Positions 1-64,000 of a DNA stretch of 64,000 bases are shown one piece after another. The notes beneath the pieces were generated by a model. That model saw only the letters and a list, made by a program, of their open reading frames with translations, was not told the origin of the DNA and searched no databases. Position 1 is the first letter of the stretch, and each line of letters opens with the position of its first letter. Both the position numbers and the translations under genes were made by a program. This DNA comes from Candidatus Altimarinota bacterium (GTDB lineage: Bacteria; Patescibacteriota; Gracilibacteria; BD1-5; UBA2023), in the NCBI GenBank assembly GCA_031375155.1, contig JANMHM010000057.1:2661-66660 (forward strand), in the 5' to 3' direction.

Positions 1-143
1 GCGAACTCGGTTCCTGGAGTGAGCTTGTTGAGATTATCCACGTATGTCTGGAGGTGTTTCCCATGGTGGAACTCGAGTGTCTCAGCTGATATATGTGGAG
101 CGAGTGCATCTCCGTGATAGGGAAGTGGAGTGAGTGTGAACAT
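1..143 (-). CDS. Fe/Mn-type superoxide dismutase, N-terminal part (gene runs off the left edge)
   Basis: Minus-strand translation from the ATG at 143 gives [47 protein letters not shown], the conserved Fe/Mn-SOD N-terminal domain. Confidence 0.85.
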
Positions 144-328
144 AGAAAGAGAGATTAAGATAAGAAAAGTATATCGAAAAGTCGAAAAAGACCAAATGAA
201 GAAAAAGAGAAAAATGAATTGACAAAATACTCGAGAAAGTATAGACTAGAGAAATCGTGATATAAGTTAGCCTCGGGACTTCCGATGGAGATAAGTATCA
301 TGATAACATTCCCTGAGGAGGGGAAATA

Positions 329-598
329 ATGAGTCAATTAAAATCACTATCAGGTAAGCATACGCTACACCCGGTAACTGGTGTAGCTCCCGGCTACGCC
401 ACAATGGTTTTTATCACGCAAGCTCCCGAGCCAGCAATTGGAAGGGCACACGCCCGGGCAATTGCATCTCAATCACCTCATATCAATGGCGTGAAAGTTG
501 CTCCCAGCTTGCACCGTAACTTTTAAGTTCCCCTTCTCACCATCCGCCTGTCATTCCTGAAAAGGTAGTGAAAGGAGGAATCGGGGGATGGTAGAAAA
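329..598 (+). ncRNA. candidate structured RNA, class unresolved
   Basis: GC-enriched island between divergent sod and recG. It has a perfect 8-bp hairpin GCTACACC/GGTGTAGC (364-387) and an alternative GTAGC-tcccg-GCTAC hairpin (383-397). GCAAGCT (418-424) can pair long-range with AGCTTGC (506-512). The region ends with a GTCAT-type hairpin (550-582) and an intrinsic terminator. The overlapping 65-aa ORF looks non-protein-like. Confidence 0.3.
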
Positions 599-629
599 GC
601 CCGCTTCACGCGGGCCTTTTTCTTTTTTC
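599..629 (+). terminator. intrinsic terminator
   Basis: GCCCGC-ttcac-GCGGGC stem-loop followed by CTTTTTCTTTTTT. Confidence 0.6.
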
Positions 630-704
630 CTATTTCTTCTTCATTCTATAAACTCGCGAAGAACAAGTTTTTGCAATTTTCCACTATTTCTCTATCATTT
701 CTCT

Positions 705-3197
705 ATGATACTCTCGAAGTCACTCCTGCATACTACTGACGTCTATATCAAAAAACTGAAAGAAGCAGGCATAGAAACTGTGAGAGATTTTATCTGACTC
801 TATCCGAAAGACTACGAGGATAAGAGTGATGTGATGACGAAGTTCTCTCTTCTCGATATCACAGAAAAGCAGGTCATCAAGTGTACTATCGAGCTTCTCA
901 CGAGTGAGATGACTCGGAACAAGAAGCTCCTCATCAAAGCAGTCGTCACCGACAGCGACGGTATGCACGCCGAGGCAATCTGGTTCAATCAGAGGATGAT
1001 CTTATCGAAATTCAGTAAATGAGATACCGTACTTCTCTTCGGAAAACCGAAATATGAATATGGTCGCCTCTCATTCCCGAGTGCAGAGATCGAGCATTTC
1101 TCTCCTAAAAGACAGGAGATCATGCCTCTATACTCCGATGTGAACTATATACCAGGATCGTGGATCCAAGAGAAGATGGTCTATATGAAGCCATTTCTCG
1201 ACGAGATCAGCGATGATATCCCACAGATGATACGTACGAAGAAGTGACTCCGAGCCAAAAGTGCGAATATCCGCGATATCCACTTCCCGAGCTCGATAGA
1301 AGCATTCGAACGAGCGAAACATGAGCTCGGATACGGAGAGCTCTTCCAGTTCCAGCTCATCGGAGTAGAGAAAAAGCAGACTGCACAACGAGAGTCAAAA
1401 TGACTCGCACCCACGATCCCTCTCGATGTCGAACTCGTGAAAGAGATAATCGCGGGACTCCCCTTCGCTCTGACGAACAAGCAAAAAATCGTCCTCTTCC
1501 AGATACTCAAAGATATGGGTGAACCCTATGCTATGGCTCGACTCCTTCAGTGAGATGTGGGTACAGGAAAGACCGTCGTCGCGCTTATCGCCGCCATCCA
1601 TGCGATCATCCTATCTAGATGAAAAACAGAAAATGGTATCCGTCATGTCGACAAAAGAGATATCCTGCCCGAAAAGTCAGAGCAAGATTTCTCGCATACT
1701 CGAAATGACAGAACCCTCCAAGTAGCCATCATGGCACCGACTGAGATCCTCGCGCGTCAGCATTTTGCTGGAAGTGAAGCATGGCTCATGCAGTGGGGCA
1801 TCAGATCGGATCTCCTCGTCGGCTCGCTCACACCACGCATGAAGGAAGATGCGCGAGAGCGACTCAAGTCTGGCCAGACAGATATCATATTCGGGACGCA
1901 CGCACTCATACAGGATTCCGTCGCATTCGCGAACCTCGGATTCGTAGTGGTAGACGAGCAACACCGATTCTGAGTCGAGCAAAGAAAGGTGCTCGAGGAG
2001 TATTGTTCACCAAAACGCCTCATCCCTAGCCCTTCTCCTAAAGGAGAAGGGAATGGTACAATGCACAACAGTGCACTAAGAGGCCTATATACTCTCGCAA
2101 ATGAAATGCGGAAAAATCCAACACAAACCGAAGAACTCGTTTGGGAGATATTGAAAAACAAAGGAATATTTGAGTTAAAATTTAGAAGACAGCATCCTTT
2201 TTCTACATATATTGCTGATTTTTATTGTCATGAAAAAAAAATTGTCATCGAGATTGATGGCGAGATTCATGAAAAACAAAAGGAATATGATCAGAATAGA
2301 GATGATGAAATGAGGAGGAAGTGAATCAATATTTTTCGGTTCACTAATGAAGAAGTTCTCGATATCGCAAATTTTATCAAAAAACTTGAGAGAATTTTGG
2401 CTCCCCTCTCTGAAGGAGAGGGGCTGGGGGTGAGGCATATCGTCCCCCACCGCCTCAATATGTCTGCGACCCCGATCCCTCGTACGCTTGCGCTCACGAT
2501 CTATGGCGATCAGGATGTCTCAGTCCTCGATGAGTACCCAGCAGGACGCAAGCCTATCCATACGCGAGTGATCCGGGAAGAGCAGCGTATAGAGGTCTAT
2601 AGATTCGTAGAAGAGGAAGTGCGCCAAGGCAGACAAGTCTACTGGATATCTCCGCTGGTCGAAGAGTCAGAGACACTCGAAGTCGCGAGTGCGGTCGAGA
2701 TGCAGGTGACACTTTCTGCTGTCTTTCCGAAACTCTCTGTCGGACTCATCCACGGGAAGATGAGTGGGAAAGAAAAGGATCGTATCATGCAAGAGTTCTA
2801 TGAGAATAAGATTCAGATACTCTCTTCTACTTCTGTCGTCGAAGTAGGGGTAAATAATCCCAATGCCACCATCATGTGTATCGAAGCGGCAGAGAGATTC
2901 TGACTGTCTCAGTTGCATCAGTTCCGAGGGCGAGTCGGACGCGGAGATGATCAGTCATACTGCTACCTCTTCACGACCAAGGAGTACAAGACTGATAGAC
3001 TTCGCGCGATGGAACAGACGGGTGATGGCTTCGAGCTTGCGGAGATCGACCTGGAGCTCAGATGACCAGGTGAAGTCTACGGCGTACGCCAGTCAGGAGT
3101 ACCAGACTTCCACTTCGCTGATCTCCGAGACGTCGGTCTCATATCAGAAATCCGAGAAGATATAGAAGAATGGATAAAATGAAAAAAGAAGTTGTAA
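705..3197 (+). CDS. recG: ATP-dependent DNA helicase RecG carrying an in-frame DUF559 insertion
   Basis: One frame is open from ATG 705 to TAA 3195-3197 when TGA is read as Gly. Standard-code fragments 588-797, 831-1022, 1731-1973, 1989-2324 and 2397-2903 all lie in this frame. Motifs seen: [64 protein letters not shown]. Confidence 0.9.
2018..2435 (+). mobile_element. DUF559 (Vsr-like) endonuclease cassette with hairpin terminal inverted repeats, inserted in frame in recG
   Basis: Left arm is 2018-2056 (cctcatccctagcccttctcctaaaggagaagggaatgg). Right arm is 2403-2435 (cccctctctgaaggagaggggctgggggtgagg), and the two are reverse-complement related. An internal ATG at 2061 opens [99 protein letters not shown], a typical DUF559 sequence. 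Confidence 0.6.
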
Positions 3198-3199
3198 TT

Positions 3200-3418
3200 T
3201 TATTTTTCTCTATAAAATATAAGAAAGTAAATATCATAAAATGACCTTACAGCTAGTAAATCAACGTGTACCGAAAGATAATACTCTTGTTTTGCTAAAC
3301 TGAGCTTCGAATAGCAAAAGACCGAGTGTCCAATGACTATCAGAAGAATACAGGCGGATACTAGTATCTCTCCTCTGAAGAAATCACTTACAGAATGGCT
3401 TACACGAGATTGTTTCAT
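3200..3418 (-). CDS. hypothetical small membrane protein (weak call)
   Basis: 72-codon ORF with no TGA and a real TAA stop, with one hydrophobic stretch (ILVSACILLIVIGHSVF). It is convergent on the recG stop. No recognisable motif. Confidence 0.25.
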   Translation of the reverse strand: MKQSRVSHSVSDFFRGEILVSACILLIVIGHSVFCYSKLSLAKQEYYLSVHVDLLAVRSFYDIYFLIFYREK

Positions 3419-3447
3419 TTAACAGTAAAGTCTTAACTCAGAGCTTT

Positions 3448-3852
3448 ATGGATAAGTTCTATGCTATATTTCGAAATCGTAATCTACCAGTATTCTATGA
3501 TGGATCTGAGATTTCTAATAAAGGTGTTATAGAGGATATGAGAGGACGCCCTCTCATAAAAGTATACTCGAGATGGCATAAAATGATAACAAAACATCAT
3601 ATGGTGCCTGGGAGTCGATGAGGAGTAAGTGCGGATAGCAATTATCGATATATACCTCATACCCTTCATAGTAGATTTCATCGGATTTTTTCGAATAAAA
3701 CACCGTTAGAACAACTCGCTTACCTTATTCTCTTAGAAAGAAATAGTTATAATCCATGATTTATAGAAGACATAGCCGATCTTCTTTTGTGAGAAAATCA
3801 AGAAAAGGCCTATAAAAAACGAATTATTCCTTCTGGAAGACTTACTTACTAA
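3448..3852 (+). CDS. hypothetical protein
   Basis: Open from ATG 3448 to TAA 3850-3852 with 3 in-frame TGA. Sequence MDKFYAIFRNRNLPVFYDGSEISNKGVIEDMRGRPLIKVYSRWHKMITKHH... has no confident family assignment. Confidence 0.45.
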
Positions 3853-3861
3853 TCCATTTCC

Positions 3862-4230
3862 ATGAAAAACCTCTCTACCTTTATCGCGCTTGCGATGAGT
3901 GCTTGCGTGGCAGAAGCTCAAGCAACTGAAGCTGCAAAAAACAACTGAAGCGTAACTGCCTGTGCTACTATTTGTAGGTGAACACAAAAACAAGTTGAAA
4001 ATATTTTTTGAATCCCGCAAAATACTGAAAGCGGTAAATATGCAAGAGAGCTACGATGACTACAAGAGGCAATTACTGGTGAAAAATGAAAATGGATAGG
4101 AGGAACATGGTACATACAAAACACTCCCAACAACAATAATCTTGTACCGTACGTATGAGCGTCTCCGAAAGAGAACGGTGGTGCAAATAGGATACGTTTT
4201 GGTATATGACTACAATGAACTTTTAAGTAA
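3862..4230 (+). CDS. hypothetical secreted protein
   Basis: ATG 3862 to TAA 4228-4230 with 8 in-frame TGA. N-terminal signal-like MKNLSTFIALAMSACVAEAQA. Confidence 0.5.
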
Positions 4231-4232
4231 AT

Positions 4233-4844
4233 ATGATGGATCTTGCTACTTATCTCCTCGAACTGAAAAAATCCTGACTCGAGCGAAAAATCCCGAATAT
4301 TTCAGAGAATAATGCCCTCTTCCTGAAAGAGCTTATCCGAGCGAGAAGACCGAAACATCTTCTCGAGATCGGTACGGCGAATGGCTACTCGACACTTCAG
4401 TTCGCTTCTGTGATGTTTTGTTCTGAATCTCCCCTCTCTGAAGGAGAGGGGCTAGGGGTGAGTTCGATCACGACGCTCGAATACGCGGAGAATGCCTATA
4501 CCGAAGCACAGATTCATTTCGAGAAGACAGCGATGACTGGACATATCACGAGTCTCTTCGGTGATGCGAAGACTCTCCTTCCCACTCTTCCTGACGATCA
4601 TTTCGACTTCGTATTCATCGACGCGATGAAGCGAGAGTACCTCGACTATCTCCTTCTCTCACTTCCGAAGATGACTTCTGATGCACTTATCGTGATCGAT
4701 GATGTAGAGAAATTCCGACCGAAGATGGAAAATCTCTATACGTTTCTCGAAGAGAAAAAAATTCCCTACCGTCTCGAAAAAACTGATCCTGATGATAGCA
4801 TAATGATCATAAAGGTAGAGGATATGCGGAAAGTTCTTGCATAA
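4233..4844 (+). CDS. class I SAM-dependent O-methyltransferase (family 3, YrrM/caffeoyl-CoA OMT-like)
   Basis: MMDLATYLLELKKS-G-LERKIPNISENNALFLKELIRARRPKHLLEIGTANGYSTLQFA...VFIDAMKREYLDYL...LIVIDDV. This is the SAM-binding EIGTxxGYS motif plus DAxK. A hairpin repeat is inserted in frame after QFASVM. Confidence 0.85.
4431..4462 (+). repeat. solo GC-rich palindromic element inserted in frame in the O-methyltransferase gene
   Basis: cccctctctgaaggagaggggctaggggtgag differs at only one of its first 31 positions from the right arm of the recG cassette. It is translated as [12 protein letters not shown]. Confidence 0.75.
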
Positions 4845-4904
4845 TTTCGCAAAAAGCATAAAATCCTCTCGTGCTTCGCACAGTTTATCCTTTTCTTTTT
4901 CCCT

Positions 4905-5099
4905 ATGGCTACTGTCAATATGCTCGCGCGCATCTTGCTCATCGTCGGAGGTTTGAATTGGGGTTTCGTCGCTTTCGGATACAATCCTGTGGAAATGCTC
5001 CTCGGATCATGGCCACAAGTCCTGATGATCGTCTATGTACTTGTCGGACTAGCTGCCCTCTGGGAAGCATATAACTGGTGCATGAACTGCAAAAAATAA
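4905..5099 (+). CDS. DUF378 family membrane protein
   Basis: MATVNMLARILLIVGGLNWGFVAFGYNPVEMLLGSWPQVLMIVYVLVGLAALW matches the GGLNWG...VYxLVGLAAL pattern of DUF378. Confidence 0.85.
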   Translation: MATVNMLARILLIVGGLNWGFVAFGYNPVEMLLGSWPQVLMIVYVLVGLAALWEAYNWCMNCKK

Positions 5100-5113
5100 A
5101 AAATATCGAATAT

Positions 5114-5149
5114 ATCTCCCCCGCTCTTCATCAGATGGGGAGATTTTTA
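5114..5149 (+). terminator. intrinsic terminator
   Basis: ATCTCCCC (5114-5121) pairs with GGGGAGAT (5137-5144), followed by TTTTT. Confidence 0.6.
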
Positions 5150-5269
5150 TTATGAGAATTATTCTCACTATTCGTCTTGCTTTTTTCTGAGATTTTTCTA
5201 TAATCTTTTTCGAGAAATTCCCTCAATATTCGTAATTGTTTTATTCGTAATTCGTAATTTTCCTACTAT

Positions 5270-5584
5270 ATGTCTACTCTCGTTTCTACCGATGCTGACT
5301 TCGCTGCCAATATCGCCTCTGGCGTCACTCTCGTTGATTTCTGGGCTGAGTGGTGCGGACCTTGCCAGATCATGCTTCCTCGCCTCGAAGAGCTCGCGAG
5401 CAAAGTCGAAGGGAAAGCGAAAATCATGAAGCACGATGTCGATGCACACTCTGCGACTCCGAGTCAGTTCCGTATCATGAGTATCCCGACGATTATCGTA
5501 TTCAAGGATGGACAACCCGTAGAGAAATTCGTCGGTGTCCAGGATACATCAGTCCTCGAAGCAGCGATCGCAAAACACATTTAA
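5270..5584 (+). CDS. trxA: thioredoxin
   Basis: 104 aa with a VDFWAEWCGPCQ active site and IMSIPTIIVFKDGQPV. Confidence 0.95.
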   Translation: MSTLVSTDADFAANIASGVTLVDFWAEWCGPCQIMLPRLEELASKVEGKAKIMKHDVDAHSATPSQFRIMSIPTIIVFKDGQPVEKFVGVQDTSVLEAAIAKHI

Positions 5585-5680
5585 TTCCGAGAAACACAAA
5601 CAGTCACACAAACACATTGGAATTTGTGCACTTATACAAAGTCCAGTGTGTCTTCTGTTTGTGTCTGTGTAACTTTTTCT

Positions 5681-6781
5681 ATGCAATTCGAATACTATAG
5701 CATCCTCGAGATTTCTCGTGAAGCGACTCCCGAAGAAATAAAAAAAGCCTATCGAAAAAAAGCGATGGAACTCCATCCTGATCGTCATGACGGAGATAAA
5801 GGAAAGGAAGCCGAGTTCAAAAAGCTCAATGAGGCCTACTCTACGCTCTCTGATGATGGGAAAAAAGCGTACTATGATCGTCATGGAACCATGGACAACC
5901 ACGGACAGTGAGGCGGGTTCGGGGGATTTCAGTGAGGATTCGATGCGGGCGATATCGGAGATATTTTCTCATCATTTTTTGGTGGAGGATTCGGTGGTGG
6001 AGGTGGACGACAGAGAGCTGATATCGGGGAGGATATCGAGATCCGTATGAGTATTTCTCTCGAAGATGCGATCCGAGGCAATAGTCGCAAAGTCGAGTAC
6101 AAGCGTCGAGTGAGCTGTGATACGTGTCATGGAAAGTGAGGAAAGACGACCAAGTGTACGACATGTAACGGTATGGGACAGGTCCGCGAACAGATGCGGA
6201 CGGTATTTGGTGTCATCGAGCAGGCTCGCGCGTGTAGTCGCTGTGATGGTACGGGTGAGATGATCACGGAGAAATGCGGAACATGTCATGGGAAGAAATA
6301 CAACGAAACCACGATCAAAAAAGATATCGAGATCCCTGCAGGAATAGAGGATGGTATGAGCGTGAAGATGCGAAATGAGGGACACGCGGGACGCGATGGA
6401 AACGGTGATCTCTATATCACGTTCTCAGTGCCAAATCGTGAAGGTGGGCTCGAGCGCGATGGTTATACTCTCCACTATAGCGTGCGCATTTCTCCAGCCG
6501 AGGCGACACTCGGAGGGAGCAAGGATATCGAGATCCCGATCATCGGGAAGAAAACTCTCCAAGTAGAGAAATGAACACAGTGAGATGATACCCTGAAGTT
6601 CTCGGGTGAATGACTCACGCGTCTCGATCGTAAATGAACGAAAGGGGATCTCATCATCCACTATGTGATCGATATCTCGACCAAGGTATCAGCTGATGAG
6701 AAGAAACTCTACTCTGCACTGCTCGAGCTCCAGTGAGGGAAAAAACCACCAAAAGGCTTTCTCGAAAGTATTTTTGAATAG
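5681..6781 (+). CDS. dnaJ: molecular chaperone DnaJ
   Basis: J-domain YYSILEISREATPEEIKKAYRKKAMELHPDR, a G/F region, and four CxxCxGxG zinc-finger repeats. In CDTCHGK-G the last Gly is TGA 6137-6139. The frame is open to TAG 6779-6781. Confidence 0.95.
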
Positions 6782-6961
6782 TTTTTTCTGTACTTCTTTT
6801 GCCATTCCGTAGGTATCCCTTTCAAAATCATCTTATGAGAATTGGGTGATTTCATTATCGTAAGGGAAAGGGAAAGAGATTTCTCCGCTACGCTATGAAA
6901 TGACAAAAAAGATGAACTTGCTCATTTTTTGCTTCTTTCTTGAGTGCAGTTTTGTGATTTT

Positions 6962-7039
6962 TTCGACGAGATTTCTGTAAAAAATCCGAAACTGTTTGAG
7001 CTGTAGGCGAGTTTTTCGGATTTAAGAAATCGAGTCGAA
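6962..7039. repeat. nested inverted repeat downstream of dnaJ
   Basis: Outer arms are ttcgacgagatttct (6962-6976) and agaaatcgagtcgaa (7025-7039). Inner arms are aaatccgaaa and tttcggattt. Confidence 0.5.
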
Positions 7040-7152
7040 TACAAAATCCAAAACAAGCTCACCAAAGAAGGACCTTTTGTTTCTTTTCAGTCATGAAAAG
7101 AAAAGCATAAAACACTCTCTTGCAATCTCCCTAAAATCTCTATAATCGAAAT

Positions 7153-7410
7153 ATGTCTACTTCCTACACCGATCTCGTAAATGTCCCTTCTTTTGGGAAA
7201 AAACGCGAAAACAACTTCAATCCTGAACGCGGAGATATCGGATTTTTTTGTCGCGAGTGCTGGAAACAGGTCGATGCGATCCACCTCGAACCACAGAAAG
7301 TCGGCAAACAAGTAAGAGAGAATCTCTACGAATGTCCGATCTGTCATGGGAAGCGTATCGCAGTCGGGACGATCGAAGGACTCAAGGAGCACTACGATCG
7401 AAAGAAATAA
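7153..7410 (+). CDS. small zinc-ribbon protein (hypothetical)
   Basis: 85 aa with no TGA and two CxxC pairs (CRECW, CPICHG). A TTGCAA...TATAAT promoter-like sequence lies just upstream and a terminator lies downstream. Confidence 0.6.
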   Translation: MSTSYTDLVNVPSFGKKRENNFNPERGDIGFFCRECWKQVDAIHLEPQKVGKQVRENLYECPICHGKRIAVGTIEGLKEHYDRKK

Positions 7411-7424
7411 TTTTTAAAAATAAA

Positions 7425-7451
7425 AAACTCTCTCTTGTCGAGAGTTTTTTA
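7425..7451 (+). terminator. intrinsic terminator
   Basis: AAACTCTC (7425-7432) pairs with GAGAGTTT (7440-7447), followed by a T-run. Confidence 0.65.
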
Positions 7452-7464
7452 TTTGCATTCAAAA

Positions 7465-7492
7465 TGTATACATATATACTCTTTTGTATACA
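7465..7492. promoter_or_regulatory. two TGTATACA palindromes upstream of lexA (candidate operator)
   Basis: TGTATACA occurs at 7465-7472 and 7485-7492, 20 bp apart and 22-49 nt upstream of the lexA ATG. The first sits inside TGTATACATATATAC. Confidence 0.3.
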
Positions 7493-7513
7493 TTGTATGT
7501 AACTTTTATTTTT

Positions 7514-8140
7514 ATGGAACTCCTCACTCGCAAAGAGCAACTCGTCTTCCAGAAAGTCCGTGACTTCATATCACAGGGAGAGAAACTCACGATCCGTGCC
7601 CTCCAGGCAGCTCTGGGATACGCCTCTCCTCGCTCGATATCGGTCATGCTCGACCAGATCATGGCGAAGGGATGGCTCTACAGAGACTCCCTCGAGCAGA
7701 TACGCATATCACCTCAGTACAAGACGGATAGTTACGAGGTTCGCTCTATCCCTCTCATATGAGCTATTGCTTGCGGTATGCCTATCTTCGCCGAGGAGAA
7801 CATCGAGACCAAGATACCCATCTCGACCAAGCTCCTCTCCCCCTCGGACGAATACTTCTTCCTCAGAGCCGAGTGAGACTCCATGAATCAGAAATGAGTA
7901 GAAAGTGGTGATCTCGTCCTGATCAAACGAACTGATATTCCCGAAGATGGGAAAATCGTCGTCGCACTGATCAATGATGAAGCAACACTCAAAGAATACA
8001 AAAAAATCGGTGATTCTGTCTATCTCATACCCCACTCGGATAATCCGAAACATCGACCTATTATCTTGGGTGAATCTGATGGGAACATCATGATCCAGTG
8101 AATCTTTGTCCGCGCATTTCCAGGAGATCTCTTTACCTAA
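7514..8140 (+). CDS. lexA: LexA repressor (S24 peptidase)
   Basis: N-terminal wHTH LTRKEQLVFQKVRDFI. The cleavage region is PLI-G-AIACGMPI. The catalytic motif is LRAE-G-DSM, with the Gly encoded by TGA 7874-7876. It also has GDLVLIK and KIVVALINDEATLKEY. Ends at TAA 8138-8140. Confidence 0.9.
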
Positions 8141-8320
8141 TCTACTATGACACTCACACTTCTCACATACACGAACTACTTCCTCTGTCTCGTCACGACT
8201 CTTACGCTCGTATCACTCCTGATATAGGCTACATTACTTTCACTTTTATACAGTCCCCGTCATTGCCTCTCGAAGGCAGGAATCTACAAACCATAATCTT
8301 TACACTTTACATTAACCCCT

Positions 8321-9385
8321 ATGACTGATAACCGCAAAGATGCTCTCGCATCAGCCCTCTCGATGATCGAAAAACAATTTGGTGCTGGATCCGTGATGAA
8401 GCTCGGTGAAAAATCTCATATGAAAGTCGAGACTTGCTGATCTGGATCTATCGCTCTCGATGAGGCTCTCGGTGGTGGATACGCGAAAGGGCGTATCGTC
8501 GAGATCTATGGACCTGAGTCATCAGGAAAGACGACACTCGCACTTCATGCTATCGCTGAGTGCCAGAAGGCAGGAGGGACAGCAGCATTCGTCGATGCTG
8601 AGCATGCACTCGATCCTGCCTATGCGAAAGCTATCGGAGTCAATATCGATGAGCTCATCATCTCTCAGCCAGACTATGGTGAGCAAGCACTTGAGATCGT
8701 CGATGCACTCGTACGATCAGGAGCAGTCGACCTTATCGTCGTAGACTCCGTCGCTGCACTCACGCCAAAGGCTGAGATCGAAGGAAATATGGGAGACTCA
8801 TTTATGGGACTCCAGGCTCGTCTCATGTCTCAGGCACTTCGTAAAGTCACTGGTGTGATCTGAAAGTCGAACTCTACCGTGATATTTATCAATCAGATCC
8901 GTATGAAAATCGGTGTCATGTTCGGGAATCCAGAGACGACGACAGGAGGAAACGCTCTGAAGTTCTATGCTTCTCAGCGTCTCGACATCAGACGCAAGGA
9001 AAAACTCGAAACTGGTACCGGAGATGATAAAGAAGCATATGGAAATAAGGTGAAAGTGAAAGTGGTAAAAAATAAGATTGCTCCGCCTTTCCGTGAGGTA
9101 GAGATCGATGTGCTCTTCAATGAAGGAATTTCTCACGCCGGAGAACTTCTCGATATCGGAGCGGCACGCGGGATTATCAAAAAAGCAGGAGCATTTTACT
9201 CATACGGTGAAACTCGTCTCGGACAAGGACGAGAAAATGCTCGTGACTTCCTCAAAGAAAATGAAAAAATGATGAAAGAGATCGATAAAGAAGTCAGAAA
9301 AGAGAAGGCTGACCGTGTCGAGTCAGGAAAAAAGGCAGGAAAAAGTGAAAAAAAAGATGAAATACTCGATGAAATAGACGAATAA
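8321..9385 (+). CDS. recA: recombinase RecA
   Basis: [18 protein letters not shown]...[40 protein letters not shown]...[33 protein letters not shown] 8438-8440 aligns with the conserved Gly of T-G-S. Confidence 0.97.
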
Positions 9386-9394
9386 TTTGCATGA

Positions 9395-9432
9395 AATAGA
9401 ATCTATGCTATAATAATGGCATAGATTCTATT
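9395..9432. repeat. perfect 14-bp inverted repeat between recA and the next ORF
   Basis: aatagaatctatgc (9395-9408) pairs with gcatagattctatt (9419-9432). The loop is tataataatg. The repeat abuts ATG 9433 and has no T-run. Confidence 0.6.
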
Positions 9433-9696
9433 ATGTCTGAAAATCCAATTTTTACATCACTTGCACAAAGGATAAGACCCCTTAATCCTCTCAAAGAGGC
9501 GTGGTTATGATTCGCATGAATCATGTGAATATGAAATACAAAAACTGATGTACTACGAATAGTAGATCAGCCGACTGCGGAAAGTATAACAAAGGGGCTT
9601 CAGGCAAATGCTCAAGTAAGCTCTATTATTGGAAATACTATAAGCGCTAATGACGGAACAAATGTAGACTCAGAGTTTCTAAAAAGGGCTGCTTAA
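9433..9696 (+). CDS. hypothetical protein
   Basis: ATG 9433 to TAA 9694-9696 with 4 in-frame TGA, followed by a hairpin plus T-run at about 9720-9745. No recognisable motif. Confidence 0.4.
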
Positions 9697-9745
9697 TTCC
9701 CTCTTGAAAAAATTGAAAATCTCCCCATCCTAGGGGAGATTTTTT

Positions 9746-10453
9746 ATGCTTCGCACTTCTTTCACCCTCATCTCGAAACGAGAACTCACACACGATGTCT
9801 ATGAGCTCTCATACTCATGTAGCGATATGAGTAAAGAACTTCCAAAGCCAGGACAATATGCGATGTTCCAGCTCGTACCAGGACTCTCTCGTGCCTATTC
9901 GATCGCATTTTTCTCGGATATCGGGTTCACTCTCATCATCAAGCGTATCGCAGATGGTCGATGAAGTCCGATGATCTGTGATGCAGATGTCGATACAGTA
10001 TTCACAGGAATGATCCCTCTCGGACACTTCACCCTTCGAGATACTACGAACAATAAGTGCTTCATCGGAACTGGTACGGGATTTGCTCCACTCTACTGTC
10101 AGATGCTCGCATGTGCTCAGCCCCCCTGAGAAGGGGGGATTAAGGGGGGTTTTGCACTATGCCCAAAGATAGCATTTATCTTCTGAGTACGAGAGAATGT
10201 TGATACGTTCTACAGAGATGAGATTACCTCTCTCGGAGAGAAGTTCCTTGATTTCACCTATGTACCCTACCTCTCACGATGAGATCTTCCCTGATATGAG
10301 AAGAGGTACGTCACCGACTGGATCACTTCAGAGAATATAGCTCTATACCAAGAGTTCTATATATGTGGTTCACCCTCGATGGTCGAGAGTGCTCGGAATA
10401 AGCTGGGAGCGCTCGGGATTACGAAAGAGCAGATATTTTGGGAGCAGTACTAA
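9746..10453 (+). CDS. FAD/NAD(P)-binding oxidoreductase (ferredoxin-reductase-type fold)
   Basis: RAYSIA (RxYS FAD motif), GTGTGFAPL (NAD(P) motif) and YICGSPSMV near the C-terminus. Open to TAA 10451-10453 with 5 in-frame TGA. Confidence 0.8.
10121..10151 (+). repeat. GC-rich palindromic element inserted in frame in the oxidoreductase gene
   Basis: cccccctgagaaggggggattaaggggggtt forms a CCCCCC/GGGGGG hairpin plus a G-run. It is translated as PP-G-EGGIKGG just after the GTGTGFAPL motif. Confidence 0.65.
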
Positions 10454-10740
10454 TATTTCCCTATGAAATCTTGCCCATCCTTCCCCCACTTGTCCTCATC
10501 AGCACTCTCATCGAAGTTATTCATGACATCTTGTGTCCAGCGAGACATCGCGTAGAGATTGTCATTGAGGCTCATATTGCGCCAGTCGATGATGAAGTCA
10601 TCATCTGAGTTCTCTGCCTCAGACCCACCGATATAGTACGCCATCATGACCGAGTAGCCCTGCTCTTCGGCGATTTGGTTGATCCGTTTGATATATTCCT
10701 GGACTTTATCAGTGAAGTCCTCTCGTGACATGCTCGCCAT
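10450..10740 (-). CDS. hypothetical acidic protein
   Basis: 96-aa ORF with no TGA and a TAG stop that overlaps the convergent gene by 4 nt. Confidence 0.6.
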   Translation of the reverse strand: MASMSREDFTDKVQEYIKRINQIAEEQGYSVMMAYYIGGSEAENSDDDFIIDWRNMSLNDNLYAMSRWTQDVMNNFDESADEDKWGKDGQDFIGKY

Positions 10741-10799
10741 AGAAAGAGAAAGTTAATATACGCGAGTATATAGAAAATAGGAATATTTCCAAGAAAATA

Positions 10800-11243
10800 C
10801 TATACTGAATCGGATTTATTGTTCATATCAGTAGGTTTTTCTGGAACAATAAAAGATACTACTTTTCCCCCTGATTCTCTTTGTTTATATACAGGATAGC
10901 TTATTCATGGAGTATCTATACGAATATCATACGGTCATATTAATCACTTAAGTGTATCCATTCTATAAAAAGTAAGGATGCCCTTATCGGAACGAAGTAC
11001 TTGATATTCATAAGCTCATAGGGGGGCTTCGAGAGCAAGACTTGCCTTAAACCAATGCCCTCACTGCAAAACACGAAGATCTATGGCACCTTCCATAATT
11101 TCTTCTATAATAGCCCCTGTTTGATCCAGAAATTCTAGCAATTCAGCTTGAGACGTTGCTGGCATTTTTGTTCTTGCTACTACTTTTGTCATTGGCTCTT
11201 CGTCTCATGACGATCTGGGTATGGCGGTATCTATAGCTAACAT
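10800..11243 (-). CDS. hypothetical protein
   Basis: ATG (comp. 11241-11243) to TAG (comp. 10800-10802), 147 aa with 6 in-frame TGA. No TAA/TAG in this frame. Confidence 0.45.
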
Positions 11244-11275
11244 AGAAAAATAATACCACACTTCACAAAAATACA

Positions 11276-11308
11276 CAAAAAATCTCACATTTCTGTGAGA
11301 TTTTTCTA
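11276..11308. terminator. bidirectional hairpin terminator
   Basis: AATCTCACA-tttc-TGTGAGATT flanked by an A-run and a T-run. Confidence 0.6.
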
Positions 11309-11326
11309 AGAATTCGGGAATCTCCT

Positions 11327-11893
11327 CTATCGTTTCTTCCAGACGATCACATCACCCTTACGAGTCGTGATCGTGAGAGTCGTATCTCCGACCATAAATC
11401 GGGAAAGTGTGAGATGACTCATAGCGTTCTCTACTGTCATGATATCACTCTCACAGTACATCTTCGTAGAGATGACACGGCGAGCGATAAGGATATCTCC
11501 TCTGAGCGTTCCGTACTGTCCAGAGAGGGTATTGCAGAGTTTCGCAGAAAAGGTGTTTCTCGAAAAAGTGAGGCTTCCTGAAGCACTGATAGGTTTACCA
11601 TTGAGCGTCGAGACTCACCAAATACCATTTTGCAGGGCAACACGAGGACTCATCTTGACTGGGGCAGACTCACAGGCTCAGGGAGTCACGTTGGTCGCGC
11701 CTCTCGCAGATGCCATACAGCTATTCGAGAAGGTCTCACGCACAGGATAGCATGGAGCTGCGAAACACTGGACCTGCACTGATCCACATACAGGAGCATA
11801 CTCCATAGTACACGCTGTCGGCTCTGCCGCTGACACGGTGAGTACCGAGAACGAGAGTCCGAGGAGAGAGAGGAATAGAGAGAAATATTTCAT
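11327..11893 (-). CDS. secreted Kazal-like plus META (HslJ-like) domain protein
   Basis: Signal peptide MKYFSLFLSLLGLSFSVLTVSA. CTMEYAPVCGSVQVQCFAAPCYPVRETFSNSCMA has Kazal-like Cys spacing. NGIW-G-VSTLNGKPISASGSLTFSRNTFSAKLCNTLSGQY...VISTKMYC is the META pattern. Confidence 0.75.
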
Positions 11894-12000
11894 GACAAAA
11901 TGGGTAAATGATAAATTAAAGCTCTGACCAAGCATCTATAAGACGAGTATATGATAAGATCGTGACAAAAGAAAAGGAAAATCCCTCCGAAGTGGGGGGA

Positions 12001-13035
12001 TTATAAAAATAACTCATCAAGATTTTTCATAAAATCTGTAGTATCTCAAAAATAGTTCGGATAAGCTTTTTTTAGATTCTTAGCTGATTCAAGAGAAAAA
12101 AGTACAATTTGCTTATCTTGCAACTCCTGATTTTTTTCTTCATAACTAGCATATAAGTCTGTCGCTGATTCAATCTGATCTTCAGAAAATCACCTTAGCT
12201 GTATTGTGTGTTCTTTTGTATCTAATATCAAAAGTATGTACCCCTCTTTCTGTTCAAGTTTCTCGACAAGCTTCACAGTATGAGAGAATCAAGCTAGGGT
12301 CTCCCGAATATGAAGCTTTCCCATATATACATCTATTGATTGTTTTAGTGATTCTTTTGTATCAGGAAGATCTGGTATGAGATTTTGTCATTCTTTGAGT
12401 GCAAACCAATTTGATACGAGACGGAAAAAATTTTGCCAATCTTCACTTCATTGACTGGATTTGAGTGCTTGTCATGTAAAAATACCAACTGTTTCAACAG
12501 CAGTAGCCCAATAATGCTGCAGTCTTGTCCGAAGTTGAACTTCCACAAGCATACCATTATATTGACTATATGATTTCGATTTTGACTGGAACTCATATAC
12601 CATATGGATACCTCGATATCAGGATTTTTTCGGAGATTCTATATAATCATATACTCGCTTAGGTGGATTATGACTCATTCTTCTTGCATTTCTCATCGCA
12701 TTCAGGCATCCGTATACCTCAGAAACGCTTGAAAAAATAGCCCTACATCACCCGATATCTTGCATTCTTGATAAATCCATTCACCTTTCTCTTACAAGTT
12801 TTGAAAGAATCGAAGGAATTCTCTTTAATCGCTGAGAGATGATAACTAACTTTTCTCATGAGACATCTTTTGCTTTTTTACGAAGGTTATCTTGTATAGC
12901 ATTAAGTGGATATACATGAGCACTACGAAAATCTGCAAGCATTCTCAAAGACTCTTGATCAGTTGGGTTATTGCGTAAAATTTCACCTGCTTTTTCTATC
13001 TGCTTTTTCGAGAGTGTAAATTGTATCCATCTCAT
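12001..13035 (-). CDS. stand-alone RelA/SpoT-domain nucleotide pyrophosphokinase
   Basis: 344 aa. MRWIQFTLSKKQIEKAGEILRNN...FRSAHVYPL, then RMQDIG-G-CRAIF, DYIESPKKS-G-YRGIHMVYEF and VEVQLRTRLQHYWATAVE (RelA_SpoT synthetase motifs). An uncharacterised C-terminal half of about 150 aa follows. No TAA/TAG in frame. Confidence 0.85.
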
Positions 13036-13113
13036 AGGCACATTATATGGAATTTAAGGTTAAAAAGCAAGAAAAAGTCCTCTCATGAGGACCTTTCTAA
13101 TTCATTCCTACTT

Positions 13114-15024
<1,911 letters not shown>

Positions 15025-15080
15025 AGTTACAAAGTTATAAGATATAAATTATGAGTTATAAATGAAGGAAATTGGTTCCT

Positions 15081-15105
15081 GTCATTGCGAGGAACGAAGC
15101 AATCC
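15081..15105 (+). repeat. GTCAT-hairpin repeat copy
   Basis: gtcATTGCgaggaacgaaGCAATcc lies in the dnaK 5' region. Confidence 0.7.
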
Positions 15106-15167
15106 ATGCTCCGATACTCGAACTTACAAAGCATTTTATCAGAATTTTTTCTCCTGTCAAAACTTTT

Positions 15168-15194
15168 TTAGCACTTTTTATATGAGAGTGCTAA
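15168..15194. promoter_or_regulatory. CIRCE operator (HrcA binding site) upstream of dnaK
   Basis: TTAGCACTT-TTTATATGA-GAGTGCTAA matches the consensus TTAGCACTC-N9-GAGTGCTAA. It lies 144 nt upstream of the dnaK start. Confidence 0.8.
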
Positions 15195-15584
15195 TTTTGA
15201 TTTTATAAATAAAAACTTGAAAAAAGGAAATAGAGGATATAATTCTCTACTATGCACTGAAATGAATGATTCCAGCCATTCCCAAAAAGAACTAGGGTTA
15301 CGGAAGATAATGTCTTTCGTAAACAGACAGAAAATACGGTTATAGATAAATGAGTGAGTGTAAGAAAAGCCACAAGAGAAGTAATATCCTGAATAGGAGA
15401 ATTGCCGAAACACATGGAATATTTGCATTTATGGCTCAGGGATAATACTCAGTCTGCAGAAGCACTCAGTAGTATGGTAAAAAATCTTTGGAGTGCTCAG
15501 ACTGGATTATGAAAAAATGAAGCTATAGCTGAAGGAAGGGAACTCTATTGAAAAATTCAAACTCATAATCCATAACTTTGATAT

Positions 15585-15989
15585 ATGAACCTCTCTCCCT
15601 ATCTCCAGAAATCCGAGAAGACACTCCTCTACTTCTACCCGAAGGATAATACCCCTGGCTGTACTCTCGAGGCCCAGGACTTCACTCGACTCAAGTGAGA
15701 GTTCGCGAAACTCGGTATCCATATCATCGGAGTATCGAAAGACTCAGAAGCCAGTCATGAAACATTCACGACTTCCTGTGGTCTCGGGATCGATCTCATC
15801 TCAGATACTAATGGCAGTCTTCATGAGCAATTCTGAGTTATCGGAGAGAAGAAAAACTATGGAAAAGTCTATATTGGCGTCATCCGTTCGACATTTCTCC
15901 TCGACTCTACGTGAAAAATTCTCCAAGAATGGAGAAATGTAAAAGCCACAGGACACGCGGAGAAGATACTCAAGGAACTTTCACTATAA
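15585..15989 (+). CDS. bcp: peroxiredoxin Bcp (thiol peroxidase)
   Basis: [20 protein letters not shown]...[13 protein letters not shown]...[10 protein letters not shown]. The N-terminus is about 20 aa shorter than a typical Bcp, because an in-frame TAA lies just upstream of ATG 15585. Confidence 0.8.
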
Positions 15990-16017
15990 ACTTGATTAGC
16001 ACCACTACCTCTTTCTT

Positions 16018-16086
16018 GTCATGCTGACGAAGGAAGCATCTGCTCAGAGGAAGAATAAGGGCAGATCCCTCGTACCTCGAGATGAC
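16018..16086. repeat. inverted pair of GTCAT-hairpin repeats between convergent bcp and the pilin gene
   Basis: gtcATGCTgacgaaggAAGCATc (16018-16040) faces the inverted copy gatCCCTCGtacCTCGAGatgac (16064-16086). Confidence 0.65.
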
Positions 16087-16122
16087 AAAAGATATGTGTT
16101 ATTTAGGTTAAAGTATCATAAG

Positions 16123-16626
16123 TTATTTTATGATCGCATAATATTGACCACTTCCTTTGACGATATTATTTCTCAGAGTAGTGAATGCTGATTGATTGAG
16201 CGTTCCTGTGAGTCAGGCGATACTTCCTGTATTGAAGTTTCCTCCACTTAAGTTTTCCATCTTTGCGAATAGTGCAAATTCATCAGTACTCGTTATCATA
16301 AGAGCGCTTGATCCGTATGCATATTTTTGGTTTTGTCCGCACCCATTGTCATTGGTAGTACTTGGATCCACTGGTATCGTACCATATCGGGAAAGTGCTG
16401 TCTCATCTACACATCAGAGAGCGTGATTCGGATAGTCTTCTTTATCGAGAAAGTGACTATTGAGCATCTTTCAGAGTGAGGTCATATGAGAAAGTCGTGC
16501 GACATCCCTGCCTCGTCTCTGGTAGGCAGTGAAACTTGGTAAGAGTGCTGTTATGAGGATACCGAGCGCGGTGATAGCGAGTATGATCTCCATAAGAGTA
16601 AATCCCCGACGAGAAGATATTCGCAT
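16123..16626 (-). CDS. type IV pilin / pseudopilin (prepilin N-terminal cleavage-methylation domain)
   Basis: MRISSRRGFTLMEIILAITALGILITALL carries the G/FTLxE prepilin motif. 167 aa with 4 in-frame TGA. TAA stop at comp. 16123-16125. Confidence 0.8.
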
Positions 16627-16736
16627 AAGCAATATATAAAATTATTAAAAATAGTATATAGAGAAATAGACCGTGGTCAAAAGAATTTTTTGGAAGCGGG
16701 GAAAATATCCATATACTGAAAAATCATTTTTCTTCT

Positions 16737-18692
16737 ATGTCAGAAATCTTCAAGCTCCACTCCCCCTACAATCCCACTGGCGATCAGCCGAAAGCCATAG
16801 CAAAACTCCTCGAGAGTATAGACTCTGGGAATCAGTACCAGACACTTCTCGGTGTTACTGGATCTGGGAAGACTTTTACTATGGCGAACCTGATCGCGAA
16901 GCTCCAGCGACCAGCACTGATCCTCGCACACAACAAGACCCTTGCCGCACAACTCGCACAAGAGTTCAAAGAGTTTTTTCCAGAAAATGCGGTACACTAC
17001 TTCGTCTCCTACTATGACTATTATCAGCCTGAGGCATTTGTCGTGAAGACAGGATCCTATATAGAAAAAGAAGCGACGATAAATGAAGAAATAGATCGCC
17101 TGAGGCATGCTGCGACTGAGAGCCTTCTCACGAGAAAAGATGTCATCATCGTGGCATCAGTATCGTGTATCTACGGTATCGGTGAAGTCGATGAGTATGA
17201 GAAGCAGTGTCTGCGCTTCAAAACCGATGAAGAGTATACGATCGAAGCGATCATCGCGAGCCTCGTGAATCTCCAGTTCAGGCGTTCTACTGCTGACTTC
17301 AAAAGTGGGATGTTCCGCGTGATCGGAGATACTCTCGAGATCTGGCCGAGTTCGAGCGAGGAGATCTGGCGACTCGAGTTCTTCGGAGATACTCTCGAGC
17401 GTATATCGAAAGTAGAATATCTCACGTATAGGATGATAGAAGAGAAACATGAGATCGTCGTATTTCCAGCCAAGCATTTCGTCACGTCGAAATCCGTCGT
17501 CGAAGAAGTATTGCCGAAGATAAAAGCCGAGATGGAAACGCAAGTCGAGTATTTCCAAAGTGTCGGAAAGCTCGTCGAAGCGGAGCGTATCAAGATGCGT
17601 GTCGAGTATGATATGGAGATGCTCGGCGAGGTCGGCTATGTGAACGGGATAGAGAACTACTCCATGTATCTCTCGAACCGAAAAGTCGGTGATCCCGCAT
17701 CGACCCTTATGGACTTCTTTCCGAAGGACTACCTCACTTTCGTCGATGAGTCCCATATCACGATCCCCCAGATAGGCGGGATGTATGCAGGTGATAGAGC
17801 GAGGAAAGAGAACCTCGTGAACTACTGATTCCGTCTGCCATCCGCGCTCGAGAATCGTCCACTCAGATTTCCAGAATTCGAACAGAAATCTGGACAGACT
17901 CTCTATATCTCCGCCACCCCGAGCAAATTCGAACTCGAAAAGAGTGAGGTCATCGCTGAGCAAGTGATACGCCCGACAGGGCTCCTCGACCCGCATATCA
18001 CTATCGAAGATATGGAGTATATGGTGGACTCGATCATGCGACATATCAGGCAGGCACGATCTCGTGGGGAACGTGCGATCATCACGACCATCACGAAGAA
18101 ATCATCGGAAGACCTCGCAGCGTACCTGGCAGAGAACGGGCTCAAAGTCCGCTATCTCCACTCGGAGATCGAGACGCTCGAACGACTCGAGATCCTTCGC
18201 GACTATCGTATGGGTGTCATCGATGTGATCGTCGGAGTCAATCTCATGCGAGAAGGACTCGATCTCCCTGAGACGAGCTTCATAGGAATCCTCGACGCGG
18301 AAAAAATCGGATTCCTCCGCTCCAAGACTTCCCTCCTCCAGATCATCGGACGTGCGGCGAGAAATGTGAATGGCTATGTGGTGATGTACTCTCACGGGAA
18401 GAAAGAGTCTATCGCCATGCGAGACGCGATCGATGAGACGGATAGGCGTAGAAAAGTCCAAGAAGACTACAATACGAAACATGGTATCACCCCGAAGACT
18501 ATCATCTCAGGGATCAAGGAAATCGGTATCCCTTCGAAGAAAAAGGATGCCTTCGATGGAGGACATATCGCCAACATCGAAGTCTATATAAAAAGGCTCG
18601 AACTCGAGATGGATGTCGCTGCCGCGAACCTCGACTACGAGCGTGCGGCGGAGATACGAGATGAGCTCATGAGTGCGAGAAAGAAGCGATAG
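16737..18692 (+). CDS. uvrB: excinuclease ABC subunit B
   Basis: GDQPKAI...LGVTGSGKTFTMAN...ENLVNY-G-FRLPSALENRPL...VGVNLMREGLDLPE...RAAEIRDEL. Fragments 16737-17828 and 17964-18692 share a frame and are joined through TGA 17826-17828. Confidence 0.97.
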
Positions 18693-18695
18693 GGT

Positions 18696-18764
18696 GTCAT
18701 TTCTATAAGTTCCACTTGTATCTGTCATTTCGAGTGTCTCGGTCATTTCGACGAAGGAGAAATC
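18696..18764 (+). repeat. cluster of three GTCATTTC hairpin-repeat copies
   Basis: gtcatttc starts at 18696, 18724 and 18742. The last copy is complete: gtcATTTCgacgaaggaGAAATc. Confidence 0.65.
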
Positions 18765-18783
18765 TTGCCCTGAATCCTCCATT

Positions 18784-19077
18784 ATGCAGAAACTCTATTT
18801 TGTATACATCCTTACAAATCCTTCTCATACAGTATTTTATACTGGTATGACCAATAACTTGATGCGAAGAATATGAGAACACAAAGAAAAACTGAATTCA
18901 AAATCATTCACAGCAAAATATAACTGTATAAAACTCGTATATTTTGAATCTGGGGAAAGCTCGATATGAGCAATCGAAAGAGAAAAAATGATTAAAGATA
19001 TGCGTCGTGAGAGAAAAATAGAGCTTATAGAAACTATGAATCCGAAATGGGAAGATCTCTCTGAAAGATTAGGATAA
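18784..19077 (+). CDS. GIY-YIG nuclease family protein (UPF0213/YhbQ-like)
   Basis: MQKLYFVYILTNPSHTVFYTGMTNNLMRRI-G-EHKEKLNSKSFTAKYNCIKLVYFESGESSI-G-AIEREKMIKDMRRERKIELIETMNPKWEDL. The antisense ORF 18837-19109 in the track is a shadow. Confidence 0.85.
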
Positions 19078-19226
19078 TCAGAGCAAGATGTCTCATACTT
19101 CGACATCACAGGAATATAACAGAGGGCTATGCTACTCCATCATTTGGGGTCTCCGTCATTTCGAGGAACGAGAAATCCTGCTCAGGAAAATCAGAGCAAG
19201 ATGTCTCATACTTCGACATGACAGGA
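19076..19226 (+). repeat. 38-bp direct repeat pair enclosing a GTCAT hairpin
   Basis: aatcagagcaagatgtctcatacttcgacat[c/g]acagga occurs at 19076-19113 and 19189-19226 (1 mismatch). The hairpin gtcATTTCgaggaacgaGAAATcc lies at 19155-19178. Confidence 0.8.
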
Positions 19227-19228
19227 GC

Positions 19229-19259
19229 AAAAATCCCTCCGTATTAGAGGGATTTTTAT
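19229..19259. terminator. bidirectional hairpin terminator
   Basis: ATCCCTC-cgtatta-GAGGGAT flanked by an A-run and a T-run. Confidence 0.6.
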
Positions 19260-19266
19260 ATACTTA

Positions 19267-19545
19267 TTAAGCGAGATAACGAGTAAAATCCTCACTTGTA
19301 GGTCTTCCTCCAGGACCTGAGAATCCTGTAAGATCATTTGGAGCTCGAGATTCAAATCATGTTAAATCTACTGGTTTTTCTACAGGCAACGATAAAACTT
19401 TATTGGATCAGTCTGTAACAAATCATGATACCCTTTTTGTGCCAGCTAAAACTGTAGTAAAATCCTCACTTGTAGGTCTTCCTCCAGGACCTGAGAATCC
19501 TGTAAGATCATTTGGTCACATGTATGTATCTTTTTCTCCTACCAT
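19267..19545 (-). CDS. small protein with an exact internal 20-aa duplication (hypothetical)
   Basis: 92 aa. PNDLTGFSGPGGRPTSEDFT occurs twice, encoded by identical 60-nt segments (19282-19341 and 19456-19515) that are 174 nt apart and in frame. It starts 25 nt after the stop of the giant gene. Confidence 0.4.
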
Positions 19546-19569
19546 AATATTAAAAGTTAAGAATATAAA

Positions 19570-22500
19570 TTACCGTACCACTCGACTGACACTATAGTTG
19601 TTCAGGAAGTTCGAGAGAAGTGGTGGAGGGTTCACGAGAGCACGATTCGAGTACGAGAGGATCACTCCTGTCGTGAGGATGTCATAGGCATTGGTACCAC
19701 GGACATAGAGACGAGAGCTGAAGAGTGGAGTCGCATTTCCATACATGCTTCCATCGAGACGGAGAATAGCGGTAGTGGTAGCAGCACCATCGAATGTGAG
19801 ATTTCCACCTGTAGTAACCGGTATAGCTACATAGACTCATGCGAGATTGGTTACCGCTCATACATTCGGTATACCTGCTCCATTATAGATTTTGATATCA
19901 CCATTTTTCGTGATAAATGCCCAGCTCGAGGTTGTATCTGCATATTGGATGTTACACTTGATGATGAGAGTCCCTTCGACGATGAGTGTACGGACTCCAT
20001 CGAGAATAAATGTATTATTTGGACAGTTTTCGATAGTGACAGTCCCTCGTACTGAGAAGATATTCGAGTTTCCGTTCAGCTTGTAGGGAGAGAGATTTGC
20101 TACCGAAGTGATAGTAAGTCCACCAACTGGCACTACGGTATTACCTATAGAGATAGGAGTGTAGGTAGCTCCTATAGAGCTAGTGGTAACTGTAGTAGTC
20201 GTCGTACGTGCAGAGAACCTAGAAAGAAATGCTTGGATCGCAGAATCTGGTCTAAAGTACTGAGATATTGTACGGTTCACTGTACTCGAAGTACCACCCA
20301 CCATCACAGAGGAAACACGCACCTGGAAGACTGCCATATCGATAGCTGCTGTCGGTTCTGTGATAGGATTTTTATTGAAGAGTGTCATAGCATCATTTCA
20401 GAGAGTATTACCTATAAATGCATCCTTCAGTCGTGACGAGTTTGTTGGATATGTAGTAGAGTCAGAGCCCTTAAAGAGGGTTACTGTATCGCCTATTGGT
20501 CATGTTAATGAGATATTTCGATATGTTCCATTGGAAAGTCTTTCTTGTGCATATCCACCATTTATCACAACATACTGTGATCAATTCAGAATAATTGCAG
20601 GATTATAGCGAGAAAGTGTATTACAAACAGTGGCCGAAGAAATGGATGTTCCTAGAGATTTCAGGCACATTTCTCTGTCTGCAGGAAGGAGAAGTGCTCC
20701 AGCATACCTAGTATCTACATCGAGTGTGACCTTGTCTGCGATCGTGAAGACTCTGGTATTTTTTCCTACGACGACACTATTTTGAGTAAATGGCTTTTTA
20801 AGAAAAGTAGAAGCCCCGAGATTCCCAAATCCTGGAATTGATATAGAAATACCTGTGATAGGATTGGCTCATGGATTAGTCAAGAGTCTGATTTTACAAG
20901 CATCTACGTCTCATCTTTGCCCACACCATGGTGCACCTACCACATCACATTCTTCCCCTGCAGAAGATCCGAGAACCCCATCACCACAGAACCCACCACC
21001 ACCTCCAGAACAACTCGGACCACTACATCATCCCCCTGGACCACTACAGGTGAGAGTATTACCATCATTACATTCAGCAAGTGTTTCATAACAACTAATT
21101 CCGCCGTTATAGGTGCTACATACTCCCTTACTTGGATGTCATTGCGTAGAACATGCCCGTATACCATTAGCACATGTCGGTACATAGTATGTAGGAGTGC
21201 CTACCCCATCTCGTGTCGTGATAGACACTCGACATGCACCGATTTCTGATCCTGAGAAGAGAACATTTGGATTAGATTTTTCTCGTACAGCACAGGTCGT
21301 GATCTGTGTCGTGCTCGTCGCATTCGGGAGATCACAGATACGACTACTCACTCCGGTAAATGCTGAGCCAGAGCTCGTGTCTCCTAGTCCACACTTGATC
21401 GAGTATTCGAGATTCGCGGTCGTTCCAGTATATCAGAGAGCGACACATGAGTATGTGATAGGTGTACGTGGACTCTGAGGACTGATACCAGGAGAAGCTG
21501 TGAGAGTCCCACAGTTCGCACCGATCATGATTTCGATATTGGCAGGATCAGTATTGTTGGTAGGATTGGTATCTCATGGATTCCTCACTGTTGCGACATT
21601 GGAGTACTCTCCTGCTGGGATAGTAGTCACTGTATCAGCGAGGACGACGATATCTGGGAATGATTCTGTCATAGCGAGATCTGTAGAGCGAGTACAGATA
21701 AATGATCGAGAATTATTTCCAGAGATAGCACAGCTCCAGCCTGTACCTGTCACCGAAGTGATAGTGGTACCATTTGGAAGGGTATCTTCGACGGTCGTCA
21801 GTCCAGTAGCCGTCACAGGACCGAGATTTTGTACCTTGAAAGTATACTGTAGTTTTCCTCATTGTGGAACTGTGAGGATATCACGCTCTGGATCTGAGCC
21901 GTCATTGGACGTCTGATGATCACCATAACGCTGTGGCAGTCCACCTACCATTTCTGCGACATATTTTTTGATCGCGAGGTCAAATGAGTTCGGAGGTACG
22001 ATCACGACGATTACTGGATCACAGTTATTCACTTTATAAAATCCATTATCCGGATCAAAGAGTGCGTTATTATTGGGATCTCCTGCATTTTCGAGACAGG
22101 CGATATTTCGATACTGTCCTGGGAGCAGAGTAGGCGCGATATTTGCCGTGAGAGTGATGACTGAGCTGTATTCACCTTTTGCGAGGATACGATCTGTAGT
22201 ACATGAGAAGGATTTATTGTCTCCTGCTTTTGTACATGTCCAGTCACCCTGAGGTGATGCCATGGAAGCGATCGTGATACCAGAGGCAAAATCAGAATCT
22301 GTGACCGTGATACGCCCACTCGATGATTTTTCTCCGAGATTTTGTACGATAAATGTATAGACGACCGTACCTCAAGTGAGAACTTTCGTAGCCTCATCAT
22401 CACCGTTAGCAAATTTTTTGATGCGCAGATCAAATCCATCTGGATTCGGAGGATTCACGGTAGCAGGGTCAGAGTTCTGGAGATCCACGGTACATCGAGA

Positions 22501-25500
22501 TTCAGTCCCTGTAGGTATAGCATTATTGGCGAGACATGTCTTTCCTGGAGCTTCAGAAGGATTATGGACAAATGCCCTATTCACATATCCTTCTGCCTTA
22601 AATGCGACACTATTTGCCTTCACAGGGACAGTAATCACGGGAAATACTTGGTTGGCTTCGATGGTTGCAGTAGTCGTACACATGAATCTATCACCTCACA
22701 CTACCCCCAAACATGTCCATCCATTTCCAGATGGTACATCTCGAAGAACTATCGGAGATGGGAGGATATCGATGACAGTCGTCACTCCAGTACTCGTCTC
22801 TGGTCATACATTTTGGACGACGATATTATAGTTATAGTCTTCTGTCGGAAGGATAGAGGCAAATACATCTTCTCCTTTCGCGTATTTCTTGATACGAAGA
22901 TCGAAATTCTTGGTCTCGACTGGAGGCGTATAGCTCGCACGACATTCAGGTGAAGTCTGTCCACCAGCGGTACAGTTCCATGTATACTGGAAGTTTTCGA
23001 TATTAAAACTCGGATCGAAACCAAAAGTCTGAGTAAATCCTGTGACTGTCCCGACACTACAGAGTCATGGAGTCGATGAGATGATCGGTGCAGAAAGTGC
23101 TCATGAGATTGTCGAACTACATAGTGGAGTATTTACGAGGGATACAGTGATAAATGCAGGATCAGAATTTGTCGTATCCTGTGTACAGCTCGCTGTATCG
23201 GTAGTCGGGAGAGAACCATCAGCATTACAACGATTCGTCTCATTTGGATTATCGACAGAGGCGATATTTTTTATCGTTCCTGTGGTCGCTGTGACTCGGA
23301 ATGGTACTTCGATATCAGGAGCAAATCCACCAGTATGCGCTATAGAAGAGATAGTGGTACAATTCAGTACACGTCCTGAGACACTACATGTCCAGAAACC
23401 ATTTCCATTTACTGTTCCAGTATAGTCTACACCTGCGGGAAGGATATCTCGAACGGTAGTGATTCCAGTAGTAGCAGACGGTCCATTATTGATCACACGG
23501 AGTGTATACTTATACGTAGCTCAGTTATTGACCGATATACCTGGTGCGAAGTTGGCATCATCAGAGAAATTAAAATATTTCCTAATCGAAAGATCGAATC
23601 CTGTAGAAACAGGAGGAGTCACTGAGAATACTGCTGGATCTGAATTATTATTACCATAGTTATTCGCAGGGTTCTCATCTGGATTGGATACAGTACCGAT
23701 ATTCGTGACAGTTCCAGTCGTAGCCGTGACGACTACTGGTACAGAGATATTTGGGTATGTTTGTCCAAAAGGGAGACTATCCGATCGACTACATGTGATC
23801 GTCGAAGCGACTGGAGCTCCGTTACATGACCATCCTGGAGCTGAGATATTTCCGTTTGGATTGACTCCGAGTGGGAAAGTATCGGTTACAGTCGTCGTAT
23901 TCGAAGTGCTCGCTAGACCTTCATTTTTCACACGGATAATATAAGTAAAGGCATTACCTGTATTTTTGGCAATCCCTGGAGCTGTCTGAGCATCACCTAC
24001 AGCGTCGACTGTATCGATATATTTCTTCAGAGATAAGTCAAATGTCGAAGGAGTAGGTGTTCCTGTAGGATTTACTGGAGTATTACAGTTCTGGATGCGC
24101 GAAGGACTGAAATCATCAGATACACACTGTACTGTATAGCTTCCTGCCGTTGCATATGTACATACTCCATTCGCAGCATTCACTGTCTGACCGTTTCCAC
24201 AGTCGATCGTGACGGGAGAGACAGGGTTAGATATATTACAAGCGACACTATAACTTGCCGGAAGAGTATTCACCGCTGTCGTACGAGTCGCTGTAGCGCT
24301 TACACAGGCTGGAGGAGGAATATAAATATTTACTGGCTGACAAGAAGTATTACATCCTGGAGTCGCCGTTCCCCATCCATTACGAGTCGTATCTGTCGGA
24401 TCACAGAGCTCAGCTCCATTTCTCACACCATCACCACACTGTGGTCATACCACAGGAGGAGTATAGCTAGTCGTACAGCTCGGGCTCGATCCTCCTGGAC
24501 CGACACAGTTCCATGCATAGACGATAGGACTCGATCCTGTAGTCTGGAATCCTGCAACACTTGTCCCTGCTGCACAGAGTCCTGGAGACTGGAAGGTAAT
24601 AGGAGATGAGCTCACAGCAGGTAGAGTCGTAGGACATACCGGTGGTGGGGTGACTACTGGTGGAGTATAGCTCGTAGTACAGCTCGGGCTCGATCCTCCT
24701 GGACCGACACAGTTCCATGCATAGACGATAGGACTCGATCCTGTAGTCTGAAATCATGCAACACTTGTCCCTGCAGCACAGAGTCCTGGCGACTGAAATG
24801 TGATAGGAGAGGAGCTCACAGCAGGTATAGTCGTAGGACATATTGGAGCAACTGGAGGAGGGGTCGGTCCGACAGCACCACACGTGATAGCCGTACCACT
24901 GGTACAGGTCCATGTCGCGGTGACTGTATTGTTCCAGAGTCCAGAGATATCTGGACTCGTACGACCATCGGTAGCGGTACCGACAGCACAGAGGTCTGTC
25001 CATATACGAGTCGCCGCTACAGTGACGAGAGGATTGGCAGCTTGGACGCTATACGGAAGAGTAGGGTCACCGAGTGGTCCACATACTGGCGGAGGAGTGA
25101 CTGGTGGTATATAATCTGCCATACATGATGGACTCGATCCATTCGCATTACTACAAGTCCAAGAGTAATTTATGGGATTTGTCCCTGTTGCCTGAAATCC
25201 TGTAACATTTGATCATGACGGACAGAGACCTCATGCACTCGAAGTAATAGATGTTGTCTGATTTCATACAGTAGATCCACATACGGGAGGTGGAGTGACT
25301 GCGACTGGCTGACATGTCGCACTACAAGTCGATCCTGTCTGACCATTCTGAGCACCGAGATCACACTGTTCACCGTCAACTACATCAACAACTCCATCAC
25401 CACACCAGGTAACTTCATATGGTTGACACTCGTTATGAACATATGGTCCGACGAGACTAGATCATCGAATCTCACCATACATGACACTATAGCGAATATC

Positions 25501-25848
25501 TATAGCATTCGTTCTTCGTTGAGCTCATGTGCTAGGAGTAGGAACAACATAAGCAGAACTCGCTATGATTCTCGAGCTTTGTCCTGCTCAGACTATCTGA
25601 TTTGCACTCACTGCTCGAAATACTGGTCAAGAGCCACCGTACATACTCGAGAAGTTTACAGCCGATCAGCCATCATCGATTTGGATGGAATATGGCGATC
25701 CATTGGTCAGATCGTCAGAAAAATATATTGTCTGACCCGCACGGATTTTTTCCGAAGGAAAGCTCTGGTCACATACAGCTGCATAAGCACTTGTATGGAA
25801 AGTGATGAGAGCAAGAGCAGAGAGGGCAAGAGAGAAGTATGTTCTCAT
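19570..25848 (-). CDS. giant secreted surface protein with DUF11-type repeats (2092 aa)
   Basis: All minus-strand fragments (25666-25848, 24754-25122, 23521-24426, 23101-23496, 22372-22683, 21859-22263, 21574-21816, 21139-21351, 19858-20388) share one frame. I found only TGA between them, and the first TAA is at comp. 19570-19572. Signal peptide MRTYFSLALSALALITFHTSAYA. Repeated modules begin FDLxxKKY and end TNxAxVxNPxE. Confidence 0.85.
24461..24840 (-). repeat. near-identical tandem coding repeat (period 204 nt) inside the giant gene
   Basis: About 176 nt at 24461-24636 recur at 24665-24840 with a handful of substitutions. They encode CPTT(I/L)PAVSSSPITFQSPGLCAAGTSVAGFQTTGSSPIVYAWNCVGPGGSSPSCTTSYTPPV. 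A diverged third copy lies near 25090-25260. Confidence 0.8.
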
Positions 25849-25889
25849 AGAGAAATAGTGAAGAGGTGAAATAAGTCTAGATTCTATAT

Positions 25890-26069
25890 TTATTTGAGTG
25901 TGCTTCCTGAAGTATCACCAGGCGTGTTATATTTGAGGGTTTCTCCAGGGATTTCTTGAGTTGTATACGCCCTGTTTTCGTCATTCATTTTATTCTTATT
26001 TTGGATAAACAGATATACTCATCCTGCGATGATGGTAACTGTAAGTACGATGAGAAGAGTGATTTTCAT
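25890..26069 (-). CDS. small single-pass membrane protein (59 aa, hypothetical)
   Basis: MKITLLIVLTVTIIAG-G-VYLFIQNKNK... lies between the two giant genes, 21 nt after the upstream stop and 41 nt before the next start. Confidence 0.5.
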
Positions 26070-26090
26070 AAGAAAAATATTGAAGATAAA

Positions 26091-29000
26091 TTATTTTTTA
26101 GCTGGTGGATTCTCTGGTTGCCCGAATTTCTTCTCTTCTATCTTTCAGGTCTCCCAAGGGGAAGGTCATATAGATGACGTATTGAGATTTGCCCCTATTT
26201 GGTATGCATTTGCCGCGGCACCAGTCATATTGTATACAAGAGGCTGTACAGAGGGAGTGGGAGGAGGACCATAACTCAGTCCTTGTCCTGTACCGATAAC
26301 ACCTCCTGTAGTAGTTGTCCCTGTAGTCGAGACGTTTGGATCTGTGGTGACTCTACCAGTATTTGGTTTCGTCGTGATGCCACCATCGCGAGTGATCCCA
26401 CCAGCACCAAGCGTGAGGATATCTGGAGTCCACATTGGATTGCCACCGAATGTTACTTCTTCGGTAACTGTACGAGTAGATTCTTGCTTATCGACGACTG
26501 ATCTTGTAGTAGTACCTGGAACACCTGGGACGTCTTCTTTAGAAATTCTAGAGATATTTGGTGGATTGAGAGCAAATCACAGGTTGAAACACTCTGCGTG
26601 TTTTTCGAATGAGAGAAATGCGTTGAGACGATCTGCTCAGAGAGTTACAGAGTAGCCAAGTTCCTTCATATCAGGTGTAAGTTCTCAGTATACTATGAGT
26701 TTCTTTATATCAGCATCTCATACGCTCTGAGGGAAATTAAGATTCGGGTTTTTACGGTATCTATCCACGGTAGCTTGAGACATATTCGTCTCGATATTTG
26801 CGAGGATCTTATTCTTCATGCTAGCATCAGTAACGACTGATGGAATACCTATGACACGAGTATTAGAGTAGGATGTATCTCGGATATCCTTATATCCTTG
26901 TTGTCCATTTCCTTGAAGCTGATTGAAAGTGATGACAGCCGTAAATCCTCATTTGAAAATATCACCAAGATTATTTACATTTGCCTTATCTATATTTCAG
27001 ATACTCGAAACAATCTGCATAACTTCAGCTTTCGATAAACCATACTGCACAGCAAATTGCTCAGCGAGACTTCCACTCTTTCCACGAGCTTTTTCATAGT
27101 ATGATTTGATTTTTTGTTGATTTGGATCATCTGCGAGTTCGCGAGATTCCCGTCATCCAGAAGAGAGAAATACCACTGCGTCGAAAAACTGTTGAAGATT
27201 CGTATTTGTATCATTCATTTTTTCGAGAAGAAGAGCCCTCTCAGGAATATTTTCATATGTCTTCAGAAGACCAATAAATAGTCTCTTTGCCTCAGTAGAC
27301 TGATTATTTTTGGAAAGAGTTTGTATATTTGTCATTGTCTTTTCATCGAGACGAAGCTCATAGATATAATCTGCGAGTCACTTTTGCATGGTCTTAAGAC
27401 TCTCTGCAACATCGTTTTTCTGTGATGAAAGTGCAACATCTTTCTGTACGTCTTTTTTAGAAGGTGTCCCTGGTATCGTTTCTGTAAGGGTCGTATATGT
27501 TGCTGGGATAGTTTCCGTCTTTGTAACAGTAGCAACCTTTGCCTCACTATATTTGAGATTCATCTGATACCATTCGAGATAAGCAAGAGGGATCTTGAAT
27601 CCTGGCGCAATAGAAAGTCAGATACCCCCACCTGAGAAATCTCGGTTATTTTTGGTACGATTTGCTTCATTTACGACAGTATTCTCGAGTTCCGCTTCGA
27701 GGAGCCCGAATATTGCTCCTGCACGTTTCTGAAGAGTATCTGCATTTGCTCCTGAGAATCAGTGTCGGTTATATGTAGCCTTGAGCTTCTCTGAGAATAC
27801 TTGGAGATTGACATCATCGACTCCTGCAGGGAATGCTTTTTCTAAGATTTTTTTGAGTTCGTCCTTTTCTGAAGATACACTAGAGAGATCCTTCGCGAGA
27901 GACTGGAGACGAGCATAGGTATCACCGATCTCACGAGCACGATCGACAGAATGTCAGAGCATCACTGTGAGGTTTCCTGTACCCGCTGTCACAGAAAGAG
28001 TCGTATTTCCTATATCTCCGCTTCATCCGAGTTGCATAGCACGAACTTTATCTTCGAGTCTGAGTGCGAGAGAACCGAAAGGATGAAAACTTGGCTGTGG
28101 AGTAAACTGTGCCCCAACACCGACTCATGCACTCAGAAATGCACTCTTCTTATCGGTCGATCCTACAGCAAAACGAGAGATAATTGGATAATACATTGTA
28201 ATTCCAGGAACAAATGCTGTCTTTCCTCACTCATTGATACTCGTGAGTCCTACAGAAGCCTTCATACCACTCAGCATACCATCGACCTTCGTGAAGTCTA
28301 TACTTCCATTGGCTCCATACATACCACTTCCTCCGAGAGCCCAGAGATGCTCACCACTACGCATCCATGTAGAGAGAAAGCTTGTTTCTGTAAGTTCTTT
28401 TGCTGCTTTTTCGAGGGCTTTTCTCTTTGTTGCATCAGTCTCTACACTTGCTTGCTTCGTGAGGTCTGCACAGAGAGTAACATATTGGTCTTTTCATGCT
28501 GCTTCGAGCTTTGCCCGAACATCACTCGACATAAGTGCATCTCCGACTTTCAGAAGTCGATTATTTATTTCTGTCTTGTCATTGCGGAGAAATCCTTCGA
28601 GCGATACACCGAGAGCTAGTGATTCATTCATAGCCTGAAAGAATCTTGCTTTTGCTGTCGGGTCTTTCCATGATTCTATATTGCCCTGTACGCCAGCTGC
28701 TTGGGAAAGGGTAGTAAGGGTGACATTGGTATTTTGAAGAGCTTTTTCGAGACGAGCCTTATCCATGCGACCTTCTTGGAAGTCGGAAAGATATGTTCTT
28801 AGAGAAGTGATATCTGTAAGTTTTGAAGCGCCGTCGAGAGCCTTACGAGCATCGAGTGCAGTAAGTCCGTTATCATAGTATGCTTGCATAGTTCTGAGCT
28901 CTGTTTGGATAGTTGGATCTGCCTTCATGCTACCATTCGACTGATAGTATCTCTCGAGGAATGACTGTATACCCTCTTTTTCTCTTGAACCAAATACTCC

Positions 29001-30137
29001 ATCAGGAGTATAGCTTTTGATAATTTTCTCTGCTTGCGCTGCACATGATCGTTGATCTTGAGGTTCTCGTATAGGGCTATTTGCTTCTGTGAGATTGTAG
29101 AGAAGATCTTTTTTATCTGTCTCCGTCATACGACCGACCATCATATAGAGTGATCTCATGTTGGTATCACCAAGGGTTCCTTTCTCGAAAAACCCACGTT
29201 CAGTTTTTGCTCATGTAACAGCCTTGTACTGATCACCGAGCTCTGTAGTCCCGCGAATATTACGTTCTGGTTTTTTGGGCGTATCTACTTTCTTTGGTTC
29301 AACTTTACTGTCGACTACTCATGTATATTTTCTTTTGAGTACATTCACCATTTTATAATATTCAGAAACCTGTGGAGACTGTTTTTTATCATATTCTTCA
29401 GCTTTCTTGAGGAGAATATCGAATCCTCCCTTACTCAGTCATGCGAGTTCTTTTGGAATGACATTATCTTTATCATCACACTCATATGCTGTCGTAACTT
29501 TTGTGAATTTTCAGTCGAGAGTTTCTGTAGTTTCTGTAGCCTGAGCTGGTTTCGGTGCTTCTGCTACTTTTGGTTCTGTATAATTTGCCTTGAGAACAGA
29601 CTCAAAAGATCGCTGTAATACTCAGACAGGATTGTGTGAGTCGTATATCTTTGCTTTCTCGATAAGCTGAGCAAAGTCTTCTTTGCTCACTCATATAAGG
29701 TCTGTACAGATATCTGTAGGCTTATCCTGAGTATAGAGTGTTTGTAGTTTTAGATACTTCTGTCACATGGCTGAAGTATCTTTTGCAATAGCTTCTCTCT
29801 CAGTATAACGCTTCTTTGCATCTGCATATTTTTTCTCTATATCTCCCTTAAAGGTTTTATAAGCCTCTTTATCTCTTTCTGAGCAATTTGGGGAAGCTAT
29901 GGCTTCATCGATTGCTGATATAAGTGCTTTTTTATTTTCTATATTCTCTGTAGCAAGCTTCTCGATGAGTGCTTTTACTTTTTCTGCATTCCCAAAACCA
30001 TCCCACAGAGTCTTGAGTTCCTTGAGAAGAGTCTCGGTTTTTGGCTTATCTACAGGTGAAGGTGGCTGTGTCAGCGTATCACCATTTAGCATCACCCTCA
30101 CCTTCCCGAGATTTTTTATACCATTGATCGTAAACAT
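26091..30137 (-). CDS. giant hypothetical protein (1348 aa), no signal peptide recognised
   Basis: Fragments 29763-30137, 28494-29159, 27378-27563, 27153-27335 and 26166-26435 share one frame. I found only TGA between them, and the first TAA is at comp. 26091-26093. It has a Thr/Gly/Pro-rich C-terminal tail. No known domain recognised. Confidence 0.8.
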
Positions 30138-30254
30138 ATATAAGAAATTAAGATATAGGAAGCGTTTTTTTCGCTTATCCTACGTACGATATCATATTTA
30201 TTCGATTTTTGCAAAAAATAGGAACTTTTCGTGATAGGGCATCTATTGAAAATC

Positions 30255-30282
30255 ATTTTATGAAATAAAAATACTTTGTCAA
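30255..30282 (-). promoter_or_regulatory. sigma70-like promoter candidate for the giant-gene locus
   Basis: On the minus strand, TTGACA (30277-30282) is followed by a 16-nt spacer and TAAAAT (30255-30260), about 120 nt upstream of ATG 30137. Confidence 0.4.
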
Positions 30283-30358
30283 TATAAGTTTGACTATTCA
30301 CGGAAAACTCACTAAAAAAAGACCAGCTGAATAGTCCTTTTAAGATTCTTAACAGGGT

Positions 30359-30619
30359 TTACCTACGTGGATATTTCGGTACAAAAGACTGTACATCCTC
30401 ACCGTCTTTTCCAAGCTGATCAGCTATATGAGTAAAGGCCTGATGCAGGAGTGTGCGTACCTGAGCATCATTACTTCGCATCTCATCTTGCAGATCGAGC
30501 ACGACTCATTCAAGTGAATCAAATCGAGAATCTACTTTCTGAAATCCAGATTTCATTTCAGATGTAAGATCGAGAATCATTTGTTCTAATTTTGTAGTAT
30601 CTGGCATGTGAATATGCAT
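30359..30619 (-). CDS. small coiled-coil protein (hypothetical)
   Basis: MHIHMPDTTKLEQMILDLTSEMKSGFQKVDSRFDSLE-G-VVLDLQDEMRSN... shares the RFDxLEG heptad pattern with 42351-42644. Confidence 0.5.
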
Positions 30620-30727
30620 TATAGATAAATATATAGGAATAGTGTACTCCTCTTTTTTGGGAAATCAAAAATGTCGAACCATTTTGGCTCGACATTGAGA
30701 AAATATATTTTGTATACTTTGTATGTA

Positions 30728-31594
30728 TTATACTCGTCTTCGAAGTGTGAACATCAATCCAAATGCTATGAAGAATGCTGCAGCTATAAGAAGAAGTGTC
30801 TCAGGACCTGTCTCAGTTTTCGTGATATCTTTCGGAGGTACTGGCTTCGGAGTGACAGGAGTCACTGGAGTAGCCGGAGTGACTGCTGGAGCATCGAGCT
30901 TATAGGCGACACACTCGTAGTGAGTAGTAGCAGGACTCTCGAGAGCTGTAGCAAGATCGATAGAATGAGCTACTGTAGGGAATCTGAGAATACCGACCAT
31001 TTCACCATTTTTTTTATCTGTCTTATCGAGTGTATATCCTGCTCAGAGGTCTGCTTCGAGAAATCTTACCTTTGTTCCAGGGGAAAGAGGAAAGTTGGAT
31101 CTTGATCCTGTACCTGTAGCTGACCACTGGATGTCACTCGAGTATTTCCATACACCTGCTTCACTGGCTGGAGTAGTCGTCCATACAGAGTTTCCAAATT
31201 TTACCATATTTGGAGTCTTTTGCTCATCTTTATACGCAATGAGAATATTCGCAGTAGTGTTGGTCCAGCTGTCGAAAAGTCCAGTCATACGACTTCCGAC
31301 TTTTACACTTCATCCGTCGAAACACTGATCACAGCTATTGACACCAAAGGCTGAATTCGAACCACAACTCACTATCTTGTACTCACCGAGAACACCTCCA
31401 GCAGAAGGACTCAGAGATGCAGATGTAGTAGCAGGCGCAGCAGAGAGAGAAGCAGAGAGTGCAGAAGAGACACTTGCGTCAGCAGCAGTCGTCGTACTCG
31501 GAGAAGTAGCACCAGTGACAGCATCAGCCGCCGAGAGAGAAGCGACAGGAGCCATCATCATGATGGCCATCATACAGAGAGAGAGTGATCTCAT
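30728..31594 (-). CDS. secreted protein with a C-terminal membrane-anchor/sorting-like signal
   Basis: Signal peptide MRSLSLCMMAIMMMAPVASLSAA and a Ser/Ala/Thr-rich linker. The C-terminus is KTETGPETLLLIAAAFFIAFGLMFTLRRRV (hydrophobic helix plus basic tail). Three fragments share a frame and are joined by TGA. Real TAA stop at comp. 30728-30730. Confidence 0.7.
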
Positions 31595-31727
31595 AAGTAG
31601 GAGAAGATAGAAAATAAATATACTCGGGCATGATATACTAGAGCGAAACTTTGTCAAAAAAAAGCTTGTATAAAGGCTTATTTTGAATACACTATTTGTA
31701 CATTTGTATTCTAATTAATTTATCACT

Positions 31728-32273
31728 ATGCTAGAGAATCTTCAACAAGAGCTCCATAAAGCCCAAGAACACTACAAGAATGAGCTTGCGAAACTCCAGG
31801 CCTGACGAGCGAACCCTGCTATAGTCGAAGGTGTCTTCATTATGGCATATGGATCGAGTCAACCCCTGCGAAACGTAGCAGCAGTATCGACTCTTGACTC
31901 TCAGACAATATCTATCCAGCCATGGGATAAGTCGATAATCCGTGATATAGAAAAAGGTATCAGTGATGCGAATCTTGGCCTTAATCCAAATAACAATGGA
32001 GAAATGATCATGATCCACATCCCACCTCTCACTGAGGAGCGGCGTCGTGATCTGACGAAGATAGCGAGTAAGATGACGGAAGAAGGAAAAGTCTCTATTC
32101 GCAATATCCGTCAAGACTATAAGAAAAAGCTCGATATGGCAAAATCAGAAAAAACAATGAGTGAAGATATACTCAAGTGATACGAGGAGGATCTCCAAAA
32201 AGATGTCGATCGAGCGATCAAAGAAATCGATACACTTCTCAGTCATAAAGAAGCAGAAATCATGAAGGTATAA
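31728..32273 (+). CDS. frr: ribosome recycling factor
   Basis: LAKLQA-G-RANPAIVEGVFIMAYGS...ISIQPWDKSIIRDIEKGISDANLGLNPNNNGEMIMIHIPPLTEERRRDL...IRNIRQD. Confidence 0.95.
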
Positions 32274-32276
32274 ATA

Positions 32277-35252
32277 ATGATCTATAGTCCTATACCACAT
32301 ACGACAAGTGCTCTTTTTCTTTCTGGAAAATGGATCGAAGATCACCAAAAAACGATTATTATCGTCGATAATAAAAAGGTTTTTGAAGAGATCAAGACAC
32401 TTGGACCCTCTATTTTTGGAAAAAATATCTCCCCTCTCGCACTTCTTGGGGAAGTTTTTTGTATAGAAGAAAGTACGGAAGATGTATTTCTCATGCATAC
32501 CGATCTCCTGCGTGGTACTGGTAATCTCGAGGAAAATCGGAGAAACTCTACGAGAAGCTGGAGTCTCGGCGAGACTATACCCCCATGAGACCTGATAGAA
32601 AGCCTTCTCATACTCGGGTATACGCAGGCGAGCCACCCATGAGAGTCTCTCACCTACAGACGAGATGGATCACTCATACGGATCTGGCGCGATGCGAGTG
32701 AGTACATGATCGAGTACTTCGACGATACGATCGAGGGCATCATGGAAAAGCGAGATGGAGTGCTTCATCACCGTCAGACTCTTACTCTTCCTTCTGAGAA
32801 AGTCAGAGATCCATATGATAGTACCCATATAAACACCGCACTTTTCCCTCTTTTCTCACCCAGAGTAGGTGTATTTATTTCTTGCGAATTTTTGCAAGAG
32901 AAAGAAGAACTCTCAAAAAGTATGATATCTGTACTCGAGCTCTCCTCGCTGAGCGTAGAAGGAAGTACAAAACTCGATATAGATACACCCTCGATAGATG
33001 ATCTCGAGTGACTTCGCGCCCTCCTCTCTTCCCATGACTCACCTATCGTGATCACGAGATACGCGAAGAGAGTCCGAGAATTTGCAGCAGAAAATCATCT
33101 CTCTCATGTGAAAATACAAGAATCTCGTCATATTCATGAAAGCTTTTCTCTTTCAGGAAAGAGAGCACTCCTCTGAAAAAATAAAGGAGAAACAGGATCA
33201 TTTCTCCTCATAGGGGACGACATCATAGGGAAGATATTTATCCAAAACCGCGTCAGAAAATGAAGTGTCAAAAATCTCGACCTTCTCCTCTCTATCCGTC
33301 CTGGGGATCATGTCGTCCATAGGGAACATGGGATCGGAAAATATCGAGAAATACTCAAAAAACGTATCGGACTCATCGAACGAGAATATATGGAGATCGA
33401 GTATGCATTGGGGGATAAGGTATTTGTCCCACTTACTGAGCTCACCCGAGTGACCAAGTATATCGGTGAAGAAAATCCATCTCTGATGAAGCTCGAATGA
33501 AAAGAGTGGGAAAAAGCACTCTCAAAAACAGATGAAGAGATCGTGATCATCGCAGGAGAAATACTCCTCACTGATGCAAAAAGACGCCTAGAAAAATGAA
33601 TCCAGTTTAAGAGCTTTCCTCTCGAAGAGAAAAAATTCGAAAAAGCCTTTGCTCATATACACACACTCGATCAAACATCTATCATAGAAGAGATACGCCA
33701 CGATATGGAAGATAGTACACCTATGGATCGACTTATCTCAGGAGATGTCGGGTTCGGGAAGACCGAAGTCGCGATGAATGCTATCTATAAGGCTGTACTC
33801 TCTGGCATGCAGGTGGCCTGTATTTCTCCACTTCTCATACTCGCCGAAGAGCACAGAGAAACTTTCGAAGAGAGACTCTCTGCCTTCTGAGTGCGTGTAG
33901 CATCACTCACTCGCATGACGAGTAAGAAAGAAGAGAAAGCTATCCTAAAAGCTATGCAGGAAGGGACTGTCGACGTCGTCGTCGGTACCCATAGACTCCT
34001 CTCAGAAGATGTACACTTTCGTAGACTCGGGCTTCTCGTGATCGATGAGGAGCACCGATTTGGTGTATCGCAAAAAGAAGCTATCAAAAAACTTAAAACC
34101 CATATCGACATCCTCTCCTTATCGGCGACACCGATACCAAGAAGTATGAATCTCGCACTCTCGGGACTCAAAAAAATATCCATCCTCGCCACTCCTCCTC
34201 GCGCGAAAAAGCCCATAGATACTATCATAACTCGCTGGGATGAACACATCATAAAACGGGCAATAGAAAAAGAAATGAGTCGATGAGGTCAAGTGATCAT
34301 CCTCCATAATCGTATCCGATCGCTTCCGATGATCGAGAAAGAAATCGAAGAAATCACAGAAAAAAAGGCTCGCATCATCACCCTTCATGGTCGTATGACA
34401 TGAGAAGAGATAGAAGATCGCATACACGCATTTAAAAAAGGAGAGTACGATATCCTCCTATCGACGACTGTCATAGAGAATGGGGTCAATTTTCTCTCTG
34501 CGAACACTATGATCATCTCCGATGCAGAGGAATTCGGACTCGCACAGCTCCATCAGATCAGATGAAGAGTCGGACGAAAAGATATAGCATGAGTGTGCTA
34601 TCTCACCTATCGTAAACATGAGCTCTCGAGTGATGAGCGTGAACGGATGATGGTACTCGCAGAAAATAGTAGTCTCGGAAGTGGATTCGAGATCGCGATG
34701 CGAGATATGCAGATCCGTGGTACAGGAGATATCCTCGGATTTCGTCAGTCAGGAAAGACGAAAGAAGTCGGTATATCTCTCTACTTCCAGCTCCTCGAGG
34801 AGAAAGTCGAAGAGCTCAGAAATGGAAAAAAAACAGATGACCGATGTAAAATCGAGCTTGAACTCTCGTATGTGATCGAGGACGATTTCTTTGACTCTGA
34901 GCTGGATAAAGTATCATTTTTCCGAGATATCGACTCGATCGAGACGCTTCCTGATCTCGACTATGCAGAGGCGACTTTCGGTGGGAGAGAAATGCCTGAA
35001 AGTATGGGAAATCTCTTCCTCTCACTGAGATCCAGTATCATCCTCACTGGGTACAGTGTGAAAAAAGTCTCAAAAATAGGAAATAACTATCACTTCGATT
35101 TTCATGAATGAACTCGTCCTGACGATCTGCGAAGATTCATGGATCGTTTCGACTCCTGAGGTGATATGATCATCGTATCTATCACGAAAATCCGCGTCGA
35201 GACAGGCCTTTGGAAAGGGGTGAGGGAGTTTCTCGAGAGTATTGTAGGATAA
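32277..35252 (+). CDS. mfd: transcription-repair coupling factor Mfd
   Basis: PGDHVVHREHGIGKY, DRLISGDVGFGKTEVAM, LLVIDEEHRFGV, LSLSATPIPRS, -G-RVGR. Fragments 32277-32588, 32706-33011, 33705-33890, 33891-34286 and 34593-35111 are in one frame, which is open to TAA 35250-35252. Confidence 0.93.
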
Positions 35253-35321
35253 AGAAATCAGTGCATATATAGTATACTCATCATAGTGCTCAAAATTTGC
35301 TTCTTTACTTTTCAGGTGTTA

Positions 35322-35460
35322 CAGAACGACGAATGAGTGGGGGATCGGGGGTGGCAATGATCTGAAAATCAAATATCGGGAAATAGCATGTGAAAACTCC
35401 GTTGCCACCCCCGAAACTTTTGCATACTTTTGGTTACAAAAGTATATTCAAAAACACCTA
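35322..35460. other. nested-helix structured region (ncRNA or complex terminator) between convergent mfd and the cyclase gene
   Basis: An outer helix AGGTGTT/AACACCT encloses a 12-bp GC-rich helix, CGGGGGTGGCAA (about 35343-35354) with TTGCCACCCCCG (about 35401-35412). A hairpin ATACTTTT-ggttac-AAAAGTAT is also present. Confidence 0.3.
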
Positions 35461-35474
35461 ACCTCAAGTGGAGA

Positions 35475-35509
35475 GATCCCTCGACTCCATTTCATTTCGC
35501 TCGGGATAA
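35475..35509 (-). repeat. GTCAT-family hairpin repeat copy (minus orientation, TTAT variant)
   Basis: The minus strand reads ttATCCCgagcgaaatgaaatggagtcgaGGGATc. Confidence 0.5.
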
Positions 35510-35552
35510 TTATTTTGTATCGGATCGTTCTACGAACTCTCGGACAAAATAA

Positions 35553-37553
35553 TTATTTATGTGTCATCTTATACACTCCTCCTTCGACTGTGATATCTCA
35601 CTTCAATATCTCGACACAGCGCATCGCCATGACACGCGACGGCGCATCATCTGTCATATTTTTTTCGAATAACTGCCCTGCTTCGAGATACTTCCCTGTG
35701 AAGTAGAGAGCGAGTGCTTCTTCATAGCGAAGATATTTTGTACGGTCGAGAGTGGTATCACTGTTTTTCGCGAGGAGCTCGTAGATCATCACTCACTCAG
35801 TTTTTCCCTTTACCGCGACTCGATCGAGTGCACGAGCATAGTACTCATCCTTTACAGATTCATAAGTCGGTCATGCGATGATAGTATGAGTGCTATATTC
35901 TTTCGATGTAGCTTCGAGACGAGAAGCGAGATTCACCGTATCTCAGAGGACTGTATAGTTAAATCTATCATGTGACCCGATATTCCCGACGAGGACTTCC
36001 CCGCTCGCGATCCCGATACGGAAGTCGATCGGATCAAGCCCTCGAGACGTGATTTCAGCATTGAACTCTGGAAGTGCCGCTCGCATAGCGAGCGCTGTTG
36101 CGCAGGCGCGCTTCGCGTGATCAGGAATGGGGAGTGGCGCTCAGAAAAATCCCATTACCGCGTCTCCTATATATTTATCCAGTGTCCCTCCGTGACTCGT
36201 GAGTATCCCGGTCATACGGGTGAGGTACGACGACATGAGTGAGAAGAGATCCATAGGAGCGAGTTTCTCGGATATAGTCGTGAATCCTGCGATATCCGAA
36301 AAGAGTATCGAGAGTTCACGTGACTCTCCCCCGAGGTTGATCTCTCCTGATTTCTCTGCGATCTCAGAAACGAGAGTCGGATCGACATAGTGAGCAAATG
36401 CCGAGGTGATCATACGTTTCTCACGGTCGATGATGAAGAATCGGTAGATGAAAGTGATCGGAAATGAGAATATGCCAACCGCAAGAAGAACAGGAAATAT
36501 CTCGATGACGAGAGCATATTGGAAGTAGAGATATCGACAGAGAAATGCTGTGAAGATGAGTAATATAAGAGCAACGAGGGGGCTCACGAATTTCGGAAGG
36601 AAGAGGTAGAGAACAACCACGAACAATACAAGAAATAGAAGAGTTACGAAAAGAAGTGGGTGTGTAGTGTTGATATCCCGTAGGATACGATTCTGGAGAA
36701 ATCCATCGAGCATATGTGCATGAGACTCGACTCCATCCATCATCATCCCTGATACTGGCGAAACAAACTGATCATGGATGAGCGTACCTGACTCACCGAT
36801 AAAAATGTATTTCCCAGCAAAATTCGCTATAAGATCAAGTTTATTTGCAGAGATAACATCAGAGAGTGAAACCGCACCATAGCTCCCTGGTTTTCCAAAA
36901 AATGGGGAGAGATGAGATATATTGTTCTCGGTCACTCCAGTGTAGGTATTGGTTTTTTTATATAGAGAGAGCGGGAGCGTATCGACCACACTCGATACTG
37001 TTTCAGTGGAAAAAACTCTCCGATCTCCTCTCTTTCCCACAGCAACATCTCAGACTGTTGTCTCACTATAGACTGACCGGGGTCTTCATTCACAGGTTAC
37101 ATAAACACTATCCTGGTCTTTCGAACACTCGCCATTTTCTGTAGTCGTCGCGATCACGACATTCGTATATTTCTTCATCGTCTCTGCGAATTTCTCTTCA
37201 TCAGGATCCTTATTTTGAAACACTATATCGAACGCTATTCCCTTCACTCCCACTCCTTCAAGTCGTTCTATGAGATCGGTATAGACTGACTTCGGTATCG
37301 TAAGCATTTTTTGGTCGCTTTTTGCCTGGAGAGCATTCAGTGAGGCATCATCGATCGCTATGATCGCGATATCTTTCGATGGTTTGAAGTCGTATATGTA
37401 GAGCTTCGACTGTACTCCTGTCTCACGATAGACGAAAAAATGTGTAATGGGAATCAGGAAATCTGCACCAAAAAGTCGCACCACCCCAAAAATGAGAGTG
37501 AGTGTGATCGCCCATATCGCGAAAATGTGCTTGAGATTTCGAGTGAATTGCAT
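35553..37553 (-). CDS. CHASE2 sensor-domain class III adenylate/guanylate cyclase
   Basis: An N-terminal TM and CHASE2-like region (IAIIAIDDASLNAL...GIAFDIVF) is followed by a TM cluster. The cyclase core is LSILFSDIAGFTTISEKL...LDKYIGDAVMGFF-G-AP...GIASGEVLVGNIGS...YTVLGDTVNLASRLE, with a TPR-like tail. Three fragments share one frame. TAA stop at comp. 35553-35555. Confidence 0.9.
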
Positions 37554-37594
37554 ATGATTTCGCTTAAGAGTATCTTATCATGTATTTCTTTTTT

Positions 37595-37888
37595 ATGCAA
37601 AAATCCTTCGTTTCCTGAATCATCGCATGAGTGGTCATAACTCTCATGAGTATATCGACGGTCGCACATGCGGCAAGTGGAGGACTCTTCGGCGAGATCC
37701 TCGCGAAGATCCTCGGTATCTCATCAGCAAATGTCCTGAGTTATAATGGAGATGGTACAGTGGCAAATGCACAGATGCTCTCTGGGATAACAGCAGATCA
37801 GTTCCAAAAAGTAAATCCAGGTCAATCGTGCGGTGGAGGAAAGTGCATAGCAGGATTCGATACGAGTGGGAATGTACTCTGTCGATAA
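37595..37888 (+). CDS. small secreted protein (hypothetical)
   Basis: MQKSFVS-G-IIA-G-VVITLMSISTVAHA is a signal peptide. The motif GEILAKIL...DGTVANAQMLSG...C..GKC also appears at the N-terminus of the next large gene (38441). Confidence 0.6.
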
Positions 37889-37970
37889 GAGAAGACTAGT
37901 TGCTAGAGGTCTAGTCCGAAAAATAATCCCTGCATACCTCTAGTCCTCTAGACTTCTAATTCCTCCTCCC

Positions 37971-38330
37971 ATGCCTCACTACGAAAAACTCCAAATCTGG
38001 ACTAGATCGGTCGCTTGCACAGAGCATATTTATAAAATCATTAGAAATAGTACAGAATTTTGTAAAGATTTTTGACTGAGAGACCAGATACAAAGGTCGA
38101 GCGTAAGTATAGCAAGTAATATCGCTGAATGAAGTGAAAGAGAAACAAAAATAGAGTTTATTAGATATCTTATAATATCGAGGTGAAGTATAGCAGAATG
38201 CAGAACCCAAATTCTTATAGCAAAAAATATTGGTTATATTGGAGAGGATGATTATAATGAGTTGGAAAAGGAGTTTTCAGAAATACATAAAATGATCAAC
38301 GGACTCATAACATCTCTTCGAAATAAATAA
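37971..38330 (+). CDS. four-helix-bundle protein (23S rRNA intervening-sequence protein family)
   Basis: MPHYEKLQIWTRSVACTEHIYKIIRNSTEFCKDF-G-LRDQIQRSSVSIASNIAE-G-SERETKIEFIRYLIISR-G-SIAECRTQILIAKNIGYI matches the L.vw..a.....y......f......l..Q..Ra..SI..NIAEG pattern. Confidence 0.85.
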
Positions 38331-38440
38331 TTTTACTTCTTACTAAACTTCTAGATATCTCGTCTTCTCGACCGCTTCTTTATCTCTTTTTATTTCTTAC
38401 TAGGATTCTAGGCATCTAGTCTTCTAGACTTCTCTTTCCT

Positions 38441-40192
38441 ATGCGCAAACTCGTCATACTTATCTGCATCCTCATCACAGGTGGTGCTGTCTATGCTCTC
38501 GTTCCGAACCTCTTCCCTGATAACTCACTCTTCCCTCGTGTTCCGACGGCTGAGGGAACGATCGGAAATATCCTCGAGAAGCTCCTCGTGCGGACGATCA
38601 CTGATGCGAGTCAGGATGGCACTGTGAAAAATAGCATGAAGCTCGATAATAGAACTGCGACAGGATATCTCAAAAGAATGAACTGCTCGGGAACTCAGGT
38701 ATGGACAGGGATCACTGCAGATGGTACTCCGAACTGTGCCGATACGGCGATACTGCTTGCCGACTATGGTACTATCTCCGAGCAAGGATGTGCCGCTACG
38801 GTATACCATGCAGATGGAACATTCACTAGTACGAGTAATACAGGAGATACGCTGAAATCAGGAGATATAGTAAAAACCCAGAACCTTCCGAACTGTACTC
38901 TCACTATCGCCTTCGCAGACCTCTCGATCCTCCGTCTCGATATCGATACGACGGTATCTCTGGATCTCTTCGAGAGACCATCTGAGCCAGGAAAGACGAT
39001 CGCCAGTGCCATCCTCGAGAATGGCTCACTTTGGGGACGCATCCTCACAGATACCGGATCCTACTCGATCGGGACAGATAAGATCGTCGCATGAGTCCGC
39101 GGGACGAGTATCGCACTCGTCTCGACAGGAAATACGCTCATCATCTGAAGTACGATGAGTACAGCAAGTGGGTGGATCATATCAAAAACTCCGACCCCGA
39201 ACTACAATACTGAACTCGTGATCGTGGATAGTATCAATACTACCTCACCGGATAACCCTGCTGCGACCGTCTACTGTCGTGGGACGGGTGGAACTGCGAC
39301 ACCACTGAATAATATGGATCCCGAGAACCAGTACACTATAGCAACTTCATGAGCATGATGTCTCCCTGCAGGACCACCTCGAGCCCTCACGAGTAGTGCT
39401 GCTACCCTCTACGCTCGCTCACCATGGATCAGGAGAAATACACAAAAAGATGTGAACTATATGTATCGCCTGCTTGCGCGCTCTGGAAGTAGTCTATCAT
39501 TACCTCGTTTCTATAAGATCAATAACGAGCTCACTCTCTCACAACCTCCAGATAGTCCACTTGATTCTGAGAACAAAAATATCTGTGAATCAGGGCAAAA
39601 ATGGTGGACTCCACGATATGGATGTCAGCCAAATACTCTCTATGCAATAGCAGACTATACACTTCCTATAATATCAGGTGTTTCACAATCATCTACGCCT
39701 TTTGTGGGCACCCCGACTACACTTATCTATTCAGGCTCATCTAGTCTAATAGGGTTACCAGAAATGCCTGGATCAAAATCTGCAGGAGTAAATGGCGTGG
39801 AAATCACACAAGTAGGGCAATATATACAATACTATCCCGATCCGAATTTCACTGGAGGGCTTATGGGAGGAGTAATGACAATAGAACTAGCAAGTCCCGT
39901 ATGATCAAGTGTGCCCAATCCTTTAGGAAATAAATGGTATGTTGCTGATTTAGGAACAAGTACAAGTAGATTCTTCGTTTGGAAGAATACTAATTGCTCA
40001 GGTACTTCAACAACAGGTATCAACTGGTTATGCCCCTCAAACATTGATGTTACAAATTCCCTTACTATAAGTATTCCACTAAGTACCTCTACTATAGCTG
40101 CTATATGAAATATATGGTTGCCGAGCAATACATCAATTCATTTAAAGGGACCTATCTGAACAAGTATTAAAAAATTGACTATATCTAACTAG
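38441..40192 (+). CDS. secreted/membrane-anchored FecR-domain protein (583 aa)
   Basis: N-terminal anchor MRKLVILICILITGGAVYALV. FecR-like core LKSGDIVKTQNLPNCTLTIAFADLSILRLDIDTTVSLDL...GSLWGRILTDTGSYSIGTDKIVA-G-VRGTSIAL. Fragments 38441, 39155, 39452 and 39911 share a frame. TAG stop at 40190-40192. Confidence 0.8.
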
Positions 40193-42273
40193 CCATCGTT
40201 TCTCATACTGATAGTAAATGCTTTTGAAATTGATTTTCAGCCATTAGTAGCAGTAACAATCACACTAAATGGTGATGTTACTATTGCATCATATGTTCAT
40301 GTAATAGCTCAAGTTGCTGTATTAATAGAAAGAGATCATACTCATACTCATACTACAGTAGTCGGAAGTCATGTAGCAGAATATGTAATTGCTCTACCTA
40401 GTGGGTCAGAAACTCCCCCGGTATTTATTGGGATAATTGGAGTAAATCAAGCATTATCACTCACGGTCATATCCCCAAGATTCGCAAAAGCTGATCCTAC
40501 TGGAGCCACTGGAGCCACATCATTTACAGTGATAGTCGCTGTTTTTGCTACTGGGGTGCTCTTCCCATCTGTAACCGTATAGATAAAGCTATATGTCCCT
40601 GGCATGACTCTTCCTGTATAGGTGAAGGCTCCCGTCGCATTCGTAGAGAGAGTTCCTGCACTTGGTTGTGCGGTGATAGCATAGGTGAGAGTATCTCCAG
40701 GATTGGGATCGCTAGCCGTAAGTTGTCCTGAAGTACTGAGCGTGAGACTCGCATCCACAGTGAATCCTGAAAATATCGGAGTCGGCGCTACGTTTGCTGG
40801 AGCATCGAGAGTCGTGATATCGAAACTATCAGATATTCATCAGACAGTGAGAGTCACAGAAGTTTTCGTACTATTGAGAGAAGAAGAAGTTCACTGAACA
40901 CGGACAGTTTGACCATTGGTGATTGTACCAGCAGTACTCGTGAATGCTCATGAATTGATACTGTATGCTCATCATGTCACAGAAATAGGTGCAGGTTGGT
41001 TGATGCCTGAGATGTTTATAGGCGCTGAAGTAGTGAGAGTACTGAGAGCTACTCCTGTCTGATCCGCAAAAGTAAATGCATCTGGAGTAGTATCTGGATT
41101 TACTGTAAAATTCAGTGTCTGGTTAGCACTTACTGGGTTGATTCCCTGAGCCTTTACTCGAACCAAAACAGTCTGAACTCATGGGTATACAGTAGTAGGA
41201 CTAAAGTCTGACCACGATGTTCCACCATTCGTAGAAACCTCAAGTGTCGATGACACAAGCGATCCACAGTTTATCGTATTAGCTACATCATCGACCGTAC
41301 AAGTGGGAGTTGGAGGTGTCACTGGAAGTACTGGTGCTGCCGTGACCGTAATAGTGACTGTCGCTGGCCTGAGCGAATTTGTCTGCCCATCGAAAGCGTA
41401 ATACGTAAATGAATCTGTTCCCACATATCATGCTGCCGGAGTATAGCGTATCTTTCCGGATTCCATAGTAGCGATACCATGTGCTGGCTGGGTGATAGCT
41501 CATATACTCAGAGTATTTCTATCAGCATCTGTATCATTCAGAAGGACATCTATGAGAGTACTAGTACCAGACTGGAGAGAAGTAGTATCATTATTTGCTA
41601 CTGGAGGATTATTTACCGGTACAGTGATAACTGTACAAGCACCATTTCGTGTAGCTTTATAGGTAATTTCTCATGTTTGATGGTTCACTGTTGCCTCGAG
41701 TTTCTGTAGAGCTGCATTTGGATTCGGGCTAGTGATAGACCAAGTTTGCACCATAATACCAGTTGCTGCCTGCACTTCATTTATAGAAAGTGCTCAGAAC
41801 GTTCATGCTGATCAGAGAGCCATGAAGAGTGCTGCAGCATCTTTTTTATTTTTTGTCAGTGCTGTCACGACCGCTCCTGATCATACCACAAGAGCCATGA
41901 GGAGCATGAGCATACGTCCATCAAGTGTAGGAACTACGACCACAGTCTGCGCTGTTATTTGCTGATAGACATCCTTCGGGATAGCGAGAGTGAGTCCGTC
42001 GAGACTACAATTCAGAGTTCCAGCTTCGGGAGTAGGTGTTACTTTGAGTACAAGATTACTCTTCATATTGGCTCACACCTGGAAAGTCCCATTTGCATTA
42101 TTATCGGATGAAAATGATACTTGCCTTCCTCATACAGTTGTCGCATCTGGCATGGTAAGTATAGCATCAGCTCTGGCTGGAAATGGTGATGATGTCTGTG
42201 CTCCGGCATCTGGCGCTCATCCGAGTGCGAGAGCAGTACTAGCAGCAGCGAGACTTGATTGTAGCTTAGTCAT
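40189..42273 (-). CDS. surface protein with cadherin-like/Ig-like repeats (694 aa)
   Basis: NNPPVANNDTTSLQSGTSTLIDVLLNDTDADRNTLSI-G-AITQPAHGIATMESGKIRYTPAA-G-YVGTDSFTYYAFDG is cadherin-like/VCBS-type. It also has an FTFADQTGVALSTLTTSAPINISGI...TNGQTVRVQ module and ITYSAT-G-LPTTVV...SINTATGAITGTY (putative Ig). No TAA/TAG in frame. Confidence 0.85.
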
Positions 42274-42350
42274 ATAGGACAATATTAAAAAAATACCCCT
42301 TCATTATACGAGAAGAGATATTTTGTCAAATAGAATTTGTTTTTTTGTGT

Positions 42351-42644
42351 TTATCTCTTCGAGGACTTCCATGCTGGGATGGTTTCAGCACGGATATCAG
42401 ATATATCATGGAATGCCTGGTTCGAGAGCTTCCACATGGTATTATTGTAGTCTTCTTGATTTGCTCGAAATTCTCGGAGCTCTGAAGAAAGAGTATCTAC
42501 TTTTCACTCCAGCCCATCGAATCGTCACTCGAACCCGTCGAATCGTCATTCTAGTCCATCGAATCTTCATTCGAGAGAGTGAAATCAAGCCTTCATAGCC
42601 TTCATTTCTTCGAGCATTGTTTGTTGGAATTCTGTATCTGTCAT
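42351..42644 (-). CDS. small coiled-coil protein with E-G-R-F-D-G-L heptad repeats
   Basis: MTDTEFQQTMLEEMKAMKA-G-FHSLE-G-RFDGLE-G-RFDGFE-G-RFDGLE-G-KVDTLSSELREFRANQEDYNNTMWKLSNQAFHDISDIRAETIPAWKSSKR. The heptad segment carries four evenly spaced TGA (five TGA in the whole ORF). Confidence 0.55.
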
Positions 42645-42665
42645 ACTGCGATATTATAAAAAGAA

Positions 42666-42920
42666 TTACTTCGCCATCCGTGCCTTCCATGGCGGGAGGA
42701 CTTCTCTACTGATTTCATTGATACTATTAAATGCCTGATTGTTTAGGTTCCAGATAGCAGAGTTGAATGCCTCTTGGTTAGCATTGAATGCCTCTTGGTT
42801 AGACTTAAAACTCGTGAGCTCTTCATGGATAGCCTGTTGTCAGGCTTCGAGAGATTTCTGTCACACTTCGAGAGAGCTCATTTTTTCGAGCATTGTTTGT
42901 TGGAATTCTGTATCAGTCAT
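42666..42920 (-). CDS. small coiled-coil protein (paralogue of 42351-42644)
   Basis: MTDTEFQQTMLEKMSSLEV-G-QKSLEA-G-QQAIHEELTSFKSNQEAFNANQEAFNSAIWNLNNQAFNSINEISREVLPPWKARMAK. Its first 11 residues (MTDTEFQQTML) are identical to the neighbour. Confidence 0.55.
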
Positions 42921-43182
42921 ATGAAAAAATAAAGGATATATACAGAGTATACACGATTTTTCTATTTTGCAAAAATATTTTATAGGATTCTTGAGTGGAT
43001 ATGCTTCTTTTGTTCGAGAGAAATTCATTTTTGCACACATATTTTGCTCAATACACATCAAAATATCCTATTTTTCATAGAATTTTGTGTATGTCAAAAA
43101 TGTGATCTCGCCGATAGCAGGAACGAAGGTCGGCACTATAGTGAGATCGCCTGCGAAAGCAAATGAGAAAAAGTGGAATCAC

Positions 43183-43211
43183 TTGACGCACGAGGTGCTA
43201 TAAGGTAAAAT
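43183..43211 (+). promoter_or_regulatory. sigma70-like promoter candidate
   Basis: TTGACG (43183-43188) is followed by a 17-nt spacer and TAAAAT (43206-43211), 45 nt upstream of ATG 43256. Confidence 0.45.
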
Positions 43212-43255
43212 ATGCTCGTAATCGCGAAAATTATCTTTTTCTAACTTTCTCGAAT

Positions 43256-43885
43256 ATGGCAGGCAATACTCCAACATCAGCAATCCCACAAAGCCTCGAA
43301 ACACCAAAAAATATAAATGTGTCGAAAGTGTCAGCAGCAGTTACTGCTGTTATTCTAGCGTTCCATTTGCAGCTCGCCAATGCCCAAACAGCAGTTGCCA
43401 TGAATACAGCTTCTGGAACTCTCTCATCCACCTCCGCTAGCACTGCGGGGGACAAAAAAAATGGTTGACAAATCTTAAGAAAAGCCGATGGTTCGATTGA
43501 TTTTTGAGGATGGCTATCGGGGAAAACTCCAGAAGAGATAAAAAAGATGGTAAAATGATTGACTGACTCAGAATATGATAGTTATCTGGAGTGGAAGACA
43601 AATAAAAATAATCAGAAAGTTGCGACAGGACAAAAATTGGATGCGACAAATGAACAAAAAATTGCGACGATATGAAGTGGAAATCAAGATTTGCAAAAAT
43701 TGGATTCAACGAATGAGCAAAAGGTTGCGACGATATCAGCGTATGAGATAATAGACCAATATCAGAAAGTACTTTTAGCCTGATGATACCTAAAGCCTGA
43801 TGATAAAGTGACTCTAAGGAGAGCATTAGATACACCAGGAATTGACTGAAATCTCAAAGAAAAGCTCAAACAATATACACTTTAG
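43256..43885 (+). CDS. hypothetical protein (209 aa) with a hydrophobic N-terminal segment
   Basis: ATG 43256 to TAG 43883-43885. The N-terminal segment is VSAAVTAVILAFHLQLANA. It shares a 104-nt module and (K)(I/V)ATGQKLDAT motifs with the next gene. Confidence 0.6.
43461..43564 (+). repeat. 104-nt coding module, copy 1
   Basis: Identical to 44178-44281 except for 2 substitutions. It encodes G-G-QILRKADGSIDF-G-GWLSGKTPEE(I/L)KKMVK-G-LT. Confidence 0.85.
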
Positions 43886-43945
43886 TAGATTTTTGCAAAA
43901 ATTCTCACTATATGATACCATACTTATCACTAGTATGGTATTTTT

Positions 43946-45868
43946 ATGCCTCCTGAATCCCTCTCCACATCACCCGAACAGACACAACAACCAATTCTCT
44001 CACCAGAACAGGCAGATTTCGCTATACAAAGTCTCAGAATCCCTAGAGAAAAGCTTGATGAGCTAACAAAAAACCCAGAATTCCAAAAAGACCTAAAGAT
44101 TCTCCAAGATAATCCATGAAATACTACTGAGCATGGGGAATTTCTGAAAAAATATCTATCGACGATAGATAAAAAAGATGGTTGACAAATCTTAAGAAAA
44201 GCCGATGGTTCGATTGATTTTTGAGGATGGCTATCGGGGAAAACTCCAGAAGAGCTGAAAAAGATGGTAAAATGATTGACTCGTGATGAAAAAGAATCCT
44301 ACGGAATATATGTGGAAAATGAATGAAAAAAATTGGATGCGAAAAATGAACAAAAAATTGCGACAGGACAAAAATTGGATGCGACGATATCAGATATTAA
44401 TCAAAAGAAAGTAGAAAAAATTGCGACAGGACAAAAATTGGATGCGACGATATCAAAACAGTTTGAGCAATGTACAGAACAACAAGTCCAACTCGAAAAA
44501 TCTCTCTCAGAAGAAGGAAAACTTGCTCTCAAGTGAGATGTAGTCTCCATCAAGAATAATCCAAGTTCCCTAGAATACCAGGAACTGATCCTAAAATGAG
44601 TGACTGAAGAACAAATCAAGTCAGGCAAAGCAGACTCGATGATCACAGCTCTCTATACCTATAATAATCAAGCAAAATTCTTAGAAAAAGGGTGGGTGGA
44701 GAAATGAAAAGAAGCCGACTTCCAGAAGACAGTCGATAATTTCTCAGATATACTTGGAAAAGATCGAAGAAATCTCTGAGATATACCAAAATTCGTAGGG
44801 AACACACTCATCTCATGAGAACGCAAAGAAATGGTGCTCCAATGAGTCGACAAGCTAGTAAATTCTGGTAAATACAACCTCTCGCAAACTACCTATAATG
44901 CCGAAAGTGGCTATATCACTTTTTATGGAGAGAGAAAGGGTGAGTCTACTCGTATCGATACCTCGAAAAATCCTCCAGTTCTCGAATACCAAAAAAATGG
45001 ACTCTCAATAGGAAAGATCATAGAAAAACAAGAGCTATCGGATGAGGAGAAGTCCCGAGAAGCTGGTATAGAACGTGAACATAAGAATTTTTCTGAAAAT
45101 AAGAATACTACTCGCACTGCTCTTTTGCAAAATTGATACCAAATACTCATAGACCCCTCAGAAGAAGGGAAAAAATTTATCGAAAAATACCAAAATTTCT
45201 CATTCTCTGATTCTTTGAATCCACAAAAAAAAGCAGAAATGCTTACTGCAATCAATACCGAAAAAATACGAGTAAAGTGACTTCCATGAGATACAAGTAA
45301 TACGGAACTCGATAAAAAACAAAAGGCTGCGCAATCCAGTATAGAAAAATCACTCGATAGCTTCAAGGAAGCAATAGATATTACTGTAAAAAATATTGAT
45401 ACTCTTCCGAAAATTCCAAAAGATTCAAATACAACTTTTGAAAGAACAGCAGAATATAATCTCAATTTCCTTACATATATCTGATATGACACCATCGGTC
45501 AAGAAAATATGGAGAAAGTTATACGTACTCTCAATAGTCCTGAGAACCCGAAACGAAGTGAGATAGGAGAAATAAATCTGAATGAAAAACTCGATACCCT
45601 AAAAACCCAAGCACTTACTCTCGCCATCGCAAATCTCGTCCGTGCAGGAAGGAAAGAAAATATTCAAACCGTACCAACAGAAAAGGATATGAAAAATGAG
45701 GCCACGCAAAAATCATGGGATGATGTAGATAAAAAAAACCATATCATAGCTGCGCGACAAACACAATCACTTTGATTCCGAGAGGCACTTATGGTAGTTA
45801 AGAGAAATATGATGAATGAATGAGGAAGCCTAAAAACTGAAGCGAGTATCAAGAGTGTTCTACTTTAA
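43946..45868 (+). CDS. hypothetical protein (640 aa)
   Basis: ATG 43946 to TAA 45866-45868 with only TGA in frame. Fragments 44333-44536 and 45509-45775 lie in this frame. Lys/Glu-rich, with no recognised domain. Confidence 0.7.
44178..44281 (+). repeat. 104-nt coding module, copy 2
   Basis: See 43461-43564. Confidence 0.85.
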
Positions 45869-45881
45869 AACAATATAACAA

Positions 45882-45912
45882 AAATCCGAAACCCCCTAGG
45901 TCTCGGATTTTT
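45882..45912. terminator. bidirectional hairpin terminator
   Basis: AAATCCGA-aaccccctaggtc-TCGGATTT followed by TT. It lies between convergent genes. Confidence 0.55.
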
Positions 45913-46531
45913 ATATTTCTATCGCACGAGCAAGGAGAAATGACTTCACTTCCGCGTCCGAAGGTGGATCAGGGATGAGGTATTCGACTCTTTCTGTATA
46001 GTTGATATCGTCATGATATGCGAGCTGTTCGACGAACTGGGCTGACTGGAAGAGCGAACCAAATATTTTTTCCGCATGTCGAGATATCGTATCTATAGTA
46101 TAGTGATCTCGTATGATGAAGTAGAGATCGACATAGTCTTTCCACTTCGCGCGTCTCCCCATAGCAAAAGCCTTCATAGCAGCAAGTGAGAGAAGATCAG
46201 GGATCTTGATAGCATCTTTCACCTCGACGGTGGCTTCGATAGGATAGGGATAGTAGAAAAAGGTAGTCTGTACTCATCCGATCATGCCATGATATTGTCA
46301 CTCTTCAGCGACATAGAGAGTTTGCCATCGGACTTTGGCATCATCGAGAGTAGATTGGATGATATTCGAGCGAAACTTCGTGGCACGAAAAAGATCAAAA
46401 TCAATACTCTTTCTATGTCAGAGATGGAGAGAAATCGCTGTTCCTCAGACCATATAAAAACTCCTCTTGCGGGCAGCACGCAGAAGATGAAAAAGGTCTA
46501 TCTGTGTATCGGAGAGGATTTCTTTATGCAT
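45911..46531 (-). CDS. nucleotidyltransferase AbiEii/AbiGii-like toxin (DUF1814-type)
   Basis: MHKEILSDTQIDLFHLLRAARKRSFYMV-G-GTAISLHL-G-HRKSIDFDLF matches the L.GGTAL....HR.S.D.D.F motif. The C-terminal half is the listed ORF 45911-46222. Confidence 0.8.
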
Positions 46532-46796
46532 GATGAAGCGAGAGATAGTGTGACCAGTATGATATAGTACGCGGTTCGAGATTGAGTGCTCTACGACTAT
46601 GGATAATAGTATCGAATTCTTTTTGGAATTGAGCGTGACCGAGTATAGCTATGAGTTCTTTTTTTTCTTCCATTTTTCCATAGGTGAGGGTAGCTTCTAC
46701 TATGGCACTATCATCGAGCCCGTCGAGATCACTTACCCACCAGAGAAATCCTGGATGTTTCTTGATAAATGATTGTGGCGTTTCTATTTTTTTCAT
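46524..46796 (-). CDS. putative cognate antitoxin (small protein overlapping the toxin start)
   Basis: MKKIETPQSFIKKHPGFLWWVSDLDGLDDSAIVEATLTYGKMEEKKELIAILG... Its stop overlaps the toxin ATG by 8 nt. The FLWxVxxxxLD...YG pattern is typical of partners of this toxin family. Confidence 0.55.
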   Translation of the reverse strand: MKKIETPQSFIKKHPGFLWWVSDLDGLDDSAIVEATLTYGKMEEKKELIAILGHAQFQKEFDTIIHSRRALNLEPRTISYWSHYLSLHHA

Positions 46797-46921
46797 ATTT
46801 TTATTATATTGATATTTATGAGAAAATCCACTGATTTCCACGAATATTTCCCTTATTTCTCTTTCTATTTCACCTCCATATCTTTTCTAGAATCTGTGAT
46901 CTAAAATCTAAGATCTAACTC

Positions 46922-49255
46922 CTACTTCCCCACTCCCGGTGGCGGATCAGAGAGGATACGTCCATCGTACTCGATGATCAGCGCAACCTCTGGATGTGCG
47001 AGAGCGGTCGGACTCGAAGCTTTAAATCCTGGAGTCGTGAGATAGTCGCCACGGATCTTCTCGAAATCGTACTTTTCTGCATCACTTGGACCACTACAGT
47101 CAGATGTCTTCACATAGTACGGGCAGAGTCATGCGAGTGTATCACCAGTCGTATTCGCTGATATGAGTGAGCCATGGATATAGAGCTGACTATCCCCACT
47201 CGAGAGGACACTATGCTCAGCAAAGAGTGAGGCTTCGATATCAGTGACAATTGGGTCGATACGGATATTACCACCGATTCCATCTTCATCAGCGAGAGCG
47301 ATGATCGAGAGGGGACGATCTCGCTTCACTATATTTCCTGTGATAGTCACATCTGCACCGATGACGATGATCGATCGTTTCGAGGCAAATGAAGCATTCA
47401 CAATAGAAAGACTTCCTGTCGATACGAGGTAGTCGACATCATCGTAGTTGGTACGGTTTCGCGAGAGGAGTGCTACAGACTTGCGGATCGTATTCCAGAG
47501 ATTCGACTTTGCTCAGGTCTGGAGACCATTGTACTGCATACCGACATTGTTTTGCCCGAGGATGAGGAGTGCCGATTGCCCATATTTTGATCATCAGAGT
47601 GATCCTGCAGTACTCGGATAGAGGACTCGAGTACCAGAGACGACATAGGTAATATAGCTCTCGTAGGAGACGGACTCGAGTGGAGGATCTGCGACAGTGG
47701 GTGTGTAGAGTCCAGAGAAGCTCGATCATGGTGTCGAGACGATGACAGGTCCTGATCAGAAATCAAACCAGTTACACTCATTGGATCCAGATCATTGAGA
47801 GTATTTCGTACACGATATACTATCTCACTGAAAACTCTTAAACGAAGCGAGGAGATTATCAGGACCGATCTGGATATGATAGAGAGCTGTCGCGGTAGGC
47901 TCGACCTCTACAGAGGCATGAGTAAGTGCACCAGAGAATTCGACTCCAGAGCCGACGATGATATCTCCATTTACCGAAAGCAGAGAGCTATACCATGGAG
48001 TGAATATAAGAGGCGTCTCCCAAGCGCTTTGTGTAATATCACTCGTCACTCCGAGTGCATCAGTATAGAGAATGCCTGAAAGACTCATACTCTCTCATGC
48101 TGATGTAGGTGCTATCGAGGCAATACTGTAAGTCACATCTCAGATAATATCAATAGGGAGCGATGTGAGGGCTCTTCCATCTAACTGATCATCAAGGATA
48201 CTTCAGGAATGGATAACTGCACTTCCCAAAAAAGAGATTGGATACTCTAACATTTCGAGTGAATCTACTTGATTGGCACGAGTCTCTGTCACATACCCTA
48301 TCTCTATTTTTCCTCCGCTTGTCATATTCCCATAACGATCACGTATACGTAAGCGAAAATGATAAAACTCTTTTCCATTGGCGACGAGATTATTTCCTGA
48401 TTTTATGAGTGACATCGACTCGAGAGTCGCACCATCAGGACACAAAGCAGGAGAGGCATTACAAAAAGACTGACGAATAGTAGAAGCGATCGACGCATCG
48501 AGAGAAATGCTTGGGATATTTGGCGATACTCTATAGTTAGAAAAAAGTGTCCTGCTTCCATTTGGATCAGTGATCTCGACAGTATAGTCACTCGCATGGG
48601 AAAGATCTACGGAAGAAAGTGAGCTATATATCGCTGGAGTATGTCATGTAGGCCAGAATACATAGTTCCATGAACCAGTACCATAATACCGAGTCGATCA
48701 CGAGATCGAGAGTATCTGAGCATGATCTGCGAGTGATCCTGTCCCTTCTGAGAACTCTGCAGAAAGGAGTGGCAGGATGATGCCTGAGAGCGAATAGTCA
48801 CCGACATAGGTCGACATCGTGCCAGAGAGGAGAGCTGTATATGGATCAAACTGGATTTTCCCGTCTTCGAAGATGACATCTCCGATCATCTCACCCCACG
48901 CTGTACCAGAGAGTGTACAAGGAGTAGTAAGTGAGCTTAGTGACTGACTACAGTTGAAATCGACACGATATGATCCCGTATCGAAGAGCACCCACCCCGC
49001 TCCAGAGAGATAAAATGCTCAGGAAAAAGTCTCTGTAGCTGTCTCGAGAGTAGGGTATTTATCTGTGATTCCACTGCCATAGAGGACCTCTCGAACACTG
49101 AAAAATACACCATCACTCGATCCTGTCATCGCGATAGACGGACCAGGGGTGAAGGTATAGGCATATGTCTCGAGAGAGATCGAGAGAGATACTAAAATAA
49201 CTGAGATGAGAAAAAGAAATCGCCACATCATACCTCTATGATAGCACTTCTTCAT
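46922..49255 (-). CDS. large secreted protein (777 aa, hypothetical)
   Basis: Signal-like MKKCYHRGMMWRFLFLISVILVSLSISLETYA. Fragments 49019-49255, 48698-48991, 48203-48445, 47825-48088, 47129-47401 and 46922-47113 share one frame joined by TGA. Real TAG stop at comp. 46922-46924. Confidence 0.8.
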
Positions 49256-49313
49256 TCACCGAGCGAATATCGGAAAGAGAATATGATCTATTTTCCCTTG
49301 CAGAAAAAGAAAT

Positions 49314-50282
49314 CTATTTCCCAGTGAGTTTCATACAGCGATCGATCGTTCCTGTAGCGATGAGCATATCACAGAGGGATGTGTCACCGAGTTCACGGAC
49401 ATTCCTGATGACTACCATATCATGACACTGATCGCGGTACTTCGAGGTCGAAAGTGTCTCACAGTCATCGAGCGTCCCACTCGATATGAGCGACTGGAGT
49501 TTCATAGCATCACTACGAGATCCGAGATTGGATTTGCAGGTGTCTGATTTCGCACTATCAGTGATCTCAGCACAGAGAGATATATCAGAGTCCGTCACTG
49601 CTTTCTGAAAGAGGATAGTATCGCGACAGACACTACGAAGTTTCTCATCTGCGATGACATCACAGGAAGTGAGACTCCTGGACGCTATGGCTTCACGATA
49701 GATAGAGCTATCATCCTTCTGTATGAGTAGTCTCTGGCATTCTCAAGCTATACTACTTTCGAATGTCGCACAGATACTACTCGAGATCGATCCCGATGCG
49801 TTCGCGAGGACAAAGAGGGATTTTTCGACTGATTCGATACAGTTTTTTGCTATATTTTCATCCTGTATGCTCCGACATGATTCTTTATTATTTTTTTCTG
49901 TCGAGAGAGAGTAGTAGATATTATCCTGACAACGAACGATCATCCCTGATGATGAGAGTACGCTACATTTTTCGATATTTTTCTCATCGAGTGCGAGAGT
50001 AGCTCCGATCATATCGAGACATGATTTTTTTTGCCCTATATCTCCTATAGTGAGACAGAGCTCACTACTACGGTTTTTGATGGCTTCATTATAGATTGCT
50101 ATATCTTTTTCTGCTTGGTCAGCACTATTTTTTAGCACCTCGTCATAGGGAGGATTTTGGACTTCTTTTCGGAACATCCATCTATTTCCTGTTTCTGATT
50201 CAGGAGCAAGATAGCTATAGAGAAAGTAAAATCCCAGAAAAACGGCAATAATAATAACGATATTGATGATATTTTTCTGCAT
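49314..50282 (-). CDS. membrane-anchored Cys-repeat protein (322 aa, hypothetical)
   Basis: N-terminal TM NIINIVIIIAVFLGFYFLYSYL, followed by repeated C-x(n)-C units (ELCLTIGDIGQKKSCLDM, EKCSVLSSSGMIVRCQD, ...). Two fragments are joined by TGA 49743-49745. Confidence 0.7.
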
Positions 50283-50343
50283 AAAAAAAGATATGAGCTA
50301 ATGCTCACATCTTAAGAAAAATAATGAGAAATGCAATCTCTTT

Positions 50344-50997
50344 CTACCTTCGTATACATCTCACATTCGCTATCTCTGTCTCCTCGCCACCGACGAGCTC
50401 CAGACCATTTTCTCCATACTGGAATTTGCGAGACTCCTCACTATAAGACCCATCGGTACTATCGAGACGATATCCACTCGAGTTACCTCAGAGATGGAGG
50501 ACGATCGGTCGAGCTCCCCATATATCTTCATAGGTCGATGTCCAGTAGGCTCCGAGAATATCTGAGCGTGACTCGACCATGACATCAGCATCACTATCTC
50601 GAAATATCCGGTACCCTCCATTGTAAGGGAGGTTGAGGAGTCGTGAAAGACTTACATTATTGAGTCGAGAGTAGTATATAACTACTTCCCATTCTCCACG
50701 ATTTGGTACTCGGTATCCTTTCGCACACGGACCAGTATAGATGTCTGTCGGAGAGGTCTTTCGCTGGAACTCGAGACGGCTTCCGACACCGTTATTCGAG
50801 AGAAATGTAGAGACCGTATCCCCTGCAGAAAACCATCCAGATTTGGTCGTGGATCCTTTATTTTTCGAGAGAGAATTGCATGATGCCCATGCCTGTCAGC
50901 CGACGATGATATCACTATAGCTACATCCTGGATAGGCGAACGTCGAAAATGGAACTATGAGAGAAAGGCTACAGGCGAGAAGAAGAAATTTTCGCAT
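50344..50997 (-). CDS. secreted FISUMP-type (Fibrobacter succinogenes major paralogous domain) protein
   Basis: MRKFLLLACSLSLIVPFSTFA signal peptide, then GPCAKGYRVPNRGEWE, GAYWTST and a C-terminal VRCIRR. This frame is absent from the ORF track because of frequent TGA. No TAA/TAG in frame. Confidence 0.75.
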
Positions 50998-51041
50998 AAA
51001 AGAAAAGTGAAAAAATACTGTTAACAGTTATATAATACTAG

Positions 51042-51746
51042 TTAATTATAATTGTCAATACTTTTTCTAAGAATCTTCTCAGATATTTCTCTTCGCTTGT
51101 CCTGATCATGAAACTTGAGTATATTTCGAGTGATGATCACGCCTTCGGGTTTTCACTTTTTCTTATATGACATCTTTGCTTTCCACTCTCAGAGTGGGCG
51201 AATAAGACTATCGAAAAAAGTACCAAATATATCTCACAAGGTTATTCGCAAAGGGAGAGAGAGAAATGGTGTTTTTTTCTCCGATTTGACCCAAGTATTG
51301 TGAACTAGAAAATGATCCCACGTATCACCCACCACGAGTATTGGCTTCATATAGTAGATCCAGTAGAAGAGATATATATCATCCTCTAGAGCGATCTGAG
51401 AGATATCCATTGCGTCCTCTTCTATGAAAAATGAGAGGCAGAAATTCCCCGCTATGTCTTCCCCACGTCGCCAAACGCCATACATCCAGAAAGCAAGCGT
51501 CATAAGTACTCGTACGAACCACATGCGATCTTTCGCAGTGATGACGAAAAGATCGATATCTGAGTTCTCGTGTGTGGCATACATCGAGAGTGAGTTCACG
51601 ACTGCCACCATACGAAGTCCTGGGATCCACGATATTTTTCGGATATATTTCTCTGCGCGAACAAAGAGCACTTTCTCATGCTCGTTTGGCTCAGGTTTGA
51701 CTCCCATGAGAGTATCGAAAGATGATTTATAGTCGAGAAAGTGCAT
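51042..51746 (-). CDS. hypothetical protein, possible nucleotidyltransferase fold
   Basis: SLSMYATHENSDIDLFVI resembles the pol-beta-type GS...DxD motif. It starts 5 nt after the ruvA stop. Fragment 51234-51746 extends through TGA to TAA at comp. 51042-51044. Confidence 0.55.
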
Positions 51747-51751
51747 ATATA

Positions 51752-52330
51752 CTATTGCGAAAGTTTCTTGATCGCTTCGATCGTACGGATCTCGAGAGAG
51801 CTCTCCGGGTCGAGATCGTGGATGATCTCTTCTACTCGAGATTTATCATATCCCATCTGGACGAGAGAGGAGATGAGTGTCATGTCGGAAGTGTTTTTTT
51901 GTTTCGAGTTCGATCACGAGTGCTTCGAGAAATCGATCGAACCCTTGAGGTCCACGATGATCTTCTGAGCTGTCTTCTTGCCGATCCCAGGGACAGAAGA
52001 GATCAGCTTATCATCTTCGAATTGGATCGCCTTGAGAAGAGCATCTCACCCAAGACCAAGGAGATTCAGTGCAGTTTTTCCTCAGACTCCATTCACCTTG
52101 AGAAGCTGACGAAAGAGATCTTTTTCGCTACGATCGACAAATCAAAATAAAGTTTCTCATGCATCATTGATGTTATGATGGAGGTAGATTTCTGATTTCT
52201 CTCAGATGCGGATGTTCGCGATAAGGAGTGGAGAGGCAAATATCTCGAGCCCGAGACCAGTCCCATCGACGAGACAAGTGATCTGGATATTATCGAGAGA
52301 GAGGATTTTACCGTAGATATAAGAAAACAT
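51752..52330 (-). CDS. ruvA: Holliday junction DNA helicase subunit RuvA
   Basis: MFSYIYGKILSLDNIQITCLVDGTGLGLEIF...F-G-FVDRSEKDLFRQLLKVNGV-G-GKTALNLL...ISSVPGIGKKTAQKIIVDLKG. Confidence 0.9.
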
Positions 52331-52392
52331 TTCTTTGTGGTTTGGAAAAGTAGGAACTCTTGCATTTTACAGAAAGACTCTAGAATAACAAC

Positions 52393-53358
52393 ATGAAAAG
52401 AGAAAGTATTGATATATTTTTGGACATCATCGATAACTACGGCGATATGTGATGGGTACTCGAGTGTATGCTGATGAGTGGTATAGATGTGGAGTGGCGT
52501 ATCGTGACCGATGCGCCTCTGAAGATACGAGTATTTCTCGAGAAAAGTGGATGCGAGTGACTCAGCTACGAGCTCATCGAGAAATCACACTATGATTATC
52601 AGGCATCATCGAAAGTCATATTTCTCACCCTTCATGCTCAAGTAGATATTTCGAAATTTGGCGATGGGAGAGTTTTTTTTAGGATCAACTATCTCTCCTT
52701 CGATCCCTGGTATACGAGAGTACATCTCCAGGAACATATCGCATCGACGAGAGAAAAAAAAATCATCGAACTCACCTACTCACCCCTCGCGTGAACATGA
52801 GGCATCTGGAAATACTCGAAAACTGAGATCACGAGATGAGTCTGGCTCGATCGTATGGGACTCGATAAAGCTCTCGAGAAAAAAATATGGATTCCGATTT
52901 TTGCCTATGAGAAAACTCTCGGTATGCTCGAGCATATGGAAATAAATGACGATATCGTCATATTTCAAGTCAGTGGTAAAATAAGGATACCGTGAGCCAT
53001 ATACTTCGACTACCTCACGAGAGAAGACTTCTGGAGTCTGGTCGATCTCTCTGATATCAGTATCGTTAGAGGAGAAATCTCGATGGTGCGAGCGATCTCG
53101 AGTGAGAAACCATTTCTCTGGGATATGTATAAAGAACTCGGTGGGTGGAATAAGGAAGAGTCGAAAGGATATCTCGACTGGCAAAATAGAGGAGATCACT
53201 ATGGGGCTATCCATACTGATCTCAACGAAGGAAAACAACTTCACTACGTAGATATACTCTCTGTGATGAGAGAATGGGAAAAGAAAAAAAGTCTACCTTT
53301 TCCTAATTTCTGAGAAACTCTCCAAAAAACTCTTGACAAGATCGGTATTTCCCTATAA
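52393..53358 (+). CDS. earP: EF-P arginine rhamnosyltransferase EarP-like (DUF2331)
   Basis: IDIFLDIIDNYGDM-G-WVLE, RINYLSFDPWYTRVHLQ and IVRGEISMVRAISSEKPFLWDMYKE match the EarP patterns DIFCxVVDNxGDxGV, NLEYLSAExW and VRGEDSxVRAxWAxKPFxWxIY. Confidence 0.7.
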
Positions 53359-53359
53359 T
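53333..53359 (+). promoter_or_regulatory. promoter candidate for the tRNA pair
   Basis: TTGACA (53333-53338) and TATAAT (53354-53359) are separated by a short 15-nt spacer, about 23 nt upstream of the tRNA 5' end. Confidence 0.4.
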
Positions 53360-53381
53360 CACCGAGCGTCTAGATCCATTT

Positions 53382-53458
53382 GCCAATGTAGCTCAGCTGG
53401 TTAGAGCACGGGACTCATAACCCCGAGGTCGGTGGTTCGAGCCCACTCATTGGCACCA
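53382..53458 (+). tRNA. tRNA-Met (anticodon CAT), elongator type. tRNA-Ile2 (lysidine) not excluded.
   Basis: Cloverleaf GCCAATG/CATTGGC, D-arm GCTC..GAGC, anticodon loop CTCATAA, T-arm GGTGG-TTCGAGC-CCACT, encoded CCA. G1:C72 are paired. Confidence 0.9.
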
Positions 53459-53548
53459 TTCTTCGCTCTAGGAGCTTCGAATGGCGCAAGCCAAAATGCT
53501 CTAATAGAAACCCAGAATCTCTCTAGTAGAAACATTGTACCAGTATAT

Positions 53549-53623
53549 CGCGGAGTAGAGCAGTGGTAGCTCGCAAGGCTCATAACCTTGAGGTCGTATG
53601 TTCGATTCATACCTCCGCAACCA
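53549..53623 (+). tRNA. initiator-type tRNA-fMet (anticodon CAT)
   Basis: CGCGGAG...CTCCGCA-ACCA has the C1xA72 mismatch typical of bacterial initiators. Anticodon arm CAAGG-CTCATAA-CCTTG and T-arm GTATG-TTCGATT-CATAC. Confidence 0.85.
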
Positions 53624-53634
53624 TAAAAATCTGA

Positions 53635-53661
53635 AAATTCCATATAAAAGTGGAATTTTTA
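53635..53661 (+). terminator. intrinsic terminator after the tRNA pair
   Basis: AAATTCCA-tataaaag-TGGAATTT followed by TT. Confidence 0.55.
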
Positions 53662-53689
53662 TTTGTGTTTTTGCGTGATTTCGGATAAA

Positions 53690-56600
53690 ATGCAAGAGAA
53701 AATAACTTATCCAAATATGACACTCAATAACTCATCAGAATCTGTTCGAGAATCCAGCGAGCAAAGCACTCCTAAGAATCAAAAAAATATTATGGAGCTC
53801 GCAAGTGATGCCGTCTATAAAAAAGTACAATCACACCAATATGATGAGGCGACATTGCTCACAGAGATCAATAAAAAAGATCCTAGCGAGATACTCAGAG
53901 CAACTCGAGAAACAATGAGAGTTCTCTGTACTGAGTCTCCGAGTGACTACTCAAGTCTCACTGAAGAGGATATTAAGAATAAAGTATCCAACGCATCTAT
54001 CATAGAAATGTATAGGAAAATTCTCTGTAACCTCAAGAAGTCTCAGGAGCAACTCAAAAATAGAGTTATCGGTCAATATGCATCTGATACCTTTATCACG
54101 ACGACACGGTCTGGTCAAGAAAATATAACTCTTCTTGACGAATGGGTAGATGGTCAAAATGAGTATGATATCATACATATGCTTAAATCAAGGGCTCGTC
54201 TCGAAAAAGCACTAAAACTGGCATTTGGACACAAACTGGAGACATTCACTACCAAAGAAGAAAGTATCGAAAACTATCTCGAAATCCTCGGAGTAACACC
54301 GAATGATCTTCCCGTAAAAGTACAGAACTCTTGGTATAATCTCACTACAAAAGATAAGTATGCAACACCCAAAGATGCTGTTGTATTTATGGATTTTGTG
54401 CGCGATGCCCCTTGCTCGATGCACGAGAAAAGAAAAATAATCACAGACCTTCTTTCTCTCCACTTTCCTGACGGGATGAATATGAAGGAAGCTGTAAGAC
54501 TCGGTTTTATCGACACAAAAGAGGCTCTACGTATCACAAAAAAACAGCTAGCAAAATGGCTTCAAGATAGCGCTTACTTCGATATAAGTGATCCTGAGAT
54601 AAAGCGCGAACGTGAAACTTGGGCATGAAGAATTCTTACGGACACGACTATGAGCACCTATGCTCTTTCGGAAATCCTTTCGAACGATGCACATCTCGAT
54701 AAATTTCTCGAGAAAGATATCCATGGACGTCCCAATATACTCGAAGAAGCTCTGGCAAAAGGAGTAGAAGACAATAAAAGTGAGTATGAATCTCATAAAT
54801 TCAACGATGATGCATTCGCAGGTGAACTCGATACGGCAGACTGGCATGGGTCTTTCCGAAAATCAGTCAAAAAAATACAGACAAAAGAATGAGGGGAAAA
54901 GATTAAGAATATAGATGCGCGTATCCCTGGATCAGTACTCCACTTCACGGTCGATGATGGAAACGGTAAAAGTGATGAAGTATATTTTCAGATCGAAGAA
55001 GTGGATGTAGAAATGAATGAACTCTATAAGATAGTAGATAAAGATGGTGAGAAAACTCCACTCAAACACAGAGGGATGAGAATGCTCAACATGACTCGAG
55101 AGTGAGGAATCGGTCCAAAATGAAGCTGGAAACCGAGAGAAGAGACGTATACAAAACTCATTGGCTGGATGCGTGGGAATGATGTTTCTAGTGGAGAGGT
55201 ACTCTCTTGAGAAGAGTTTGCCGAAAGAAAAAATTCATCAGAGAGCGATAAAATACCCACGGTCTACGATGAAGATGAAGATGTGATCGATAGCATAGAA
55301 AAACTTGAGGGTGCTATCTGATTTCGACCGCAGAAAGATATGATGCTCTCGTTCGAGTATGAGAAAGGTCGACCAGAAAGGGTGCGTATCACTAGGATAG
55401 ATGAAGTCAATGGAACGATCACGCTTACCGATGATATAGAGTCTCAACAGATAAGTTTTGCCCAATTTACAACTTTTTGTCGAAAGTACTCTCTAAGAAA
55501 GGGTACGACGCTCGGAAATGTGGATGACTTCTCTAATATTATCAAGGAGATGAGTGGATTCTCCGACGTTGTGATCGATGGATGAGTACTGTATCAAGTG
55601 ACAAAGGATAAAGGAGCCGAAAAAAGAATACCCATTACACATCTTAGCAATAATGCGGGGGAAGTCATGGAGATAGAAAGTATTGGAAATGATGGGTTTT
55701 CTTTTAAGTACGGGAAGATCGAAAAATCCGAGGATACAAAATGAAATCCAAAGATAAAAAAAATGAAGGGAGACTCTCAGAAGGCCTGATTTGTACAGTT
55801 CCTGAAATTTATTGACTCCAGTGGAGAAGGATTTACACCGTATTTTGCTACCGATAAAAAGGAGCTTGATGTCGAGCCGAGTACTCATCTGCATGGGTAC
55901 TGGTTGACCAAATTTCTTTCTGGTACGAGTATCAATGATATGACAAAGGGGTTCGAAATTTTTACTCATGCTATAGAACACAAACTCGAGAAAAATTCAA
56001 AATTTAACTCTGCGAAATTCGCTGATCGATATCTCTCTCGATTCATGCCAGAGAGTTTTCGTGGTCAGCTCAAAAGTGAAATGTATTCAGTCCAAAATGA
56101 AGCTATGGAGAGCATATTGAAGATGCTCGAAGATACTATGAGTGGAAAAGAAGCTCGTATATACGTAAGAAAAAAGATCCTACTTAATAAAGATGCTCGA
56201 TTCGAGGAAGTCCTCGCTGGTATGCTCTACTTAGCGAAGAAGACTGGGCAACTCTACTCAGAAGAAAACTCTGATCTCGCGAACTCAAAACTCTGGTTCC
56301 ACCAGCTCGCTCGTACTTCTGGATATACGACCGCGCAAAGTAGAAATGATCTCTGGAAGAAAGCAGCAGCAAAAAGTCCAAAATGAGAATTTGCAGTCGA
56401 GACAGACGTGATCGAACGCGTATTGAAGCTGTTTGAAGGTCAACAAATGCGTATACCTCCGAATATTGCACCGAAATTCGCAGGATATATCGCAGAGGGA
56501 ATCTCAGGTCAGGAAGAAAAATGAGAAAAAGAGGTCAACATGCTCTCCAATATCGACCAAATGAATGACTATGCGATGTCCAAGCTCAATGTATGAGAAG

Positions 56601-57787
56601 GATATAAGGCAGCAAAATGTCTGGATCGTATTTATGGCAAGAATGGTGATCCTATAAAACTTAATACGATACCCTTTACTCTGGTCATGTCGAATATGCC
56701 AGAGCTTCTCGGAACCGACTTCGGAAAGAAACTCCATAGCCAAGCTGTAGGAGAGCAGATCCGTACGAGCCATGCATTGGCATTCGGGAATGATGTCAAT
56801 AAGGTGAAAATGTATCGTGCAATGGTATGGGAGGCAGCTGAGGAACTCAAACGGAGATGAAGTCCGGATGTCCTCAGTGACCTCAGAACGTTAGAAGATG
56901 AACGGTCTCATGTTGGAGAGGAGTCTCATATCGAAGGAAAGACCGAAGACGGTCAAAAGCAATTTATCAATAATATAGCCCTCTTCTGGAAAAAACACGG
57001 GGGGGCACTTCATCCTATACTCCAGATGACAGATCCGTATATCAAGACTCACCTCGATAATAAAGTCTGTAAAGACTATGCTAGTCGTATAGGAATGATC
57101 ACCGGGATGCAACGAAGGCGAGATAATATACTCAAAACAGACCAAATGGGGGAAGGAAACTGGAAGTATGATCATACTCCTCCAATGGACTTCAAAAATC
57201 TTGTATATGCCTCCGTGCGAAGTATAAGTAGTCACGATAAGAGCATGTCAAACGATATGTATGAGCAAGGTTTTGTACCAGGAGTACTTTGAGCAATGAA
57301 TAAACTCAGGGTAATGAGTACGTCTGATTTTCCAGAATGGAATGGTCTTCCAGAGACAGAAAAACAAACAAGGCTCGAAAAAAAGCAAAAAGAAATTTTT
57401 ACTGAATACTATATTACTCTTATATATTATCTTCGATCAAGTATTAATAAGGAATATTATGATAGGAGTGCTAAAGATCGAAACTACATTCGTGATCTAG
57501 CAGATCAGTGAATACAACTTAAATCAGAAGATTTTAGAATTCCCAGACATACGAAACCTGCTGATATTCATGATGGTGATGATGAAAAAGCTGAACGTAA
57601 TGCTCAAGAGCTCGATAATTATGATGCTTCTCGTATCGAGGAATCCTTTAGGGCTTTCCTTTCTGCTGAGCCTGACAGACGACGCGGAGTCTATGCGACT
57701 ATGCGAGATTCTCGGGAGGGTGTGGTAAAATGACTCGATAATAAGATCCACTGAAGAAGACTCGACTATGATAATGAGGGCGCTTAG
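53690..57787 (+). CDS. giant hypothetical protein (1365 aa), no signal peptide recognised
   Basis: Fragments 53663-54628, 54650-54892, 55340-55585, 55904-56386, 57026-57292 and 57296-57511 are in one frame. I found only TGA between them, and the first TAG is at 57785-57787. No known domain recognised. Confidence 0.8.
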
Positions 57788-58164
57788 ACCTCCACTCCCC
57801 TCACATGCCAGAGTCGGTGCCCGATGGTACCGTCTTTTTTCGGCATGATACCGATAAAGTCGATACGAGCAGACTCTTCAGAAACACCCTTCATCATGAG
57901 ATAGTGCATCACCGTCCGCTTCATCACTCGACGTTTCATAGGAGTGAATGTATCGAGCGGATGTGCATGGGTCTCATCGAAGCGATACCTGACTTCGACG
58001 AACACGAAAATATCATCCTCTTTCGCGATGATATCGATCTCTCCTCATCGGATAGTATGATTGGTCGCGATGATCTCATATCCTTTCTCCTCGAGATAGC
58101 GTCTCGCGATGAGCTCTCCCTGATCTCAGATACTCCGACGAGAAGGTTTTTTGGTATCGGTCAT
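57784..58164 (-). CDS. yraN: YraN family endonuclease (UPF0102)
   Basis: GELIARRYLEEKGYEIIATNHTIR-G-GEIDIIAKEDDIFVFVEVRYR...ARIDFIGI. Confidence 0.85.
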
Positions 58165-58178
58165 TACTAGAAATAATG

Positions 58179-59060
58179 CTAGAGAGAACTCACTCTTTTT
58201 TTCAGGAACTCGAGAAGCTGAGGGCCGAGATCTTCGCGTGCGAGTGCATAGTCGATCGTCGCCTTCAGAAAGCCAAACTTATCTCCCGTATCATAGCGAT
58301 CTCCCTCGATCTCGAGTCCGTAGAGAGCCTTATCATCGGCGAGCATCCGAGCAAAGGCGTCAGCAAGACGGATCTCTCCATCCTTACTCGCACTTGTCGC
58401 GTCCATCTCGAGATAGCGAAAAACTTCAGGAGTGATGACGTACTTCCCGATCACACCGAGTCGAGATGTCGTCTCTTCTGGTTTTGGTTTTTCGAGAAAT
58501 TTCGATACCGAGAAGAGTCTCCCTTCCTGTGATGATGACTCGATGATACCGTATGATGAGACACGTTTATCCCCTACTCGCTCGAGAGCGATGATAGGAG
58601 TATGCTTCTCCTCATAGGCTCGGATAAGCTGACTCGCTCATGACTCTTCTCCACGGATGAGATCGTCTCCGAAAAGGACGAGACATGGCTCATCTCCGAT
58701 CCACTCTCGAGCTCGCAGGAGAGCATCACCATCTCCACGAGGGATAGGCTGACGCACATAGGCGATACGAGCGAGATTCGATACTTTTTCGACTTCTGCG
58801 AGTTCCCTCGTTTTTCCTTTTTCCACGAGTGTCTTCTCGAGCTCGTAGGACACATCGAAGTGATCCTCGATCGATCTCTTCCCACGACCTGTGATGATGA
58901 TGATATCCGTAATCCCTGCAGATACTGCTTCTTCTACGAGATACTGGATGACAGGCTTATCGACGATCGGAAGCATTTCTTTTGGCTGAGCCTTGGTCGC
59001 TGGGAGAAATCGTGTCCCAAAACCAGCCGCAGGAATAATACACTTTCTTATAAGAGACAT
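58179..59060 (-). CDS. galU: UTP--glucose-1-phosphate uridylyltransferase
   Basis: [64 protein letters not shown]...[14 protein letters not shown]. The two fragments are joined by TGA 58638-58640. Confidence 0.93.
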
Positions 59061-59075
59061 AAAAATCTATAGATA

Positions 59076-59708
59076 TTAGTTAATATCAGCAGTTGGAAGT
59101 CTCTGTGACTGACTTTTTGCGAGAGACTGGCACATATTTTTCATAGGAACGCTTTTTATCTCATCGCAGTCATCTTCATTCACTGGATTTTTTTGAGTGA
59201 TGATGCTCATTTTGCATCCGTCGATACGATCCTGTGACTGTGTATCTCCAGGAGTCATGGATTTTGGATATTCAGAAGCGAGGAGATCACATTTTTTGAG
59301 ATTCGAAGTAGTGACTGCATCAGACTGCATGATACTGATACGACACTCTCTCTTATAGGTATCTACGAGTGTATCACAGATCTTGATATCAGCAGATTCC
59401 ATCGCTTGTATACTGATAACACCGTACTTGCAGGCATCACGACCGGAACTATCAGGAAGCTCTTCGCAGAAAGTGACAGATTTTTGTGCACGAGCAAGGG
59501 CATTCCCTACTTGAGACACACACATATTGATATTTGGCTTCATACAGTCTTCGAACTCTTTCGTATCTTTTATCTTTGATGATGCCTTTTCGAGAGTCTC
59601 TACATATCCTCACTGAAAATCTCATGCGAGAGGGGTATCGCTTTTTTCTGTAGCACAGCTCGAGAGGAGAAGAAGTGAGGAAAGAAGGAGAAATATATAT
59701 GTACGCAT
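59076..59708 (-). CDS. lipoprotein of the Cys-repeat family (paralogue type of 49314-50282)
   Basis: MRTYIFLLLSSLLLLSSC has a lipobox-like end, followed by repeated C-x(n)-C units (CEELPDSSGRDACKY, ICDTLVDTYKRECRI, KCDLLAS...). Confidence 0.7.
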
Positions 59709-59808
59709 AAAAGAAAAAGAAAAATACTCTTCTAGTATATAAAAAAATGAATACGAACAAAAAATAAATACTTGCCAAATAGAAGGAATATTCTTTTTCT
59801 ATAGGAAG

Positions 59809-60882
59809 TTATTGTCACGCTGCTTTTTCGAGCTTCGCTGTCTGATCAGCGATCGCGAGTGCATCTATGATATCACCGAGGTCACCCATCATGATCGTGG
59901 GAAGATTGGAAAAATTCGCATTGATACGATGATCGGTGATACGGTCTTGGGGAAAGTTATAGGTGCGGATCTTCTCGCTGCGATCACCAGTTCCGACTTG
60001 GGCGAGTCGGGCTGCACCCTCGGAGTCAGCTTTTTTTTGCTCTTCCTGAGCATAGAGACGTGCCTTCAGGACTGAGATCGCTTTTATCTTATTTTGGAGC
60101 TGGGACCTCTCATCCTGACACTCGACTGCGAGACCTGATGGGAGGTGGACGACGCGGATAGCTGAGTTTGTTTTGTTGACATGCTGACCACCGGCTCCAC
60201 TCGCGCGACACGCCATGATATCGAGATCTTCTTCTCGGAAGTCGATATCGACATCTTCTGCCTCTGGCATGACAGCGACAGTAGTCGTAGATGTATGGAC
60301 TCGACCATTTTTCTCAGTCGCAGGGATGCGCTGCACTCGGTGGACTCCATATTCGAACTTAAATCGTGAATACGCTCCGACTCCGTCAATCTTAAAAATG
60401 ACTTCCTTATATCCTCCTGCATCATTCCACGTCTCACTCATGACTTCTATAGAGAAACCTTCCGTTTTAGCAAAATTCTTATATGCTTCAGCGAGCTCAT
60501 GAGCAAAAAGCCCCGCCTCATCTCATCCAGCACCAGCACGGATCTCGAGAATGATATTTTTATCATCATTAGGATCTTTCGGAAGGAGAGCGAGCTTCAG
60601 AGCTTCTTCGAGTTCGGGGATTTTCTTCTCGGCGATTGCTATATCTCACTTCATCATTTCGAGCATTTCAGCATCTTTCTCATCGATGACGAGCGTCTTT
60701 ACCTCATCGTAGTTCTCATAGATGAGTTTATATTCACGATAGAGCTCCACGGTTTTTTCCATGGATTTCTTTTTTTGGTTGACAGTTTTAAGTTTTTTCA
60801 GATCACTGTAGATCGCTGGATCAGCGAGCTCTCGTTCGAGTGACTCGTAGTCGAGGATGAGATTATCAAGTTGGAATTTCAT
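59809..60882 (-). CDS. prfA: peptide chain release factor 1
   Basis: RAGAG-G-DEAGLFA has its Gly encoded by TGA at comp. 60523-60525. [17 protein letters not shown] is the RF1 P-x-T motif. [18 protein letters not shown] is the GGQ motif. The listed TGA end at 59815 is read through, to TAA at comp. 59809-59811. Confidence 0.95.
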
Positions 60883-61005
60883 GGAAAGAAGATTTTAGGA
60901 AGGTATTATATGTAAATGTAGGAAAAGTCGAGTGGAAAAAATGTATTCACTCTCAAATATTCTCACTTTGACTTCGCTTCGTTTTTTCATAGTATCTTTC
61001 TACTT

Positions 61006-61089
61006 GCCCAGATGGTGGAATGGTATACACGGAGGTCTCAAAATCCTCTGCCTTCGGGCTTGCGGGTTCAAGTCCCGCTTTGGGCACCA
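61006..61089 (+). tRNA. tRNA-Leu (anticodon CAA), class II with long variable arm
   Basis: GCCCAGA acceptor, D-arm GTGG..CAC, anticodon loop CTCAAAA (T33, CAA, A37), variable arm TGCCTTCGGGCTTG, T-arm GCGGG-TTCAAGT-CCCGC, encoded CCA. Confidence 0.9.
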
Positions 61090-61101
61090 AATAGAACAAA
61101 A

Positions 61102-62034
61102 ATGGCTATAAAAAAACGTGTCACATCACCGAAAATGCCACTCGCTGTCAAAAAAACTCTCGGACCATGGCATGACTATATCAATCCTCCTCTGGATGAT
61201 ATCGATATTCTCGTCAAAAAGCATGAGTTCCATGAGCTCGACCGTGAAGCAATACTCGAAGAAAATCAATACGCACGTATCGATACATACGATGACTATC
61301 TTTTTCTCGTACTGCATTTTCCGAAATTCGAGCCGAGTACAGAGCGCTATATCCATAATGAGCTCAATATTTTTATCGCAAAAGACTACCTTCTCACATT
61401 TCGCTACTATCAGTCGAGTACGATGAAAAAGGTCTACGATCGCTATGAGACAAGTCTCGAGAAATCGGGGCATGTAAGTCCTGCATTTCTCCTCTATGAT
61501 ATCATCGAGAGCTACCTCGATAAGTCGATGCGGATGCTCGAAAGATTCGGCAAAGATCTGAAGTCCATCGAGCGCGACCTCTTCACTGCACGTGGAAATG
61601 AGCTCATCAAAAGTATCATGACAAGAAAACGAAATATCATCACGCTCAAGCATATGATGAAGCCTCAGATCGCTGTACTCAAGATGATAGAAATCCGTAT
61701 GAAAGAGCGGTTTTCTGAAGAAGTAGAGCTCTACTTCGAGAATCTCGAAGATAAGCTCGATAAGATATTCTCAGAGATCCAGCTCCTCCAGGAAAATATC
61801 GACTCTATGGAAGATACACTCAAAAGTGTATTCGATCTCGAGACCAATACGACGATCAAATACCTCACGACTTTCTCTGCATTTATGCTCCCACTTACAC
61901 TTCTCACTGGTGTGTTCGGTATGAATGTCGAAAGTGGGCACTTCAATAACTTTCTCATAATAGCATCCATCGTCGTCGTGACACTCTTTCTCATACTTAT
62001 CACTCTTCTATTTCGAAAGAAAAAAATACTGTAA
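61102..62034 (+). CDS. corA: magnesium/cobalt transporter CorA
   Basis: C-terminal YLTTFSAFMLPLTLLTGVFGMNV (GMN motif) plus a second TM. ATG 61102 was chosen because the longer listed ORF start overlaps tRNA-Leu. Confidence 0.93.
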   Translation: MAIKKRVTSPKMPLAVKKTLGPWHDYINPPLDDIDILVKKHEFHELDREAILEENQYARIDTYDDYLFLVLHFPKFEPSTERYIHNELNIFIAKDYLLTFRYYQSSTMKKVYDRYETSLEKSGHVSPAFLLYDIIESYLDKSMRMLERFGKDLKSIERDLFTARGNELIKSIMTRKRNIITLKHMMKPQIAVLKMIEIRMKERFSEEVELYFENLEDKLDKIFSEIQLLQENIDSMEDTLKSVFDLETNTTIKYLTTFSAFMLPLTLLTGVFGMNVESGHFNNFLIIASIVVVTLFLILITLLFRKKKIL

Positions 62035-62037
62035 TCC

Positions 62038-62778
62038 ATGTTTTCTCAGGTACTCAAATATAGTCTCGTCACTCTCATCACTCTCTCCTGAAGTACGAGC
62101 TCTCCTGTAGTCGCTCCAGAAAAGGGGAACTTCGAGATGCAGAGAGTGAAAATAGAGATCATTCCTATTATCGAATCCTGAGAAAATAGAGCGTCTGGAT
62201 CAGACATGTCACTCACAAAGTTTGTCAGTAAAAATATCAGTCTCACTGATACAAGCTATGCTCCTCAGGATCTCGTAAGTATAAGTGGCTCGATCTCTAT
62301 AAATGAAGCTGGACGTACTCTATTTCTCAGGAAGGAAGCACGTAATGCCCTCTGGATAATGGCTTGAGATTTCTCTCGTGAGTTCGGCGTACCTCTCACT
62401 GTCATCAGCGGATATCGCAGTGCTGCCTATCAGCAGCGGATGTGGGATCAGTGAAGATGTACCGATACGCTCTGTGCGCCTCCTGGATACAGCGAACACC
62501 AGCTCTGACTGGCTATAGATCTATTCGATGCGACGACAGAGACCGAGTACTATAAAAATGCTCGCTATAGAAAATATATCGCCTGGCTCCAGGCACACGC
62601 TCACGAGTATGGCTGGCACCAGAGTTACCAAAAATGAGAATACGTGGATGCTTATGAAGTCGAACCATGGCACTGGAGATATCTCGGTATCGATCTCGCG
62701 ACTAAGCTCCATAAGCTCGATATGAGTTATACAGAGTATGTGAGATTCACAGGGATATTCGACATAATGCAAAGATAA
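62038..62778 (+). CDS. D-alanyl-D-alanine carboxypeptidase, VanY/peptidase M15B family
   Basis: ISGYRSAAYQQRMW, PPGYSEHQL-G-LAIDLF and EPWHWRYLG (the H-x-D...H zinc-peptidase pattern of VanY). Open to TAA 62776-62778. Confidence 0.85.
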
Positions 62779-62780
62779 AA

Positions 62781-62808
62781 AATCCCGAAACGAATTCGGG
62801 ATTTTTTA
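62781..62808. terminator. bidirectional hairpin terminator
   Basis: AATCCCGAA-acgaa-TTCGGGATT flanked by A- and T-runs, between convergent genes. Confidence 0.65.
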
Positions 62809-62825
62809 TAAGAAAATCTATATTT

Positions 62826-64000
62826 TTACCAAATCCTTGGTTTCTTTGCACCTATAATATCCTTCATCGCCTGTTCGAAGACATGTCCGACCATCAGGCA
62901 TTTCTCCTCTCCGAGAAGAGGCCCAAGAATCTGGAGACCCACAGGAAGCTCGATACTCGTATCATCTGGTGGACTCGCATATCCTGCAGGTACAGTAAGT
63001 CCTGGGAGTCCTGCGAGAGATGCTGGGATCGTGAAGACATCTTCGAGATAGAGCTTCATCGGATCTCCTGATTTTTCTCCGAGTTTCCACGCGACTGATG
63101 GTGTCGTCGGACAAGCGATGACATCCACTTCGGTAAATGCGTGAGCAAAGTCATCACGGATAAGCTGTCGTACTGCAGAAGCTTTTCGATAATACGCGTC
63201 GTAAAATCCTGATGAGAGGACATATGATCCCACCATAGATCGACGCTGGACCTCTTTCCCGAGTCACTCGGCACGACTAGTCCCGATATCGAAGGCTCAT
63301 GTCGTAGTATGTCCATATCGGATACCATCATAGCGAGCCATATTCGATGAGACCTCTGCAGGACAGATAATATAGTAGGCTGATATACCATACTGTGTAT
63401 GGGGAAGTGATATATCCACGATCTCCGCTCCGAGTGAGCGAAGCGTCTCGATCGCCTCTCGTATCGTCTTCTCGACACCTGGCTCGATCCCGTCGATGAA
63501 GTACTCTTTCGGGATACCGACTCTCACTCACTTGAGATCTCTACGACTCCAGATAGAGGGGTCGACCTTTACCGCTTCTCTGAGAGATGTCGCATCAAGT
63601 AGATCATGTCCTGCTGTCGTCTCATAGAGCATACTCGCATCTCGCACGGTACGAGTGAAGTATCATGGAGTATCCAGAGATGACGCCATAGAGATGACGC
63701 CGTAGCGACTATTGCGTCCATATCATGGTTTCCACCCTACGATTCCACACATACTCGCAGGCTGTCGTATACTCCCTCCAGTATCAGTTCAGAGAGCTGC
63801 TGGCACTATCCCAGATGCGACCGCAGCAGCCGATCCAGAGGATGATCCTCAGGGGATACGAGTCGAATCCCAGGGATTTTTGGTCGGACGATACGCACTA
63901 TTTTCTCCACTTGATCCCATCGCATACTCATCCATATTCGTCTTTCCGAATGGGACAAATCCCGCTTTTTTCATACTATCTGTGACGGTCGACTCATATG
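62826..64000 (-). CDS. gatA: Asp-tRNA(Asn)/Glu-tRNA(Gln) amidotransferase subunit A (C-terminal ~390 aa; N-terminus beyond the window)
   Basis: Amidase signature region ...[14 protein letters not shown]...[13 protein letters not shown], then VGIPKEYF and a C-terminal [15 protein letters not shown] stop at comp. 62826-62828. Confidence 0.93.

Follow-up and report, generated by a model that had tools for sequence, protein, structure and literature searches.

A large protein without a visible export signal (g1), a tiny membrane-tethered peptide (g2), and a giant predicted adhesin (g3) are encoded one after another in Gracilibacteria-type CPR bacteria that read TGA as Gly, and by sequence comparison this triad is a conserved unit. 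It was characterized in a 64,000-nt stretch of DNA (the window) and in related loci. We give a little better than even chances to the triad being one functional surface-adhesion module. A surface-attachment role for g3 is well supported by its predicted architecture, host attachment by the cassette is plausible by analogy, and the role of g1 is one that we infer.

Read with table 11, the window has no ORF longer than 389 aa, and positions 19267-30137 fall apart into 46 ORFs (60 aa or longer), half of which (23) are on the minus strand. The DnaK gene (13114-15024, minus strand) has four TGA codons, three of which fall on Gly residues in the alignment with E. coli DnaK (positions 2, 160, and 388). 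This placement supports the use of table 25 (TGA = Gly), and in-frame TGA codons are present in relatives of the locus too. With TGA read as Gly, 19267-30137 resolves into four co-directional ORFs (Table 1) with gaps of 21 (g1-g2), 41 (g2-g3), and 24 nt (g3-g4) and no in-frame TAA or TAG in any of them. An earlier note on this DNA had proposed these read-through ORFs, and its coordinates, lengths, and gaps are exact. Shine-Dalgarno sequences are uninformative about starts because none lies upstream of this genome's confident genes, and Rfam matched no RNA family in the locus.

The same note described tightly spaced genes between a promoter-like site and a strong hairpin, an arrangement that is borne out. 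The promoter-like sequence matches the consensus at 11 of 12 positions and scores highest in 18600-31000; this region holds 20 such matches versus 26.9 in shuffles, so there is no excess, and the consensus match upstream of g1 is at most suggestive. The downstream hairpin is predicted to be strong (-16 kcal/mol, z = -5.3) and ends at 19257 rather than at 19259 as first described. It combines a GC-containing stem-loop with a U-tract, as intrinsic terminators do, and is a putative terminator. The 3' end of its stem consists of five U residues paired with the upstream A-tract, which is why the terminator scan missed it and why it would be of the bidirectional type. No terminator-like site was found on the minus strand within g1-g4, and a single promoter-to-hairpin unit is the best explanation of the predicted signals. 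A motif upstream of g4 and dnaK (TAATTTATAT.TTA; five matches in the window at two or fewer mismatches versus 1.6 expected) was rejected as a general signal.

Table 1. Predicted features of the locus, in window positions
Feature	Positions	Strand	Description
Promoter-like site	30255-30282	minus	TTGACA-16-TAAAAT, 118 nt upstream of g1 start
g1	26091-30137	minus	1348 aa, 24 TGA, without signal peptide
g1 conserved C-terminal domain	26526-27236	minus	aa 968-1204, ~240 aa, alignment A1
g1 low-complexity tail	26094-26525	minus	aa 1205-1348, Thr/Gly/Pro-rich by composition
g2	25890-26069	minus	59 aa, 1 TGA; predicted N-terminal membrane segment ITLLIVLTVTIIAGGVYLFI and polar tail
g3	19570-25848	minus	2092 aa, 28 TGA, predicted Sec-signal fibrillar adhesin
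g3 signal peptide and conserved N-terminal domain	25405-25848	minus	aa 1-24 and aa 25-148, to WCGDGVVD
g3 Cys-rich modules	24049-25404	minus	CGDG…ExCD units and four-Cys modules of ~70 aa
g3 stalk	21514-24048	minus	five CLIPPER/DUF11 domains, from aa 603, 751, 982, 1139, and 1289
g3 Cys/Gly-rich linker	20884-21513	minus	aa 1446-1655; GGGGG run, third CGDG…EECD unit
g3 conserved C-terminal domain	19573-20883	minus	aa 1656-2092, ~440 aa, ends …SYSNRALVNPPPLLSNFLNNYSVSRVVR
g4	19267-19545	minus	92 aa, 4 TGA
Terminator-type hairpin (putative)	19229-19257	minus	AAAAAUCCCUCU/GGAGGGAUUUUU arms, 13-bp stem, A-tract/U-tract

All 22 tallied related loci carry a g1-type gene followed by a small lipoprotein gene, and a g3-type giant is present wherever the contig reaches. 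These loci are TGA-recoded, amount to about five sequence-distinct types with a GC content of 28-43%, and include human-oral GN02. Where the flank allows, the triad occurs in L002, in L003/L004 (GC 28%), in L010 (labeled Peribacteria, syntenic with the window), in an oral Gracilibacteria type (L005-L008, L012 (GN02-873), and L014-L025), and in a variant of this type (L011/L013). The tally used alternative starts; L010 was missed by the motif filter and also shows the g1-g2-g3 order. Some types are flanked by L21 and LysM-CHAP genes, and the window and L010 by RRF and a gene for a 288-291-aa surface protein; what is kept is therefore the triad and not its neighborhood. Whether a scan starts from the g1 domain or from the g3 C-terminal domain, it returns the triad, and a g1-family gene without a giant was never seen in the tallied loci where the flank allows. 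No dedicated secretion ATPase adjoins the cassette in any locus.

The synteny check that the earlier note had suggested for other TGA-recoded genomes is thus positive for three genes, and its four-gene unit shrinks accordingly. The 92-aa g4 product has no counterpart in L003, L005, L010, or L009 and no relative in the metagenome scan; in the syntenic MAG L010 a GIY-YIG gene comes 35 nt after g3. The gene contains an exact 60-nt (20-aa) direct repeat (19282-19341 and 19456-19515), and among the six frames its own scores best for codon usage, at a value that is low for a gene. Judged from these comparisons g4 is specific to this lineage, and it may be a young, lineage-private ORF that is transcribed with g3 and is not part of the machine. 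A nearby pilin gene had also been pointed out. The N_methyl motif does match at 16123-16626 on the minus strand (21.6 bits versus a cut-off of 21.2), but linkage of the pilin to the cassette is not conserved, and where relatives have other flanks, L21 and LysM-CHAP lie upstream in its place.

The prior identification of g3 as a DUF11 surface giant with a signal peptide agrees with the profile searches. Pfam DUF11/CLIPPER (PF01345) matches five stretches (E = 4.8e-36, 124 bits versus a cut-off of 24.6), TIGR01451 scores 53 bits versus a cut-off of 24, and the N terminus has a signal-like segment (MRTYFSLALSALALITFHTSAYA, then AV; hydropathy 1.58) that is conserved in orthologues. The protein contains 74 Cys and five FDLxxKK[YF] motifs. 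Its Cys-rich modules have no Pfam match and include a 190-nt tandem duplication (24449-24638 and 24653-24842, 93% identical). CLIPPER, the former DUF11, is a CnaA-like stalk domain with a Lys-Asn isopeptide lock in the solved example (PMC12617251). The g3 repeats resemble these domains: each has Lys (FDLxxKK), Asp (VxDxLP), and Asn (N[IRV][AG]x[VL]) in the expected order and adds a WxC…C pair. The repeat spacing is 39-60 residues from Lys to Asp and 102-122 from Lys to Asn, compared with 33 and 91 in the domain structure PDB 9IFR, which phmmer from g3 does not reach. Going by the motifs, the stalk may contain Lys-Asn isopeptide bonds formed with a catalytic Asp.

These features make g3 a predicted Sec-signal fibrillar adhesin of the CLIPPER/DUF11 type. 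The source of 9IFR, B9T28_05395 of Acinetobacter silvestris, is a CLIPPER fibrillar adhesin of 2129 aa (PMC12617251), and g3 shares with this type a signal peptide, a similar size (about 2,000 aa), a tandem CLIPPER stalk, and non-repeat domains at both ends. It differs from CLIPPER adhesins in its constant position behind the genes for a signal-less protein of the g1 family and a tiny lipoprotein, in lacking a recognized anchor, and in having N-terminal and 440-aa C-terminal domains of its own, neither of which matched Pfam, PDB sequences, or PHROGs. No LPXTG, OmpA-like, transmembrane, or archaeosortase anchor was recognized in g3; its last 445 aa have no Pfam or NCBIfam match, and the C terminus (…NYSVSRVVR) has no hydrophobic segment. 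The C-terminal domain is the best-conserved part of the giant (60% mean column identity in alignment A4; 57-65% identity to L010 and L009) and is a candidate cell-proximal docking domain. An 826-aa protein (46922-49402, …SDPPPG) that resembles this domain by eye was set aside because neither the A4 profile nor BLASTP supported the likeness.

The positional equivalents of g2 in relatives are lipoproteins of 48-93 aa with a LASC, LVSC, or VTSC lipobox. The g2 peptide of the window has no Cys and no lipobox; the corresponding stretch reads IIAG, TGA (Gly), then VYLFI, and codon 17, at the position of the lipobox Cys of the orthologues, is this TGA. By prediction, the short g2 peptide sits on the outer side of the membrane and is held there by its N terminus, as a Cys-less, uncleaved signal-anchor in the window and as a lipoprotein in all relatives. 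The tails of g1 and g2 have similar acidic-aromatic ends in the oral type (…GLENFF and …GSLSFDF), which hints that the two tails share one compartment.

Searches of Pfam, NCBIfam, and PHROGs matched no family in g1, and neither a hydrophobic N terminus nor a described domain was found, in line with the earlier note, which saw no signal peptide and no recognizable domain. Its label of orphan holds only with respect to annotated families, since an exhaustive HMMER search returned 13 relatives (P0004 at phmmer E = 5e-29) and the domain profile 18. As a single protein, g1 had no match in genome contigs, and word-indexed protein searches with full-length g1 and with the full-length family alignment A2 returned the window's own protein alone among the candidates listed (up to 8000). 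The g1-type proteins have about 1,000-1,350 aa, of which the N-terminal 700-900 diverge rapidly. The conserved C-terminal domain reads SGGRESRELAD…YYEK…GFTAVITFNQ…FLSFEKHAECFNLGF in the window and fits the family motifs SGG..S, YYEK, GF.A.VAYSQ, and YLSFE.DAECFNLGF; a Ser, a Cys, a Phe, and an Asn are invariant in A1, and profile searches reach E = 1.8e-73. It is followed by the low-complexity tail (39% Thr/Ser/Pro and 17% Gly in residues 1201-1300), and Pro-rich tails recur in P0004, P0008, P0010, and other relatives. Sequence thus places g1 in a rare unannotated family, defined here by the C-terminal domain and the Pro/Thr/Gly tail.

An AF2 model of the C-terminal domain is alpha/beta (pLDDT 73, pTM 0.66). 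Foldseek assigned it no fold in PDB or BFVD (best E 0.29 and 0.08, TM-scores ~0.1-0.15), and the family profile matched neither PDB sequences nor Pfam. The middle region gave a pLDDT of 36.7 in a five-sequence AF2 run. Two known families were considered and rejected. A Cas1 assignment falls short of the Pfam cut-off (PF01867, 13.5 bits versus 22.3; PADLOC E = 0.0046), and the Cas1-like stretch (aa 392-553) occurs in one of five family members, that of the window, and was judged compositional. A thioester domain (TED), suggested by the invariant Cys and near-invariant Gln of g1, did not appear among the Pfam matches even at E up to 1; in g1 the Gln (…AYSQ) precedes the Cys, and in TED adhesins the Cys motif is N-terminal to the Gln motif.

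Wherever a dN/dS ratio is defined for orthologues of g1, g2, and g3, it is below 1. The ratio is 0.18-0.47 for g1, compared with 0.07-0.15 for g3 and at most 0.17 for the flanks. Between the window and L010, g1 is 29% identical versus 88% for DnaK, 77% for RRF, and 57% for the g3 C-terminal region; at the strain level g1 is 85-96% identical and the flanking L21 and CorA are 98-100% identical. g1 is the fastest-evolving large gene of the locus.

The cassette is proposed to build a surface attachment fiber. g3 would be exported by Sec and fold into a covalently stabilized stalk on which binding modules face the host or prey cell. As an anchorless protein, it would be kept at its own cell by non-covalent docking of its C-terminal domain to membrane-tethered g2 and to the g1 C-terminal domain. 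This docking step is tentative and we hold it to be on the unlikely side; g2 sequences of close strains are only 38% identical, and with so little conservation no specific docking interface stands out. g1 would also lie outside the cytoplasm, reached by a route not visible in its sequence, a placement to which we give somewhat less than even chances; in that case its variable part would give the complex a second face, one that diversifies fast.

A cytoplasmic g1 is a possible but doubtful alternative. It would be a dedicated accessory of the giant. It could act as a chaperone in the export or holding of the precursor (1,450-2,100 aa), much as Asp proteins do for serine-rich adhesins, or position the adhesin as a cytoskeleton-like scaffold. 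No g1 of any sequence-distinct type has a Sec or Tat signal or a transmembrane helix, the linkage with the giant is obligate, and the N-terminal half, K/E-rich and predicted to be mostly helical in a protein that is Cys-poor next to g3, looks cytoplasmic and counts against export. A parallel to the scaffold exists in Mycoplasma, which, like the bacteria with the cassette, is a reduced-genome, TGA-recoded epibiont; it has no cell wall, and its adhesin is a membrane protein. In Mycoplasma pneumoniae cytadherence, the P1 adhesin is encoded in an operon and is positioned by the accessory proteins HMW1-3; this adhesin depends on such large, signal-less, fast-evolving proteins with Pro-rich low-complexity regions, and g1 and g3 would resemble this pairing. 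The cassette differs in showing no Pfam similarity to that system, in a g3 without a membrane anchor, and in the distinct conserved C-terminal domain of g1. The highest dN/dS and steepest divergence in the locus would be unusual for a chaperone, lipoprotein g2 and anchorless g3 provide no transmembrane link to a cytoplasmic scaffold, and Pfam searches link g1 to neither aSec nor HMW components. The earlier description of g1 as non-secreted is drawn from the missing Sec signal; very fast evolution and the Pro/Thr-rich tail argue at least equally for exposure outside the cell.

It is improbable that g1 acts on the host as an effector or pore former whose Gly/Ser/Thr-rich amphipathic middle segments insert into the prey envelope once the adhesin has brought the cells together. 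Such a protein would fit a predatory or parasitic lifestyle and very quick diversification, and g1, P0004, P0010, and the L005 protein do share two Gly-rich, moderately hydrophobic segments at equivalent positions; hydropathy maxima in g1 (~1.07) lie below the range of transmembrane helices. Relatives of the group live as epibiotic predators and carry giant surface proteins (PMC8080830). Against this reading, g1 resembles no family or fold of toxins, translocators, or pore formers, the cassette has no immunity-like gene, and a conserved C-terminal with a variable N-terminal part is the reverse of polymorphic toxins. That the genes are unrelated neighbors in an inherited order is very improbable: short gaps are common because CPR genomes are compact, but the triad persists across the whole GC range and differing flanks, g1 and g3 retrieve each other in independent scans, and no g1-family gene was seen without a giant.

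Giant adhesins that depend on accessory proteins include LapA, retained through LapG and LapD, and the serine-rich-repeat adhesins, which are served by aSec and its Asp1-3 proteins. The cassette would resemble these systems in co-encoding a giant adhesin with dedicated small and large accessory proteins that control export or retention. None of its proteins is homologous to LapG, LapD, SecA2/Y2, or Asp proteins, and these bacteria are not expected to have an outer membrane. Closer at hand is Vampirococcus lugosii (Absconditabacteria), which, like the source organism, is a TGA-recoded CPR bacterium and a relative with giant predicted surface proteins; those with DUF11, integrin, or fibronectin domains are proposed to act in host or prey recognition and attachment (PMC8080830). 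The portion of that paper on large proteins lists them by domain content and describes neither a g1-lipoprotein-giant cassette nor a g1 family (PMC8080830).

Public protein sets use table 4 or 11, and the g1 family is therefore fragmented or carries Trp for Gly in them and is missed by routine annotation. To our knowledge, almost none of the Gracilibacteria/Absconditabacteria-type CPR bacteria have been cultured. The cassette is a concrete conserved candidate for how they hold their hosts, also in human-oral GN02, and it joins a recognizable isopeptide-type adhesin to two obligate partners, one of them fast-evolving and without a known fold or export signal. For antibodies, surface proteomics, cryo-ET labeling, and host-range comparisons, the cassette supplies defined targets. 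We consider it unlikely, in its full form, that the g1 family is an adhesin partner new in kind and specific to TGA-recoded CPR, which reaches the surface without a Sec signal and, through its Cys-bearing C-terminal domain and the tiny lipoprotein, anchors or arms an anchorless isopeptide-stalk fiber. If true, it would be a new solution to the anchoring and export of giant adhesins in cell-wall-bearing ultrasmall epibionts.

The window has a GC content of 43%, and its longest ORF under table 11 is 389 residues; long ORFs emerge once TAA and TAG are the sole stops. DnaK contains four TGA codons, three of which align to glycines 2, 160, and 388 of the E. coli protein, and TGA was therefore read as glycine (table 25). 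With this code, the four co-directional minus-strand genes described in the earlier note (g1 to g4 in transcription order) were re-derived exactly, with intergenic gaps of 21, 41, and 24 nt; read with table 11, the locus falls apart into 46 separate ORFs of 60 residues or more. The promoter-like sequence claimed upstream is present and is the top match between 18600 and 31000, though promoter-like matches overall are not enriched in this region. The gene upstream of g1 ends at a terminator-like hairpin, the strong hairpin reported downstream of the locus was confirmed, and a search of the g1–g4 interior found no minus-strand terminator-like site. Beyond the downstream hairpin lie a convergent GIY-YIG gene, which two pairs of direct repeats bracket, and then uvrB.

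Coordinates of features in the window and on the contigs of two related loci
Feature	Position	Strand	Description
RecG helicase	486-3197	plus	830 aa; DUF559 (Vsr-like endonuclease) inserted between DEAD and Helicase_C at aa 463-555 (Pfam E = 4.5e-28), flanked by Gly/Pro/Ser-rich linkers
DnaK	13114-15024	minus	
Direct repeats	18736-18768 with 19149-19181		88%
GIY-YIG gene	~18787-19080	plus	small; Pfam E = 2.9e-14; kept in L010
Direct repeats	19071-19113 with 19184-19226		95%
Hairpin downstream of g4	19229-19257		13-bp stem, -16 kcal/mol, z = -5.3; A- and U-tract arms
g4	19267-19545	minus	92 aa, 4 TGA codons
g3	19570-25848	minus	2092 aa, 28 TGA codons
g2	25890-26069	minus	59 aa, 1 TGA codon (codon 17, 26019-26021)
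g1	26091-30137	minus	1348 aa, 24 TGA codons
Promoter-like sequence	30282-30255	minus	TTGACA-16-TAAAAT
Coiled-coil-like ORF	30359-30682	minus	between upstream terminator and g1 promoter
Terminator-like hairpin	30696-30670		12-bp stem
288-aa protein	30728-31594	minus	signal peptide; Ala/Ser/Thr-rich and Pro-rich regions; C-terminus KTETGPET, transmembrane segment, RRRV
Coiled-coil-like ORFs	42351-42644, 42666-43058	minus	same small family as 30359-30682 (…SLEGRFDGLEGRFDG…)
Adjacent unannotated proteins	43163-43885, 43946-45868	plus	common 125-aa segment, 54% identical (…GGQILRKADGSIDFGGWLSGKTPEE.KKMVKGLT…)
Secreted protein	46922-49402		769 aa; no Pfam match
Unannotated protein	53690-57787		1365 aa; no signal peptide
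g1-family paralogue, L003	6280-7887		535 aa
288-aa protein counterpart, L010	2472-3347		C-terminal end conserved

The g3 protein begins with a signal-like segment and contains 74 cysteines. It consists of a conserved N-terminal domain extending to WCGDGVVD, Cys-rich modules that include a 190-nt tandem duplication (93% identical), five DUF11 domains (Pfam E = 4.8e-36; also TIGR01451), a Gly/Cys linker, and a 440-residue C-terminal domain, which bears out its earlier description as a DUF11 surface giant with a signal peptide. In fibrillar adhesins, DUF11, renamed CLIPPER in 2025, is a stalk domain of the CnaA-like type; a Lys-Asn isopeptide bond locks it, with an Asp as the catalytic residue (PMC12617251). 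At the level of motifs only, every g3 repeat has the Lys, Asp, and Asn motifs in CLIPPER order together with a Cys pair. The C-terminal domain has no match in Pfam, PDB sequences, or PHROGs, and the C-terminal end has neither a transmembrane segment nor a known sorting signal. The assignment of g3 as a Sec-exported CLIPPER-stalk fibrillar adhesin is well supported, and g3 is a further member of an already known adhesin class. For the related predator Vampirococcus, host attachment has been proposed as a role of giant surface proteins of this class (PMC8080830).

A word-indexed protein search with g1 returned only the window's own protein. An exhaustive HMMER search using g1 residues 41-1240 against 1.84 billion representatives retrieved 13 relatives; most are fragments, and two are full-length (P0004, 1071 residues; P0010, 1045 residues). 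The window's g1 also occurs in SRR20217215. The family escapes annotation and word-based searches because the public record of window g1 (P0001) was translated with table 4, which puts Trp at each of the 24 TGA sites, and its relatives are stored as table-11 fragments. All of the relatives share a C-terminal domain of ~240 residues with invariant Ser, Cys, Phe, and Asn (…SGG..S…YYEK…GF.A.VAYSQ…YLSFE.DAECFNLGF), followed by Pro-rich tails. A profile of this domain retrieves 18 proteins, all of them unnamed and lacking any Pfam domain. These relatives remove the "orphan" label given to g1; the absence of a signal peptide or recognized domain stands, and the region outside the C-terminal domain has no match in the family databases searched. 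The AF2 model of the window C-terminal domain is of moderate quality (pLDDT 73, pTM 0.66); its N-terminal part is made up of helices and an α/β part comes next, with the invariant motif in a β-hairpin. The model matched no structure in PDB or BFVD.

Contigs bearing g1 relatives were re-translated with table 25 to compare gene order. All related loci encode a g1-type protein (1016-1087 residues), a lipoprotein (48-93 residues) with a LASC, LVSC, or VTSC lipobox, and, where the contig reaches it, a giant (1445-1616 residues) whose C-terminus agrees with g3 (…YSNRAL.NPPP.LSN.L..Y.V.RV[VT][RK]). This triad order was seen in L003/L004 (GC 28%), L002 (GC 41%), the type comprising L005-L008, L012 (Candidatus Gracilibacteria GN02-873), and L014-L025, its variant L011/L013 (the L013 MAG is marked oral by its record name), and L010, a MAG labeled Candidatus Peribacteria. 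Exact-pattern scans seeded separately with the g3 C-terminal domain and the g1 domain both recovered the triad, and in-frame TGA is used in all triad-bearing related genomes. L010 and the window are syntenic across mfd, frr, a 288-291-residue surface protein, g1, g2, g3, GIY-YIG, uvrB, bcp, and dnaK. In the remaining types, the triad is preceded by L21 and LysM-CHAP and followed by CorA. The flanking genes differ between types, so the triad is kept independently of its neighbors, and mere inherited adjacency is a less likely account of it. Neither the g1 family nor the fixed triad was found among the protein families, structures, or literature searched; the Gracilibacteria hypervariation paper concerns a different gene of the PTD-repeat type.

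Several further features were observed in these loci. In L003, the full-length g1-type gene is immediately preceded by the 535-residue paralogue, whose N-terminus is similar (…YFEPK…) and whose C-terminal motif is degenerate (…VCNNLTYGLAF…); the partner gene seems to have been duplicated in tandem. The 288-residue surface protein has no match in Pfam or NCBIfam, and its C-terminal end looks similar to a sorting signal of the sortase or exosortase type. At the position of the coiled-coil-like ORF, L010 has only ~220 nt, too short for such an ORF. L009 and L010 (records named Candidatus Peribacteria; Peregrinibacteriota at NCBI) use in-frame TGA heavily, with 26 in the L010 g1-type gene and 6 in its dnaK, and behave as code-25 genomes; their label probably reflects classification mapping and not biology.

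The four-gene order expected in other TGA-recoded genomes holds for g1-g2-g3 but not for g4. A hairpin follows the giant directly in L003, CorA is next in L005, and the GIY-YIG gene begins 35 nt past g3 in L010, none with a g4 counterpart; the ORF at this position in L009 lacks evident g4 similarity, and a metagenome scan found no g4 relatives. The g4 gene holds an exact 60-nt duplication, and its frame is the best of six on codon usage, yet it scores below 95% of same-length real-gene windows. This ORF is probably of recent origin and co-transcribed.

Unlike all of its orthologues, window g2 has no lipobox Cys. Its one TGA (IIAG-TGA-VYLFI) falls exactly at the position of this residue, and the hydrophobic run extends past the Gly codon. 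Window g2 is thus predicted to be a signal-anchor and not a lipoprotein. A single-base TGY-to-TGA change would convert a lipoprotein to a signal-anchored peptide in an organism that reads TGA as Gly; alternatively, this TGA could be a sequencing error. In either form, g2 is predicted to be a short peptide tethered on the outer face of the membrane.

Between the window and L010, identity is 88% for DnaK, 77% for RRF, 57% for the g3 C-terminal region, 52% for Mfd, and 29% for g1, the last in its C-terminal domain only. Between oral strains and L005, L21 and CorA are 98-100% identical, compared to 87-99% for g3-type, 85-96% for g1-type, and 38-99% for g2-type proteins. The dN/dS ratios computed from four strain pairs were 0.18-0.47 for g1-type, 0.38-0.58 (where defined) for g2-type, 0.07-0.15 for g3-type, and 0.00-0.17 for flanking genes. 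With dN/dS < 1, the g1-type gene is genuinely coding, and it diversifies fastest among the large genes of the locus.

In the loci compared, a tiny membrane-tethered peptide and a g1-family protein always accompany the anchorless g3; g2 and the g1 C-terminal domain are therefore proposed as its holders. Together they would retain g3 at the cell through its conserved C-terminal domain, and the variable N-terminal region of g1 would form a second, diversifying face. The protein g1 may be exposed outside the cell, which would fit its rapid divergence, the Pro/Thr/Gly tail, and, in one type, tail endings like those of the lipoprotein. It may instead be a cytoplasmic accessory protein, a reading that draws on the complete absence of a signal peptide, low Cys content, and an N-terminal half that is helical and K/E-rich. 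Roles of g1 as a pore-former or effector are less likely. As a whole, the locus is interpreted as an adhesin operon whose obligate partners were previously undescribed, and its interest would grow if g1 proved to be a signal-less exported anchor or effector.
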